From Chlorokybus atmophyticus (taxonomy: Eukaryota; Plantae; Mesostigma and Chlorokybus algae), in the NCBI GenBank assembly GCA_009103225.1, contig RHPI01000671.1, positions 558,220-622,219 of the forward strand: 64,000 nt of DNA, in the 5' to 3' direction. The notes under the pieces are model-generated. The model saw nothing but the letters and a program-made list of their open reading frames with translations, was not told where the DNA came from and did no database searches. Position 1 is the stretch's first letter. Every line of letters starts with the position of its first letter. The translations under genes were made by a program, and so were the position numbers. Positions 1-64,000 of the stretch are shown here, piece after piece.

Positions 1-1047
1 CACCGCATCCTCTGCAGACCCTGGGCTCTTCATCCATGCAGACAACAAGGTCTGGCTGCTCGTGTATGTGGATGATATCATCATCACCGCCAGGCAGGTG
101 CACCACCTGCAGGAGACGAAACTTGCTCTACAGCAAGCATTCTCAGTTCGTGATCTTGGAGAGGCCAAGTGGTTCCTTGGCATGTCAATCACCATGCCAA
201 GGAACGACTTCGCATGGTGATTGAGCGCGACAGGGCGGCTCGCACAATCAAGATCAGTCAGGAGCAGATGGTGAGAAGACTCGTCACCAAGTTTGGGCTC
301 ACTGAAGCGAAGAGCAAGACCACACCGTTGGCACTTGTCACTGCCCTCATCAAGGCAAAAGATGAAGAGGTACTCGACAAGGCTCAGTATCCATATGGTG
401 AGCTGGTAGGCAGCATGCTCTAACTGGCAGTGTGCACACGTCCCGATGTTGCACATGCTGTGGGAGTACTTGCTCGCTACATGTCTGCGCCGAGCATTGA
501 GCACTGGAGAGCAGCAAAGGGAGTACTACGCTATGTAACTGGGAGCGCAACAGTTGGCATCAAGTTTGGGAGCGGGAGCACTGAATTGGAGGGCTACTGC
601 GACTCGGACTTTGCTGGTGACCTCAACAGCAGGAGGTCCACTACAGGCTACGTCTTCAAGCTGAACGGAGGCGTGGTGAGCTGGAACAGCAGGCTGCAGC
701 CAACAACAGCAGCATCTACATCAGAGGCTGAGTACATGGCAGCGGCAGCAGCAGTGAAGGAGGCACTCTGGCTTCGCAAGCTCATGGCAGACTTGGAGCA
801 CCCCATGGGATGCATCGTCATCAACTGTGACAACCAAGGAGCCATCAAGTTGTTGAAGCATCCTATTGCCTCGGCAAGGACGAAGCACATTGATGTTATG
901 CATCACTTTGTGCGTGACAGAGTTACAAGGAAGGAGGTGGAGTTCCAGTATTGCAACACTGAGGGCATGCTGGCGGACTTCATGACAAAGCCATTGTCAC
1001 CGCTCAAGTTCAAGACTTGTTGCGCAGGACTTGGCATCTGTGTTTGA
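1..1047 (+). mobile_element. Ty1/copia retrotransposon pol 3' end (RT + RNase H), pseudogenised
   Basis: Frame 2 from base 2 reads ...DPGLFI...WLLVYVDDIII...VRDLGEAKWFLGM (copia RT YVDD motif). It continues YGELVGSML*LAVCTRPDVAHAV, then RNase H motifs GYCDSDFAGD, SEAEY, CDNQGAI, RTKHIDV and LADFMTKPL. Disrupted by a 32-nt insertion (185-216) and a TAA at 421-423 where Tyr is expected. Confidence 0.95.
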
Positions 1048-1060
1048 CTACAGGAGCAAG

Positions 1061-1681
1061 CGTTGGAGGTCAAGCTGNCGATAGTGCCTTGTATGCAGGT
1101 TGTGTGGTGTGTATGATGACCCCTTGTAATTGCACGGCGCCCACGCGTTCACATCCCGCCAGCGACGCCAGCGACGACAGAAATGGCACCTCGCAACGTG
1201 AGCCGCGTCTTGCGCGCGCAGGCAGCTGCTGGAGTACTGTGTGTATATGCAGGCTTTGTTGAGAGTCATTCCTACATACGATCAGCATCGACCCTCCACA
1301 CAGGAGTAGAAAGTCGTAAGGACGAGCACTAGGTCCGGACTTAGCAAGATGGCGTCGTCGGACTAGACTCCGGACTCCAGACAGGAGCCTTACTAACTGC
1401 TTCGTATCTCCGCGTATACTTACTCATATTAGGCGTGTAAGAGCTTGTTGGAAAGCTCTGGTTGTAAGGAAGACAACGCAGCTTGGAGCGCGTCAAAAGG
1501 CTGAGTATAGCTTACGCAGTGCTTGCAAATGTAGACGTGTGTGTAACTAGCAGCTATAAGAACCAGCGGACAACTTGTAATAGATGAATGTGATGTGACC
1601 TGTGTATGCTCTGGTGGCGGTAGCTCTGTCTCTGTGCATCTATGCTTGCCTCAACTACATGTGCATGCTAGTCCTTCAACA
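1061..1681 (+). repeat. Probable copia LTR
   Basis: Starts right after the pol stop and a purine-rich tract (AGGAGCAAG) with cGTTGG and ends TTCAACA, i.e. TG..CA-type inverted termini with the first base mutated. No second LTR is in the window for comparison. Confidence 0.7.
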
Positions 1682-1693
1682 GGTTATGGGCCC
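1682..1693 (+). promoter_or_regulatory. Copia primer-binding site (GGTTATGGGCCC, initiator-Met half-tRNA type)
   Basis: Directly abuts the LTR end CAACA and matches the GGTTATG(A/G)GCCC PBS type of copia/Ty5-like elements. Confidence 0.6.
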
Positions 1694-1785
1694 ACACTAC
1701 GCTTGAGGAGTGTGAGACTAGCTTGAGTGCATAGTAGTTCTACACTACGGTAGCTTGTTGTGTNCTTTTGTGATCGGTGCCTTGT

Positions 1786-3097
1786 GTATGCGATAGGTAA
1801 CAAGGAAGGCACTGCACCACAACCCTCAAGTTCTCCTGCTACTGATTCACAGGTCAGATGCCGCTCCTGCTTGTACTTTGCTAAACATGTGTTCATGATC
1901 GTTCATGACTGTTGTGTTCAGGCACGTGCCAAGCAGGGTGCTGATCTGCGTGACAGCAGCTCAGGGAAGCGCAAAGTGTCTGGTGATGTACGCAGCATTG
2001 GACTTGATAGAGCGGCAATGCACTGAGTTGTGGCTCACCATCTGACTTCATGCTGTTGGCAGGAGGATGAGGTGTCAAGCCCCCCCAAAAAGAAAACAAA
2101 CAAAACTGTTCGCTCGATACCGGCTCCCTACAAGTCTCAGGAGGCAGGCCACTCGACTGGCAAGCAGGAGACGGTGTTGGAGAAGAAGAGCGGCAAGAAA
2201 AAGGAGGTTTGAAAGCACCATGTACTTGATCTTATGGGCTTCTTGCGTTCTTCTGGCTGCACACAAACTGTCACCTGCGGCAGGCGCGCATTCGTTGCGT
2301 GACGGTTGTAAGCTTGTTAACACGTCGTGTCACCTTGTCGCAGGATGAGCCAACGTATTCAGAAATGCCTGAGACAGATAGAAGCGAGAACAGCGGTGAA
2401 GATGGCGCCAAGGACAGCGCCCCGGACAACGAGGGGGACAGCCCCAACAACAGCGACAACGACTCGCAGAAGGCAGGTCGCTTCGCAAGCGCTGTATGAG
2501 AGATCACATCTGTGTATGTGTGTACCTCTTGATGTGTTTGTCACTTGCATGCGCAGGAAGAGCTGAGCGACAAGGACGACACCGCACCGACGATGAAGGT
2601 TGGCAGTGAAGTCCAACTGTTCATAAACGGGCGCAAAGAACCAGTAGGGGAGGCGCACGTAAGCGACATCAATCCTGTCAACAAGTTTCATGGCAAGAAG
2701 ATTGGAGAGGGCAACATGGTGGTCCAGTTCAGCCGCAGTCTTCCCATCACTAGGACCAGACGTCCCGGACCAGGGGAAGAAGAGGTTGTGCCTCTGCCAA
2801 TCAGCTTCAAGCGTGATGGGGTTGGAGTGCAAGTGACCCACTTGAAAGGTGAACGCGTTTGTGTGCATGCGATTGCACGAACAGTTTCAACATTGTGCAA
2901 GTCAGCTGAGTTCATGTGTGGTTGATGTATGCGCAGAGTGCGAGCCGGGTTTGTTGCTACTTTGGCCTGTTGGGTTGCTGAAGAGTATCAAGGTGAGGGA
3001 GCCAGCAAAGGAAGGCACAACCACACAGCGCGGGAGGGGCCGTGGGAAGGGCAGCCGGGGTGGGCGCGGTGGGCGTGGTCGAGGCAGCAAGAAGTAG
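1786..3097 (+). CDS. 3' exons of a CACTA/En-Spm-associated accessory protein (Tnp1/DUF8039-like), 5' end missing
   Basis: GT-AG exons encode acidic and basic low-complexity stretches, then KVGSEVQLFINGRKEPVGEAHVSDINPVNKFHGKKIGEGNMVVQF...PLP...LLLLWPVGLL and a GRG-rich tail ending TAG 3095-3097. This resembles, from memory, the V-G-V-P-hG-lG-V...PLP...WP domain of plant En/Spm accessory proteins. Confidence 0.5.
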
Positions 3098-3261
3098 GTA
3101 GCAGAGATATATTGTAGACATCAGTGAATTTGTTGTTCGAGTCAGCTGCCATTCAGCTGACATTGCTGTCCAAATTCACCGGCTGGACTGATTGCTATGT
3201 GCTATGTCACAGCTATGCTATGTCACAGCTGTGCTATGTCACAGCTGTTGACGATAGCAAG

Positions 3262-3927
3262 ATGCAGTGATTATTCAACCAAACTGTGAGTGAATAACCA
3301 CTTATACGTAGGACTATGTGTGTGAGCAGAAGTGCTGTATTATTCAATTATTATTTGCGTGAAAAATCAACCAAAGGCAGCAGTGTTCAACCATACTATG
3401 GGTGAATAACCACTCATATATAGGACTGTGTGAGAGCAGATATGCTGTATTATTCAATCACAAATCGTATGAATAATCACTCGCCAGTGTGGTACATGTG
3501 CTGTTGAAACAGCTTTAGTATGTGTGAACATTAAGCCAATATGCGTGTGAATAATTACCTATAAGGAGGACATAGTGTGAGAGCAGGCGCTGTAAATATT
3601 CATGCACACAAAGTATGAATAATCACTTGGTGCCATGGTACAAGTTTAGGACCATGTATACCTAAGAAGACTAAATATGCAGTTCTGTCGCGAGTGAATA
3701 ACTACTCACATGTAGGAGGTTGTGTGCGAGATGGACAACTACAATTATTCATGACCAAAACGTGTGAATATCCATTGCTTGTATTCAGGGCATTTGGCCT
3801 GAATAATCAGCAATCGTAACAGCGACCTCTGCAGCCACGCAAGTGGCTGTTCACACATAAAACAGATGAGTATTCAGGGCAAACGCGCTGAATTTTCAGA
3901 AATTCGGGGGGTCCAGAATTACCGGTG
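3262..3927. repeat. Subterminal array of TATTCA..TGAATA inverted motifs, with a candidate transposon end ...CCGGTG
   Basis: At least six TATTCA-N12-15-TGAAT(A) pairs sit inside degenerate ~60-120 bp units. The array ends GGGGGGTCCAGAATTACCGGTG, whose reverse complement starts CAC. Confidence 0.6.
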
Positions 3928-3967
3928 AGTCGTTCTGCTCGACTAAGCTACCAAACACGGACAATTC

Positions 3968-4370
3968 CTATTTCTTGTCTCTCTGCTGCTTGGCATTCTG
4001 TGCATTCTGTTTTGCATAGCACTTAGCCTCCCCATGACCTGTCTTCTTGCAAAAACTGCAAGTGATGATGGATTTGGCCGCGTTGTAGGGGGTAGCAGGA
4101 TGAGATGTTTTCGCCTTTTTCACAAAAGGTTTGTTGTCAGTGGCCGGGCGCTTTGCAGCTGAAACTGGGGCTGCCTCTTTTGCCGTGGTTTGCATGTTTG
4201 CGTGAGAGCGCTTTACACTGTCCACAGCAGCAACCATCTGCATCAGCATTGGTAAATCCGTCGAGGCCCACTCTTGCAAACTCGCGGGGCTGACGGCCAC
4301 ATGCTGCACGAGATCTGTGTCCAAGCCACGCCTGAACATATCCAGCTGATCAGCATCACCATGGCTGAGT
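3968..4370 (-). pseudogene. Retrotransposon gag relic with CCHC zinc knuckle
   Basis: DADQLDMFRRGLDTDL (gag-like) and CSFCKKTGHGEAKC (CX2CX4HX4C). In-frame TGA upstream; no pol follows. Confidence 0.7.
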
Positions 4371-7118
4371 CATGCTCGCACCCAACCTCCCTCACTTTGA
4401 GGGGGCACAGCTAACGTGCACTGCAACATCCCCTTGTATGCACAGCTTGCCCCCTGTGCTCCAAAGTGGTGATACCTAGCACCTGAAACGTATCATGATT
4501 ATAACACACCTCAAAGCTAAACCATGTTCGTTCGCCGTAAGAGGTTTTGGTGTATAACTCGTGCAGGGGGACAACGCGAGAATGCAAGGTTAACGGATGC
4601 ATAATGTGCCATATCGAAGTCATGCGCACCTCGGCTTTAATACAAGTGCACAAGTAGCCGGCATCGCTTGCTGCTGAAACGCGCTATCCTCTTTATGATT
4701 ACATGACGCTCAAAACAGCTAGCGCTCCCGCTCGACACATTCATTAAAAACTTTAGCTTAATGTGTAGCTTAATTATTCAAACTTTCGCTTTCCATGTTA
4801 AGCTTAATTTTGCGACCACAGTGCAAAGCAAACGTGTAATAGTCTATTGTGTGGGTAATTGTGCGTGACCATGATGGCCCTTACTGCAAGAGGTGAGGCA
4901 TGATACTTTTAAGTGGTATAAGTGAAGAGCAACTGTGTGGGGGTTAACCAAATAATCCAGCTATTTCAAGTTATGTAAAAAGTATTACGTGATAATAAAT
5001 GATATGCGCGAGTCTTCCACTAGCATGATGCATAATTTATAAATGCAATCATATTGTACAAACAATGTCAATCGGACATGCACATGCATAGTGGCATGCA
5101 CAAGTAGTAGCATGCAGAGTGAGACATTACATGCTAATCACACTATTGTCAAGTTAACCACTAGCTTCATTCACTACTCAACACTAGTGTACCCCTACCG
5201 CTGTGATTGCAAGTTATATATCCCAATGACAAAGAACTGTGAATAATGATTATCAAATGGTATGTGGGCCTGCTGCGAATGACATGCCACACAACATGAC
5301 ATCCGTGGCGACTATGTCACCATGCATATTGGCTATTATTTGCATAATATCGATTCGCCCCTGGTTTCGTATTACAAAAATTGTTCACGGCAACGAGCTG
5401 TTTTTTGGGCTTTCGGCTGAAATTACATGTAAGCATTGCGCAATTACAATTGCCATCAACTGTACACCTTCTAACCTTTCGGGGTACAATAAGTTTTATC
5501 GAAGATGTGAAGTTAACTCATCGTCTTGTTGTTCAAGAGTTTTCATTGCTTCTTTTTACACTTAAAAACATTTTCACCAACAGATGAGATGCATCTTGGT
5601 TATGCCGCCTTCATACCTTGCAGCCAAGTTGCATCAACTACACCTAACTCACTTTTAAGGCAACATTTAACGAGAAGACGGTATACATAATATATACATA
5701 ATGGCAACGACAACGAAAATCTTTTTCACGAAGCTTTTAACCAGTCTATCATATATCACATTAACATTGTTGACAATAAATTGACGTTCACATGTGCACC
5801 AATAACTTGTAATAAATATTGCTCAAAATGAGCCATCAACCTATGTTGATATATTATTGCATTGTTTATTGCATTGATACTTACTGAGATGCTTGCTACA
5901 CCATGTAACATACGCAAACAATGTTGTATTTTCATCAACCATCAATTTCTTGACAATAATGACAATAATTTCTTGACAATGATGCGTCGATCTTCCATAC
6001 ATCTTATCATGGCAAGCAGCTCGCAACACCCTAATTTATTTGCACTTCATCTCAATGCTCCGAAGGAGATCTGAAAAAATTGTGATGAATAAATATCTGG
6101 TACATGTTTCGAATGCACGGCGAAAATTGCAGCAGAGTTTGGACGACTTGTTTGTACTGAACGATCTCCGTTTGACCGTGCTCACTGATACGGACCGTCC
6201 GTCGTTGTTGATCTGACGTCAGCAGCCACGTCTGCAGCGCTGAGTTTTTGTCCGCCTCTCCGCTTTTATGATCCCCACATAACCAAACAACCAACCAAAA
6301 TTCCTCAACTTGAGGAGCAAATGCTATGGCGCAGGCACAGTCCAGCGTCACCGGCCAAATATCGTAGCGCGCGCCCTCCCAAAACTCCACTTACTGCGTT
6401 CTAAACCACAGTCACATCTGTAGGCCGAAGCTGCCCCAACGTAACTTAACCACACTGCAGGCTTGAAGCAACTGAGAAGCGCGACGCTTCTCAGTTGGTC
6501 AGACGACGGATTTGCGGCAACTGCGGTTCGTTAGCCGCCGTGGCACGGCTGCTGCATGCCTCTGTGCTGACACAAGCAAGCAGCCCGGCAGGCAAGCAGA
6601 GGCAAGTCACTTTCCTTCCACAGCTTGACAGCTGGGCCAAAGTGCCTGCCTGCACACATGCATGCTGCTTCAAGCTTACCTTGAGCGTTTAGCGGTTGAG
6701 CTACACGACAACTTTGCATGAAGCTCATGCATTCCTACCGCTGACGGGTTGACAGGTGAGCGTATGTGTGATATATCATGGCACATAATCACATGTAAGT
6801 TGGGGTCTTCTGTCGGAATGTGCTTATTGCCAGCAAGCAGCAGTAGCTCAGTGGTTAGCACCACACACATATCCCTGTATAATAGGCTTGCAGGAGGTCT
6901 GTACGGTGTAAGCAAAACTTGTTGCCAAAGCCGCATTGCTCGTGTTACGAGCTTAAAGCTTTGCTGCTGCTTAGGCGCTGTGGCCAGCTGATTGTTGGCA
7001 AACAGCAGATTGTCTTTAAGAAAGGCAGTAAGTGTTTTAAACAAGACAGTCGAGAGGTGTGTGCTGTTGACGGCTGCTCAAGGGTGGTCGTGAGCTAGCT
7101 TGTTGTTTCAAGCTACTG

Positions 7119-7120
<2 letters not shown>

Positions 7121-7162
<42 letters not shown>

Positions 7163-7168
7163 TTGCTG
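7121..7168. repeat. (CTG)n trinucleotide repeat
   Basis: About 16 near-perfect CTG units. Confidence 0.9.
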
Positions 7169-7826
7169 AGTTGGTTGGTGATGGTGCCAGCCGCAGCCAT
7201 GTTCCCCCCTCCACCCATGGCTCTGGAGAGCGCCGTGCCGTTGCGGGAGCAGCACAAGCTGGCCCGCCAACACACCGCTCAGGTATCGCCTCACGGACAC
7301 TCCTCGTCGTCTCCAGGCTCGCCGCCCGCCGTCGCCTCCTCCTTGTCGCCCCGCCTCATGCCGAGGCAAGCCATACTTGTCATGGGACGAGCTGTCTCTT
7401 ACATCGTCTCTTTTAGCCGCCTCCTCTTGCAACGCATATACCACAGTGTAGGCTAGTGTGCATGTCAGTCATGCTGCATTGCTTAGGCCAGCTGTCACAA
7501 AGCACACACGTTAACCGTAGGTTGCTGCCTGCAATATACTTCAACCGTTGCAGATCCGTCGCGTCATGCAAAAGCAGCCTTGCTGCCGGCTTGCGTACTT
7601 GGTTTGTCGTTGGTGCCCGCTTGTCGCTGCCGTAACTGTTTGGTGGCACAGACCTGCGAGGGCTGAATACGCCTCTTGAGTTAGGTGGCTGGTAGGATCT
7701 ATGGCTAGCATAGCGCTGTAGGCAAGTTGGGTGCACTTGGTTCTCACAGAGAATGTGAGCTTGGAGAGGCTATGGTAGACCTATATCAGACTATGAGCCT
7801 GATTTTGCTTCGTGTTGCACAGAGGC

Positions 7827-8512
7827 ATGCAGCGCAAGCGGTCCCTGCAGCCGATAAGATGCACGACGCCAACGAACATGACAGCCAGCATGCCATCGCT
7901 GCAGTCACCTCTGTCGATGGCCAAACTGCAGTCCGCCATTGACCAGTGCTCCAATCTTAACGGCCAGGAGGCAGAGCAGTGCTGGACTGACATAGGCTTT
8001 GCTGAAGTTGCCTTGAACGAGGTGAGAACCAAGCCAAGCTCAGTTCATGAGTCAGAATTTCACACCGCAAGGCAGCATACTGAGTGGCACAGTTGTTGAC
8101 ACGCACTTCAATCTTGAGCGGTTATATCAGGTTGGCATGGGCATGCTACGCAAAGCAGTACCTGGTCAGCAAGCTTGCATTGCACCTTAAATGCTGGAAG
8201 CTATTTGCAGGAAGAGCAACGAAAGCTGATCGAATTGTGCGAGGCCCTTGGCAACGACTACTCGGCATTTCAGGCCTGGGAGAGGTTGGCAGAAATTGCA
8301 CCAGCTGGCTCTCCTGCTCACCAACGAGCGCATGTAAGTTGCAATGTTGTTGAGACTCTACTTTCTGTTCAGCGTTGCAACATCTTATTTGGCCCTTCGT
8401 GCAGGAGGCCATTCATGCCATGGCGTCTGAGGCAAAGAAGCAAGCGGATGTTATGCACTGGAAGGAGAACCTGTTCATGTTCTTCCGCGTGCTGGACACC
8501 GCTTTCGAGTAG
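7827..8512 (+). CDS. Hypothetical ~141-aa helical protein, 3 exons (7827-8021, 8211-8333, 8405-8512)
   Basis: Three exons joined by phase-0 GT-AG introns give an open product: MQRKRSLQPIRC...DIGFAEVALNE|EEQRKLIELCEALGNDYSAFQAWERL...RAH|EAIHAMASEAKKQADVMHWKENLFMFFRVLDTAFE*. Family not recognised; start uncertain. Confidence 0.6.
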
Positions 8513-9706
8513 ATTGCCATGGTGTGCAAACCAGCCTGTAGAGATATGAAGCTATGGTAATTGCTTGCGAAGACATCGACACCGAGGTGTTGTGAATGTA
8601 CATAAGAGCGTGTGTAAGTAGCGGAAAGTTGTAGAGAGCCAGAACATTAATTGTACAGCTGAGAACAACGGTGTGTTGCTGTAGTTTAGAAGAATGTTGC
8701 CAAACAAACGTACATATATGCTTTTACAACCTCAGTCCGTCCTTGAAAAATGGTTGCAATTGAAGCATGTGTCATTGCGGGGGGGTTGACTGCGGGCGTA
8801 CAGCCTCGCGCTTACTCTGTACAACACTTATGGTGTATGCCTTACTGTTCACACAGTATGCCAGTAAGTTGCTAGTGTCGCCAATATGGTCAACTGTATT
8901 TTGCAATCTGCTGGAGCTGGAGCATCCAAGCTTGGGTTGTGAACAGAGTTTCTACCTGCTCCTTTGGCACAGCGCTGTTTGTGCTGTGAAGCCACAAACC
9001 GTATAGTCAACTCAACCAAGCCCCATTGCTGTCTATTTACACCAACCACACCTCCCAACCCCACCATCTGCACCGAACTGCCAGCACCGACACTACTTAC
9101 AGCACAGCACCCATGACTGTCGGACAGGACAGTCGCTGCATGTGGGGAGGGGGAGGGCAGAGGGGCGGGGCGGGGCGGAGAGGAGGGGCCCTGCCCGAGA
9201 TCACAAGGTTTACACCGCTAGAGTGAAGGAGAAGTGGGAGCAGAGCAGAGGGGGAGGAAGTCGTTTTGCTTCCTGCTGCTGAGCCTGCCATTGTCGACAC
9301 CGACTAACAACGCCCATGTGGGCAGTTACAACAGCTGACTGTGAGCATGCATGCAGGACTAACGGGATGGTTAGTAAGTAGTTGAGCGATAGGTACAATA
9401 ATAAAATAGTTACCAACCAGGCCGGTGGTTTGTTTTTGACTGCGTGATTGGTGACTGTGCTGCTGTTGGCTAACATGTGAACATGGCATGAGTGACTTTG
9501 CGAGCACGAATTCCGCATTCCTTCCTTTATACACCTTGTTGCATATTATGTACACAGGATGCCGATGCCTGCAACCAGTCAGCAGCAGACTTCACAACAA
9601 CCGCAGTCCCAACGAAGCCAGGGTGACCACCAGAGTTATGCAGCGCAACCCAACCCAAGTAATTACACAAGTAAGGCAACAAACAAAGGAAAGCTGCAAC
9701 CGGCTG

Positions 9707-11984
9707 CTAAGTGTACATGAATTGGCCCTCTCTAACAGCATTCTCCGCTCCTCTCCGCTCCGCTTCCTGCAGCTTCTCACGCTCCTTGCGCGACTCGTAC
9801 TTGTAATCGTCTGTAGGCAGCTCAAAGCGACACACCGGACAGGAGTTGTGTTGCTCCTGGAGTCATAACACACACAAAAAGGTCAGCGTCACATAAACCT
9901 ACATGAACACATTGTTAACAATGTCAAAGACAAAAATAGGTGCATACCAGCCAGGGCGCAAGGCAGTCTGGATGGAACACGTGCTGAGCATTGCACGGCA
10001 TTTGTTGTATTACATCGCCAACACCAACGCACTCGCGACATACAGAACACTCCGTGCCCGCTCCAAGCTCTTTGAGAAACTCGTCCGTCACTGTGTGCTT
10101 TTGCAGCGCCTTGACAGCTTTCTGTTGTACAAGTGCAAAGTGCTGTGAGCATACAACACGCACCAGGCTCATGTCTGCCATGCAAAGGGAGGGTTTAACA
10201 AACCTTTGATGCCGGAGGCGGCCCGCTTGCGCGCTGTCCGGCCTCGTTAAAGGTCAACGCTATGGCTTCTTCAAGCCCGGGAAAGTTTTGATCAAGTTGC
10301 AACCCATTGACAAGTGCATTCTGCAAAACAGCAGCGTCAATAGTGACCTAGCTCTTGAATTGAAAAGCAACGAGGACTCATAATGACTGTCTCTACATAC
10401 AACTGCATTACTTGACCGTATGTGCAGGAGAAGGGGACACAACTGTATGGCCACAGTGCATGTAAGAGTCCCCCAAGGCTGCGCATACGAGCAACCAATG
10501 CAGCTTTTACCTGCAACAACTCCTCGACATTCTCAGCAATCTCCTGCACTACAGATACCACAGCTGGCGTTTCCGTGCTGCTGCCTTCCGGCCCAGCATC
10601 ACCTCCACCTGGTTGATTGTCTGCAGAACGAACAGACCAGACTAACTCCAATCAGTTCCATCCAACTTTGCACAAATTACACTATACAAATGAAACACAT
10701 ACCTTGTCTGTGTTCGCCAGCTTGATCTCTGGTGATGTTGTTGATGTTGTTGTCGTGCGCACTGTGTTCGCTTGTGGCGGCGCGTGCGGAGGTCTCAGCT
10801 GCCTGGCGTGCAGCTTCGGCCATCTCGACAAAGAAGTTAAGCAGCGTGTTGTGCGCGGCCACTATCGGCTCTACCGGCCTGTCATGATGTTGGTGCTCAG
10901 ACAGCTGCCCCTCAAACAAGTACCGCTCTCTCGCTCTTGCTTCAGCTGCAACACACAACCCGTGACATTGATGACGATTGTGAACTGTATGCACGCATGC
11001 ACGCTGGCACAAAAGAGCGCACGCACGCGCGCGCACCCACGTACGCATACACATCATACAAGCATGAGCTAGCCAACGACCAACCCAGCCTCATTCCCCA
11101 CCTGTTGAGGGCTGGGAGGTGGACTCTTCCGGGCCATTCTCATCTGTGTCTCTCAGCGCATCCTGGGCGGCAGCCAGGTAGCTCCGGAGCTTGCCACCAT
11201 CATCGTCCGCCATGCCGGCAGCAGTGGCGACCTCGAACAGCGTGGCCCCCGCGCGCCAGAACGACGCGGAGGTGTAACGCGTCTGCAGCAGCGTGCCTGC
11301 CCTGTACACCGCCTGGCGCAGCTGCACGGGAGATGACCGTTTGTTGGTTTATGTAAAGAAGTGATGTGTTGCAAATCTGGTTGACATAATATGCGAGGGG
11401 CTAAGTACAGCTAATCATATATTCGTATACACAACGTCAAAACCCTGCCGTGCTGACTTGTAGAATTGTGATCAAGATAACTGCAAACGTGCAGCAAACC
11501 ACCAACAAGCAGCTGTGCACACGCTAGCCTGCTGTTGGTGAGACAACCAGCAACAGCAAGCTAAAAGTCTCGTTACCAGCATCCAATACAAATCTGTTGC
11601 GAATTCATAAGCATCTTCTGGTTGCTGGCGTGGCAGAGGGCAGCCTGGGCTCCATGTAGAGTATAGGCAATCACAAAGTTGAGCACTCGCAGCAACCTAA
11701 AGTCGCGCAGAGATCCTGTTATGCTTTCCCTTCAATCAACCACGAGGGAGATAACAGCTAGTTGTGATAGTGTGCATCACCAACTGAGTTATAGACAGAA
11801 AATTTGAGCGCTCAATTGACTCAAGCATGGCCACAGCCTTGCTCACCGCCTGCTTGCCAGCAGCGTCCGCATGTTGGTAGGAGTGCTCGACCAGGCTTCG
11901 AAGCCGCACCGCCGCAGCCTCAAAGCTCCCTCGCTTGCCCAATTCCCGCTGCAGACCCGCGGCCTCCTCCGCCAACCCCGCCAT
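9707..11984 (-). CDS. AIP2: AIP2-like RING-H2 E3 ubiquitin ligase (multi-exon)
   Basis: N-terminus ELGKRGSFEAA... and GTLLQTRYTSASFWRAGATLFE; PPPASK; RING ECSVCRE...MPC...HVFHPDCLAPWL|EHNSCPVCRFELPTDD; C-terminus RRGAENAVREGQFMYT*. All match the plant AIP2 layout as recalled. Confidence 0.9.
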
Positions 11985-12597
11985 CACGGACACCGCTAAC
12001 AACAACAACCTCCCAGCGCCTGTTGCCGCCCTTGCTTACATAAAGAACAACCCTCCCGCGATATAAGCAGCAGAGGTTGTTCAACAGATTGAAACCCTTT
12101 CACTGTTATGAAGAGTCTGTTCAGCCGTCCATTGGGTACGGCCCTTATCGGACGGCTCACTACAGGCAACGCCGTGCTGCAGAAAGTTCCGCGACCTTCT
12201 TGACCAATGACACGTTGCCACGACGTGACGGTGGCTGGATCCAGTTTCGGCTGTGGGGTCTGGATCAAACGAACCACTTCAACGGAGCGGGTTCCGCTAC
12301 TTGGTTAGGGTTACGGTAACGCCGCAATCTGGTTGGAGTGACTGTGGTTATTGTTGTCGTGGACGGTGTATTGGTTATTGTTGTCGTGGACGGTGGCTGT
12401 GTGCCCTTTGCGGAAGGTGCCGAGGGGTCAGCTTTGTTGCTACATGGTGCCATACTGTGGTTGCCAGGCTTAGGCACTAGGCCTTCAGGAGGCATTGCTG
12501 TGGTGCGGGCGGCAGCAGAGTGGGGCAGCATGCTGGGCGGCAAGCGGTGGCAAACTGGCTGCTGATCAGTGGAAGGAAATAGGAATAGAACGACTGC

Positions 12598-13852
12598 ATG
12601 GCAGCTTCCGGTGCCGGTGTTCGTAATGCTGATGCCTCGGTGGACACCAGCCGATGGCTGTGCGTGTATCCACAGGTGTGCTCTTGCTGCCTGTGCTCAA
12701 CAGGGAAAATCGACTGTCGCTGTGTTGGATATGCCATGGACAGTGACACTGCATGCTTACGTGCGTGTCACTAGTTGGGTACTTGTTGTTTAACTTCTTA
12801 CATGACAAGATCGCTTGGTGATTACACATTACGTAAAAGCCACGCGGACAACCGCCATGCTCGCTGTGTGTAATGCGATGTAACAGGGTGCATGCAAGCA
12901 TGCGCGTTGCGTAATCATTGCCTCATGGATCAAGAATGCATTGGGGTTGTCTTGACTTATACTTACTTTTCGGTACATACGTGGCCAGCAGTTCCTCAAG
13001 TGTGAACGTATATCAATCTGGGCACATTGCTGCTAGTCAGTCAGCAATTACCAGTTGTGGGCTTAGTCAGAGCATTGCACAGTTTGCAACATGCCTTATG
13101 GCATGGCAACTTGTAGTGAGGCACCTTGTTTTGTGTGGTCATTAGCAATGTGCAGTGGCCACAGTTCATTTTGCTCTGTGATCGCGTGCTTCACTTTTTG
13201 ATATGCAATGCTAGTACCCTTCATGTGCCAAGTTTTGAGCACTGATTGTTGTGGTCATGTCAGTACATTGATGCCAAGAAGACCATTCCTGAAGGACGAC
13301 GGATACCAGTGGACAAGGCCGTCATCAACCCGACCATAGGAGAGATGGCGGACTGCCTCAATTTCCTCAAGCTGCCTTTCCTGTTCGAGGTGCAGTGTGG
13401 TGGCAGTGCTACAACATTGCCAACAACCGACACATCAGCATGTCACGATCGTAGTCTATCACCCGGTGCAGACACAGTGCATGCTATGCCTACCAGCATA
13501 TAGTACTGCGCGGACTCAAACTTTGCGTCTTACAGCCGAATAAGCGCTACTCGAGGGATTGGATGGTCCCTGGTAGAGTGAAAGTCAACCTAAAGAGTGC
13601 GGATGGCAGCTGTATCAACCCCAACATTGCAACACGTATGCCCTACTGTGCTGTTGTGCTTGCTTTTGTTATGGCTATCATCGCTCATTATCATTTTGCA
13701 TGTCAGGCCAAGCGCTGTACTTGGAGCTCGGGCGGCTTGTACCGAAGCATCCCAGAAGACAGGGCAAAGACAGTGGACAAAGCAATCAGCAAGGCCCCTC
13801 GCAAGGCGGGCAGAGTGGCGGTAAAGGCAAGGGCGGGAAGAAGAAGCGTTGA
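12598..13852 (+). CDS. SRP19: Signal recognition particle 19 kDa protein
   Basis: Exons read MAASG...SRWLCVYPQ|YIDAKKTIPEGRRIPVDKAVINPTIGEMADCL...|PNKRYSRDWMVPGRVKVNLK...NPNIATR|QALYLELGRLVPKHP...KGGKKKR*. Confidence 0.95.
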
Positions 13853-14536
13853 CAACAGCATTGCTGTACCATGTATCACTCCACATGCTGTCTGCTTTGT
13901 TGCAGTGTTTAGCCATTCGCCAGCTTGTGAAGCCAATGCATCAGTGCATGAGCTGTGGCTTTGCTCAGCCGATCACCCACGCTGACTTAGGCAAGCTACT
14001 CAACGAACGCTGCTTCATGGCAACACTGTGGTGATTGGTAGGTAACATGTAGCTCACAGTATGTGGAAAAGTTCACGTTGGAGATTGCTCAGTCAATGAT
14101 GAGAGTGTGGTTGTAACATGTGTACGAGTACTATCTGTCACGCATAAGTCATGCTGTGTTGCAATGGCAAATTGTGCGCTCATACAAGGGGGCAAGATCA
14201 ATGCATATAATGCTCAATACTTGTTACCATCATGTTACTTCACAAGTGAGAATAGTCGTACAACACAAAATGAGTCGGGGTAGACTGATCTAAAACATTA
14301 GCATTCCCAACTTGCAATATGCGCAAATTGTGTACTTTGGTAGGAATGTACTGTTGCAACGCTGCCAATGTTGACTTCGTGATCGAATGCATAAGAAGGA
14401 GTGCAGTTGAATGCGCATGCCCTTGCAGATTGCCTGCATACATACAAAGTGGGATGTCAGGATATTCAAGCCAACAACTGCCCTAACGTAATGACACAAT
14501 AATGACACATAGCATGTACTCTTTGCTGTATGCCAA

Positions 14537-16710
14537 CTATAATCTACGCCTTCGTATTGACTCAAGAGGACTACACGTGTCCAATACAGTGATTGTTCGA
14601 GCATCGGCCACAACTACATGGCGAGCATGTATTGTGAAGCCAACATGTGTTTGTTCCAAGGTTGGGTCAAGTTTGCATACCGAGCCAGGAGGAATGAGAC
14701 TCCGGTCAATCAACTCATGAACTCCGTTGATTCTGCATAGCCAGCGCTCTTTGAAGGTTGTTGCATTTAGCAGCATCCAAGTGTAGCCGTCATTGCGTGC
14801 ATCGCATACTTGACCCATAAACCAGTTGCAGCTGGTGGCCGTATCAGTGAACTCGTACGCCTTCGGTGCATCAAGCTGTGTTTTGCTTCCGGCCCTGCCA
14901 TGGCACACCAATAGAGCTTTGTACAGCACCACGACACACGAAGGCATGTTGATCGCCTTGGGGAGGGGAAGCTCGTCCGCACTCAAAGCTCTGCTCGTTG
15001 CAGCACGAAGGTCATCTGGCAACGGCAAAATGTCACCGTTTTGGATATCTAATGACAATAGCTCAGCGTTATTCCCATCGAGAGAGCCCTTCACGCAAAG
15101 CAGCAGCTTTGTGTCCAACCCGGCATCCGACAATGTCACCAACCGGAAGTCCAGATCAAGTTCTTGCATGGAATGAACCCCTAACATTGAGAAGCCAGGC
15201 ACTGACTGGACGCTCAGGGTGCGCGGAGATTTATTACTCAGAACCACCACACGCCTGCTGTCCATATAGACGGGAATAGCCTTTAAGTTGGAGTTCTCAT
15301 TGCGAAGGCAGTTGGGCACGGTGCCGTACATGACCAGCGTTCAGCAACATCCCAATGCCAGAAGTCCCCGGAGCTAGAGTACACTGTGAGGAGCTGACCG
15401 TCCCACACCATTGCAGTGGCGTGATAGTAACCCTTAGTTTCGTAGGGACAAACGCTCTCACAATGATCAGTGCTCAAATCCCAGAGATGCAGCACATACG
15501 TGTACATCTGGCCCTCCTTCTCAAAACAGTAGAGGGTGGCAACAACTGCGCCGCAAAGCACCACCTTCGGCAATCTTGTTTCCCTGACCAGCGTGGTGCC
15601 TGGTGGGGATGCGTGTGACAGGAGGCAGTGTGGATGCAAGTGATGTTGGCGCTGTGCCACGCACCCAGATGGTGGCCAACCCGCCACACATTTGTGTAGT
15701 GCAACGAAGCGCCTGCGCCAGCTGCGTCCATCAGCATTGCTGTTGCAAAGTGATTGTGCCATTGCGCCGCTTGCTGGAAACTTCAGCTGATACAACTCTT
15801 TCCAGAGATTGTCATCGTGCGCAGCAGTCTTCCAATTGCTGTAAGTTACAAACAGTGTCAGCAGTTGAGTGCGGTTTGGACACGCACGCATACACGCACA
15901 CACATGCAGACACTTGCACACGCGCACATGCACACACCATGTCAGCAGTTGTAAACCTACACAGACAGCGTGTCAGCAGTTGTACGCGGCAATCAGTCAC
16001 TTACCGGCAGACTGCAGCCGCCCTTGCAGTCTCTTGCGCACCAACTTGCGTAAAGATCTGATGTAAGCAGTCCATCGGCAGTGTGGTCCAGTCAGGTGTA
16101 CCGTAGGCGTTCCGCGCCCTCTGTGCATTTGACAAGAAGCTTAAGGCCAGCTGTTTGCAATCCGAAGCCTGCCTAGCATGTCAGTTGACCGCATTCAACG
16201 CTTTCAACAAGCCGCTGCATGTGCTTGACAGGAAACTCTTTAGCCAACCATACCATGACCGCAATGCCGGAACTGAGTTTTTGTACAGCAAGCATGTCAG
16301 TCGATGCAACGAGTATAGTATAACGGGCTACTGTGGGATGTAACACAGCAGCGTATGGACTGCAAGCCGCACAGTTCCAACGTTTGCTGGGGAAGTCACG
16401 CTTACGTGAAGCACCGAGGCTATGCAGCCTAGAGCTAGGGCAAAGGGTTTGAGTAACTGTAGTGAGATGACAGCTGGTCGTGTAAGGTCCTTTCTGAAAC
16501 CTGCGCCCCTGACATGCTAGCTGACCAGTTCGGGGAAGTGTGCTGACCCAGCTGAATTTCGTTGAAACAGCCCCTGATAGCTATAGCTGTGGCTATGAGC
16601 CGCCAACATCAAGCCTTGGACTCAACAGAGCGGCATGCATACGCTGCCTTAAATTAAGGGCATACCTTGTGGAGCGGCTGGCTGTGCTCAAGCTTCATCT
16701 CCGCCGCCAT
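14537..16710 (-). pseudogene. F-box protein, copy A (most intact; one frameshift near 15335)
   Basis: F-box exon DWTTLPMDCLHQIFTQVGAQETARAAAVCR|intron|NWKTAAHDDNLWKELYQLKFP, then WD-like LHLWDL and FWHWDV. About 4 nt are missing relative to copy F at GCTGAACGC^TGGTC. The short putative first exon MAAEMKL (ATG 16710) is shared by all minus-strand copies. Confidence 0.85.
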
Positions 16711-17414
16711 TCGTTCTCCTGGGGCTTCCAAAGCGGCCTAGCTAGGCACGCCCACTAAGCAAGCATACACTTTCCATAGAAGCCCACTGTCCAGCATCAT
16801 GCTGTGCAGAGCAGTGCAGCTGCGCCTCCCTTGCACAGCAACAGCCGGAGCCTGGCATGTCATGCCAGACCATCAGCTGTGCTGCAAGGCCCAAGTAGCT
16901 GAAGCACGAGAAGCTGCAATGGGCGCTGTGCTCGTCCCCAAAGCTGATGATTAATGCCCGGCTGCGGGCGCTGTGCCTGCTCCGCGCGCACAAGGTTGTG
17001 TCTGTGGTCGTGCCATGTGAGGTATGCTAGAGAATACGGTTTCTTTCTTCTCCAAGGCTAATCGTACACTACCTCTGCACAACAACATACATCAGGTATA
17101 AGAATCCATAAGAACATTCTATGCACCAAGCTCACAATATATGCATGCCTATATAGAGCATTGTCCTCGATAGCTACATGTAGCGCAAGGAGGGGGCTTG
17201 CGTGCATTGCTGCCGCGGCTATTGACAAAATGGTAACGGCATATGTGCGCGGGACAACAAAACATATGCGCAAGGTTAAAGCGTTACCGTATTTACTTAA
17301 AAAGACGCCCCCATATTAAACATAAGCTCCCCACCCTTTTCCTCAAATGGGCCTCTAATCGAGCCTATTGTTGCCCATAACGGCGTGTTCTACCATCCCC
17401 CGCCCGCCCGCCCG

Positions 17415-17628
17415 NNNNNNNNNNNNNNNNNNNNNNNNNNNNNNNNNNNNNNNNNNNNNNNNNNNNNNNNNNNNNNNNNNNNNNNNNNNNNNNNNNNNNN
17501 NNNNNNNNNNNNNNNNNNNNNNNNNNNNNNNNNNNNNNNNNNNNNNNNNNNNNNNNNNNNNNNNNNNNNNNNNNNNNNNNNNNNNNNNNNNNNNNNNNNN
17601 NNNNNNNNNNNNNNNNNNNNNNNNNNNN
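17415..17628. other. Assembly gap next to a poly-C tract (similar gaps at 21019-21124 and 24402-24691)
   Basis: N runs flanked by C or G homopolymers. Confidence 0.9.
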
Positions 17629-18474
17629 CCCCCCCCCCCCCCCCCCCTCCGTTCTTGCTCGGGGGGGTTTTATATAATGGACCCCACATGGCACGAAAGC
17701 TCGGCTTCAATATATATATAGGTGCCATGTGAGATTATTATGGCATATCGCACGAACACAAGCCAAACAGAACGCAACACTGACCGTTCCAATGTGCATA
17801 CCACGCTACAGCGTTAGTGGTATTAATGGCGAGATGCACAATTTTGGTCTACGCGGCGTAGATAAACCAACTCTTCTGAATGTTAAAGCCTCGCCAATCG
17901 ACAATACCAATAACGTGCGTGCGTCACGAGAGGTTTGCGTGACATTGCAATTATTTATTGCATTTTGCACATTGCAGGACAGCTTGCCTAGCAGCATGCA
18001 TCGTACCAGCATGGCTGTTTATGCAACGGGGTTATCAAGTTATTTCACAATAACCGCAGAAATAAGCAATAAAGCACCCCTTTTGAATACAACTTGCACC
18101 ATATCATTTTATCGCAGTGCGTACAATACATTTTAAAACATGTTTGATGGAAAGGACAATTACGTCATCTACGTAGCACATGTTAAAAGTGCGGAACCCT
18201 TGTATGTAACACTCGGACAGCTCGTGGCCCACAAGCATTGTATATCTATGTGATTGCTTCAATTGTCATTACAGTTTTTGCCTTTGTAGTGATATGCACA
18301 TGAACAAGAGTGAACTTATGTCAGTGCTAGCGTATGCACAATATTCATCTCATGTTTAATGTACAAGCGGGACATCGAGAGACTTAAAGCCATCAATTGC
18401 ATCGATGCAACATCGCATGTATTCCGTTATATAGATATGCATTACGCCCTATGAACTGAAGAGGTCATATGTGT

Positions 18475-21291
18475 TCAATACAGTGATCGATTAGCCACAA
18501 CTACATGTCGATCGTGCAACGTGAAGTCAAAGCATGGCCGTCCGATCATGTATGGGTCATATGCCAATACCAAACCAGGAGGAATGACGTTCAAATCAAG
18601 TAACTCATAAGCGCCGTTGATGTTGCATAGCCAATGTTCTTTGAAGGTGGTCGTGTTCAGCAGCATCCAAGTGTAGCCGCCGTTGCGTGCATCAGTTACC
18701 TGACCCATGAACCAATTGGAGTTGGTGGCGATATCTATGACATTGTACGCCTTCTGTACGTCAAGCTGTGTATTGCTCCTGGTCTTGCCATCGCACACCA
18801 ATTGAGTTTTAAACACCATAATGACACATGAAGGCATGTCAATGGCCTGTTTAAACTCCACCGGCGCTTCGCACAAAGCTCTACTTGCCGCGGCACAAAG
18901 GTCATGTGGCAGCGTTGACATGTCATCACTACATAGTGGTATATGAATGGTGCCGCACAACAGCTCACGCATGCGCTCATGAGGTTGAGGAAAGCGCTTC
19001 GCGTAAAGCAACAGCTTCATCTTCAACCCGCCATCCGACATTGTCAACAACAAGTTGACTAGATCCGGATTTCCTTCCAGAGAATTCCTAACGTCGAGAA
19101 GCCAGGCATTGACTGAACACTTACAATGCACGGATTAGTACTTCGAACGACCACACGCCTGCGGTCCATGTAGACGGGACCTCCCAGTTGGAGTTGTTAT
19201 CGCGATAGTTAGGCACAATGCCATAAGTGACCATGGTGCTTCGAGCAATATCCCATTGCCAAAAACATCCGGAGATGCAGTATACTATCATAAGCTGACC
19301 GTCCCACACCATTGCAGCAAAGTTGTGCATCTCTTAGTGTTACGAAAGTGAACGCTCTTACACATATCGGTGTTCAAGTCCCTAAAATGCAGCACATACG
19401 TGTCCACCCAATGCTCCACCATATCATAGTAGAGGCTGGCAACAACCGTGCCGCAAAGAACCACTCGCGGTGTTCCCATGCCGCGTGATGGGAGTGCGTG
19501 TGATAGGAGACAACGTGCCAGCAACGTATGGTGACACTGTGCCACGCGCCCAGATGACGGCCAATTTGCCACGCATTTGTGCAGTGCAATAACTTTGAAA
19601 GCGCCTGCGCCAGCTGCATTCATCAAGAGTATTGTTGTGTAAAACAAGTGTGCCATTGCGCCGCTCGCTGGAAACTTCGACCAATACCACTACTCCCTTA
19701 GTTTGTCATTATTTGCTTCAGTCTTCTAGTTGCTGGGAGTTACAAGCAGTGTCAGCAGTTGAGTGCGGCAGCAGCACACACACGCAAGTAACACACATGT
19801 AGCTTGCGCATACACATGCTCAGGCATGCAAGCACGCACGCTTGCATGCCTATGCGTGCAATATGTATGGGTATGCTGACATGGTGCATGCGCATGCACC
19901 ACATGTATTGGACTAATCCAGCACACAACTCCTGCTCCCTCTCCCTGCAGGTGCAGCCCTGACGCCTTGCTGCGTCACATGCCCATGCCCATGCCCATCC
20001 CATTGCACGGCACACATACACTTAGGGTGTAGGGTTGGTAGATGTAATGGATGAGCTATCCCCCCGGCCTAAATTTCCGCTTGTGCTAATGTTTATGCTA
20101 ATGTATGTGGTGGTTGTCCGTTGTCCATTGCATGTAAATGTTATACCTTATACAACATGTATAGTCAATAATCACTTACATACCGACACACTGCAGCCGC
20201 CCTTGCCGTCTCTTGCGCACCGATCTGAAAATGTGGTGCGAGCAATTCAACGGCAGTGCTGTCCAATAGGATGCGAGGCTATTATCATACGCCTCCTTTG
20301 CACCGGACAAATATCACAAGATCAGCTGTATATGCAGAGGCAATGCCAAAGCATGGCACATTAATGACTTTCGCACGTTGCTTACTCCTGGGTAGATTGA
20401 TCGATGCAACCGCCCCAACTTATGACCTATTGAACATTTAAACATACAGAGTTTAAAGGTCAACTCATAAGAGCTGCACTGCCGCAGCACTTGCTGTAAG
20501 GCATGCATGCATGCATGCATGCATGCATGGGTTGAACTCCGCTTAAGGCGTGGTTTTAGCAGCTAGATACAGGAAACGCAACTACATACGAGCTCACTGT
20601 GGTCATGACAACACAAGTCGCTGTTCAAAGATAGGTCAGCATAAACGCATGAGTTATGTATAACACACGACACTCTGCAGCCAGTTGTAGCATGACCACA
20701 ATGCTGGAATTGAGAGTGCTTGCAAGCAGTTCAGATCATGCAATACAGCAGCTTGCGTATGGACTGCAAATCGCACATTCTTAGCAACACAAGTATCAGG
20801 GTCAGCTGAGAGCTCACACAAATGGCACACACTAAAGCTGTTAGGCATTATGCCAGGTGCTAGCGGACTCCAACAGCAACTGTGTGAATTGCTCAAGTGA
20901 AGCGATTGTAACGACAGCAGATTTGTGTGAGTCATATCTGTTTGCCGCCGCCCCCCTCCCCCCTCAAAAAAACAAAACTGACAGGCTAGCTGACTGAAGG
21001 GGGGGGGGGGGGGGGGGGNNNNNNNNNNNNNNNNNNNNNNNNNNNNNNNNNNNNNNNNNNNNNNNNNNNNNNNNNNNNNNNNNNNNNNNNNNNNNNNNNN
21101 NNNNNNNNNNNNNNNNNNNNNNNNGGGGGGGGGGGGGGGGGGGGGGGGAGCATGCCAACAGTCTCTGGGATTGTGGCTATGAGCTACTAACATCAAGTCT
21201 TTAGGCCAACAGATTGGCATGCACATACCATCCTGAAGGTAGCCATACCTGTGTGGGCAGCTGGCTGCTAAAGCTTCATCTGCGCCGCCAT
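18475..21291 (-). pseudogene. F-box protein, copy B
   Basis: Clear paralogue (AIDMPSCV, NWFMGQV, GYTWMLLNTT) with several frameshifts and stops, an expanded intron and an assembly gap. Confidence 0.85.
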
Positions 21292-22202
21292 CCTTTCTCT
21301 CCTACGGCGTGCGAGCAGCTAGCCTAAGCACGCTCGCTGAGCTTACGTTGAAACGCCCAGTTGAAATTTCAACCCACGATTGAATCTTCAAAATCTAGTA
21401 TATACATTGTGGCATGTGCAAACGCACATTGTCAAACGACCAAATTATAACCATTGGTGTTGTGCAATCTATATTGTTCGATTACAGCTATAATTAATAC
21501 ACTTGCTAAATTATGTTTAGCTGCAACATTTCGTTACCTATTGTTTACGCGCAAATGGACTTTTCCATGATGACCAAAAAATAGCCCACAAGTGTTCGCC
21601 AAATGTGCCCATTATGACAAATAATGTTAGCTAGCTTGGTCTCGCAATACACGCTACCTAACTACCATGAAGCCCAAGTCTCAGAAAGAGAATATGAAAC
21701 AGTAAAGCATTATGGGGTTGTTGACGGGTTGTTATGGAGAGTTTTTACTTCAACGGAGGCTTTCAATATGACATACTGGCATCGACAATGCTCGGGTGGC
21801 TCGACCGGTAAACGGTTGTCAAGCCCAGTAAGCGCATGAGCCCTCAAGCACAAATGTTCTCGCTTCATATATAGCATACTGTGCATTGTTTGCGTCATGC
21901 TTGCTATGCTTGTAATCCTGGTAACCACTATTGAAGACTTTGCTGTTTTGCTTCTTGTGCGTACATAGCCCGCAATGCAGTTTGATGAAGTCATCTTTTC
22001 ATTGCATTCACCATTGTTTAAGTAATGCATAAAAACGCTTGCATGACACAAGTGCATGTGTACACATGTGAACTCGCCTACACCACGCGATCAGAATACT
22101 AGCTGCTTGAAGCCAACAATTGTGGTGAGGAAGTTGCCATGATGCGGAGCGACCCCAACGCATGTACACTCATATCATACTAGTTATATGTACGCCCTCT
22201 TA

Positions 22203-24902
22203 TCACAAAAGGCCAATGGTGTGAAATACAGTGATCGCTTGAGCATCGGCAACAACTGTGTGTCGACCATGTAATATGAAGCCAACGCGTGGTGGTGGCT
22301 CGCAAGATGGGGAAACTTGCGATACCCAGCCAGGACGAACAAGGCCATGATCAAGCATCCGATAAGCACCATTGACTCTGCAAAGCCAACACTCGTTTAA
22401 AGTGATTGTATTCAGCAGCATCCAAGCGTGGCCGTCGTTGCATCCATCAGACACTTGGCCCGTCAACCAGTTGCCGCTGGTGGCAATATGCATGAACATG
22501 TACCCCTTCGGGGTGTGCAGTTGTGTAATGCTCCCGGCCTTGCCATAGCACTCAACTAGACCTCGGAACAGCATCACCACGCACGAAGGCATGTTAATAG
22601 CCTTCCTAAACAATTCAGTATTGTACGCGCACAGAAGTCTGCTCGCCGCGGCAACAAGGTCATGCGGCAGTGGCATCACGTCACCGTGACAGATGGTTAC
22701 CGGAATTAGCTCAGGCTTGTCGTCCTGAGCGCGAGACATCTCCTAATAAAGCAGCAACAACAGTTTCATGTCCAACCCGGCGTTTAATGTTGTCACCAAT
22801 CGGTCGTCCGGAGACCAGTCCACATAATGAACCCTCAATGTTGCAAAGTCAGGCACTGACTGAACACTCACGCTGCGCGGAGGGTCACTACCCAGAAGAA
22901 CCACACGCCTGCTGTCAAAGTAGACAGGTTTGAAGTTGGAGTACACATTGCGACAAGCGGCCACGATGTCGTTTGCAACCATAGTGCGCCGAGTGACATC
23001 CCAATGCCAGAAGTATCCAGAGGTAGTGTACACTGCGAGGAGTTAACCATCCCACACCATTGCAGTGTTGTCATAGCCGTACTGTTTCTCGTGAAGGCAG
23101 ACGCTCTCGCACTGATCAGTGTTCAAGTCCCAGGAAGATGCAGCACGTGCGCGTACACAAAGTCTTCCCCATCATAACATATGTAGAGGGCGGCAACAAC
23201 TGTGCCGTGCAAAGCACCGCTTTCGGTCTTCCTGCGATCCGCGTGGCGCATGGTGGCAATACGGGTGACAAGAGACAGTGTGGCTGCAAGTGATGTTGGC
23301 GCTGTTCCATGGGCCTGACGGACGGCCAATCCGCCACGCTTGTGTAGCGCAATAAAGCGCCTGCGCCAGCTGTGTCCATCAGCATCATTGTTGCAAGAAA
23401 CAGTGTGCCATTGCGCCGTCCGCTGGAAACTGCAGCTGATACCACTGTTTCCAAAAGTTGTCATCATATGCGGCAGCCTTTCAACTGCTTTGAGGTACGA
23501 AGGTGTCAGCAGTTGAGTGTGGCTACAGCATACGCGCATGCAAACCCGTGTGCACGCGCGCGCGCGCACTTGCACCATGTCTGCAGTTGTACACAACAAT
23601 CAGTCACTCACCGGCAGACTGCAGCTGCCCTTGCAGTCTCTCTGGCACCTGACTTGTATGAATATGTGAATTAAGCAGTCCATTGGCAGTGTAGTCCAGT
23701 CAAGTGTTCGGTGATCATTGCGCGCCCTCTGTGCATTGCATAAACTCAAGGGCAGCTGTTTGTAGATGCAACTCGAAAGTCTAGCTGGCAAGACCCTTGA
23801 AATACTTCAATACTTCAATGAGCCGCCCCCTAACTACTGCATTTGTGCGCATGCAAGGAGAACTAGCCAGCAAAGTGTGCATTTGCAGTTCATCAATCTG
23901 TTGCATAAGGAATCTGAGTGCTATTTGGTATGAGCTGCAACAGCGCAGCGCTTGCTATGTTGCATGCAATGCATGGTTTCCAACTCAGCACAAGGCGTGT
24001 CCATTGCATGACCACAAGGGTTTGTGCAGCTGCATGTTCTGACTAACGCTACTACTGAGGCTGAGGCAAAAAAGCCACTGCGTTCCTTACAGAATAGCAG
24101 GATGATGAACGTCATGTGTGTGACATGACACTCTGTAGCCAGCCATAGCGCGACCACAATGCTGATACTGTATGTTTGAGGAGCCATGCCCAACACAGCA
24201 GCGTACAGACTGCAAGCCGCACATTCCGAAGGTCTGCTAGAAATATTGGGTCTAGCCGGGAGCTCACATGCACGTCAAACACTGAAGCTATGCAGCATGG
24301 AGCTAGGTGCTACAGCAACTGCGGGATATGCTCTCAAAGGAAAACGACTGTGTGACTGTCGCGTGATGCAGCTGCCGCCCCCCCCCCCCCCCCCCCCCCC
24401 CNNNNNNNNNNNNNNNNNNNNNNNNNNNNNNNNNNNNNNNNNNNNNNNNNNNNNNNNNNNNNNNNNNNNNNNNNNNNNNNNNNNNNNNNNNNNNNNNNNN
24501 NNNNNNNNNNNNNNNNNNNNNNNNNNNNNNNNNNNNNNNNNNNNNNNNNNNNNNNNNNNNNNNNNNNNNNNNNNNNNNNNNNNNNNNNNNNNNNNNNNNN
24601 NNNNNNNNNNNNNNNNNNNNNNNNNNNNNNNNNNNNNNNNNNNNNNNNNNNNNNNNNNNNNNNNNNNNNNNNNNNNNNNNNNNNNNNNNNNCCCCCCCCC
24701 TCCTCCCAATGACATGCTAGCTGACCAGTGGGGGGCAGCAGGTTAACCCAGTTGACAACACGCTCCCTGATAAGCTGTGGTTGTCGCCATAAGCTACCAC
24801 TAAGTCTTGGGCTCAACAAAGAGCGACATACATATCCCATCCTGAAAGTAGCCATACCTGATTGAGCAGCTGGCTGTGCTTGAGCTTCACCTGCGCCGCC
24901 AT
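22203..24902 (-). pseudogene. F-box protein, copy C
   Basis: Paralogue with a frameshifted F-box exon (LDWTTLPMDCLIHIF) and an in-frame TAG at 22743-22745. Confidence 0.85.
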
Positions 24903-25484
24903 TCGTTCTCCTCAAGCGTTCGAAGCGGCCTGATCAAGCACGCCCTGGTAAGCAAGAAAACTAGCTTCGGATGTGACTTCCCACTCTGCCAGCAGGCTGT
25001 GACGCTGTGCTTAGCAGCTGCCGCCTCCGCTAACAGCTGCTAAGCTTACACAGCAAGCTTGCACACAGGCAGAGCCTGCCTTGACCCCCAGCTGTCGCGC
25101 CAACGCCGTCGCCAGCCACAATCAAACACGCGACACAAGCCCGGAGCACGGCCTATGGCAGGCTGTGGATTCCTCGACACTAGCAACGTGCAGCCCACAT
25201 ACTACCAACGCAGACATGCTCCTCAGACCGAACTACATGCTGCTATGTGCACAACCTGTTCAATGAGTGTGTGTGTGTGTGGCAGCGTAGACTGATAATC
25301 ATTGCAACACTCGCTAACCGCTGTCTGCGAACACATACCGCAAACATGCCATGCGTGTCATGTGGCGAGAGTGACACGACGCACAAATGCTGACGGCGCG
25401 CACGCTGGCTAGAGAGCCAATGCAATGAATGTTGTGTAATGTGCTGTGCAGCGGGATGTGCGCATATGGTATGTGCGTGTGGGT

Positions 25485-27531
25485 CACACGGATTGACGTT
25501 CAAGGACCATGAATGGTCCGTGACGCAGGACCGGGATTTCCCCCTGCTAAATGAAATCGATGGACCTTGCATGGTCTGTTTTTCATCGACAGTCGGACTA
25601 TTCATGGTCCGAATTTCACGTGAATGGTACCATTGTCCCTTGGTACGCACCACTGAAGGTCCGGCCGATTACGTTGCGTCAGGACCAGGTATGGTCCAGC
25701 CATCGGACCAGGGACAAAATCAATACTTCAATAACTGGTCCGGCCAGCGGACCATCGACCGATATTTGAGATGAAACAATGTAAACATTAGTGCAACTTT
25801 AGTAAAAGTTGAGACATCTTTGCCGGCGGCACCGGCCACGCCCTGCGGCGCAAGAGGCCGCGGTCAGCTCCGCGGAGGTAGTGGAATGATTAGTTAAGAA
25901 CACACGCATCGGCCGGATTCGAACCCGGTACCTTTAGCATATCAAAGACGACGCCCTAACCACTAAGCTACAAGTGCACGTACCGGTGGGGTCGCATGGC
26001 AACCTATATCATGTAGTTTATTGCATGCGCCGACAGCCGCTTGGCGATTGTCGGCGGCATTAATTGCCGATTGACAGTCGGAGATTGTGTGTCACTTTGA
26101 TAGGCCCACTTTGATAGGCTGAGCCTATGCAATTGTAGCATTTATAGGCTGTGTACCAGTTACATGGACGGTGGTAAACTACATACCGGTAGCCGCGAAC
26201 TCGGCGGTTGTCAATACGCCAGTACAATTTGTAGACTTGTTAGGGGCTGTCATTGTGACAATGCTTAGTGATAGTAGCCAAATTGCGACTGTCAATGCAG
26301 CCAGTGTACCTTATCGGGCTGTCGATGATTCTGTGGTCGTATGAGGCTTTATAGGCCATTTATGAGGTTATACAAGTAAGGCTACAAGTCATAACATCTG
26401 ACATTGCTTGCGTTTTCGTTTCGTACAAATCATCAAAACCAAAAATACCATAAACTACGCCTAGCAATGCAACATGCGAACAGCATCAACATATGTATTC
26501 ATGGTATGATGTTAAGTTACGGTTGTGAACATTATGATAATAACCAACGACTTATATATAATGTAATTAACACGCGCAACGCATGGATGTTAATTTGATA
26601 TAATTATTATTTTAGACTATATAATTGTACAGTAATTATAACACATTGTACAATCATATTTTTATACATTATTTAAAATGTATATAGTATTGCATATGAA
26701 AGGTCTAATGCACATGTGTACGCGCATTAATATACTTACAACAATGTATGTACATAAAATAATAGATATGAAGTAATTGCGGCCGCAATACGTCAACAGT
26801 AGTTGCTTGTATACCTTAAGCCTATTCCTACATGCACACACACACACGTATAATTATCAACATATATATACATATGCATATATACATACACATAGATATA
26901 TATATGTGTATATATACACATATATTTATATGTATACACATATCCATTTATACATATATAGGCCACATGTGGACAGCCGCAACTGGTCGGCGGCTGTCAA
27001 GTTAAAATGTACATGGACAGCCGGCTGTCAATATACATTGACAGCCGCCGACCATTTGCGACTGTCCACTTTATGGTAAGCGGCGACAGTCGATGCGGCC
27101 TGTCATTTATTCAATGATGATACACACAATGTACCTATGTACTCGTACATGCAATACGATACTTCAGTTATGGTACACGTGTAGCGCGCCCTGCAGGGCC
27201 GCCAACCAGCAACATTGCTGGTCCATGCCGCCCCATACATGGTGCGGCACGGACCATGCAAGGTGCGCGGCTGCCGGGCCGCTGAGCCGCGGGCCCACTC
27301 CTGGTCCGCATCCAGGAACCAGCGTAGAGTACTGGTCCGTGCCGCACCATACAAGGTGCGGCACGGACCATATGTGGTGCGCGACTGCGCGCCAGGTGTT
27401 GGGGCCCCAAAAGGACCATGGACGGTCCGTCCCTCGCGGACCAGACACTCGTGGTCCGCGGGGACGCACCATGTATGGCCCGCGGGGTCCGTGGAAGGAC
27501 CATGCATGGTCCCCGAACGTCAATCCGTGTG
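25485..27531. mobile_element. Non-autonomous CACTA/CMC-like DNA transposon (~2.05 kb)
   Basis: About 35-bp TIRs (CACACGGATTGACGTTCaaGGACCATGaATGGTCC and its complement, 3 mismatches), a 3-bp TSD GGT (25482-84 and 27532-34), and GGACC/GGTCC-rich subterminal repeats. The paralogous empty site near 42786-42794 lacks the insertion and one GGT. Confidence 0.9.
25906..25977 (-). ncRNA. Degenerate tRNA-like sequence (pseudo-tRNA or SINE head) inside the transposon
   Basis: 72 nt with A box TAGCTTAGTGG and B box GGTTCGAATCC at tRNA spacing. Anticodon, T and acceptor stems are mismatched. Confidence 0.6.
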
Positions 27532-27539
27532 GGTGGTTT

Positions 27540-28130
27540 GGACTTGTGCTGTGCAATGGAGTGTACGTAAGAAAGCACGCACACACTAACATTCAGCACA
27601 AGCTACATGAGGCAGGATGTGGGGATACTGGCGTTGCATAGGTGAGCCAGCAGCGTTTAACGCCTTTTTATCGATTGCCCACATAAATACCAAACCAATG
27701 GTTCGATTGCATATTCGTGCGCGCGGAGTGTCTGGCCTCACGACGTTGACAGCACTTGCGGACGTTGCTGCTTTGACTTTGGGTGCGATTGTGTAGTTGT
27801 GTAGCTAGCCGCGTAGCGCTGTTAGCATGAGTATGACCCCATGGACCATGTTGCCGCCGTAACGTACTGATAGACCGATTGATTGCTCGACTGAATGGAG
27901 GTTGTTGCAACAAACGGCTGCTGGGGTGGCACATGCATGCCGCCAAGCGGATAGCCCCATGCTGTGCTTGCCGGCTAATTATAATAAGCAATCCATGGAG
28001 TATAGATTAAAACCATAAGCTGTGACACTGTGCGTGCAAATGTTGAAGCGCAAGCTCCGCCAGCTCCAACCCTCGCTCAGTGCGTGCCATCACCTATCAG
28101 GCATGCTGGTTGTCATGCAAGCAAACAAAG
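27540..28130 (-). repeat. Duplicated copy of the ABC-F last exon and 3' flank
   Basis: Aligns by eye with 42800-43250, including GCTCCGCCAGCTCCAACC (encodes WLELAE in ABC-F) and GCCCCATGCTGTGCTTG. Confidence 0.8.
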
Positions 28131-28359
28131 CACATGCAGCAGACGAGACCGCATTTATATGTAAGTGAGAAGGGCTTATGTCGCAAAGATGCACAGACCG
28201 TCTGTGCATCTTGCAACACACACGTACGCACACATGTGCACATATACACCGTGGCGCAAACGTGCGTGTGGATAACTGCGTGCGCGCTCGTGTCCAAGAG
28301 TACGCGCATGCATAGATGCCAATAATCGCATGCAAGCAAAGAGATTAAATTACCTTCAT

Positions 28360-29420
28360 CCAATGCACAGAGGGCGCATAAGGTCCTTACACCCGACTGG
28401 ACCACACTGCCAATCGATTGCTCGCATCACATAATTGCACAAGCCAGTGCGCAAGAGACTGCAAGGGCAGCTGCAGTTTGCCGGTGAGTGACTGTCGTGT
28501 AAAACTGCTGACATGGTGTGTGTGAGTGCGCGCGTGCGCGTGCGTGCGTGTGCGTGTGCTGTAGCCACACTCAACTGCTGACCCGTGTTTGCGTTTCACA
28601 GTGGTTAAAAGCCTGATGCGCACGATAATAACCTTTCAAAAGAGTTGTATCAGCTGAACTTGCCACGGAGGGGCGTAATGGCACAATCTCTACAATTTAT
28701 CTCAAGAATGCAGCGGGCATTGCTCGTCATCCGGGTGCATGCACAGTGCCAACACCAGTTGCAGCTATGCTGTCTTTTGTTACAACACTCCCAACACGCC
28801 ACACGCTAGTGGAGGGAAAGTCAAGAATTGGAACTTTGCGGTACAGTCGTTGCCACCCTCTACAGTCATACGAGGGCAACAGCATGTACACACATACATG
28901 CTGCATTGCTGGGACTTGGGACATCAATTAGCGTGGGAGCGCTCGGCTTTGCGAGACTGAGCAAGGCCGGCACTTTGCTGTAATAGTGTGGGACGGTCAG
29001 CTCCTCAAAGTGGATTGTACCTGCTCGTTGGTCGCGGCGTTGAGATTACCAACTTGGATAGCCCTGGCTATGCCTTTTCTTACATGGACAGCACGAGTGT
29101 GGTCATTCATGTAGGTCAGCAACCATACATTGTGAGCGTTCAATCAATGCTTGACTTCTTAACATTAAGGGATTGCTGAATGATGATTCCACGGAAGACA
29201 TCCAGCCTCCGATCCACTGTAATATGACGACGTAATTAAATGGCGGGTTGGAGACAAAGCTAATGCTGTACCCAAAGAGCTATGTTGATGAGCACCGTGC
29301 TTGAACCGTGAACTATTGTCCGTAGCCATCATGGATGATCCACAATGGTGACATGCTGACATTGCCACATGATATCCATGGCGTGACGAGCACAGCATTG
29401 TGCGGGGCCGTCGTGCCTTC
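28360..29420 (+). pseudogene. F-box protein, copy D (inverted orientation, 5' part)
   Basis: PDWTTLPIDCSHHIIAQASAQETARAAAVCR|GTGAGT on the + strand, with degenerate downstream motifs up to GDMLTLPHDIHGVTSTALC. Similarity ends just before the gypsy element. Confidence 0.8.
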
Positions 29421-29633
29421 CCTCATCGTAGCTCGAAATTGTTGTAAACCACCTTACCATGCATGTTCGCATGCTAATGTACATCATGAAACCACGTTAT
29501 GCTGCCTCATGCACCGACTGTCATGACATAGTAGACACACACATGAAAGATGCGTGTCACCACCCTCTGCAGCTGAGCGGCAGCGCCCTCGTGCGCCTTC
29601 AGCTGACTCACACGCTCATCACGTAGACCTTAT

Positions 29634-29768
29634 ACACACCAGGCAGTACCATGCTCCATCAGGGCTCTCCTCTAGTGGTGAACGAAGGCACTCCATGTGC
29701 CAACCGGCAACACACCTGTTGCACAATAGCATGGTGTCCCAGCCTTCTGCTCGACAACACCGTTGACA
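29634..29768 (-). pseudogene. PHD finger at the integrase C-terminus
   Basis: CQRCCRAEGWDTMLLCNRCVAGWHMECLRSPLEESPDGAWYCLVC = C4HC3 with the PxGxWYC hallmark. Confidence 0.92.
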
Positions 29769-30049
29769 ACGCTGGCCCACAATTGGTATCGCCAGAGCCG
29801 GATCCACACTGTCATCCACGCTCGGCAGATGGCAAGGAGCGCAGCTCTTCATATGCTTCTTTGTGGTCCTGGCATCAGCTCCCTCCAATACCAACACAAC
29901 GTTGTTAAGAAGCTTCTTCACACAAAGGATGGTGCGGCTCGCACTCGTATCCAACATGTCCTTGGTCTTTACGCACGTACACAAAGTCCCTAGGCTGAAA
30001 TTTATATAGTCTTGGCTTGTAGAATCCACTCCTCACCCTGGCATAGCGC

Positions 30050-30900
30050 TGCGTGTTTCGGTGTTGCACCACATGCAAGTTGCCAAGTGCAACCGGCATC
30101 ACGCCGAAATAGCTCCACACGCTTCGCCATCTCTCTCTCCCACACATTGGGATCCTCCAAGCCAAGCTCCTGCTCAACCTGTCTCCGGACTGATGTTGCA
30201 GTATGGGCTCTCTCCTATACAACAGCAGGTAGGGCCTGTACGAGCTCAACGCAGCCTGTCGCGTCATGCGATAGCCCATTGTCAGCCATGGCAATGCCAA
30301 GTCCCAATGTCTCTTGTTGTGGTTGAGACATTCTCAAAGCCCCTTCTTCACCTGTACCATTTTTTCACCAAGCCCATTGGCTTGAGGATTTTCCCAAGAA
30401 TCCTTTGATGATCGATGAAGGCTTGCACCAAGAGGTCATTAAACTGGCCAAGAAACTCTGTGCCTTGTTCATTGAGAACCTCGGCACATGCACCGAATCT
30501 GCTTAGTACTTGGTCAAGGAAATCTTTAGCTACAAGCTTGCTGTGCTCTCTTTTGATGGCAGCGCCACGACCTCGACCCACTTTTGGAAGTGTCATATCA
30601 TCACGAGCATGTAGCGGTTGCCTCTCTTGCTGAATGGTAAGTCTCCGGCCAGATCTAGGCTCCACCAATAGCATAGTCGTTGAATACGTAGAGGGTGCAG
30701 CTGTGGGTGCTTGACATTAAAGCTCGCCTTCACCCTGTCGCACTCCACACAGCTTGCAACAACTTCCGCCACGGTAGACTTCATGCCAGCCCGTTCATAT
30801 GCTGATTGCACAACTTGAGGCTGAGTCCACGTGTCCTCTTGACCAAAGTGGCTCATCTTCTCATAAAGCAGCTCCACAAGCGGCTTCCTCTCATGTGGTT
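30050..30900 (-). pseudogene. Gypsy integrase
   Basis: HFG...CVEC zinc-binding region, WSLDLAGDL, NEQGTEFLGQF (D-G-EF-like), YKFQPRDFVYVRK; frameshifted. Confidence 0.85.
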
Positions 30901-31399
30901 GAGGCACAATCCTCACACCTCCATCCGGCATCAAGCGCACTAGGTGGTCTCCCTCCCACCGACAGCGTTGCGCGCGTTGCCACACGCGGTCTCGCGCTGC
31001 CGTGCTGCACCCAGCTTGGAACAGCCCGGTCTTGAGGTGAGCAAGCACTCGTTCATCCCTTCAAATGTCCTTTGAAGCCTCGGCTTCCTCCCCTTCAATG
31101 TCATTGACGGTTGGGGCTGGTGCAACCTCCGAAGGCGGCAATACACCATCGTTGTCGCTCTCTTTAGCTGCATTTGCGCGCGTGGATGCGCATGCTTCCA
31201 CCAAACCCGCTAATACTAGCCAAGAGGCCACACAATAGGCTAAAACCCCAGCCACGGGCATGCCATAGTCATGCCTCGCCTCACTCTCATCCAACAATGA
31301 AGGATTTGGGTTCCTACGCAGCCCATCCGTGTCCATGTTGTTAACAACCAGCTCGGTGTTCAATCTTAAACTCACGCTCTTGCGGTATGAGCGTCCACC

Positions 31400-32625
31400 T
31401 GGCATGCTTCCATATGCGCTTGTCATTGGTCATCAACCACTTCAAGGGCTAGTGGTCAGTAATGAGTGTGAAGGGATGGCCATAAAGGAACGGTCTGAAG
31501 TACATGATGGCCCAAACCACCGCCAAACACTCCCCCTCATAGGAGCTGTAGTTTGTCTCAACGTTGTTATTGCTTCGGCTGCCATATGCCACGACATACT
31601 CCTTCCCATTATCATCCTTTTTTCACAGCCCAATGCATAAACGGCTGCAATCCGTGCGGAGGATGAAGGGATGGTTGTAGTCCGCCCGTCTCAACACCGC
31701 CGCGGTGCATGGCTTTCCTTTAAGAAGCTCAAAGGCACGTATGCACTATTCCAACCAGCACAGGGCCTTCTGCAACAACTCATTCAAGGGCTTTGCAATC
31801 TTGCTATACCCCTCCACGAACCTCCGATAGTAGTTTGCCGAGCCAAGAAAAAAGCCTCGTAGCCGGCTAATGTCCGTTGGTGCAGGCACTTGCATTAAGG
31901 CATCCACCTTTGCTTGCTGCACACAGACGCCATTAGGCACTTTCTCATGGCTGAGAAATGGGATGCGATCAACTCCGAACAAGCACTTCTCCAAGTGGCA
32001 CCTCAAAGTAGTGAGTCATGCCGCTCTCACGCACGCGCTTGAACACGCTCCAAGTGCACGAGATGCCCTCCTCCATTATGTGGCTAACACCAATATGTCA
32101 TCAATTTAGCTCCGTGCAAAGGGTAGACCACGAAGCACACGGTCCATCACACGCTGAAACTTCATAGCTGCGTTTTTCAAGCGGAACGGTATGACCTTTT
32201 AATGGTAGAGCTAGTCGCTCCCAAAACACTGTCTCGCCACCGTCCTTTGGCTTGATGGCAATTGGGTTGAAGCCCTGCCTCAAGTTTATAATGGAGAGAG
32301 AACACCTTGCATTGCCGATGTCATCAAAGATAGCCTCAGGGATAGGCATGCGTCAGCGGTCAGCCTTGGTCTTATCATTCAACGGCCAATCATTACCACA
32401 CATCCTCCTCAAGGTTCAGTTTCCTTGAGCATCCTTTCTTAACGGCAACACCGTCGCCGTCTCGAAGTCCGAGGTTGACTCCTTAATGCGTTCAGCCTCT
32501 AACAAGTTAGCACACATCTCGGCCACAATCTTCTTCTCCAATTTTCTCAGCTGATACTGCCGGCGAAAGATGGGCTCCGGAGAGGTCAACTCAATGTCTA
32601 TTGTGTAGAAGTTGCAAATTCCCAA
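31400..32625 (-). pseudogene. Gypsy reverse transcriptase + RNase H
   Basis: IFRRQYQL, PIPEAIFDDIG...NLRQGF, *IDDILV (YIDD with Y->TAA), KCLFG, FFLGSANYYRRFVEGYSKIAKPLNELL, then RNase H VVAYGSR...NYSSYEGECLAVVWAI...F.LITDH*PLKWL. Confidence 0.92.
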
Positions 32626-32929
32626 CTCCTTGACAGAGTAGGCGAAGCAGTCACGCTTGCGCGCCTGGAACGCTTCGAGTTATTCACGCTCATGCGGTGT
32701 CACATGCTCGCCCATACACCACTTTATGGTCGGTGGCCTTCTCTTGCTTCAAGGCACCATCCACAGCCGTTTTCCTGCCACTTGCAGCTGCCACAGGCAA
32801 AAACGACACCCCCTTACTCTCAACATTATGTACAATCTGCTCCCACCCCCTCGACAAAAGCGCAGGCCCCCGACGCGCTTGCCGTCGCACCGTCACAATG
32901 CTTGCCACCAACTCTTGTGCCGCCAAGCA

Positions 32930-33897
32930 GACAACCATACGCCACACCATATAGTTCTAGTCCATGGCTTGTCCTAGCAGCACACGGCGCTATTGTTCAC
33001 TCAGTCCTGGCGCCGCTGTCGCACCGGACAAAAACCCCATTGCGCTCATCAGCTGGTGGCTCTTTCAACCTGCTGTATCGTGAGTCCTATACCAGCCCTG
33101 GTCCTCCCTTGCGGAATGCATAAGAGCCCGGGTATGTCGCCAATGTCGGCAACGCCGCCATGTCGTGCCCAACCTGATTCACCACCATCTCAGGTGGCCA
33201 CAAGTTTGCTGACTTAGGGCCTGTTGTGCTGTGCACCCATGCTCTAGCACCTGGTTGATTGACAAACCTTGCGATCTAGTATACTCTTTTTGCACCGTCA
33301 AATCGTGGGAAGCAAATCAACCGGTGAGAGGTTTGTCCACTTCACACGCAGCCGATGCGCACGCAAACCATACCGTGCAGCATCCATGCTCAGCTTATGG
33401 CCTAGCACATGTCTCATCAGCTGATATTCTTCTCGCACGCGCTTGCGCTTGTCATCTTCAGCTGGTACATTTATAATAATGTACAATATGAGCTGCTCGC
33501 GACCTTGCTGAATCATGTTAATGACGCGCACTGAACCCAACTCCCAAAACTTTAACAAGCGCGCATCGATTAATCCCTTGCCACGACCAGCCCATGAATG
33601 CCCTTGGCATTCCCACCTCACTACCAGCAAACCCACATGGCCAATAGCTGCCAGATGATGTGGCCCAGCCAAGCAAATGTCTTGCGGCCATGTTCTTTAA
33701 AACCACTTCACCGCACCCTCATGTAGCAGATCTAGATACTTCTTTCAAAGTTAACAACATCCTCACATGATGTTATGCACCTTGTTGTGCCGTTGGCGAA
33801 GGATCCACATAGACGTAGCGCCGCACTTTAATGCCGGTGTTCAACGCGGCCGCAAGCCCACTTGCAAAGCCAACAGCTCCGCCATAACAACTCCCTC
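32930..33897 (-). pseudogene. DNMT3/DRM-like cytosine-5 DNA methyltransferase domain embedded in pol
   Basis: Motif I VVMAEL(F)G.FASGLAAALNTGIKVRRYVYVD (frameshift at ~33872); motif IV LLVVRWECQGHSWAGRGKGL (Cys codon 33607-33609); motif VI YIIINVP (E->I); motif VIII DAARYGLRAHRLRVKWTNL; motifs IX-X DER..MGFLSGATAAPGLSEQ*RRVLLGQAMD. Confidence 0.88.
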
Positions 33898-34343
33898 ATC
33901 GGGGACCTTCCACTCGATGGTGTTGTAAGTGATAGGCGGATGAACAGCTCTCACACCCTCGGGCAGCAACGGCGGCTTCAACGCCAACACATCTTTCATC
34001 CATGCTTGGCTAACCTTGTCTTGAGCCTCTTGTTGCCGCTAAGCACGGTGTTGCGCAGCCATCCAGCTCTTGTGACTGCGTTTGCGCCATATTCACCAGC
34101 TCCAAAGGTCTCCTCTCCTCCATGTGTGTGGAGACACTCTCCCCCTTTTTCACATGGTCATGATACATGTTGGTGCTGCTAGGCTTGGTGAGTCACCAAG
34201 CCATCCCTTGACTGAACGGCGACTCAAGCACGCCCATACAGCAAATATGGAGGTTGGAGTCTTCTCAACATCCCCTTCAAGGAGGCAAGTTGCGTGATGC
34301 TCAACGGGAAGTAGGCCTTCTCACCTCCACCCACACGCCAACG

Positions 34344-34748
34344 TTAACGCGGCCGAAAGAACCCTTGTCTGATCCAATTGTCAACACCAACGCCAATGGG
34401 GAACGAGAAGTCTTGTCCGAGCAGCACATCATACCCACTCGCATCCGTGATGAGGCATCGAACCTCAAAGGACGTGGTAGCACCTTCCAACGCAGTCAAG
34501 TGTATGTCTACCGGCTGCACCGTTGTGCCGCACACGGCCTCCACGGTCCCCGTCCACGTATTAATTATGACAGGGCATGGCTCCCACTCCTTGGGGCTGA
34601 TTCCCATCCCTTTTACAGCTCTAGCACCCAAAATGGCAGGTTGTGCACCTGTATCCACCAAGACAACACCTAGCACGAAGCTGTCTAGGCTGATGTGCCC
34701 GCCTCGGTTGTCCACCATCGCCACATTTGGTGATATCTTCTCTCTCAA
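34344..34748 (-). pseudogene. Gypsy aspartic protease
   Basis: VLVDTGAQPAILG and SGYDVLLGQDF motifs. Confidence 0.9.
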
Positions 34749-35299
34749 GACAGGCCAAGTGGCGGGAAGCTATGCCAACATCCTCCTACACTCCCCACAC
34801 CTTCCTCCAACTTGTTTTCAAGCTGAGTGAGAGAACTCAACGCCGACCCCTCGGACGCCGCCAGCTCCGCGCGCACAGCCATACGGCCCGCTTGCACCAC
34901 CATATCTTCATGAGACTTGCTCACATGGTGATGAGACTTTGTTGAGGCAGTCCTTGAGGTATTCGAGCGCTTTGCAACAGCTCCACTACGTGTTCCTTGC
35001 TGACTACAAGGCCCTTCAAGCAAACAAGCGGCTGCCCGACCAGCTCCGCCGCAGCGCTCTCCAACGGCGCCGTCAACTCCAAGTTATCCTCATTGGCTTG
35101 AGTTGCGGGCTGTTGGGAAAGCATCTTGGCACCCTCCAAAAGTTTTACACACATCTGTAGCAGCTCCTCCACTCTCTTGTGCTCACCACCGCGTCCGACG
35201 CAGACATCATATCGCACCGTTGTCGTAGCTGTCGGCTGCACCTTCGCACCCTCCGAGCGCGAACTCTCTTGCTCCAACGGGGTTGTTGGCAGGAACTTG

Positions 35300-36760
35300 A
35301 ACGACATAAGTATGCGAGCAGCTTGTGCTCGCATTCCAACATATCATGGCATGATCCACACCCTCCTCGCGGACGGGTGCGGCCTCCTCCTCAACCATCC
35401 CAATCGGAGAAGCTGCAGCGTGTCGGCGTGCCGACACTTTTGTCGTTGCAACCGCTGCCACCTTAGTGTCTGCCGGGAGCGCACTATACGCAAGGTAACC
35501 TCCGGAGCTGCTAGGCTTATCCTCCGCTCCTTTTGGGCCATTTCTCTTGCTCGAGCATGCTCTTCAATGATGCATACTCCGCTTGCACTGCCGCCAATGC
35601 CTTTGTCACCTCCAACATTGATGACTCTTTTCTCACACTCGAGTGAGCTCCGATTGCGCCTCCTTGTTGTGGACGCAGCTCCAGATGCTATACTCCAACA
35701 ATTGACATCAACATGCCCGCCCTTCTTGCAATGAGAGCACACAACCTTCTTGCCTTTCCCACAATCCCTTGCAATATGGCCTTCCTCTCTACGCGACAAG
35801 CATTTGGCACCCGACACACCTTCCATTACGCGTTATTGGCGTGCTTGGGCTCCTTCGGCTTCCCATCGGCTGCCTTGCTTGCCGCCGATGTCGCTGTGGG
35901 CTTCAAAGAGCTCTTATCCTCCGAAATCTCAAGCAACTTCAACCCCCGACGCTGCCGGTTAATGTTCTTGAGGTACTCATGCTGAATTTCTACCGTCTCG
36001 GCCACCTTGAAGAGATCCGCAAGTGTGTACATGCCGAACTCGGATTGAGTGGTCAACATGGTCTCCACCTTCAGCCTCAAGTCCGCCTCTAGTTGTTGAA
36101 GATACACAACCGCCGCAATTTAATCTGTCATCACCTTGTGGTCCATGTCTGTTCAGAGCTTGAGCATGCGCGTATACATCATCCTCGCCGTCTCCCTGAC
36201 ATTGCGCTTGAAGAAAACTAAGATCACAAACCTTGGCGGGTGTTGGTTGTGGGTAGATCTTTCTCAAGAGCGCCTTGAACTCAGTCATTGGCTGCTCCTT
36301 CTTCCACTCCGTTTCAAATGCAGCGGGTGCGCCGAGCCGCAACGCCTTCTCCTTCACCTCCAACTGCTCCTTGAACTCTCCTCACGTGCCCCAAGGCTTC
36401 GTCCTTCAAGTACAGAGGCAACATCTTGAAGGCTTTATGCTCGTCCCACCCCGACTTGTCCCGGTATTCCCATTTGACCATCGCTGAGTCGGCACGGTCG
36501 ATGAAGTCCCGTAGGTCCGCCGTGCCAGGCCTCCCACTAAACTTCGGTGTGCTATCAGCTTCAACCATGGTATCCATGGTTGAACCTGAATCAGGCATCA
36601 CTCCACCCTTGTCCTCGATGTTGGACTCCTCGTCACTCGACAACTCCACCGCTTCGGCAAGGCCCCCGTCCACCGGCGTAATCCTTCCTTTCGATGCTCC
36701 TCTCTTTGAGGGCACCATCGATGAGAATGGGTGCCAGTCCTCTCCAGATCTGGTGGGCAT
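35300..36760 (-). pseudogene. Gypsy gag with two zinc knuckles
   Basis: PKFSGRPG...LRDFIDRA...LPLYLKDEA; knuckles CLSRREEGHIARDC (degenerate) and CSHCKKGGHVDVNC at ~35698-35802; frameshifted. Confidence 0.85.
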
Positions 36761-37544
36761 AAACTCATCTGCAACTCGAATTTATCCGGAGCAAACTCAC
36801 TGAGGGTTGGATGCAAGTGAAGGATGCGTGTCACCTTGGAAATGATAGACGAAATGACCACAACTTCACTTGCAATCAGCCGTTCACTTGTGTAGAGCAG
36901 TCTGAACTCAATCCTCACTCAAAGTAAATGCTAAGGCAGCCCATACGGTGCATTAAAGTCGCAACAGTGACCCCCCCCCCCCCTCATGCACAGCAACGCA
37001 CAGCAACGAACACCGTGTGTGTATGCACGTGCCTGCATGTATGGTATACATGCAAGCATGTGCACAAGCATCCGCTCAGCCAAGAACCTCTTCTCAAAGG
37101 TATTGCTTGCACTTCAATAGGCCAACTCGCATCCAACCAACTTAAGAAACAAGCTAGCAAAGCCATATATACCACTGTTGAGCTTAAGCCCAACCAACTC
37201 TCCAACTACCCTAACTGTCAGTCTGCACCAGCATAATAACAGTCGTGATGGCATTGATAAGTGATTATAGAATATTAGGGAAGGCTTTTTCAAACTCATC
37301 CTCTTCAAGTACACTTCAAGACGCATTTCACAACTGAAAACAGCTGCACGGGATACCACGGTAACTCAAATATGAAGTCAGCTCTGTATCTGACCGTAGA
37401 TACGCCTCGAACACACATCCCTCACGTCCATGAGCACCCAATCATACGTATCCAACGAACCCAACACACATACCCTGTAGAATGGCCATGAGAGCCAAGG
37501 TCCCAAGGTCCATCCATGTCACCGACCCGAGGGCTCCATGCACA

Positions 37545-37880
37545 TGACACTACATGCTCACGTATGACAGGGCCCACATGGTCTCCTGCGAGAAGGCTAT
37601 TGCGTACGTGCCTTCATGTGTCATGGCGGTGTTCAAAATCTAATTGGTGTTCTACAGCAAGGCCAGGAGCAAGACACAGCTCAACGCACCGAAGGCGTAC
37701 AGTTTCACGAATATTGCCATTAGTGGGTCAAGTATATGTTGCATGCAACGCCGGCTATCTTTAAATGCTGCTGATCACAATCACCTTTACAGATTGTTGG
37801 CTATGCAAAACAGTAGCACTTTTAATCTGGTTGACAGGAGCCTCGTTCCTTTCGACACAGCAACATCACATGACTCTTAT
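37545..37880 (+). pseudogene. F-box family 3' fragment, copy E (+ strand)
   Basis: VPSCVMAVFKI*LVFYSKARSKTQLNAPKAY...LVDRSLVP matches the C-terminal half of the family. It may be the continuation of copy D across the gypsy insertion. Confidence 0.75.
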
Positions 37881-38788
37881 TGATTTCTACCACTGTGCTT
37901 AAGCTGTACATTAGATGATTAACAAGTACTTGTTGCCGTTACGCAAATTACGCACCTTTAGCCTATCGAGTCATTAGCACGGTGTGCATATTACATAGCG
38001 TAAAAACAGACAATACACGTGTGTTGTTGCGTAACCGTAGTTCGTTGGATTCAAATATCCGCATCCTTTTGTCATCACAAATCTTCCAGCATGACTAATC
38101 AAGAACTGAGAGACTGCCTGATCCAACATGACCCTACCAGATTAGCCTATTAACAGACTGTAGGGCCGTTGATCGCTAATGTGGATTGTTGCCCCCAGTC
38201 AATAGCTTGTTGTGCTTTACAATGGCCGGTACTTACCGGTATTTGATAATTGATTAATGTATGGGTATCCAATACTTCATCTAATACTTCATTACAGTGG
38301 CAATTTGTGGACAACGGCTAGTGGCACACCGCCTTGTGTGACGCCATAGTGACCTTTGTATGCCTGTACTTGGCAAGCTACTCTTTTGCCTATGCGGTGC
38401 ACCTCACAACAAACAAATTAGGACAAGGCCACCCTCCCAACATGGAAATTACTAAAGATGCTGCGCAAATTGCGACATCAACAGTATGTTATGACGAAAA
38501 ACGTCAGTTCAAACATCAATTACGTAGTACATGATAGAGGCACGCAACCCTATAATGTACGTCATGGTTTGTTGATACGATTGCTCAAGTGCCTTCTATT
38601 GCACTTTTTGCGAATTACCGTGTGCAAATCAAGCACATGCACGTGATTATGTGAGTGCCCGTGCGTGCGCATGCACGTGCACATACATCAGCACCATCTT
38701 GCCTGCATTGCGCAATTGGAACGTCAAGATACTATATTTAACAATCACAATGATGATGACACCTACGCATGTACACTACTACTTTGTA

Positions 38789-41228
38789 CTAGCTATGAAG
38801 TACGCCCTCCTCCCATTGACTCAAGAGGTTAACAGTGTCTATTACAGTAATCACCTGGGCATCAGCAACAACTACATGTCGACCATGTAGCGTGAAGCTC
38901 AAGCTTGGTGGTTCATACAAACCAAAGTCATAATTCAGTGCCGAGCCAGGCAGAATTACGCTTCGGTCAATCAACTCATAAGCGCCGTTGATTTTGCTTA
39001 GCCAACTTTCTCTAAAGGTCATTGTGTTCAGCAGCAACCAGGTGTAGCCGTCATTGCGTGCATCTATTGCTTGACCCATCGACCAGTTGGAGCTGGTGGC
39101 GATATGCAGAAAATTGTACGCTTGGGGTGCGTCAAGCTGTACCTTGCTCCCGTTCTTGCCATAGCACACCAACAGAGCTCTAAAAAGCATCACAACACAC
39201 GAAGGCATGTCAACAGCCTTCCCAAACGAGCCAGTGCGCGCCTCGCACAACGCTTCCCTCGTCGCAGCATGAAGGTCAGGTGGCAATGTCATCACGTCAC
39301 CATTGCGGTTGGTTACCGATAAGAGCTCATGCTTGTGCTCTGCAGGAACACTCTGTGCGTGAAATAGCAGCTTTGTCTCCAACCCGCCATCCGATGTCGA
39401 GAATTACCGATAGAACAGATATGGAAGTTTTTCCTTGGAATACTGTACCATCAGGATCTCAATCTACCACTACTAATACGCCCGCAATGTCGAGAAGTCA
39501 GGCACTGACTAAACACTCACGGTTTCCGGATGTTCATCAAGTCTGCCCTGAACGAGCGCACGCGTGCTGTCCATATAGACAGGCCTGGCCCTGCCCAAGC
39601 TGCAAACCTCGTCACCACGACACATGGGCACGGTGCCGCACAAGACCACTTTGCGCCGAGCGACATCCCAATGCCAGAAGTACCCTAAGGAACTGTACAC
39701 TGTGAGAAGCTGACCGTCCCACACCATTGCAGCGGAGTTATGCCTTTCTCACCCTCGTGAAGGCAAACGCTCTCACACTGATCAGTGTTTGAGTCCCAAA
39801 GATGCAGCACGGACTTGGACACCCCCTCCCAATAACAGTACAGGGCGGCAACGACTGTGCCGCAAAGCACCACGCTCGGTGTTGCTTTGACCGGAGTGGC
39901 GCATGCGTGTGACAGGAGACAGTGTGGCTGCCAGTGATGTTGGCGCTGTGCCACTCGTCCGGATGATGGCAATTCGCCACGCATTTGTGTAGTGAAATGA
40001 AGCAACTGCGCCAGCTGCATCCATCAACATTACTGTTGCAAAGCGATTGTGCCAATGCGCCGTTTGCTGGAAACTTCTGCTCATGCAACTCTATCCAAAG
40101 ATTGTCGTCGTGCGCAGCAGTCTTCCAATTGCTACAAGTTACACAGTGTCAGCAGCAGACCAGCACGCACGCATGCACACGCGCAGACACGTGCACATGC
40201 ACGCACGCATGGACGCACGCGCGCCATATCACCATTTGTACACATCAGTCAGTTACTGGCAGACTGCAGCTGCCTTTGCAGTCTCTCTCGCACCAACTTG
40301 TTTGTGAATGTGATGCAAGCAGTCCATTGGCAGTGTGGTCTAGTCAGGTGTAAGGTGATCGTTGCGCGCCCTCTGCATCAGATGAGAAGCTTCAGGACAG
40401 CTGTTTGCGATTGAGATGTGAAAGCCTGCCTGGCGTTAGTTGACCTGTAATGATACGGTGCTTCAACAAGCCGCTTGCGGACTTATGCATGTGTGTCATG
40501 GAGACCGAACCAGCAAGGTCAGGGTTTCAAGGTTGCTGAGAATATGGTTACTCTGGCATATAAGCTGCAAAGCGCTTGGTATCCATGCAGTGGACACGCC
40601 TTGCACTCGCGCATGCATTAGCGCAAGGCGTGTCCACTGCGTGTAAACAACAACTTATGCAGCTACTTCTGTTCTGGATGCGCCTAAACAAACCTTGACA
40701 TCTAAAACAGACAAGCCTGGACCACATCCGTGTCTGACACGACAATCTGTGGCCCGCCGTAGCATGACAATGCTGGTGCTGAATGCTTGTGGAGCAGGCA
40801 TTCCAAGGTTGCAACACGACAGCTTGCTTATGAACTGCAAGCCGCACAGTCCCACAACCAACCAATCATTTGTAATCAGTCAAGAGTTCAAGCAGTACGT
40901 CATGAAGCTATGCAGCATGGAGCTAGCTGCTGCAGCAAGCTGATGCTCAGGTGAAGCGGTTTTGTCACTGTCGTGTGTTGAACGCTGGTACTCTACAAGT
41001 TGTGTCTCTGCCCCGTCAAACAGACAGGCTAGCTGATCAGTGGGGCCGTAGCGCAGCATGCTAACCCAGTTGATGACATAGCCCCTGGTAAGCTGTGGCT
41101 ATAGCCACCAAACACAAGTCTTGAAGGCCAAGAGAAAGGCGTACCATACCATTCTGAAAACATCCTGAAGGTAGCCATACCCGTGCTGGCAGCTGGGTCT
41201 GCCCGACCTTCATCTCCGCCGCCGCCAT
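38789..41228 (-). pseudogene. F-box protein, copy F
   Basis: Paralogue with W->TAG in the F-box (D*TTLPMDC), Q->TAG at 39509-39511 and further stops. The C-terminal 197-codon stretch is still open. Confidence 0.85.
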
Positions 41229-42165
41229 TCTTTTGAGGCGTCCCCAGGCTAGGCACGCTAAGCTTGGAGCGTAGAGCTCGGATGCCCACTCTTCTAGCAG
41301 CAGAAGCAAGCTGTGTGCAGCTACGCCTCCGTCACAAAGCAACAGGCAAAGCCTGCTATGACCATCATATGTTGCCCGCCCAATGCGGACGCCCGCCACC
41401 GCCAACAAACACGACAGGCTGCAAGACAATGGGTGCTCGCTGCAACTGCAAATTACTGACAAAGTCTCTTCATCATATTACATGGGCATTGCACAGTTCG
41501 GGTCAACGACACAACTACACAAGCATAGGGTATGCATCGTAGTCATCCTACAAACATGCTCATTTGCAGGTAGTCAGCACACAAGCACAAACACCCAACA
41601 CCAACACAAATATTACACCCGGGGCCTTTACCACCTATCCTACACCACACTAAGTGCCTTATGTGCAATGCACTGCAAGTGTCGAGCAGCACATAGCAGC
41701 AGCCAACCAACGTTAACCAATCTGTGAAGCACAAGCACACATCGCATCACCCACACCAGATCATCATAAGTCAGTGTAGCTACATCAGCCAAAGCCATGC
41801 CCGCTGTCGTGGGCCCGCGTCCCCGTCGCCGTGACAAAAAGATTTCATGCACGTGTGTGTGAACACTCGAGGGGTGAATGCATGCAAGTGCAGATAAGAG
41901 CAGCAGCACACTGGGCAGACGCGTTTCCCTTTCCGCTAGCTGTGAGTTGGTCCCTCTATAATGCTGCCGCTAGCCTCCTAGTGCACGCAGCACCCAGAGA
42001 ACTTGCGTTGTCTAGTAAAATCGCTGCTGCGCCTTCCTCTATGTGCGCACGTAAAGCATTGCACGTTGTGCGTGTGCATAGCGTCACGCGTGCACTGTGA
42101 GCAAGATAGGGTTGCCATACTCTCCAATCCACATGCAGATGGTCAGTCGATTGCCTCCACCAGCA

Positions 42166-42508
<343 letters not shown>

Positions 42509-43147
42509 NACAGTATCAACACAGGCAACGCGCACGTATTCCACCGCTAGGTTACATGCTGCTCTGTGCACTACTTTACCACCCACTGTGTGTGTGTGAG
42601 CATGCACGCGCAAGTGTGAGTTGCAGCAGAGACCAGTGCTAACATTGCAACTCGCGCTGATCGCTGTCTGCGAACACTGAGCGCAAACATGACGTGCAGT
42701 ATGCTTGCAGACAACCGCCAAGCCAGTGCGGGATGTTGTGTAATGCGCTGTGCAGCGCGATTTGTGCATGTGGTATGTGTGTCTTGGTGGTCTGGACATG
42801 TGCGGTGTGTGGGGTGGCGTGTAGGTATGTGTGAGCACACAACATGCCACAACAGTCAGCACGAGCTGCACGAGTCAGCATGTGGGGGTGACAGCGTTGC
42901 ACAGGTGAGGCAAGAGGCAGCAGCATTCAAAACATTTGGTCACTACCCACGTATGTGCCATAGGATCTGCTCAAGTGCTCCACGAATGTTGCCTTGGCAG
43001 TTGGCTGCTAAGTGTTGCACATGCACGCCGCCAAGCAGGTGGCCCCATGCTGTGCTTGACGGCTAATAAGCAATTTACGCAAAATAAACTATCCAGAAGC
43101 TAGGCTAAGACACTGTGCGTGCAAACAAGTGGTGGTGATGAAGTTGA

Positions 43148-46100
43148 CTATGCGCCCGCCAGCTCCGCCAGCTCCAACCATCGCTCAGTCTGCGTGCCAT
43201 CACCAATCAGGGATGCCGGTTGCCATATCAAACAAACCAAACGGTGCACCCAGCAGGTGAGACCCAGCACTGAGATGCATGAAAAGAAGTTGTTGCAGAG
43301 ATGCTCAGTCGCACAATGGCACACGTACGTACACATACGTGCGCACATGTACGCGCAAGCATACATACGCGTGTGCGTGCGTGAGCGCGCTTGCACGCGC
43401 GTATGTGCGCATCCAGTAGTTGCAAGCAGAGAGAAAACCTGTGTGATACCTTCATGTCAATCTCGTCCTCAAGCTTGGCAAGGTTTGCACTTATTTCCAT
43501 TAGAGCAGCGTAATCGGCATCCGCTCCCATGGTGCCGAGTTCCGCTTCAAGCGAAGCCTTTTTGTCCCCGAGCAAAGCTATCTGCCCTTCCAGCTTCTCA
43601 AACTCTCGCTTCTCGCTGTAAGACAGCCTCCTCGCCTGCTGATTGTCGCTAACACCATTCGATGCCGCTCCTAATGAGGATGAAGCGGCTTCTGGCATGG
43701 CTGGCCGTCTCGCTTCCTTTGCAGCTGCCTTTGCCGCTGCTGCTTTGGCTGCTGCAGCATCTTCTCGCTCCTTCTCAACCTGCAATGTGCATAGAGTACA
43801 CCTTGGACCGTTTTTGCATGAAATGCATATTGAATGGACACTAGACCATATGCACACCCAGAACACACAATCACACCTGTGCAGGTGTGCATGCACGTGT
43901 GTGCAATGACATGTGAGTTACATGTATCCATATATGACACCCTCATCATAATGATTGTTGTGGTCACAACACCCTTGCATAGAAGGTTTGCAGTGTCGCT
44001 CACACCTTGTATTCTTGATAGTCTTCATAATTGCCCTCAAAGACATAAACCTCGCCATTGCCTTCAAGGACAAACAGCCGCGGCGCAATGTTGTTCATGA
44101 ACGCGCGGTCATGCGAAACCACCACCAAGCAGCCTTCATAATCCTTAAGGTAGGCCTCAAGCACCTGACAACACAAGCTGGTTGGTGGAATGCCCAACGC
44201 TCATGCACGTGTGTGTGGCGCAGGAATGCGTATGGTTGCTCACCTCAATGGTGGGTAAGTCCAAGTCGTTGGTAGGTTCATCAAGCATCAGAAAGTTTGG
44301 CCTCTGCATCAACACGAGCGCCAACGCCAGCCGCCTCCTCTCGCCACCACTCAACTTGGCAGCCCTGTCGTGTCACAACTCAGCTCATCAAGAACGGATT
44401 TATGACAAAGGAACTAGGGACATCGTGCAATCATAAGCATCCAGGTCATCGACAAACTTTGGTGCAACATGTATCATTAGAGCGATGAGTGATCCGTGCA
44501 GCCAACGCAGATGCGTACCAGTTTATTGGGCACACGTATGAGACATGCTCAGCTGCAACTTTATATGATGTACATATATAATAAGTAGTAACTATGCTTT
44601 ATGACTTGCCCTCCATAAGACCAACACTGATAAATAGCATTATGCTGGAACTCATGGGTGTAGGAGTAATTTGAGACTCATATACCAAACCGTTACACTG
44701 ACCAGTCAAACTGTTTCTTGCGTGAGAAGCCGAATCTCGAGAGGAAGGACTCGGCTGTGACCACCACCTTCTCCGCTATGGCTCCCTGAAAGCCGCCAAC
44801 ACCGCGGCCGCCCAACTCTATGGTCTCCCCTCCAGCCTGCACCCCACATAAATTGTCAACCACATGAACAACATTGCATAATGTTACACAGACGCACATG
44901 CAACAGTTGCAGACAGTGGTAGCGTGGTTGGTTGTGCCGCAGTCATGACCAAGTTGATGGTGGAAAAGCATGCACCAATGATGCTGCGGAACGAGGGACA
45001 GACATGCACATGATGCGTGCCCCCCCCCTCCCCCCTCACCAGTGCGCACAGTGTTTTAAATCACTTGGGTCAACCAACATAGTGTCATGAATTTGACCTG
45101 GCGGACGAAGTCGATGACACGAACATCATCAGGAATAATCAGCGCGTCCTGTCGGAAATACCCAATCTTGAGGGTCTCTCCGGCCTCCCTCTCGCCGCTG
45201 TCAAGCGGTCTTGATCCCGCCAACACATCGAGCAGCTGCATTGCAACTGGTTGAGTTGCTGATGCATATTATAGACAACACAATACACTCACAGTTGATT
45301 TGCCGACACCGTTGCGGCCGACAATGCCGATGCGTTCACCGGGCTCAAAAGTGTAAGAAAAGCCGTCGAGGATGACTGGGCTGTTGCTATTGCTGCTGCT
45401 GGCAACGCCATTGCCATCATCATGGTTCGCATGGCCAAGCTTGACATAAGCATTCCTCAACGCCAATGCCTAGGGAACAAGCACGTCAATAGCAAACTCA
45501 CACACCAACATTACAATCTCACGCGAAGGCATCACACACCTTGTTGCCGAGGCGCGTAGTGCCCGTGTCGAGGCGTATGCCCTCGGCAGCGTCCTTCTTT
45601 CCAGCCTCGACACGCGAAGTCAAGCGGTAGAAGCGGTCCACTCGCGCACGGGACTTTGTGGAGCGTGCTTTGGGCTGCCGCCGCATCCACTCTGCCTCCT
45701 GCCATTGTCAAACATGAAGAGGTGTTTTGGCTGTGTTCCTCGCATGCATTAACAACACATGAATGTGACAACACACCTTTCGCAGCATGTTTTTGGCAGC
45801 CGCCACCTCGGCTGCAGCTGCAGCTTCGCGCTCAGCCTTGTTGGCAAGAAACTTCCTGACAAGACGAACGAAAAGAATACGTTTTGCGCATTGATGCTCC
45901 GAAACACACAGGCACACATACGCGTGCACATGCAAATGCGCATATGCATGCACTGTGCAGATAAGCAGTTGGTCGGTCTCCTGCTTTGAGGTTGTACAGC
46001 TTACGAGTAGTTGCCAGCGTGGCGATATGCGGCTCCGTCGTTGATTTCCACTATCTCATTGCAGATGCGGTCTAGGAAGAAACGGTCGTGTGTCACCTGC

Positions 46101-48293
46101 AAAGTCAGCTTATGAACCTTTGCATCCGCACCGCAACTCACATGACTTTCTTGCACACAGAGCCGAGAGGTACCAGCACGAGCGTGAGTTCTGGATCTTG
46201 GAGCAACTTTTCCAACCACTCGATTGCTGCAATGTCGAGATGGTTGGTGGGTTCCTAAAGGCACCAGCAGCACGTGTCAATCACCTGAATACACATGCCA
46301 AAGTGACCCTTCCAACATGCAATCAGCAGGGTTTTATTGACAGACACACGCGCGCACGCACACACACACACATGACCCTTCCAACATGCCAGCAGCAAAC
46401 CCGGCATCCTTGTGCACAATTTGCAGTCGTACTCTTCAAGCACACACACACGCGCAACATTGCTGCATGTTTCACGCACATCGAGGAGCAGGAGTTCGGG
46501 CCGCATGAGCAGCGTGCCAGCCAGCGCTGCGCGCTTCCGCTGCCCGCCCGACAGCGACCGCACTTCGCGCTGATAGAGCGCCTCCTGCCGCCCACTGCTC
46601 GCCGATGAAGACTGCCCTAACCCAAGCTGCTCCAACACCTACATAATGGGTGTAACATCACCACGGAGGCGCACGCATGAAGCATGTGTGGGTGACAGTG
46701 CTGCTGGACGTCCAAACGTGCAAACTGCAAGTAAAAGTGCATTGAGCTAAGCTCTATGATAAAGGGTTTGAGGCTTACCTTCTTTGCCTCAGCTCCAAGT
46801 TCCCAGGCGCCTCCAAGAGCGTCCATTTGTGCCATCGCAGCTTGCATCTATTGGAAGAAAACGCAAGTACACATGTTGGTATCAACTTGAATCACATGCT
46901 CGCGTGCAAAGTGTGCCAAACCAACCTCCGCTTGCAGGTCGCTGCTATCGTCATCGCTGCTGGCGGAAGCGACGCGGCTGACGGCGAGCTCGTAGCGTGC
47001 GACTGCCGCTGCAAGAGGGGAATCCTCCCCAGATGATGAGACATATGACAGCACGGACTCCAGCACCGTCTTGTCGCCATCCAAGTCAGGCTCCTGTCAC
47101 ACACTCAACGCAATCAGCTGCTATGCAACAAAGTAATGCCAACAATGCTGATGATAGCCATTATGGTGTTGACTTCAAGAAGTGGTGACGGTTGTTGTTG
47201 TGGTGGTAAGCATGATGCTTGTTGTTGTTGTAGTCGTCACTATTGTTGCTGTTGTTGCTGCGGTCGTTATTGGTGGTGTGTGACTGCACCTGTGCAAGGT
47301 AAGCAAGCAGTAGGCCGCGTCGGCGCTGGAGGGAGCCTGAGTCGGCGGAGTCTTTCCCAGCGAGCACCTTCAGTAGGGTGGACTTGCCGCCGCCATTTGC
47401 TCCCACCACACCCACCTTGGCACCGCGACTGCGTGGACAGAATAATGCGTGTTGCTTGGGCTTACTGTACTATGAAGCTGTACATATACTCAAGCAGCAT
47501 ACTTCAATAAGCACATTGTGTATCAACTTGACATTAAATTGTTGTTGATTTTCGTGTCAAGTGGCGGGGCGTGTAGAGTGGCGCAGCACAGCACTGTGAA
47601 CACATGCATGCACAAATGCATAAAGCATGAATATATGTGATGCGCACCTAACCGTCAGGTTGAGGTCTTTGAACTGGAACACTTCTCCATCGTGCGACTT
47701 GTCCAAACCTTCCGCCTAGTTGTGTAAACAACGGGTCAGCAGTAGGCTAACATCAACAGCATGCAACCGCACAAACAAGTGCATGTGTGTCAATTGCAGT
47801 ATGAGGATGGTAATGCTATGAACTGGACCGTAAAAGCAGCATAAAGCATTGGCGCATATTAACAAGCAAGCAACTGCTTCGCTACATTTAGAGCTCTTGT
47901 CAACTGTTCTGCCACGTTTGAAATCAGCGATAAAAAAAAAGCTATGACTATGCAGAGCACAACTCTCACTCCCAGAAGCAGTGACCACTACAGCTCACTC
48001 GTTGATAGCTGGCAATGCTACAGAATGTGAACTGATACATTTTATTTAAGCATGTTGCCAACTCATCATACCAGAAGCAAGATCTCAGAATCGTTGGCTC
48101 TCGCTTGCACAAGCAAGCTCCACCTCCGCCTGCCGCTACTTGGGCGTCGCCGCCGCAGCAAGAAGCGAGCGCTGCTGGCTTTGACGCAACCACCTGCTTC
48201 AAGCCAGCAATGACTGCGCTGCAGGCGCAGCCCACCCGCCAACGGCGACGGGGACAGCACCGCCAGCGCCGCCGCCACCGCCACCGCCGGCAT
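43148..48293 (-). CDS. ABC-F family ATPase, Uup-like, probably plastid-targeted (multi-exon)
   Basis: Ala/Arg/Ser-rich N-terminus. Two ABC domains: GANGGGKST / [11 protein letters not shown]...LLLLD and GRNGVGKST / [11 protein letters not shown]...[11 protein letters not shown]. Uup-type tail [14 protein letters not shown]...[12 protein letters not shown]. Confidence 0.92.
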
Positions 48294-48391
48294 GCTTGGC
48301 CTGATGTTCTGGCCTGGTGAACGCACTGAATGCACTGAACACTGTTCAGTGTCCGTTGAACGTGTTCAGTGTACACTGATGAACACGAGCG

Positions 48392-48411
48392 TTTCATGAA
48401 CATTCTCGAAG
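48392..48411. promoter_or_regulatory. Heat-shock element (four alternating nGAAn units)
   Basis: tTTCatGAAcaTTCtcGAAg, about 100 bp upstream of the ABC-F ATG. Confidence 0.6.
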
Positions 48412-49379
48412 GCTGGTGCTTCCAAGTGTACAACATACAGGACGCAGGGATTGTGTATGTCATGGGTACGGGCATTAGTGAAGGTAGGTAGCTGGACAAC
48501 CCGGTGGTGAATGTATGAGTAACGGTGTAGTGTGCTGATTGTTTGCATGCACTTGACACTCTCATGCATGCATGTACTTGCAGTTACCTGTGTCAATCAC
48601 AAGTAATCGCCTGTACATATAAAGCGCAATATGAATGAACATGCAATGAGCAACCTTGCATGTACATACACGACTTATACCCTATAAAATGTGGCGTGCG
48701 TATGCGCATACGTTTAACATGCAAGGTGTGTGCCTAGTATACAGTCAGCAACTCAAATTCATCAGCAACATGATTACCACCGGGTGCCTACTCTCCTTCT
48801 CTACTACTACCAACACCAACATCATCATCATCATCTACTACTACCAACACTAACACCACCACCCCATTAGACATGCATGACATGCACGTACTGGTCATCA
48901 CCTGCAACATGCTGCGTACTTGCATGTCATGCGTGTCTACGCCAGCGGTTTATAAGGTATAGCAATTCATGATCAGTCCTGTGTGCTACCATAGCGGCTG
49001 GGAGGCTAGAGATATGTGCTACATGTAGCCACTGGCTTGGCCAGGGACCAACCAAGCCAAGCAAGATACCAAACCTACACAAGTGACTTGGTGAGCAGGT
49101 GTAGAGGGTGTAGCACACTTGCAGAATGACGATGGTGACGACAGCAAGATCAAAGGAGCCCCCTCATCCTGTGCGTAGTTTGAGGACACGCATAACACAA
49201 TCGTTCATGCTCACAGCTATTTAAAGCATGCACCTGTTGAACATAACGTGAAGGGCAAACAGCGTCTCTATCAATGTTGCTGCATTCAAAGCATAAGGTG
49301 GGCAGCAGCTAAGCACCCACCTTTCACCAACAGCAGCCCAGTTTCGTGTTAACCAAGCCTACCACCAAGGCTGCTTCAG

Positions 49380-51630
49380 TCAACGGAGCAGTACGAGCAG
49401 CATGCTGTAATGCAACAAGGGGCAGAATGCGTTGTCTAACTGCGTTGTGTACGCTTCAAGCAGCCCAGCTGCCGCAGCCGCAGCAACTGCCGCGCCGCAA
49501 GAAACCAGCGTGAGCTCTTCCAAGACCAATAGGATGCCTATAGAGGCCAAGCTTGTACTGACGATGCCAGCGATAGTGCCTTCAACCGTTTTCCGGCTAT
49601 CAGCAGCGACGCGAAGCTTGCCAAAATAGTAACCGCAACACGATGCCATGGTGTCGCCAATGCCAAGGCACAACAGACCAGCAAATGGTGCGAGTGACGC
49701 TGTGCTCGCAGGCGACATCCAAAGCGGCAGCGCCATCCCAAACAGCAGCGAGAAGTGACTGGCAATACCAGGCATATCAGATCGATTCAATTTGCTGCGA
49801 GCGCGCTGTAATGGTCAATCTTACCTTAGTATCAAAATGCCCCCATCCCGTTTGTCTGTAAATGCTGTCATAAAGCTATGAATGTGGTTGCCTAGCGGTG
49901 GCACAAGACCACATCGCAATGCCTCAACAAAGAGCAAGGCAGCTGCTGCCACCCCAAAGCTGAGCCGCAGCATGTCTCGCTGCACAGGGACAAGGAACGC
50001 AGTTACATGCGCTGAGCACAGTGCACACAATAGAGTCCAGCTGCGTAGTAGTGGCAAAGCTCGTACCTGGAGGAAAAATGCAGGCAGAAACATGCCAACT
50101 GCAAGGACATGGTAGGCTTTACGCAGTATAATCTGGGGTAGCTTGTGGTGAACAGCTGCAGTCAGCATCAATGGGAGTGCAACAAGTAATGACACCGCCC
50201 AGGCTGCAGCAAACAGCAACCTTTGCCAGTCTGCGAGCGCAAAATCCAGTGCCCTGCCAAATCTCGTTACGCCAAAGGGCACAGCAAGCATGTCAGCGGC
50301 ACAGCAAGACGTGAGTGCGCCAGGCATGTCTTACCAAAGCAGAGGATGTCTTGTCATTGACGACACCGCATGCAGCCAGAGCGGTGCTATACCACCCACA
50401 AAGGCTAGTTCTATACTGTAAAACAGGGCCACAGTCTGCATGTCTGGAGACTTGCCAGAACTGATGGTGGCTTCGATGTTTTGTAGCAAGCGAGCAGCTG
50501 CAACAGACGCCATGAGCACGCCTAGAATCACAGCCTGCATGATTATGTTTGCCTTTTGGCAACCAATTGTGATGTGGTATTGTTAAATGCACGTGCATGC
50601 ACTACACCCTAGCAGCTCACCTGTACAACCCAGTCAATATGGTCCTTCCTTGGAAGGTACGCAGAAGGGACAGTGATATCCAACAGAGCGCATGCTGTGA
50701 GCATGAGCGCCTCCCCAACAAACATAACCAAGGCTTGCACCAGCAAAAATGCCTCGCCAGCCGTGCAGCAACGCGGGAAACGTGTCAGGACGACGTGCGT
50801 CAAGCAGGCCGTGGCGGATGCATGGGCTAGTAGTAGCGGACTGCAGCCGAGGCCGCAACAGTGGTGCAGCAGCCAGCTGGCAGCTGCAACTGGCACCCAA
50901 CTCAGCACAGGCCAAAACTGTTGATATGACATTTGGCGTCTCCATGCAGACTTTGCTGCCAAAGCTGCTAGCGAGCTGAATCCCGCCATCATTGCAGCCC
51001 ACAGGCGGAACAAAAGGGGATCTGCAACCCCATGCAACGACCACGTGTTTATAACGAAACAAGTTGAGATGGGTCAGAATGTTGCATGGCGTGTATGAAG
51101 TTGCTGACCAAGGTGTGAAGTAGGAGGTAATGAAGCTAGCTTAGCGGCGAACAACCAAGGAAGTATGACAATGCCCAAAGCCACACCAGCTGAAGCATCT
51201 GTGCTGCAAGCATGCAGTTTTTGCATTAAAGCATCTTCAGCTGACAACTGCGTGACAGCTTTGAGTGGTATGTACCGGACCACGTGTGCATGCAATGGCT
51301 ACACCAACGGCGCAACACATTGCTGAAGCCTGCTGCTCTCAAGAGTGCAGATGTCATAACCAACCAAGCAGTAACAGTGACTCACCGCAACTGATACTGT
51401 TGCTGCAACATGCCATCCACATCGCCCCTCAGCTCGGCATATATTGAACAAGCTGCCAGTATGCCGAGGCCTATCGACTCTGGCAACCGGGCAGGTCCAA
51501 AGCGCAGCATGAAGACAATTGTCACAACAGCTATGAGAATCTGTTCAACTCTTGCACGCTGCCAACCCAACGAGCGAATGGCAGGTTTGTGCCAGCTAGC
51601 CATCTTTGCGGGATGGGAGTGGGATGTCAT
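49380..51630 (-). CDS. DOLK: Dolichol kinase (multi-exon, start uncertain)
   Basis: ARVEQILIAVV...YAELR, ASAGVALGIVILP, QIILRKAYHVLAV, FMTAFTDKRDGG, SHFSLLFGMALPLW, GLLCLGIGDTMAS, RKTVEGT, LLEAYTTQLDNAFCP. Confidence 0.92.
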
Positions 51631-52784
51631 TGCCACTGCCGACACCTGTGCCAGCAGGAGTAAGCTACACAAACATAATACCAGCCTAGGTGACCACGCT
51701 GAACTAATCACAATACAGAAGATTGCATAGACCCAAGCACAAGTTGACCTGTGATTCACTTACCCTGACAAGGCGTCAATATCAAAAAACTTGTCGTCAC
51801 CCAAATGCCAAGCTACAGATGACACGCATGCTAAAATATCAGAAAACAATACAGCGGTCAACATCATTGTCAATGCCAGCATGCAGTAAACGGAGCTGAG
51901 GCCTATGGTAGCTTGATTGCGACATGGCGCAAGCTTGGTACCTATGCACGAATGCACAGACAACAATGCCCCGTTACAGTCGTACAGGTCAGCAGCAAGA
52001 ACCTATCCGTTTTGCTACTGGGCATTGGTTGTTCTTGATATGTACCATGTTGCATGAGCACATTGTCGTGCGAGCTCGAGTAAAAGCACGTATGCGTCAG
52101 AAACAACAACCACTACCACAACAACGACAAAAACAACAACAATAACCTCCACACCAAACTATCAAACAATACTATACAGCGCAGCTGCTGTACCTTGTGC
52201 ATTGAGAATTGCAACTAGGCTGGCCCACCTTGCACTGTGCAGGTTTCGGCAATTGCTGTTTGGTGTGGCCAATTGCCATCCCAGACGCAGCGGCACTCCT
52301 TGCGCGCGACACGAGCACCCTGCACACGCTGCCATAACGCTGCCTAGACGCAGCTGCCCTTGGTGGCAGATCACCACAGTAGATCAGCTTCGTCCGACGA
52401 GCAACCGACCCACAGAAAGCCAAACTTCCCGTTGTCGCCTCAGCTAATAACATGCAACATCAGCAAAGCCAAAAGTCTTGACCGTCACTCCCTCGCTGCC
52501 GCCACCGCCGCAGGTAGACAACCACACCGTCCGCCCTCGGCCACAACAACCCTAAGCAGATCTCTGTGCTTTGCTCCAGCGATGCCCGGGTGCTAAGTGT
52601 ATAGCAGCTTCACAGTGCGCGAGCCTATGCTGACGAGCGTAAGCGTGGCCTGTCTGTAGGCCGTGTTGTGCTGCCTGTCGTTGGCGGCGGTGGCGGTGGC
52701 GGCGGCGATGTCAGCCGTGGTCGTGCGATTATAGGCGCATTAATCAGGAGAAGGGCGTTAGGCGACAGTGGAAAGGTTGCCAAC

Positions 52785-55700
52785 ATGAAGATGCGCATGA
52801 CGACTGTGGATATAGCCGCCGAGGTGCAGTGCCTCCGGAGGCTGATTGGGTTCAGGGCGGCCAACGTCTACGATATCAATCCGAAGGTGATTGCTTGCAT
52901 GTCAAGCGCGTTATTATCATGACCAATTTCGCATGTCCTCACTAAACTGTGCAATCCGGCTGTGCTGAGGCTTTCGTAGTTGCCCATGCCGTGAGTCAAG
53001 TTGCAGTTCACTTGTAAAACCCGCATGTTGTATGCAATTTGGGCACACAAGCAACTTACGCTGTAGTTGAGATTGCGGTTACTGCATGCGCTGAGGTTGA
53101 GGTTTTCACTGTACATTTGGAAAGTACTTGCAAGCAACGAACAGTACTTGCGAGCAACGAACAGACCTGACTGCACTGTGCGTTCGTGTGAGGCAATTGT
53201 TGGCTGCGGCGTTCTTCCCTTACATGTGCTACTTCCCACCGTTCCCGTCACTGCATGTATGGACATCACGGCATGCAGCCTTGTCTCATGTCTTGTTAAT
53301 CTATCTCAGACGTACATTATTAAGCTTGCGCGGAGCAGCCTGGTGGAAGGTGGAGAGGGCGAAAAAGCCTTGCTACTGCTGGAGAGTGGAATTCGCTTCC
53401 ATGCCACTGCGGTAAGCATTTATGCAAGAAGTATCATCTCTTGCAAATCCGCTGGACTTATGGCACTGTGTAGGTGTTGATTGGTATGTCATGTGTAATG
53501 CAGTTTCAACGAGACAAGAACCAAGTTCCTTCTGGGATTGCACTGAAGCTGCGCAAGCACATGCGCACGCGTAGGCTGGAAAACGTGCGCCAGCTTGGGA
53601 GTGACAGGGTGAGTTGGCACAATGCAATGCCACCACTCTGTTTTGCTTGTTGCTGTGCAGTTGAACGTAGCGCAGGTGGTGTTTACGCATGTTGGAATGC
53701 TGTATGTGTTCGTGGTGTGGCCGGTGCACAAGCTGCTGCATGTGTTGGTTTGTCCATACATACAATGAAGCCACCCTTGCATTCCAGGTCGTTGATTTCC
53801 AGTTTGGCGTGGGTGAATCAGCGTGCCATCTCCTGCTTGAGCTGTATGCGCAAGGCAACATCTTGCTAACGGATGCCAAGTATGAGGTCTTGACACTGCT
53901 GCGATCTCATCGCGATGACAACAAGGGCCTGGCCATGATGGCCCGACATGTATACCCTCTGGATTCAATACGACCTCGCCAGAGGACTAGCAGGTACCTT
54001 CCTAGCAGTCGGCTGTATGTGCAGTCTTTGGTTGTTGCTGGGTTGTGCAAGTTCTTGGACAATTGTCTTGCAATTGCCATTCGCCACCTTCTTGTCCGCC
54101 AAGATGATGATGCTGATGCCCCCATCAGACGTGCACAGCACGGTGAAGTCAACGGTCAGCCTGTCTATGTCTTTTCGCTGAGCGGACTGCTTCATTGTTG
54201 AGGCGTTGTAAGGCTGCAAAGAGTCTTGGTTGTGATACGACTTGCATATTGCAAGTCGGATCTGCAACAGCAGTGCAGTTGGTTGTGGTGACGGTATGAA
54301 CAAGCTGTGTGTCTGCAGAGAGGCCCTGGAAGCTGCTTTGCAGAACGCCAAGCCGGGTGAGACTCTGAAGTCCGCCCTTGCTCACACAGCAGGATATGGA
54401 CCAGCACTAGCTGAACACTGCATCATTGCTTCTGGGTTGCAGCCTGCAAGCAAGGTTCCTGGAGGGGAGGTGTTCCTATCACCAGAGCAGCTTGACGCCT
54501 TGCAGGAAGCCTTTAACAAGCTCGAAGGCTGGCTGGATGACGCGGAGAGGACCAGCAACAAAGGCTACATTATGCTTGCCAAAGCACCTATGCAGCCTTC
54601 ACAGAGAAAAAATCAGGACAGCCCTGAGGATGCAAGTGCTGAGGAGGTTGGTGCGCAGCATGTCACATTTACGTGCACGTGCACGCGTGTTCTCTACTGT
54701 TCTTTGCGGCGCATTATGTGAGCTTGTCCTTGACCATACCGCCGATAGCAGGTATACGAGGAGTTCACGCCTTTGCAGCTTCACCAACATGCCGGCAGAC
54801 GCTTCATTGAGTTTGATATTTTTGATGCTGCCATGGATGAGTTTTTCTCCAAGGTCGAAACTCAGAAAGCGAATGCTGCACGGCGACAGCAGGAAAACCA
54901 GGCACTTTCCAAGCTTGACAAAGTGCGAGCTGATCAAACGAAGCGTGCTGTAGCACTTGAAAAAGATGCTGCAGCAGCGAGACGCCGTGCAGAGCTGATC
55001 CAGTATGTTCTCAATCACTGCTGCTTGGCTGCAGTTATAACATTGGCTGCTGCATCACAATCTTTTCAATAATGCAGATTTCATTCGGAAGAAGTGGATG
55101 CCGCTGTTGAGTTGGTGCGGGATCCATTGGACGAAGGGATGGACTGGGGAAAGATAACCAACCTGGTGAAGGAGAAACGCAAAGCAGGGGATGCTGTAGC
55201 TGGCCTGATTCATGGTTTGGATCTGGCCAACAAGAAGATTACACTGTTGCTCGCCGATGACATTGATGATGTCAGTGAAGAAGTGAAGACTACTCCTGTA
55301 CATAAGGTGAAAATGCTATTGAGCGCAGACTGCTGTTCGCTTTTGGGCACTGCTGACAGAATCATGCATGCTATAACGCAGGTGGAGGTTGACTTGTATG
55401 CCACTGCTTGGGCCAACGCACGGGCGCTCTTTGGCGATAAGAAGCAGAAAGATCACAAGCTTGCTAAGACACTTGAATCTCACGAAAAGGCTTTCAAGTA
55501 TGTGCATTGAAATCAAGTTCTCAATGGGAATCACAGATTGGCCAAGCACCAACATGCGAGTGCTGTTTGCAGGGCCGTTGAGAAAAAGACTCAGCAGCAG
55601 CTGTCCCAAGTCAAACAGGTGGCTGCAATCCAGCTGATCCGCAAGGTCCATTGGTTTGAGAAGTTTCACTGGTTTGTGAGCAGCGACCGCTACTTGGTCC

Positions 55701-58120
55701 TCAGCGGCCGTGATGCACAACAGAACGAGCAGCTTGTGAAGCGCTACCTTCGCAAGGGAGATGTGTGAGTACCGTTCTTGGTGCACATCTGTCTCGTAGT
55801 CCCTTTAGTGCAACAGCCAGTTGTCTGTTACTCAGCACATGCTATTGTTTGGCTGTCCTGCAGGTATGTACATGCCGACATTCATGGCGCCAGCAGCTGT
55901 ATTATCAAGAACAGATTTCCTGATCAACCCATTCCACCGATTACACTGAGTCAGGCAGGGGCGATGACCGTATGCCGCAGCTCTGCTTGGGATGCCAAAA
56001 TAGTAACCAGTGCTTGGTGGGTTCAGGCTGACCAGGTATGACATGCAGGCATTGTGACTGACTTTGTGCCTTGTTAGCATGCACTTCCAGTAGATTGATG
56101 GACCAGCCACTTAAAGTACCGACTCATCCATTAACGGCTAACAAGAGTGTACCTTTGCAGGTATCCAAGACTGCCCCTACGGGTGAATACTTGGTAACTG
56201 GCAGCTTCATGGTTCGGGGCAAGAAGAACTTCCTGCCTCCAACGGCACTCATTATGGGCTTTGGCTTCATGTTCAGACTGGATGAGAGCTCAATAGCTGC
56301 GCATTTGCATGATGAGGCCAACGCCTCTGTAGATGATAAAGCTATGGCTGACGTGGCAAGCGAAGCAGAGTCTGAACCCGTTGAGACTGATGATGAGGCG
56401 CTTGAAGCAACCAACTCCGATGGTGAAGCAGCTACAGACAGCAGATCATCAGAGCAACTGAGCAACACGCAAGCCTCATTAGCTAAAAGTGTGGACCCCA
56501 GCACAGATGCCAAAGAGGAGCCTGCAAGCGCATCTGGGGACGAAACAGCAGGCAACGAAGCCCTTGCGGCATTCATGGACAGCGGCTTGCGCCTGCGCCC
56601 TGCCAGTTCAGAGACGGCAATGGACGCCACAGCATCAACCAGTGGTGATGATGACGACGACGACGATGGCATGAGCACTGCGACTCAGGAATCACAGGTA
56701 ACACACCAAGTGTGCTTCCATAGGTTTGGCGCTGTGGAGTTCTCTTTGTAACAGTGGAGTTGTTGCGCAGAGAAATAAGCCCCGCCTCAGCGCCAAACAA
56801 CGTCGGGACATGAAACGGCAGAAAGAGCTTCAAGCTCTGGGCTTGCCACCCCAAGACGAAGCACCCTCAACAACAAACGCATCCAATTTTGATGCTGCGT
56901 CTACCATATCCAAGTGAGCAATGTGCAGTAGAGGCGCAAGGCTGTCGCCGCCATTCTGCCTATGTGCTTGTGAGGTCAGCTTTGGTTGCTTCTTGCAGGG
57001 ATTCAAGTTGCAAGCAAGAGCATGCACCCCGAGGTAAGCATGGCAAGCTGAAGAAGATGAAGGAGAAATACGCAGACCAGGACGAAGAGGAACGCGCTCT
57101 GGCAATGTCCTTACTGCAATCGGACGGCAAGAAGGAACCCAAGATTAAAGGCAAAGACAATCGAGGGAAGGGCAACACGAGCACTGCTGCACCACCCAAT
57201 GCAAGCAACATGGCTGAACAAGCAACCAAACCAGCACCAAGTAAGCAGCTAGTCACCCGTATTTAGCAAGGCCCTACAATTATATATGGCCATTGCTGCT
57301 GACACATGACAAGCCATGTGCTCTAAGAGGCTATGTTAATGCTCTTCAGACCTGATCGTGACTTACTGTCTCACAGGTCTGCCGACTCAGCAGTTGCTTT
57401 GCTATATATGCAAGCTACCTGGGCATCTTGCAGCTGCATGTCCCACAGCAACAGTACGGCCATCATCGGCTGCTGATACACCTGTTGGAGACGGTGCAGG
57501 TATGAGTTGGTTACTTTCTGGCAAACACTCATACATCTTCATGTTTGCTAACTGGAAAGTTGCAATGCAGATGATTCTACAACTGCGACAGCAGCTGACA
57601 ACGCGGACCCTGAATCCAAAGGCATGAGCAGGCGGGCCAAGGCACGTGCGGCCCAGGCTGAGATTGCAGCCATTTTAGCAGAGGAAGGTGTGATGGAGTT
57701 GACTCCCGAGGACAAGGAACGGCTCAGCGAAATGGACTTGCTGACAGGTAGACGTGTCACTATGCGAAGAAGTGACAGTGCAGTGCGTCCGTGACACTCA
57801 CCAATGCTTCCCACTCAGGTGCACCTCGGCAGGAAGACATACTGATGTGCGCAATTCCTGTCTGTGCACCATATGATGCGCTGCAGCGCTTCAAGTATAA
57901 GGTGAAGTTGACGCCAGGCTCTCAGCGCAAAGGCAAAGCAGCCAAACAGGCACTTGAGGTGTTTATTCGCTCCCCAGACGTCTTGCCTCGTGAAAAAGAG
58001 CTCATGCGTGTTGTGCAAGAGCCTGAACTTGTGCAAGTGATGGTGGGCAACGTGAAGGTATCTACGCCTGGTTTGACCAAGGTGCAAAATGCTAAGAAGG
58101 GCAAGGGAGGCAAGAGTTAG
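52785..58120 (+). CDS. NEMF: NEMF/Rqc2 ribosome quality-control factor (multi-exon)
   Basis: [14 protein letters not shown]...NVYDINPK; [21 protein letters not shown]; [13 protein letters not shown]; [33 protein letters not shown]; [11 protein letters not shown]; [26 protein letters not shown]; CCHC knuckle; [19 protein letters not shown]. Confidence 0.96.
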
Positions 58121-58707
58121 GGATAGCATACATGTTGGTAGCCATTAGCGCTTGCTGTTGTAGTGTACAGTATGCGAAGGTACATTAATCGTGGCTGTGG
58201 GCCACAGCCTGTGGCCCACAGACAACAAACCTTGGCCTAGTTTTGGCTGGAGTATTGCATGAAAGAGCAACATGGTAGTAGCGTCATGTGATAACTTGCC
58301 TGCGAGCAACCATCTACTTGAAGCCTGCACCAGCAATTGGCGGTGTGTAGGCACCGCCGCCGATTGCTGGTGGAGTTGCAGCGTGCATGTTGATAAGTAA
58401 TTTGTGTGCAGATGTGGTAGCATGTTGTTCGCAGCGCAAGGTGCAGTGTTTTGAGCACAGGAGAGGTGTGTTGCAACATGCACAGTGCAGACAGAATTAC
58501 TACCAACAAGTACACAATAAAGAAGCACGTTTCACCATAGCAATTTCCACAATGGCAGCGATTCTGGCAGGTCAAGTCATTGCGAGCCACTCCTCCATCC
58601 CATGCAAAATAGTACCCTGTTCATGCTTTGGCTGCGCCCACTGATCTTGATGCACAGTTTGAATCAGTGAGGCTCAGGTGAGGCGGTTGGGCGGGGCTTC
58701 AGTGAGC

Positions 58708-60730
58708 ATGGCGGCGACGGCGGAGGCGGAGGCGGAGGTGAAGGCGGCGGCGGCGGCGGAGCAGATCGGCGAGAGGGTGTGGAGGCTGAGTGGGAACGCA
58801 TGCAGTTCGGAGTTTTGCCATGCGCCCGGGATGCAGCGCAGCCTGGCCGTGGGGACTTACACCCTAGACGAGGCCACTGGCATGAGGCACGGCTTGGTCT
58901 ACCTGTTCGCACTGGTCGGAGACAATGCCAGGCAAGAGGCAGCTTTCAGTCAGGGACACACATGCACACGCATGCAACCAAGCGCACACTGCCGCACGCA
59001 CATGACCATGCAACAGACATACAGCAGTCATGACTACAAATGCAGTCTCCAACTAGAAGCACAGCACATGCTTGAGCCCTGACCCTGCAAGAGAGATGTA
59101 GCTGTAGGATGCTGTTGTTTGTGGTATAAGTACTTAAGACCACAAATTGCAATTAGAAGTGACGTGCTCCAACACGCGGTTGATCTGACTATCCACATGT
59201 GCCTGCGCTTGCAGCAGCAGCTCACTCGCCTTGCAAAGTTGCAGCAGCACCGCAGGTGTATTCGACTTGAAATGGTGAGCACAACTTGGCACATACACAC
59301 GCATTCAGGTGATTTACAACTGTTCTCGCTGCATCCATTAATGCTGCACCATCGCTCTTCAGGTCTCCGCATGCAGCGGCGACATCAGGGGCCTGTTTGG
59401 CCCAGGCTGGTGCTGATGGCGCTGTGGTCGTATACGATTGTACAAACAACTCATCTACCAGTGGAAGCGAATGTCGGGAACAATTGCGAGTAGTTGCAAG
59501 CGAGTCTGCAATGTGCTTGTCTGTCGACTGGTCGACACACCATGAAGGTTGGTATTATGCTTGTTGATTTACGTCTTGCATGTGGTGTGCTCACAGCTGG
59601 CAGCTTGTGCAGTGCAGGATTGCTGGTTGTCAGTCACTCAGACGGCTCCCTGGCATGCATAAGGCAGAGTGAAAGCCAGCTGGCGGTGACGCAAGCATGG
59701 GGTGCACATGACTATGAGGCTTGGGTGGCTGCCTTTGATTGTTGGCATCCAGATGTCATTTACTCAGGTACGAAGAGAAGTTTGCTTTACTAACTTTGGG
59801 TCCTAACTTCTGTTGCAAATGTAGTCGCAGGCATGACATACAGCTGTGATGTCAAACTTGGACAGGTGGGGATGATTGTTGCTTTCGTGCTTGGGACATG
59901 CGACAAAGCTCGCCGGCGCTGTACACGGATCGGAAGACGTAAGGTGCACTGTGTATGCGTATGAGATGTCAATTTAATGATTAACCAGCTTCACATAAAG
60001 GTTGCGTTTTGGCCAGGCACACCATGGGAGTTACAAGTATTAGAAGCTCACCACACCACAGCCACATTCTCTGCACTGGCAGGTACAACTTGTGCTCATG
60101 CAACTGTTTGCACTGCAGCCTGTGTCTGTTCTCAGTATAAAGTGGTCGTTTGCAGTTATGATGAAAGGATTCGTGTCTGGGACACACGTAACATGGCAAG
60201 GCCAGTTTGTACTTCATCAACACCCACGAGTGGTGGGGTATGTATCAATACAAACAGCCTGTGTTGTGGCTTGTTCGCTGTATGCTTTACTGGATACTGC
60301 AACACGCAAAGCGTCACTAGCACACCTGTGCAGGTGTGGCGGCTAAAGTGGCATCCAACACGATCAGATCGGTTGTTGGCTGCGTGTATGCATGCAGGGT
60401 TCGCAGTGCTCTCCTTTGATGTGAATGGTACGCAGTATCAGGCCTTTACTTAAGCAGTCTATCGAGTGTTTTTTGCACTGAACCTTCTTTACGCATGCGT
60501 CTTCAACAGATGGCGCCGCAACTGTGCAGACATACACGGCGCATGAATCCCTTGCCTACGGGGCGGACTGGTGTCATCCCGACGCATCTGAGTCACAGCC
60601 AGCAACAGCGGAAAGGCTTGTGACGCTATATGAAGGAGGTGTTGCGAGCAAGCATGCATTGGCAGCTGCGGACTTGGTGGGCACTTGCTCCTTCTATGAT
60701 CGAGAGCTGCGCATATGGACAGCTATCTGA
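58708..60730 (+). CDS. DPH7: Diphthine methylesterase DPH7/WDR85 (WD40, multi-exon)
   Basis: LAVGTYTL, MCLSVDW, AHDYEAWVAAFD, SYDERIRVWDTRNM, GG-VWRLKWHP, HESLAYGADW, TCSFYDRELRIW. Confidence 0.92.
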
Positions 60731-61269
60731 GGTGCTGTTCACTTTGGGCTATGTGTTGAGGCACTCTGCACATAGCCAGTGCGCTTGTAGATAAAGGCAA
60801 GCAAGGGGGTGCTTGGTTTGTGTGAACCTTTGTTCCTCACCTTCTCCTGTGCATTGGTGTCTGCTACTCAACACGGCGTGTTTAATAGCAGACAGGTTAT
60901 TATGCTCCGCCTTTTGCGTTGATGCTGTCGTGGTAGGCGTAGTGTGTCCGATACATACAACCTTGTCAATTCTGAAAAGGCACAATTCCCTCGTCGTTCT
61001 TTTGTACAGAGGCAAGGCAGCTGTGCAAAATTGTGCACACCACTATACACGTTCGTGAGCATGCTTGCATGCTTTGCATCTAGCTTACTGGGAAGGTTGT
61101 AGACATATACACACAGGAAGTAGAAGTTGTAGTGGCAGAATTTGATGTTGTGGCAACAAGCCTCTACCTAATGCTGCGCCAGCTTTGAGTACATGGACAA
61201 AGTATCAAGGGGCAAACCTGGCCCTCACCACCTCATGGTGCAGTCGTGTTGTTGGAGAAGTCCAAGATT

Positions 61270-63470
61270 GTCATGTGTATGTCTGCGCTTGCATGCCAAG
61301 ATGCTTCCTTCCTGTATGCACACCCGCCCTGTCATGCGTATGTCTGCGCTTGCATGCTAGGATGTTTCCGCCCTGTATGCACACCCGCCGTGCATGCAGT
61401 GCTGTCTTGTAGAATCCTCTCCGGCAGAAATGTCTCTCCGGACACGTGCTCGAAGCCTTCGAGCACGTATGCCTTTTGTGCTGAGCACCAAATGCACCTT
61501 CAGCCATGCGCGTCACTCCACGAGCCTTTGCGGTTCTGGCATTGACCAGAAGCCAATTATGCACACTTTCGCATTTTCGATTGTGATACACCATGTAGTC
61601 ACCGCTTGTTGTAAACTCGCCCTTAGACGGCTTCATCACTTTCCATCCCATTGGCAACTCGAGACGCAGCAATTTCAAATGCATGACCTGCTGCAAAGTG
61701 GGCCTGGCAATTGTTGAACAAGGATTTCTTCACCGCAAAGCTCGACTAACGTGATAGCGGACGGAAGCAGCGCGAACTTCAGCTCGTCTCAAGGCGGCGC
61801 TGCTGACACAGTCGGTATTACTGTGGGCGGGGATTCCCTGTCTTTCATCTCCAAGTTGCAAACTGCTAGCTCCTGTTTCTCCCGATCCCACGTAGCAAAC
61901 TCGTACACTTGGCACCTTCCATCAGGCAGCAAAGCAGCTGCATTCCCATCGTGATGCCAACTGGCCAAGTTGCGCTCCGTGGAGGCAGAATTTAGGGGTG
62001 AAATAGCTAGTATTGCATTCTGTGCAGCAAAGCTTTGGCTCTCGCGACTCATGAAACTCAGCAGCGGACTCCTGTATGATAGCTGATCATGGAGTCTACC
62101 AACCGTAGCCTGTAACCAAAAAGAATGATCAAAACCTGCCGAAGAGAGGTTTCAAACATTGTATGCAAGCACGCCGCGTGCGGCATCCGTCATCGTAACG
62201 CCATGGCATACAGCCAGTTGCCCTAAGCGTTGAAGCTACAGAAGGTCCCAAGGACGCGGTCTTGGTAACTCATAGGTCTCGCAGCGAGTTAAGGTACACG
62301 GATCTGTCTTCAAGTTTTGAATGTGGAACCACAGAGTGCCGCTGCCATGACAGCTGCTTGCGAGAGATACACAACGCAATCCCCGCAGCAGCACAATGCA
62401 CTAAGACTGCACATATGAGGAAGGAAGTCGGCAGGGGCAGACTCAACAATACAATAGTGCTTGCGTCGCTTAAAGTGGTCGTGCGGCCAGTTGATGGCAA
62501 CTTGGAAGCTGGCATGCCAGCTGGGAAGTTGATTGGGATTGTCTTTTCTGCGTTGGTAGTAGTCGGAAAATTCATGCTAGCAAAAAACTTCGAACGCCTT
62601 ACTCATCCCAAATGCTGCTCTCCATTGCCTGCATGTACACGAAACGTTACCCATTCAGTAATGCGAATGTTGTGGAAAGTTGATTTCGTGGTTGTGCAAG
62701 TCACATTTGGCTCAAAGATTGTCGCTCCACTCAATGGCTCGAGCAAACTCAACAACCCTTGAAAACAAATGGCATTCGCAACAGATGAGATAGCCGAGAA
62801 GGCAGAGCACATCGCTTGCGGGGTGGACAACAACAACGACAGCAAGAACCCACCATTGCATGCAAGCACCACTTGAGGGCATTCAACCAGAACGTTGCAA
62901 CATGCCCATAAATAGAACTCTCTGAAGGAAACTGTACAAGCAGCTTACACCCAATGCTGACCTACCTGCACACTGAGGCTGCAATGACAGTTGTCCTGAT
63001 CCTAACCACCACGAAGCTGCGCTCCAAGCAGTCTACCGGCAGCTCCCTCCATCGTGAGCTGCCCTTGACTCTAGACTCTTCCATGGCTTGTGGAAGGGAT
63101 TGCAAGCAATCCATCCGTCAGCCTAAGCTCAGCTGCACTGCCTTAAGCTGAGCTAAGCTGAGCTAAGCCGAGCTGCCCAGAGCTCAGCTGAGCTGGAAAG
63201 AAGCAAGTCGTTAAACACCTTGCCGTTAGCCTTTCGCACACGATGCTGACTGAACCCCAGGCTCCAGCTCCCCCAATGCCCCTTCCTGACTCCCGACGCC
63301 GCTACCCACCATGCTGTAGGCTACTGGTCACCAGCAGCTCTAACAGTCACTCATGCATCCAACTTAGCTGCGCACCTACCCGCCGGCGACAGCGGCATGC
63401 CGCTTTGCTCTGCTTGAGTGACAGATGACAAGGCCAAGGAGAACAGGGCAGGTCAGTGGGCCCAACCGGA
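61270..63470 (-). pseudogene. Degenerate coding-like region, possibly a distant F-box pseudogene or TE relic
   Basis: Fragmented protein-like frames with stops, and a weak F-box-like TDLP..LLGLVICH..AAV followed by GTAGGT near 63370-63460. AGCTGAGCT repeats at 63120-63195. Not confidently assignable. Confidence 0.25.
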
Positions 63471-64000
63471 CACAAGTATGGGAGGTGAATGCATGCAGGT
63501 TTGCAGTGCTCTTTTTTCAGGTGACTTGTACACATGGTTAATTGTAGCGGTCAATTATGCCTGTTTCATCTCCATAGATAGCTGCATCAACAGTTGTTCT
63601 TTTTCGAAGATAGGGCCCTTACGGCGCGGGCAGCCCCACAGGGTAAATAGAGCGAACTTCATAGATTTTTTTGCATATAATGTTAAAGCGGGCATTATGT
63701 TGGTTTTCTGGCGGTGACATGGTTGCATTTGTTGTAGATAAAGTTATTATCTACACAGCGGTATTGTTTTTGCGATTTATGCCCAGTGATGGCTACCAAC
63801 AGAGCTCCAAAGTTAGGGTGTGGAGGTGTATCCCCAAACCAACTTTCACCCTAATTTCGTGAGTAAAAAGTGCATGGCAGGCACTTCAAGCACAGTGAGT
63901 GGTGTGGAGGCCTTGAGGGGTGTTGGTATCATCGGGAGTATCGATATGACAGGCGGTGCTGTCATGCCTGCTTGGGGTTTGCCGTGCAGCCTATTGTTTG

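Follow-up and report, generated by a model that had tools for sequence, protein, structure and literature searches.

We propose that the window, a 64,000-nucleotide stretch of the Chlorokybus atmophyticus genome (assembly GCA_009103225.1, contig RHPI01000671.1, positions 558,220 to 622,219), carries a decayed copy of a Ty3/Gypsy-type retrotransposon which very probably once encoded a CCHC gag, protease, DNMT3-type cytosine methyltransferase, reverse transcriptase (RT), RNase H, integrase and PHD finger. Judged by its sequence, this copy adds a further, dead member to the Gypsy-DNMT3 kind of element, published as KnitGypsy-Dnmt3 of Klebsormidium nitens (de Mendoza et al. 2018, Nat Commun 9:1341; PMC5890265). 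The copy itself is a fossil and ordinary as such. The points of note are its missing long terminal repeats (LTRs) and the Glu-Cys of methyltransferase motif IV, which is the majority state of a widespread family.

Structure and boundaries of the element

All coding remnants lie on the minus strand and follow the order gag, protease, methyltransferase, RT, RNase H, integrase and PHD finger. The closest polyprotein, P0179, has 2,358 residues and is 43% identical to the window over 1,469 aligned residues. The features are as follows.

29405-29409, no strand: target-site duplication GGGCC, left (empty-site comparison with four other copies of the host repeat)
29410-37569, minus (sense) strand: whole retroelement insertion, 8,160 bp (empty-site comparison)
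29634-29768, minus strand: PHD finger at the C-terminal end of Pol (Pfam PF00628, 1e-5; colinear with the PHD finger of P0179)
30043-31093, minus strand: integrase, H2C2 zinc finger and core, frameshifted (Pfam Integrase_H2C2 PF17921, 9.8e-6; tblastn with P0005 and P0179)
31344-32739, minus strand: RT and RNase H with nine stops within the aligned stretches (tblastn with P0179 residues 1338-1799)
~32915-33918, minus strand: decayed DNMT3-type C5 cytosine methyltransferase domain (motifs I, IV, VI, VIII, IX and X; family profile)
33472-33474, minus strand: motif VI Ile (ATA) replacing the Glu of E-N-V (reading I-I-I-N-V)
33607-33612, minus strand: motif IV Glu-Cys (GAA TGC), Pro-Cys in canonical enzymes (reading W-E-C-Q-G)
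34350-34754, minus strand: aspartic protease, DTG at 34647-34655 (Pfam PF13975, gag-asp_proteas, 4.5e-7; PF13650, 1.5e-5; tblastn with P0179 residues 638-777)
35347-36781, minus strand: gag remnants in several frames (stop-to-stop segments)
35698-35739, minus strand: intact CCHC zinc knuckle, C-x2-C-x4-H-x4-C in translation, with a decayed knuckle just upstream
37570-37574, no strand: target-site duplication GGGCC, right (nucleotide-level flank comparison)

Using tblastn, residues 638-2355 of P0179 aligned to window positions 34754-29592, colinear from the protease through the PHD finger, and P0005, a 2,188 amino acid polyprotein with CCHC, protease, DNA_methylase, RVT_1, RNase H and integrase domains, was colinear as well. 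The part of P0179 that matches the RT region (residues 1338-1799) carries the Pfam RVT_1 and RT_RNaseH domains. Pol homology stops at ~29592, and a single copy of the element was located in the window. The domain order PR-RT-RNaseH-IN is that of Gypsy elements, which bears out the assignment made in the preliminary description. The alignment to P0179 crosses 17 stops within aligned stretches and changes frame between most stretches; across Pol the decay amounts to at least 17 stops, about nine frame changes and loss of the ENV glutamate. The element at this locus does nothing now.

The limits of the insertion were set from its flanks. Positions 28355-29408 and 37592-37810 are neighbouring parts of one inverted copy of a host repeat (repeat coordinates 40385 down to 39240 and 39221 down to 38992, respectively), and the two parts meet within ~20 bp. 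Since GGGCC is found once in intact copies of the repeat and on both flanks of the element, positions 29410-37569 represent an insertion with a 5-bp target-site duplication. Such a duplication is the trace expected of integrase, and its length falls within the 4-6 bp of integrase-mediated Ty3/Gypsy insertions. The element would have inserted into the other repeat with this duplication and decayed thereafter.

The element was searched for an LTR pair, for inverted terminal repeats and for internal repeats, with a word size of 7 and by Smith-Waterman comparison against shuffles, and none was found; the same search readily picked up the flanking repeats at ~70% identity. An 18-nt match between 29544-29561 and 36818-36835 was considered as an LTR trace and rejected, as it does not rise above shuffles and its offsets would put the LTR ends inside coding sequence. 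The simplest guess for missing LTRs despite a clean duplication is an internal deletion which removed most of one LTR. Among the relatives, one (L004, coding for P0176) has 893-bp direct repeats, its LTRs, flanking the ORF. The LTRs of relatives are of no use in locating the ends of the present copy, because at the DNA level its nearest relatives align only over a stretch of ~200 bp in RT/RNase H (67-69%). A run of ~14 C on the plus strand (36970-36984), which is a G-run on the sense strand of the element, lies in 5' non-coding sequence ~200 nt upstream of the gag ATG and recalls the G-rich polypurine tract that immediately precedes the 3' LTR of L004.

The CpG observed/expected ratio was 0.75 in the element and 0.62-0.81 across the window, which is no depletion specific to the element. 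Nor was the context of CpG deamination enriched among the 40 differences between the element and family contigs of a public run (X1).

The methyltransferase domain

The segment between protease and RT measures 1.6 kb. The preliminary description had placed a cytosine methyltransferase in it, with the C5 motifs in order in a copy which it took to be dead. This placement is borne out, the protease ending at ~34350 and RT homology beginning at ~32739. The longest open piece, of 132 amino acids (33696-33301), spans motifs IV to VIII. When compared by phmmer to 1.84 billion representative proteins it matched 269 at E≤1e-3, 50 of them at E≤1e-10, the best with E 4e-21 and 46% identity; complete CCHC-PR-DNMT-RT-RNaseH-IN polyproteins are among these relatives. 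From 35 complete family DNMT domains (alignment A1) we derived a family profile, which was run against the three minus-strand frames of 32700-34200 with stops read as X. Four colinear stretches recovered the whole domain: profile positions 3-210 in frame 0 (138 bits), 20-59 in frame 2 (27.6 bits), 240-293 in frame 1 (43.8 bits) and 294-337 in frame 2 (36.6 bits). The limits obtained (~33918-32915) are near the 32930-33897 noted earlier.

Motifs I, IV, VI, VIII, IX and X of C5 methyltransferases are present in order on the minus strand, including the catalytic Cys. Both the profile and the phmmer search uphold the reading proposed at the outset. In motif IV, the Glu codon GAA (33610-33612) precedes that of the catalytic Cys (33607-33609). 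Motif VIII reads H-R-L-R-V-K-W-T-N-L, and motifs IX/X are represented by A-M-G-F and then L-L-G-Q-A-M-D. The best reading path has at least four frame changes, more than the two or three frameshifts first supposed, and crosses eight stops (33775, 33753, 33747, 33699, 33300, 33089, 32992 and 32959). Membership by Pro-Cys in motif IV together with Glu-Asn-Val in motif VI does not apply to this copy, which has Glu-Cys and Ile-Asn-Val at these places. Since all 35 A1 domains have the Glu of E-N-V, the motif VI Ile is damage specific to this copy. That the copy is dead, as had been read from its stops and this Glu to Ile change, is confirmed.

A check against Pfam PF00145 had been suggested and gave a divided answer. 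None of the six DNMT pieces of the window matched this profile at E≤1, and phmmer of the 132-residue piece against PDB sequences returned no methylase, the sole match being a spurious designed protein; read to the letter, this outcome would have counted against the methyltransferase. A homologue search of the protein collection with the same piece also gave nothing, which a length window of the search or missing data may account for. The relatives retrieved by that piece do pass PF00145 (28-64 bits, cut-off 22), and it is the family profile that recovers the domain. We thus assign the window domain to PF00145 by transitive homology.

Motif IV and selection on the domain

The W-E-C-Q-G reading had been listed as standing in place of P-C, alongside the Ile of motif VI. 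Unlike that Ile, it is no damage to this copy. Of 125 complete family domains, 88 have Glu ahead of the catalytic Cys, 33 have Pro, two have Ser, and one each has Cys and Asp, the catalytic Cys itself being invariant (125/125). The Glu of ENV, the R-x-R of motif VIII and a Gly of motif I are likewise invariant in all 35 A1 domains. On a quick IQ-TREE phylogeny the Glu/Pro state switches at least nine times, a count which tree error could inflate, and each switch requires two nucleotide changes. In a midpoint-rooted FastTree phylogeny, Pro occurs in the basal groups and again in a few clades nested further in, one of them that of Scenedesmus.

Four intact elements of the Glu type have open ORFs of 2,318-2,374 amino acids and are 71-76% identical in the DNMT domain. 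Over this domain dN is 0.12-0.24 and dS is saturated, giving a ratio of at most 0.11; from these values the intact Glu-type domains are under purifying selection. The rate of evolution of the domain exceeds that of RT or integrase (dN 0.05-0.14) and stays below that of gag. To the Glu-Cys state the dead copy in the window only bears witness.

The Pro of motif IV has been called invariant in C5 methyltransferases, and its loss has been taken to predict inactivity (PMC2965745). We raise, tentatively and as something rather improbable, the idea that Glu in place of Pro, as a selected majority state, marks an altered chemistry, substrate or regulatory role, for instance a domain which needs a host partner or acts on a non-standard substrate. 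Were this true, it could explain the silence of the K. nitens domain in yeast. The Glu-Cys majority under purifying selection also offers a testable handle on the activity of transposon-borne methylases, a question left by the 2018 study.

Predicted function of intact relatives

In intact members of the family, the methyltransferase would be translated within Gag-Pol and then released by the protease. The freed domain would then methylate cytosines, probably in CG, on the new cDNA or around the integration site, making the new copy blend in with the methylated DNA of the host. Integration would most likely be steered by the PHD finger of the integrase through its reading of histone H3 tails, a role suggested by what the PHD family does in general. 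Taken jointly, release by the protease, cytosine methylation and PHD-guided integration seem to us about evenly poised between right and wrong, and for DNA self-methylation as the predicted role of the domain we see an even chance. A working methyltransferase is favoured because the Cys, the ENV Glu and the motif VIII R-x-R are conserved and the domain is under purifying selection.

Perhaps the family domain is no working DNA methyltransferase at all, but a helper in the manner of DNMT3L or DRM3, a DNA-binding module recruiting or tuning the methylation machinery of the host, or an enzyme acting on RNA. The replacement of Pro in 88 of 125 domains, with the inactivity that its loss predicts, speaks for such a role, as does the finding, in the accessible text of PMC5890265, that the Gypsy-DNMT3 domain of K. 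nitens, in the only published test of such a domain, gave no methylation in yeast. Human DNMT3B failed in the same assay, however, for which reason the authors drew no conclusion from the negative result (PMC5890265). In addition, DNMT3L and DRM3 have lost the Cys together with other motifs, whereas in this family the Cys, ENV Glu, R-x-R and motif I Gly are all retained without exception in the respective alignments and the domain is under purifying selection. We consider a non-catalytic or RNA-directed domain unlikely, if a serious contender, and prefer the working methyltransferase.

Class of the methyltransferase

Searched against PDB, the A1 profile found DNMT3A with E 2.4e-30 and DNMT3B/3C with E ~1e-28, followed by DRM2 (4e-16, with the match confined to its rearranged half), M.HhaI (1e-11) and DNMT2 (1e-8); DNMT1 was absent from the matches at E≤0.01. 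An AlphaFold model of the domain of a relative (P0005 residues 960-1300) reached a mean pLDDT of 95, and when submitted to Foldseek its top 50 matches were all DNMT3A/3B/3C chains (TM 0.82-0.84 by target). The motif order is not rearranged as in DRM, profile positions 3 to 337 running in step with the DNA. Together these results support placing the predicted domain in the DNMT3 class, an assignment made by the family profile and the fold match of a relative, and they agree with the DNMT3-like class originally suggested.

The best profile and structural matches of the family are the catalytic domains of mammalian DNMT3A/3B/3C (for example PDB accession numbers 2QRV, 6F57, 6U8P and 8TCI). Motifs I to X occur in the same order in both, including the motif VIII H-R-x-R-x-x-W-x-N-L and the motif IX/X signature. 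The two differ in that identity is ~20%, and the family domain has neither PWWP nor ADD and is set in a retrotransposon polyprotein. Motif IV reads G-W-E/P-C-Q in the family and S-P-C-N-D-L-S in the mammalian enzymes.

The window pieces on their own found nothing with PF00145 or in the single-sequence search of PDB, and the Q-G-x-S which follows the Cys resembles bacterial enzymes or DNMT1; one might hence suspect chance motif matches, or a domain of bacterial Dcm or DRM type. Against chance stand the E value of 4e-21 to relatives and the 138 bits obtained with the family profile. Against another class stand the lead of DNMT3A/3B/3C over DRM2 by at least 12 orders of magnitude and over M.HhaI by at least 17, the unrearranged motif order and a fold search whose top 50 held DNMT3 chains only. 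We judge both possibilities very improbable and retain the DNMT3 class.

The domain as a family trait

A search with the DNMT region of P0005 revealed at least 81 polyproteins (E≤1e-10) which share the placement of the domain, most of them with a C-terminal PHD finger. The intact polyproteins have 2,200-2,400 amino acids and comprise CCHC, PR, DNMT, RT, RNase H, IN and PHD. By pattern search the PHD finger was found in 67 of 124 family members, and Pfam PF00628 is present in most of the 81 polyproteins. Named sources are Closterium spp., Monoraphidium neglectum and Scenedesmus sp., with a fragment from Spirogloea and many environmental assemblies besides; K. nitens was not represented among the named matches.

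Contigs of X1, the one public run sharing words with this stretch, align to gag, protease, the DNMT segment and integrase. Their identity is mostly 90-95% and their depth 12-49, and the run contains the exact 202-nt piece 33490-33691 at a depth of 3.8. This pattern suggests that the family is multi-copy in this organism or one very close to it, with other copies bearing the DNMT segment. One contig of depth 2.7 skips 33867-33929 (63 nt, or 21 codons, at the start of the DNMT domain), from which another copy of the family would differ there by an in-frame indel.

From this distribution and from the colinear Pol, in which the domain has no insertion boundaries of its own, we assign the DNMT domain to the family, which is how the preliminary description had it. 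The idea that this copy alone picked up a fragment of a host DNMT3 gene, or that the segment is a host gene lying beside a retroelement, has nothing to commend it except the position in the protease-RT gap and is scarcely credible, given the at least 81 polyproteins from other sources with the domain in the same place, a Pol colinear across the segment, the other copies covering the segment in run X1, and insertion boundaries which are solely those of the 8.16-kb element.

The contig that carries P0179 (L003, positions 1-18357; ENA ERZ25067493, ctg159469_5x_c) consists of an 8,262-bp unit repeated head to tail with 99.8% identity, and the unit itself holds no internal repeat. The name of the contig ends in "_c". 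The contig represents either a tandem array on a chromosome, in which one LTR is shared, or the element in circular form.

Relationship to described elements

In both the window copy and its intact relatives, a DNMT3-type domain sits in a Pol ORF of the order PR-RT-RNaseH-IN, which is what defines the Gypsy-DNMT3 kind. The likeness to KnitGypsy-Dnmt3, as far as the accessible text of PMC5890265 describes it, lies in an intronless DNMT3-type domain, without the DRM rearrangement, inside a Gypsy-type Pol ORF of a green-lineage alga, and in purifying selection on that domain in intact copies. The absence of a canonical LTR pair from the present copy is a further likeness, since the K. nitens elements are described there as having an unusual, DIRS-like repeat structure. 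The differences are the host, which is Klebsormidium in one case and Chlorokybus in the other, and the dead state of the window copy; the two are likened by their domain layout. In the family to which the window copy belongs, a PHD finger closes the C-terminus and motif IV is mostly Glu-Cys, and neither trait is mentioned for KnitGypsy-Dnmt3 in the accessible text or legends of PMC5890265.

SymbioDIRS-Dnmt3 of Symbiodinium is likewise a retroelement-borne DNMT3-type methyltransferase, and according to the same accessible text de novo methylation of CG has been shown for this one alone. Self-methylation of cDNA was argued for these DIRS elements, whose domain methylates CG in yeast (PMC5890265). 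They differ from the present family in being DIRS elements with a tyrosine recombinase, in occurring in dinoflagellates and, according to the same source, in having acquired the domain independently.

In the literature searched, no paper describing Gypsy-DNMT3 outside Klebsormidium was located, save for a 2026 preprint which refers to "streptophytes (Gypsy-DNMT3)". With members in Closterium, Spirogloea, Scenedesmus, Monoraphidium and environmental assemblies, as against Klebsormidium alone in that literature, the Gypsy-DNMT3 family is widespread, and most of its members join the methylase with a PHD finger, a likely histone reader, on the integrase.

Sequences around the element

The repeat into which the element inserted is at least 1.7 kb long. 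Direct copies are present at 14499-16216, 18432-19779, 22151-23762 and 38753-40475, and the inverted copy described above, at 28355-29408 and 37592-37810, is split by the retroelement. The copies are 66-75% identical, the first three are spaced by ~3.7-3.9 kb, and additional blocks of shared sequence continue as far as ~43350. Minus-strand ORFs of 178-264 amino acids are carried by the repeat. Ten long ORFs gave no Pfam match, and the 264-residue ORF had no homologue in the protein collection, for which a length window of the search or missing data may be responsible; ESM Atlas offered a weak beta-propeller (DCAF17/WD40-like) lead of low recognition for an ORF of the repeat. The repeat could be a transposon of unknown kind or a lineage-specific tandem gene family.

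Scanning the window with Rfam and for tRNAs returned nothing. Adjoining the single N at 42509, positions 42169-42508 form a perfect tandem repeat, with blocks 100 and 150 nt apart that are 100% identical over 190-240 nt; the repeat represents a tandem array of very recent origin or else an artefact of assembly next to the gap.
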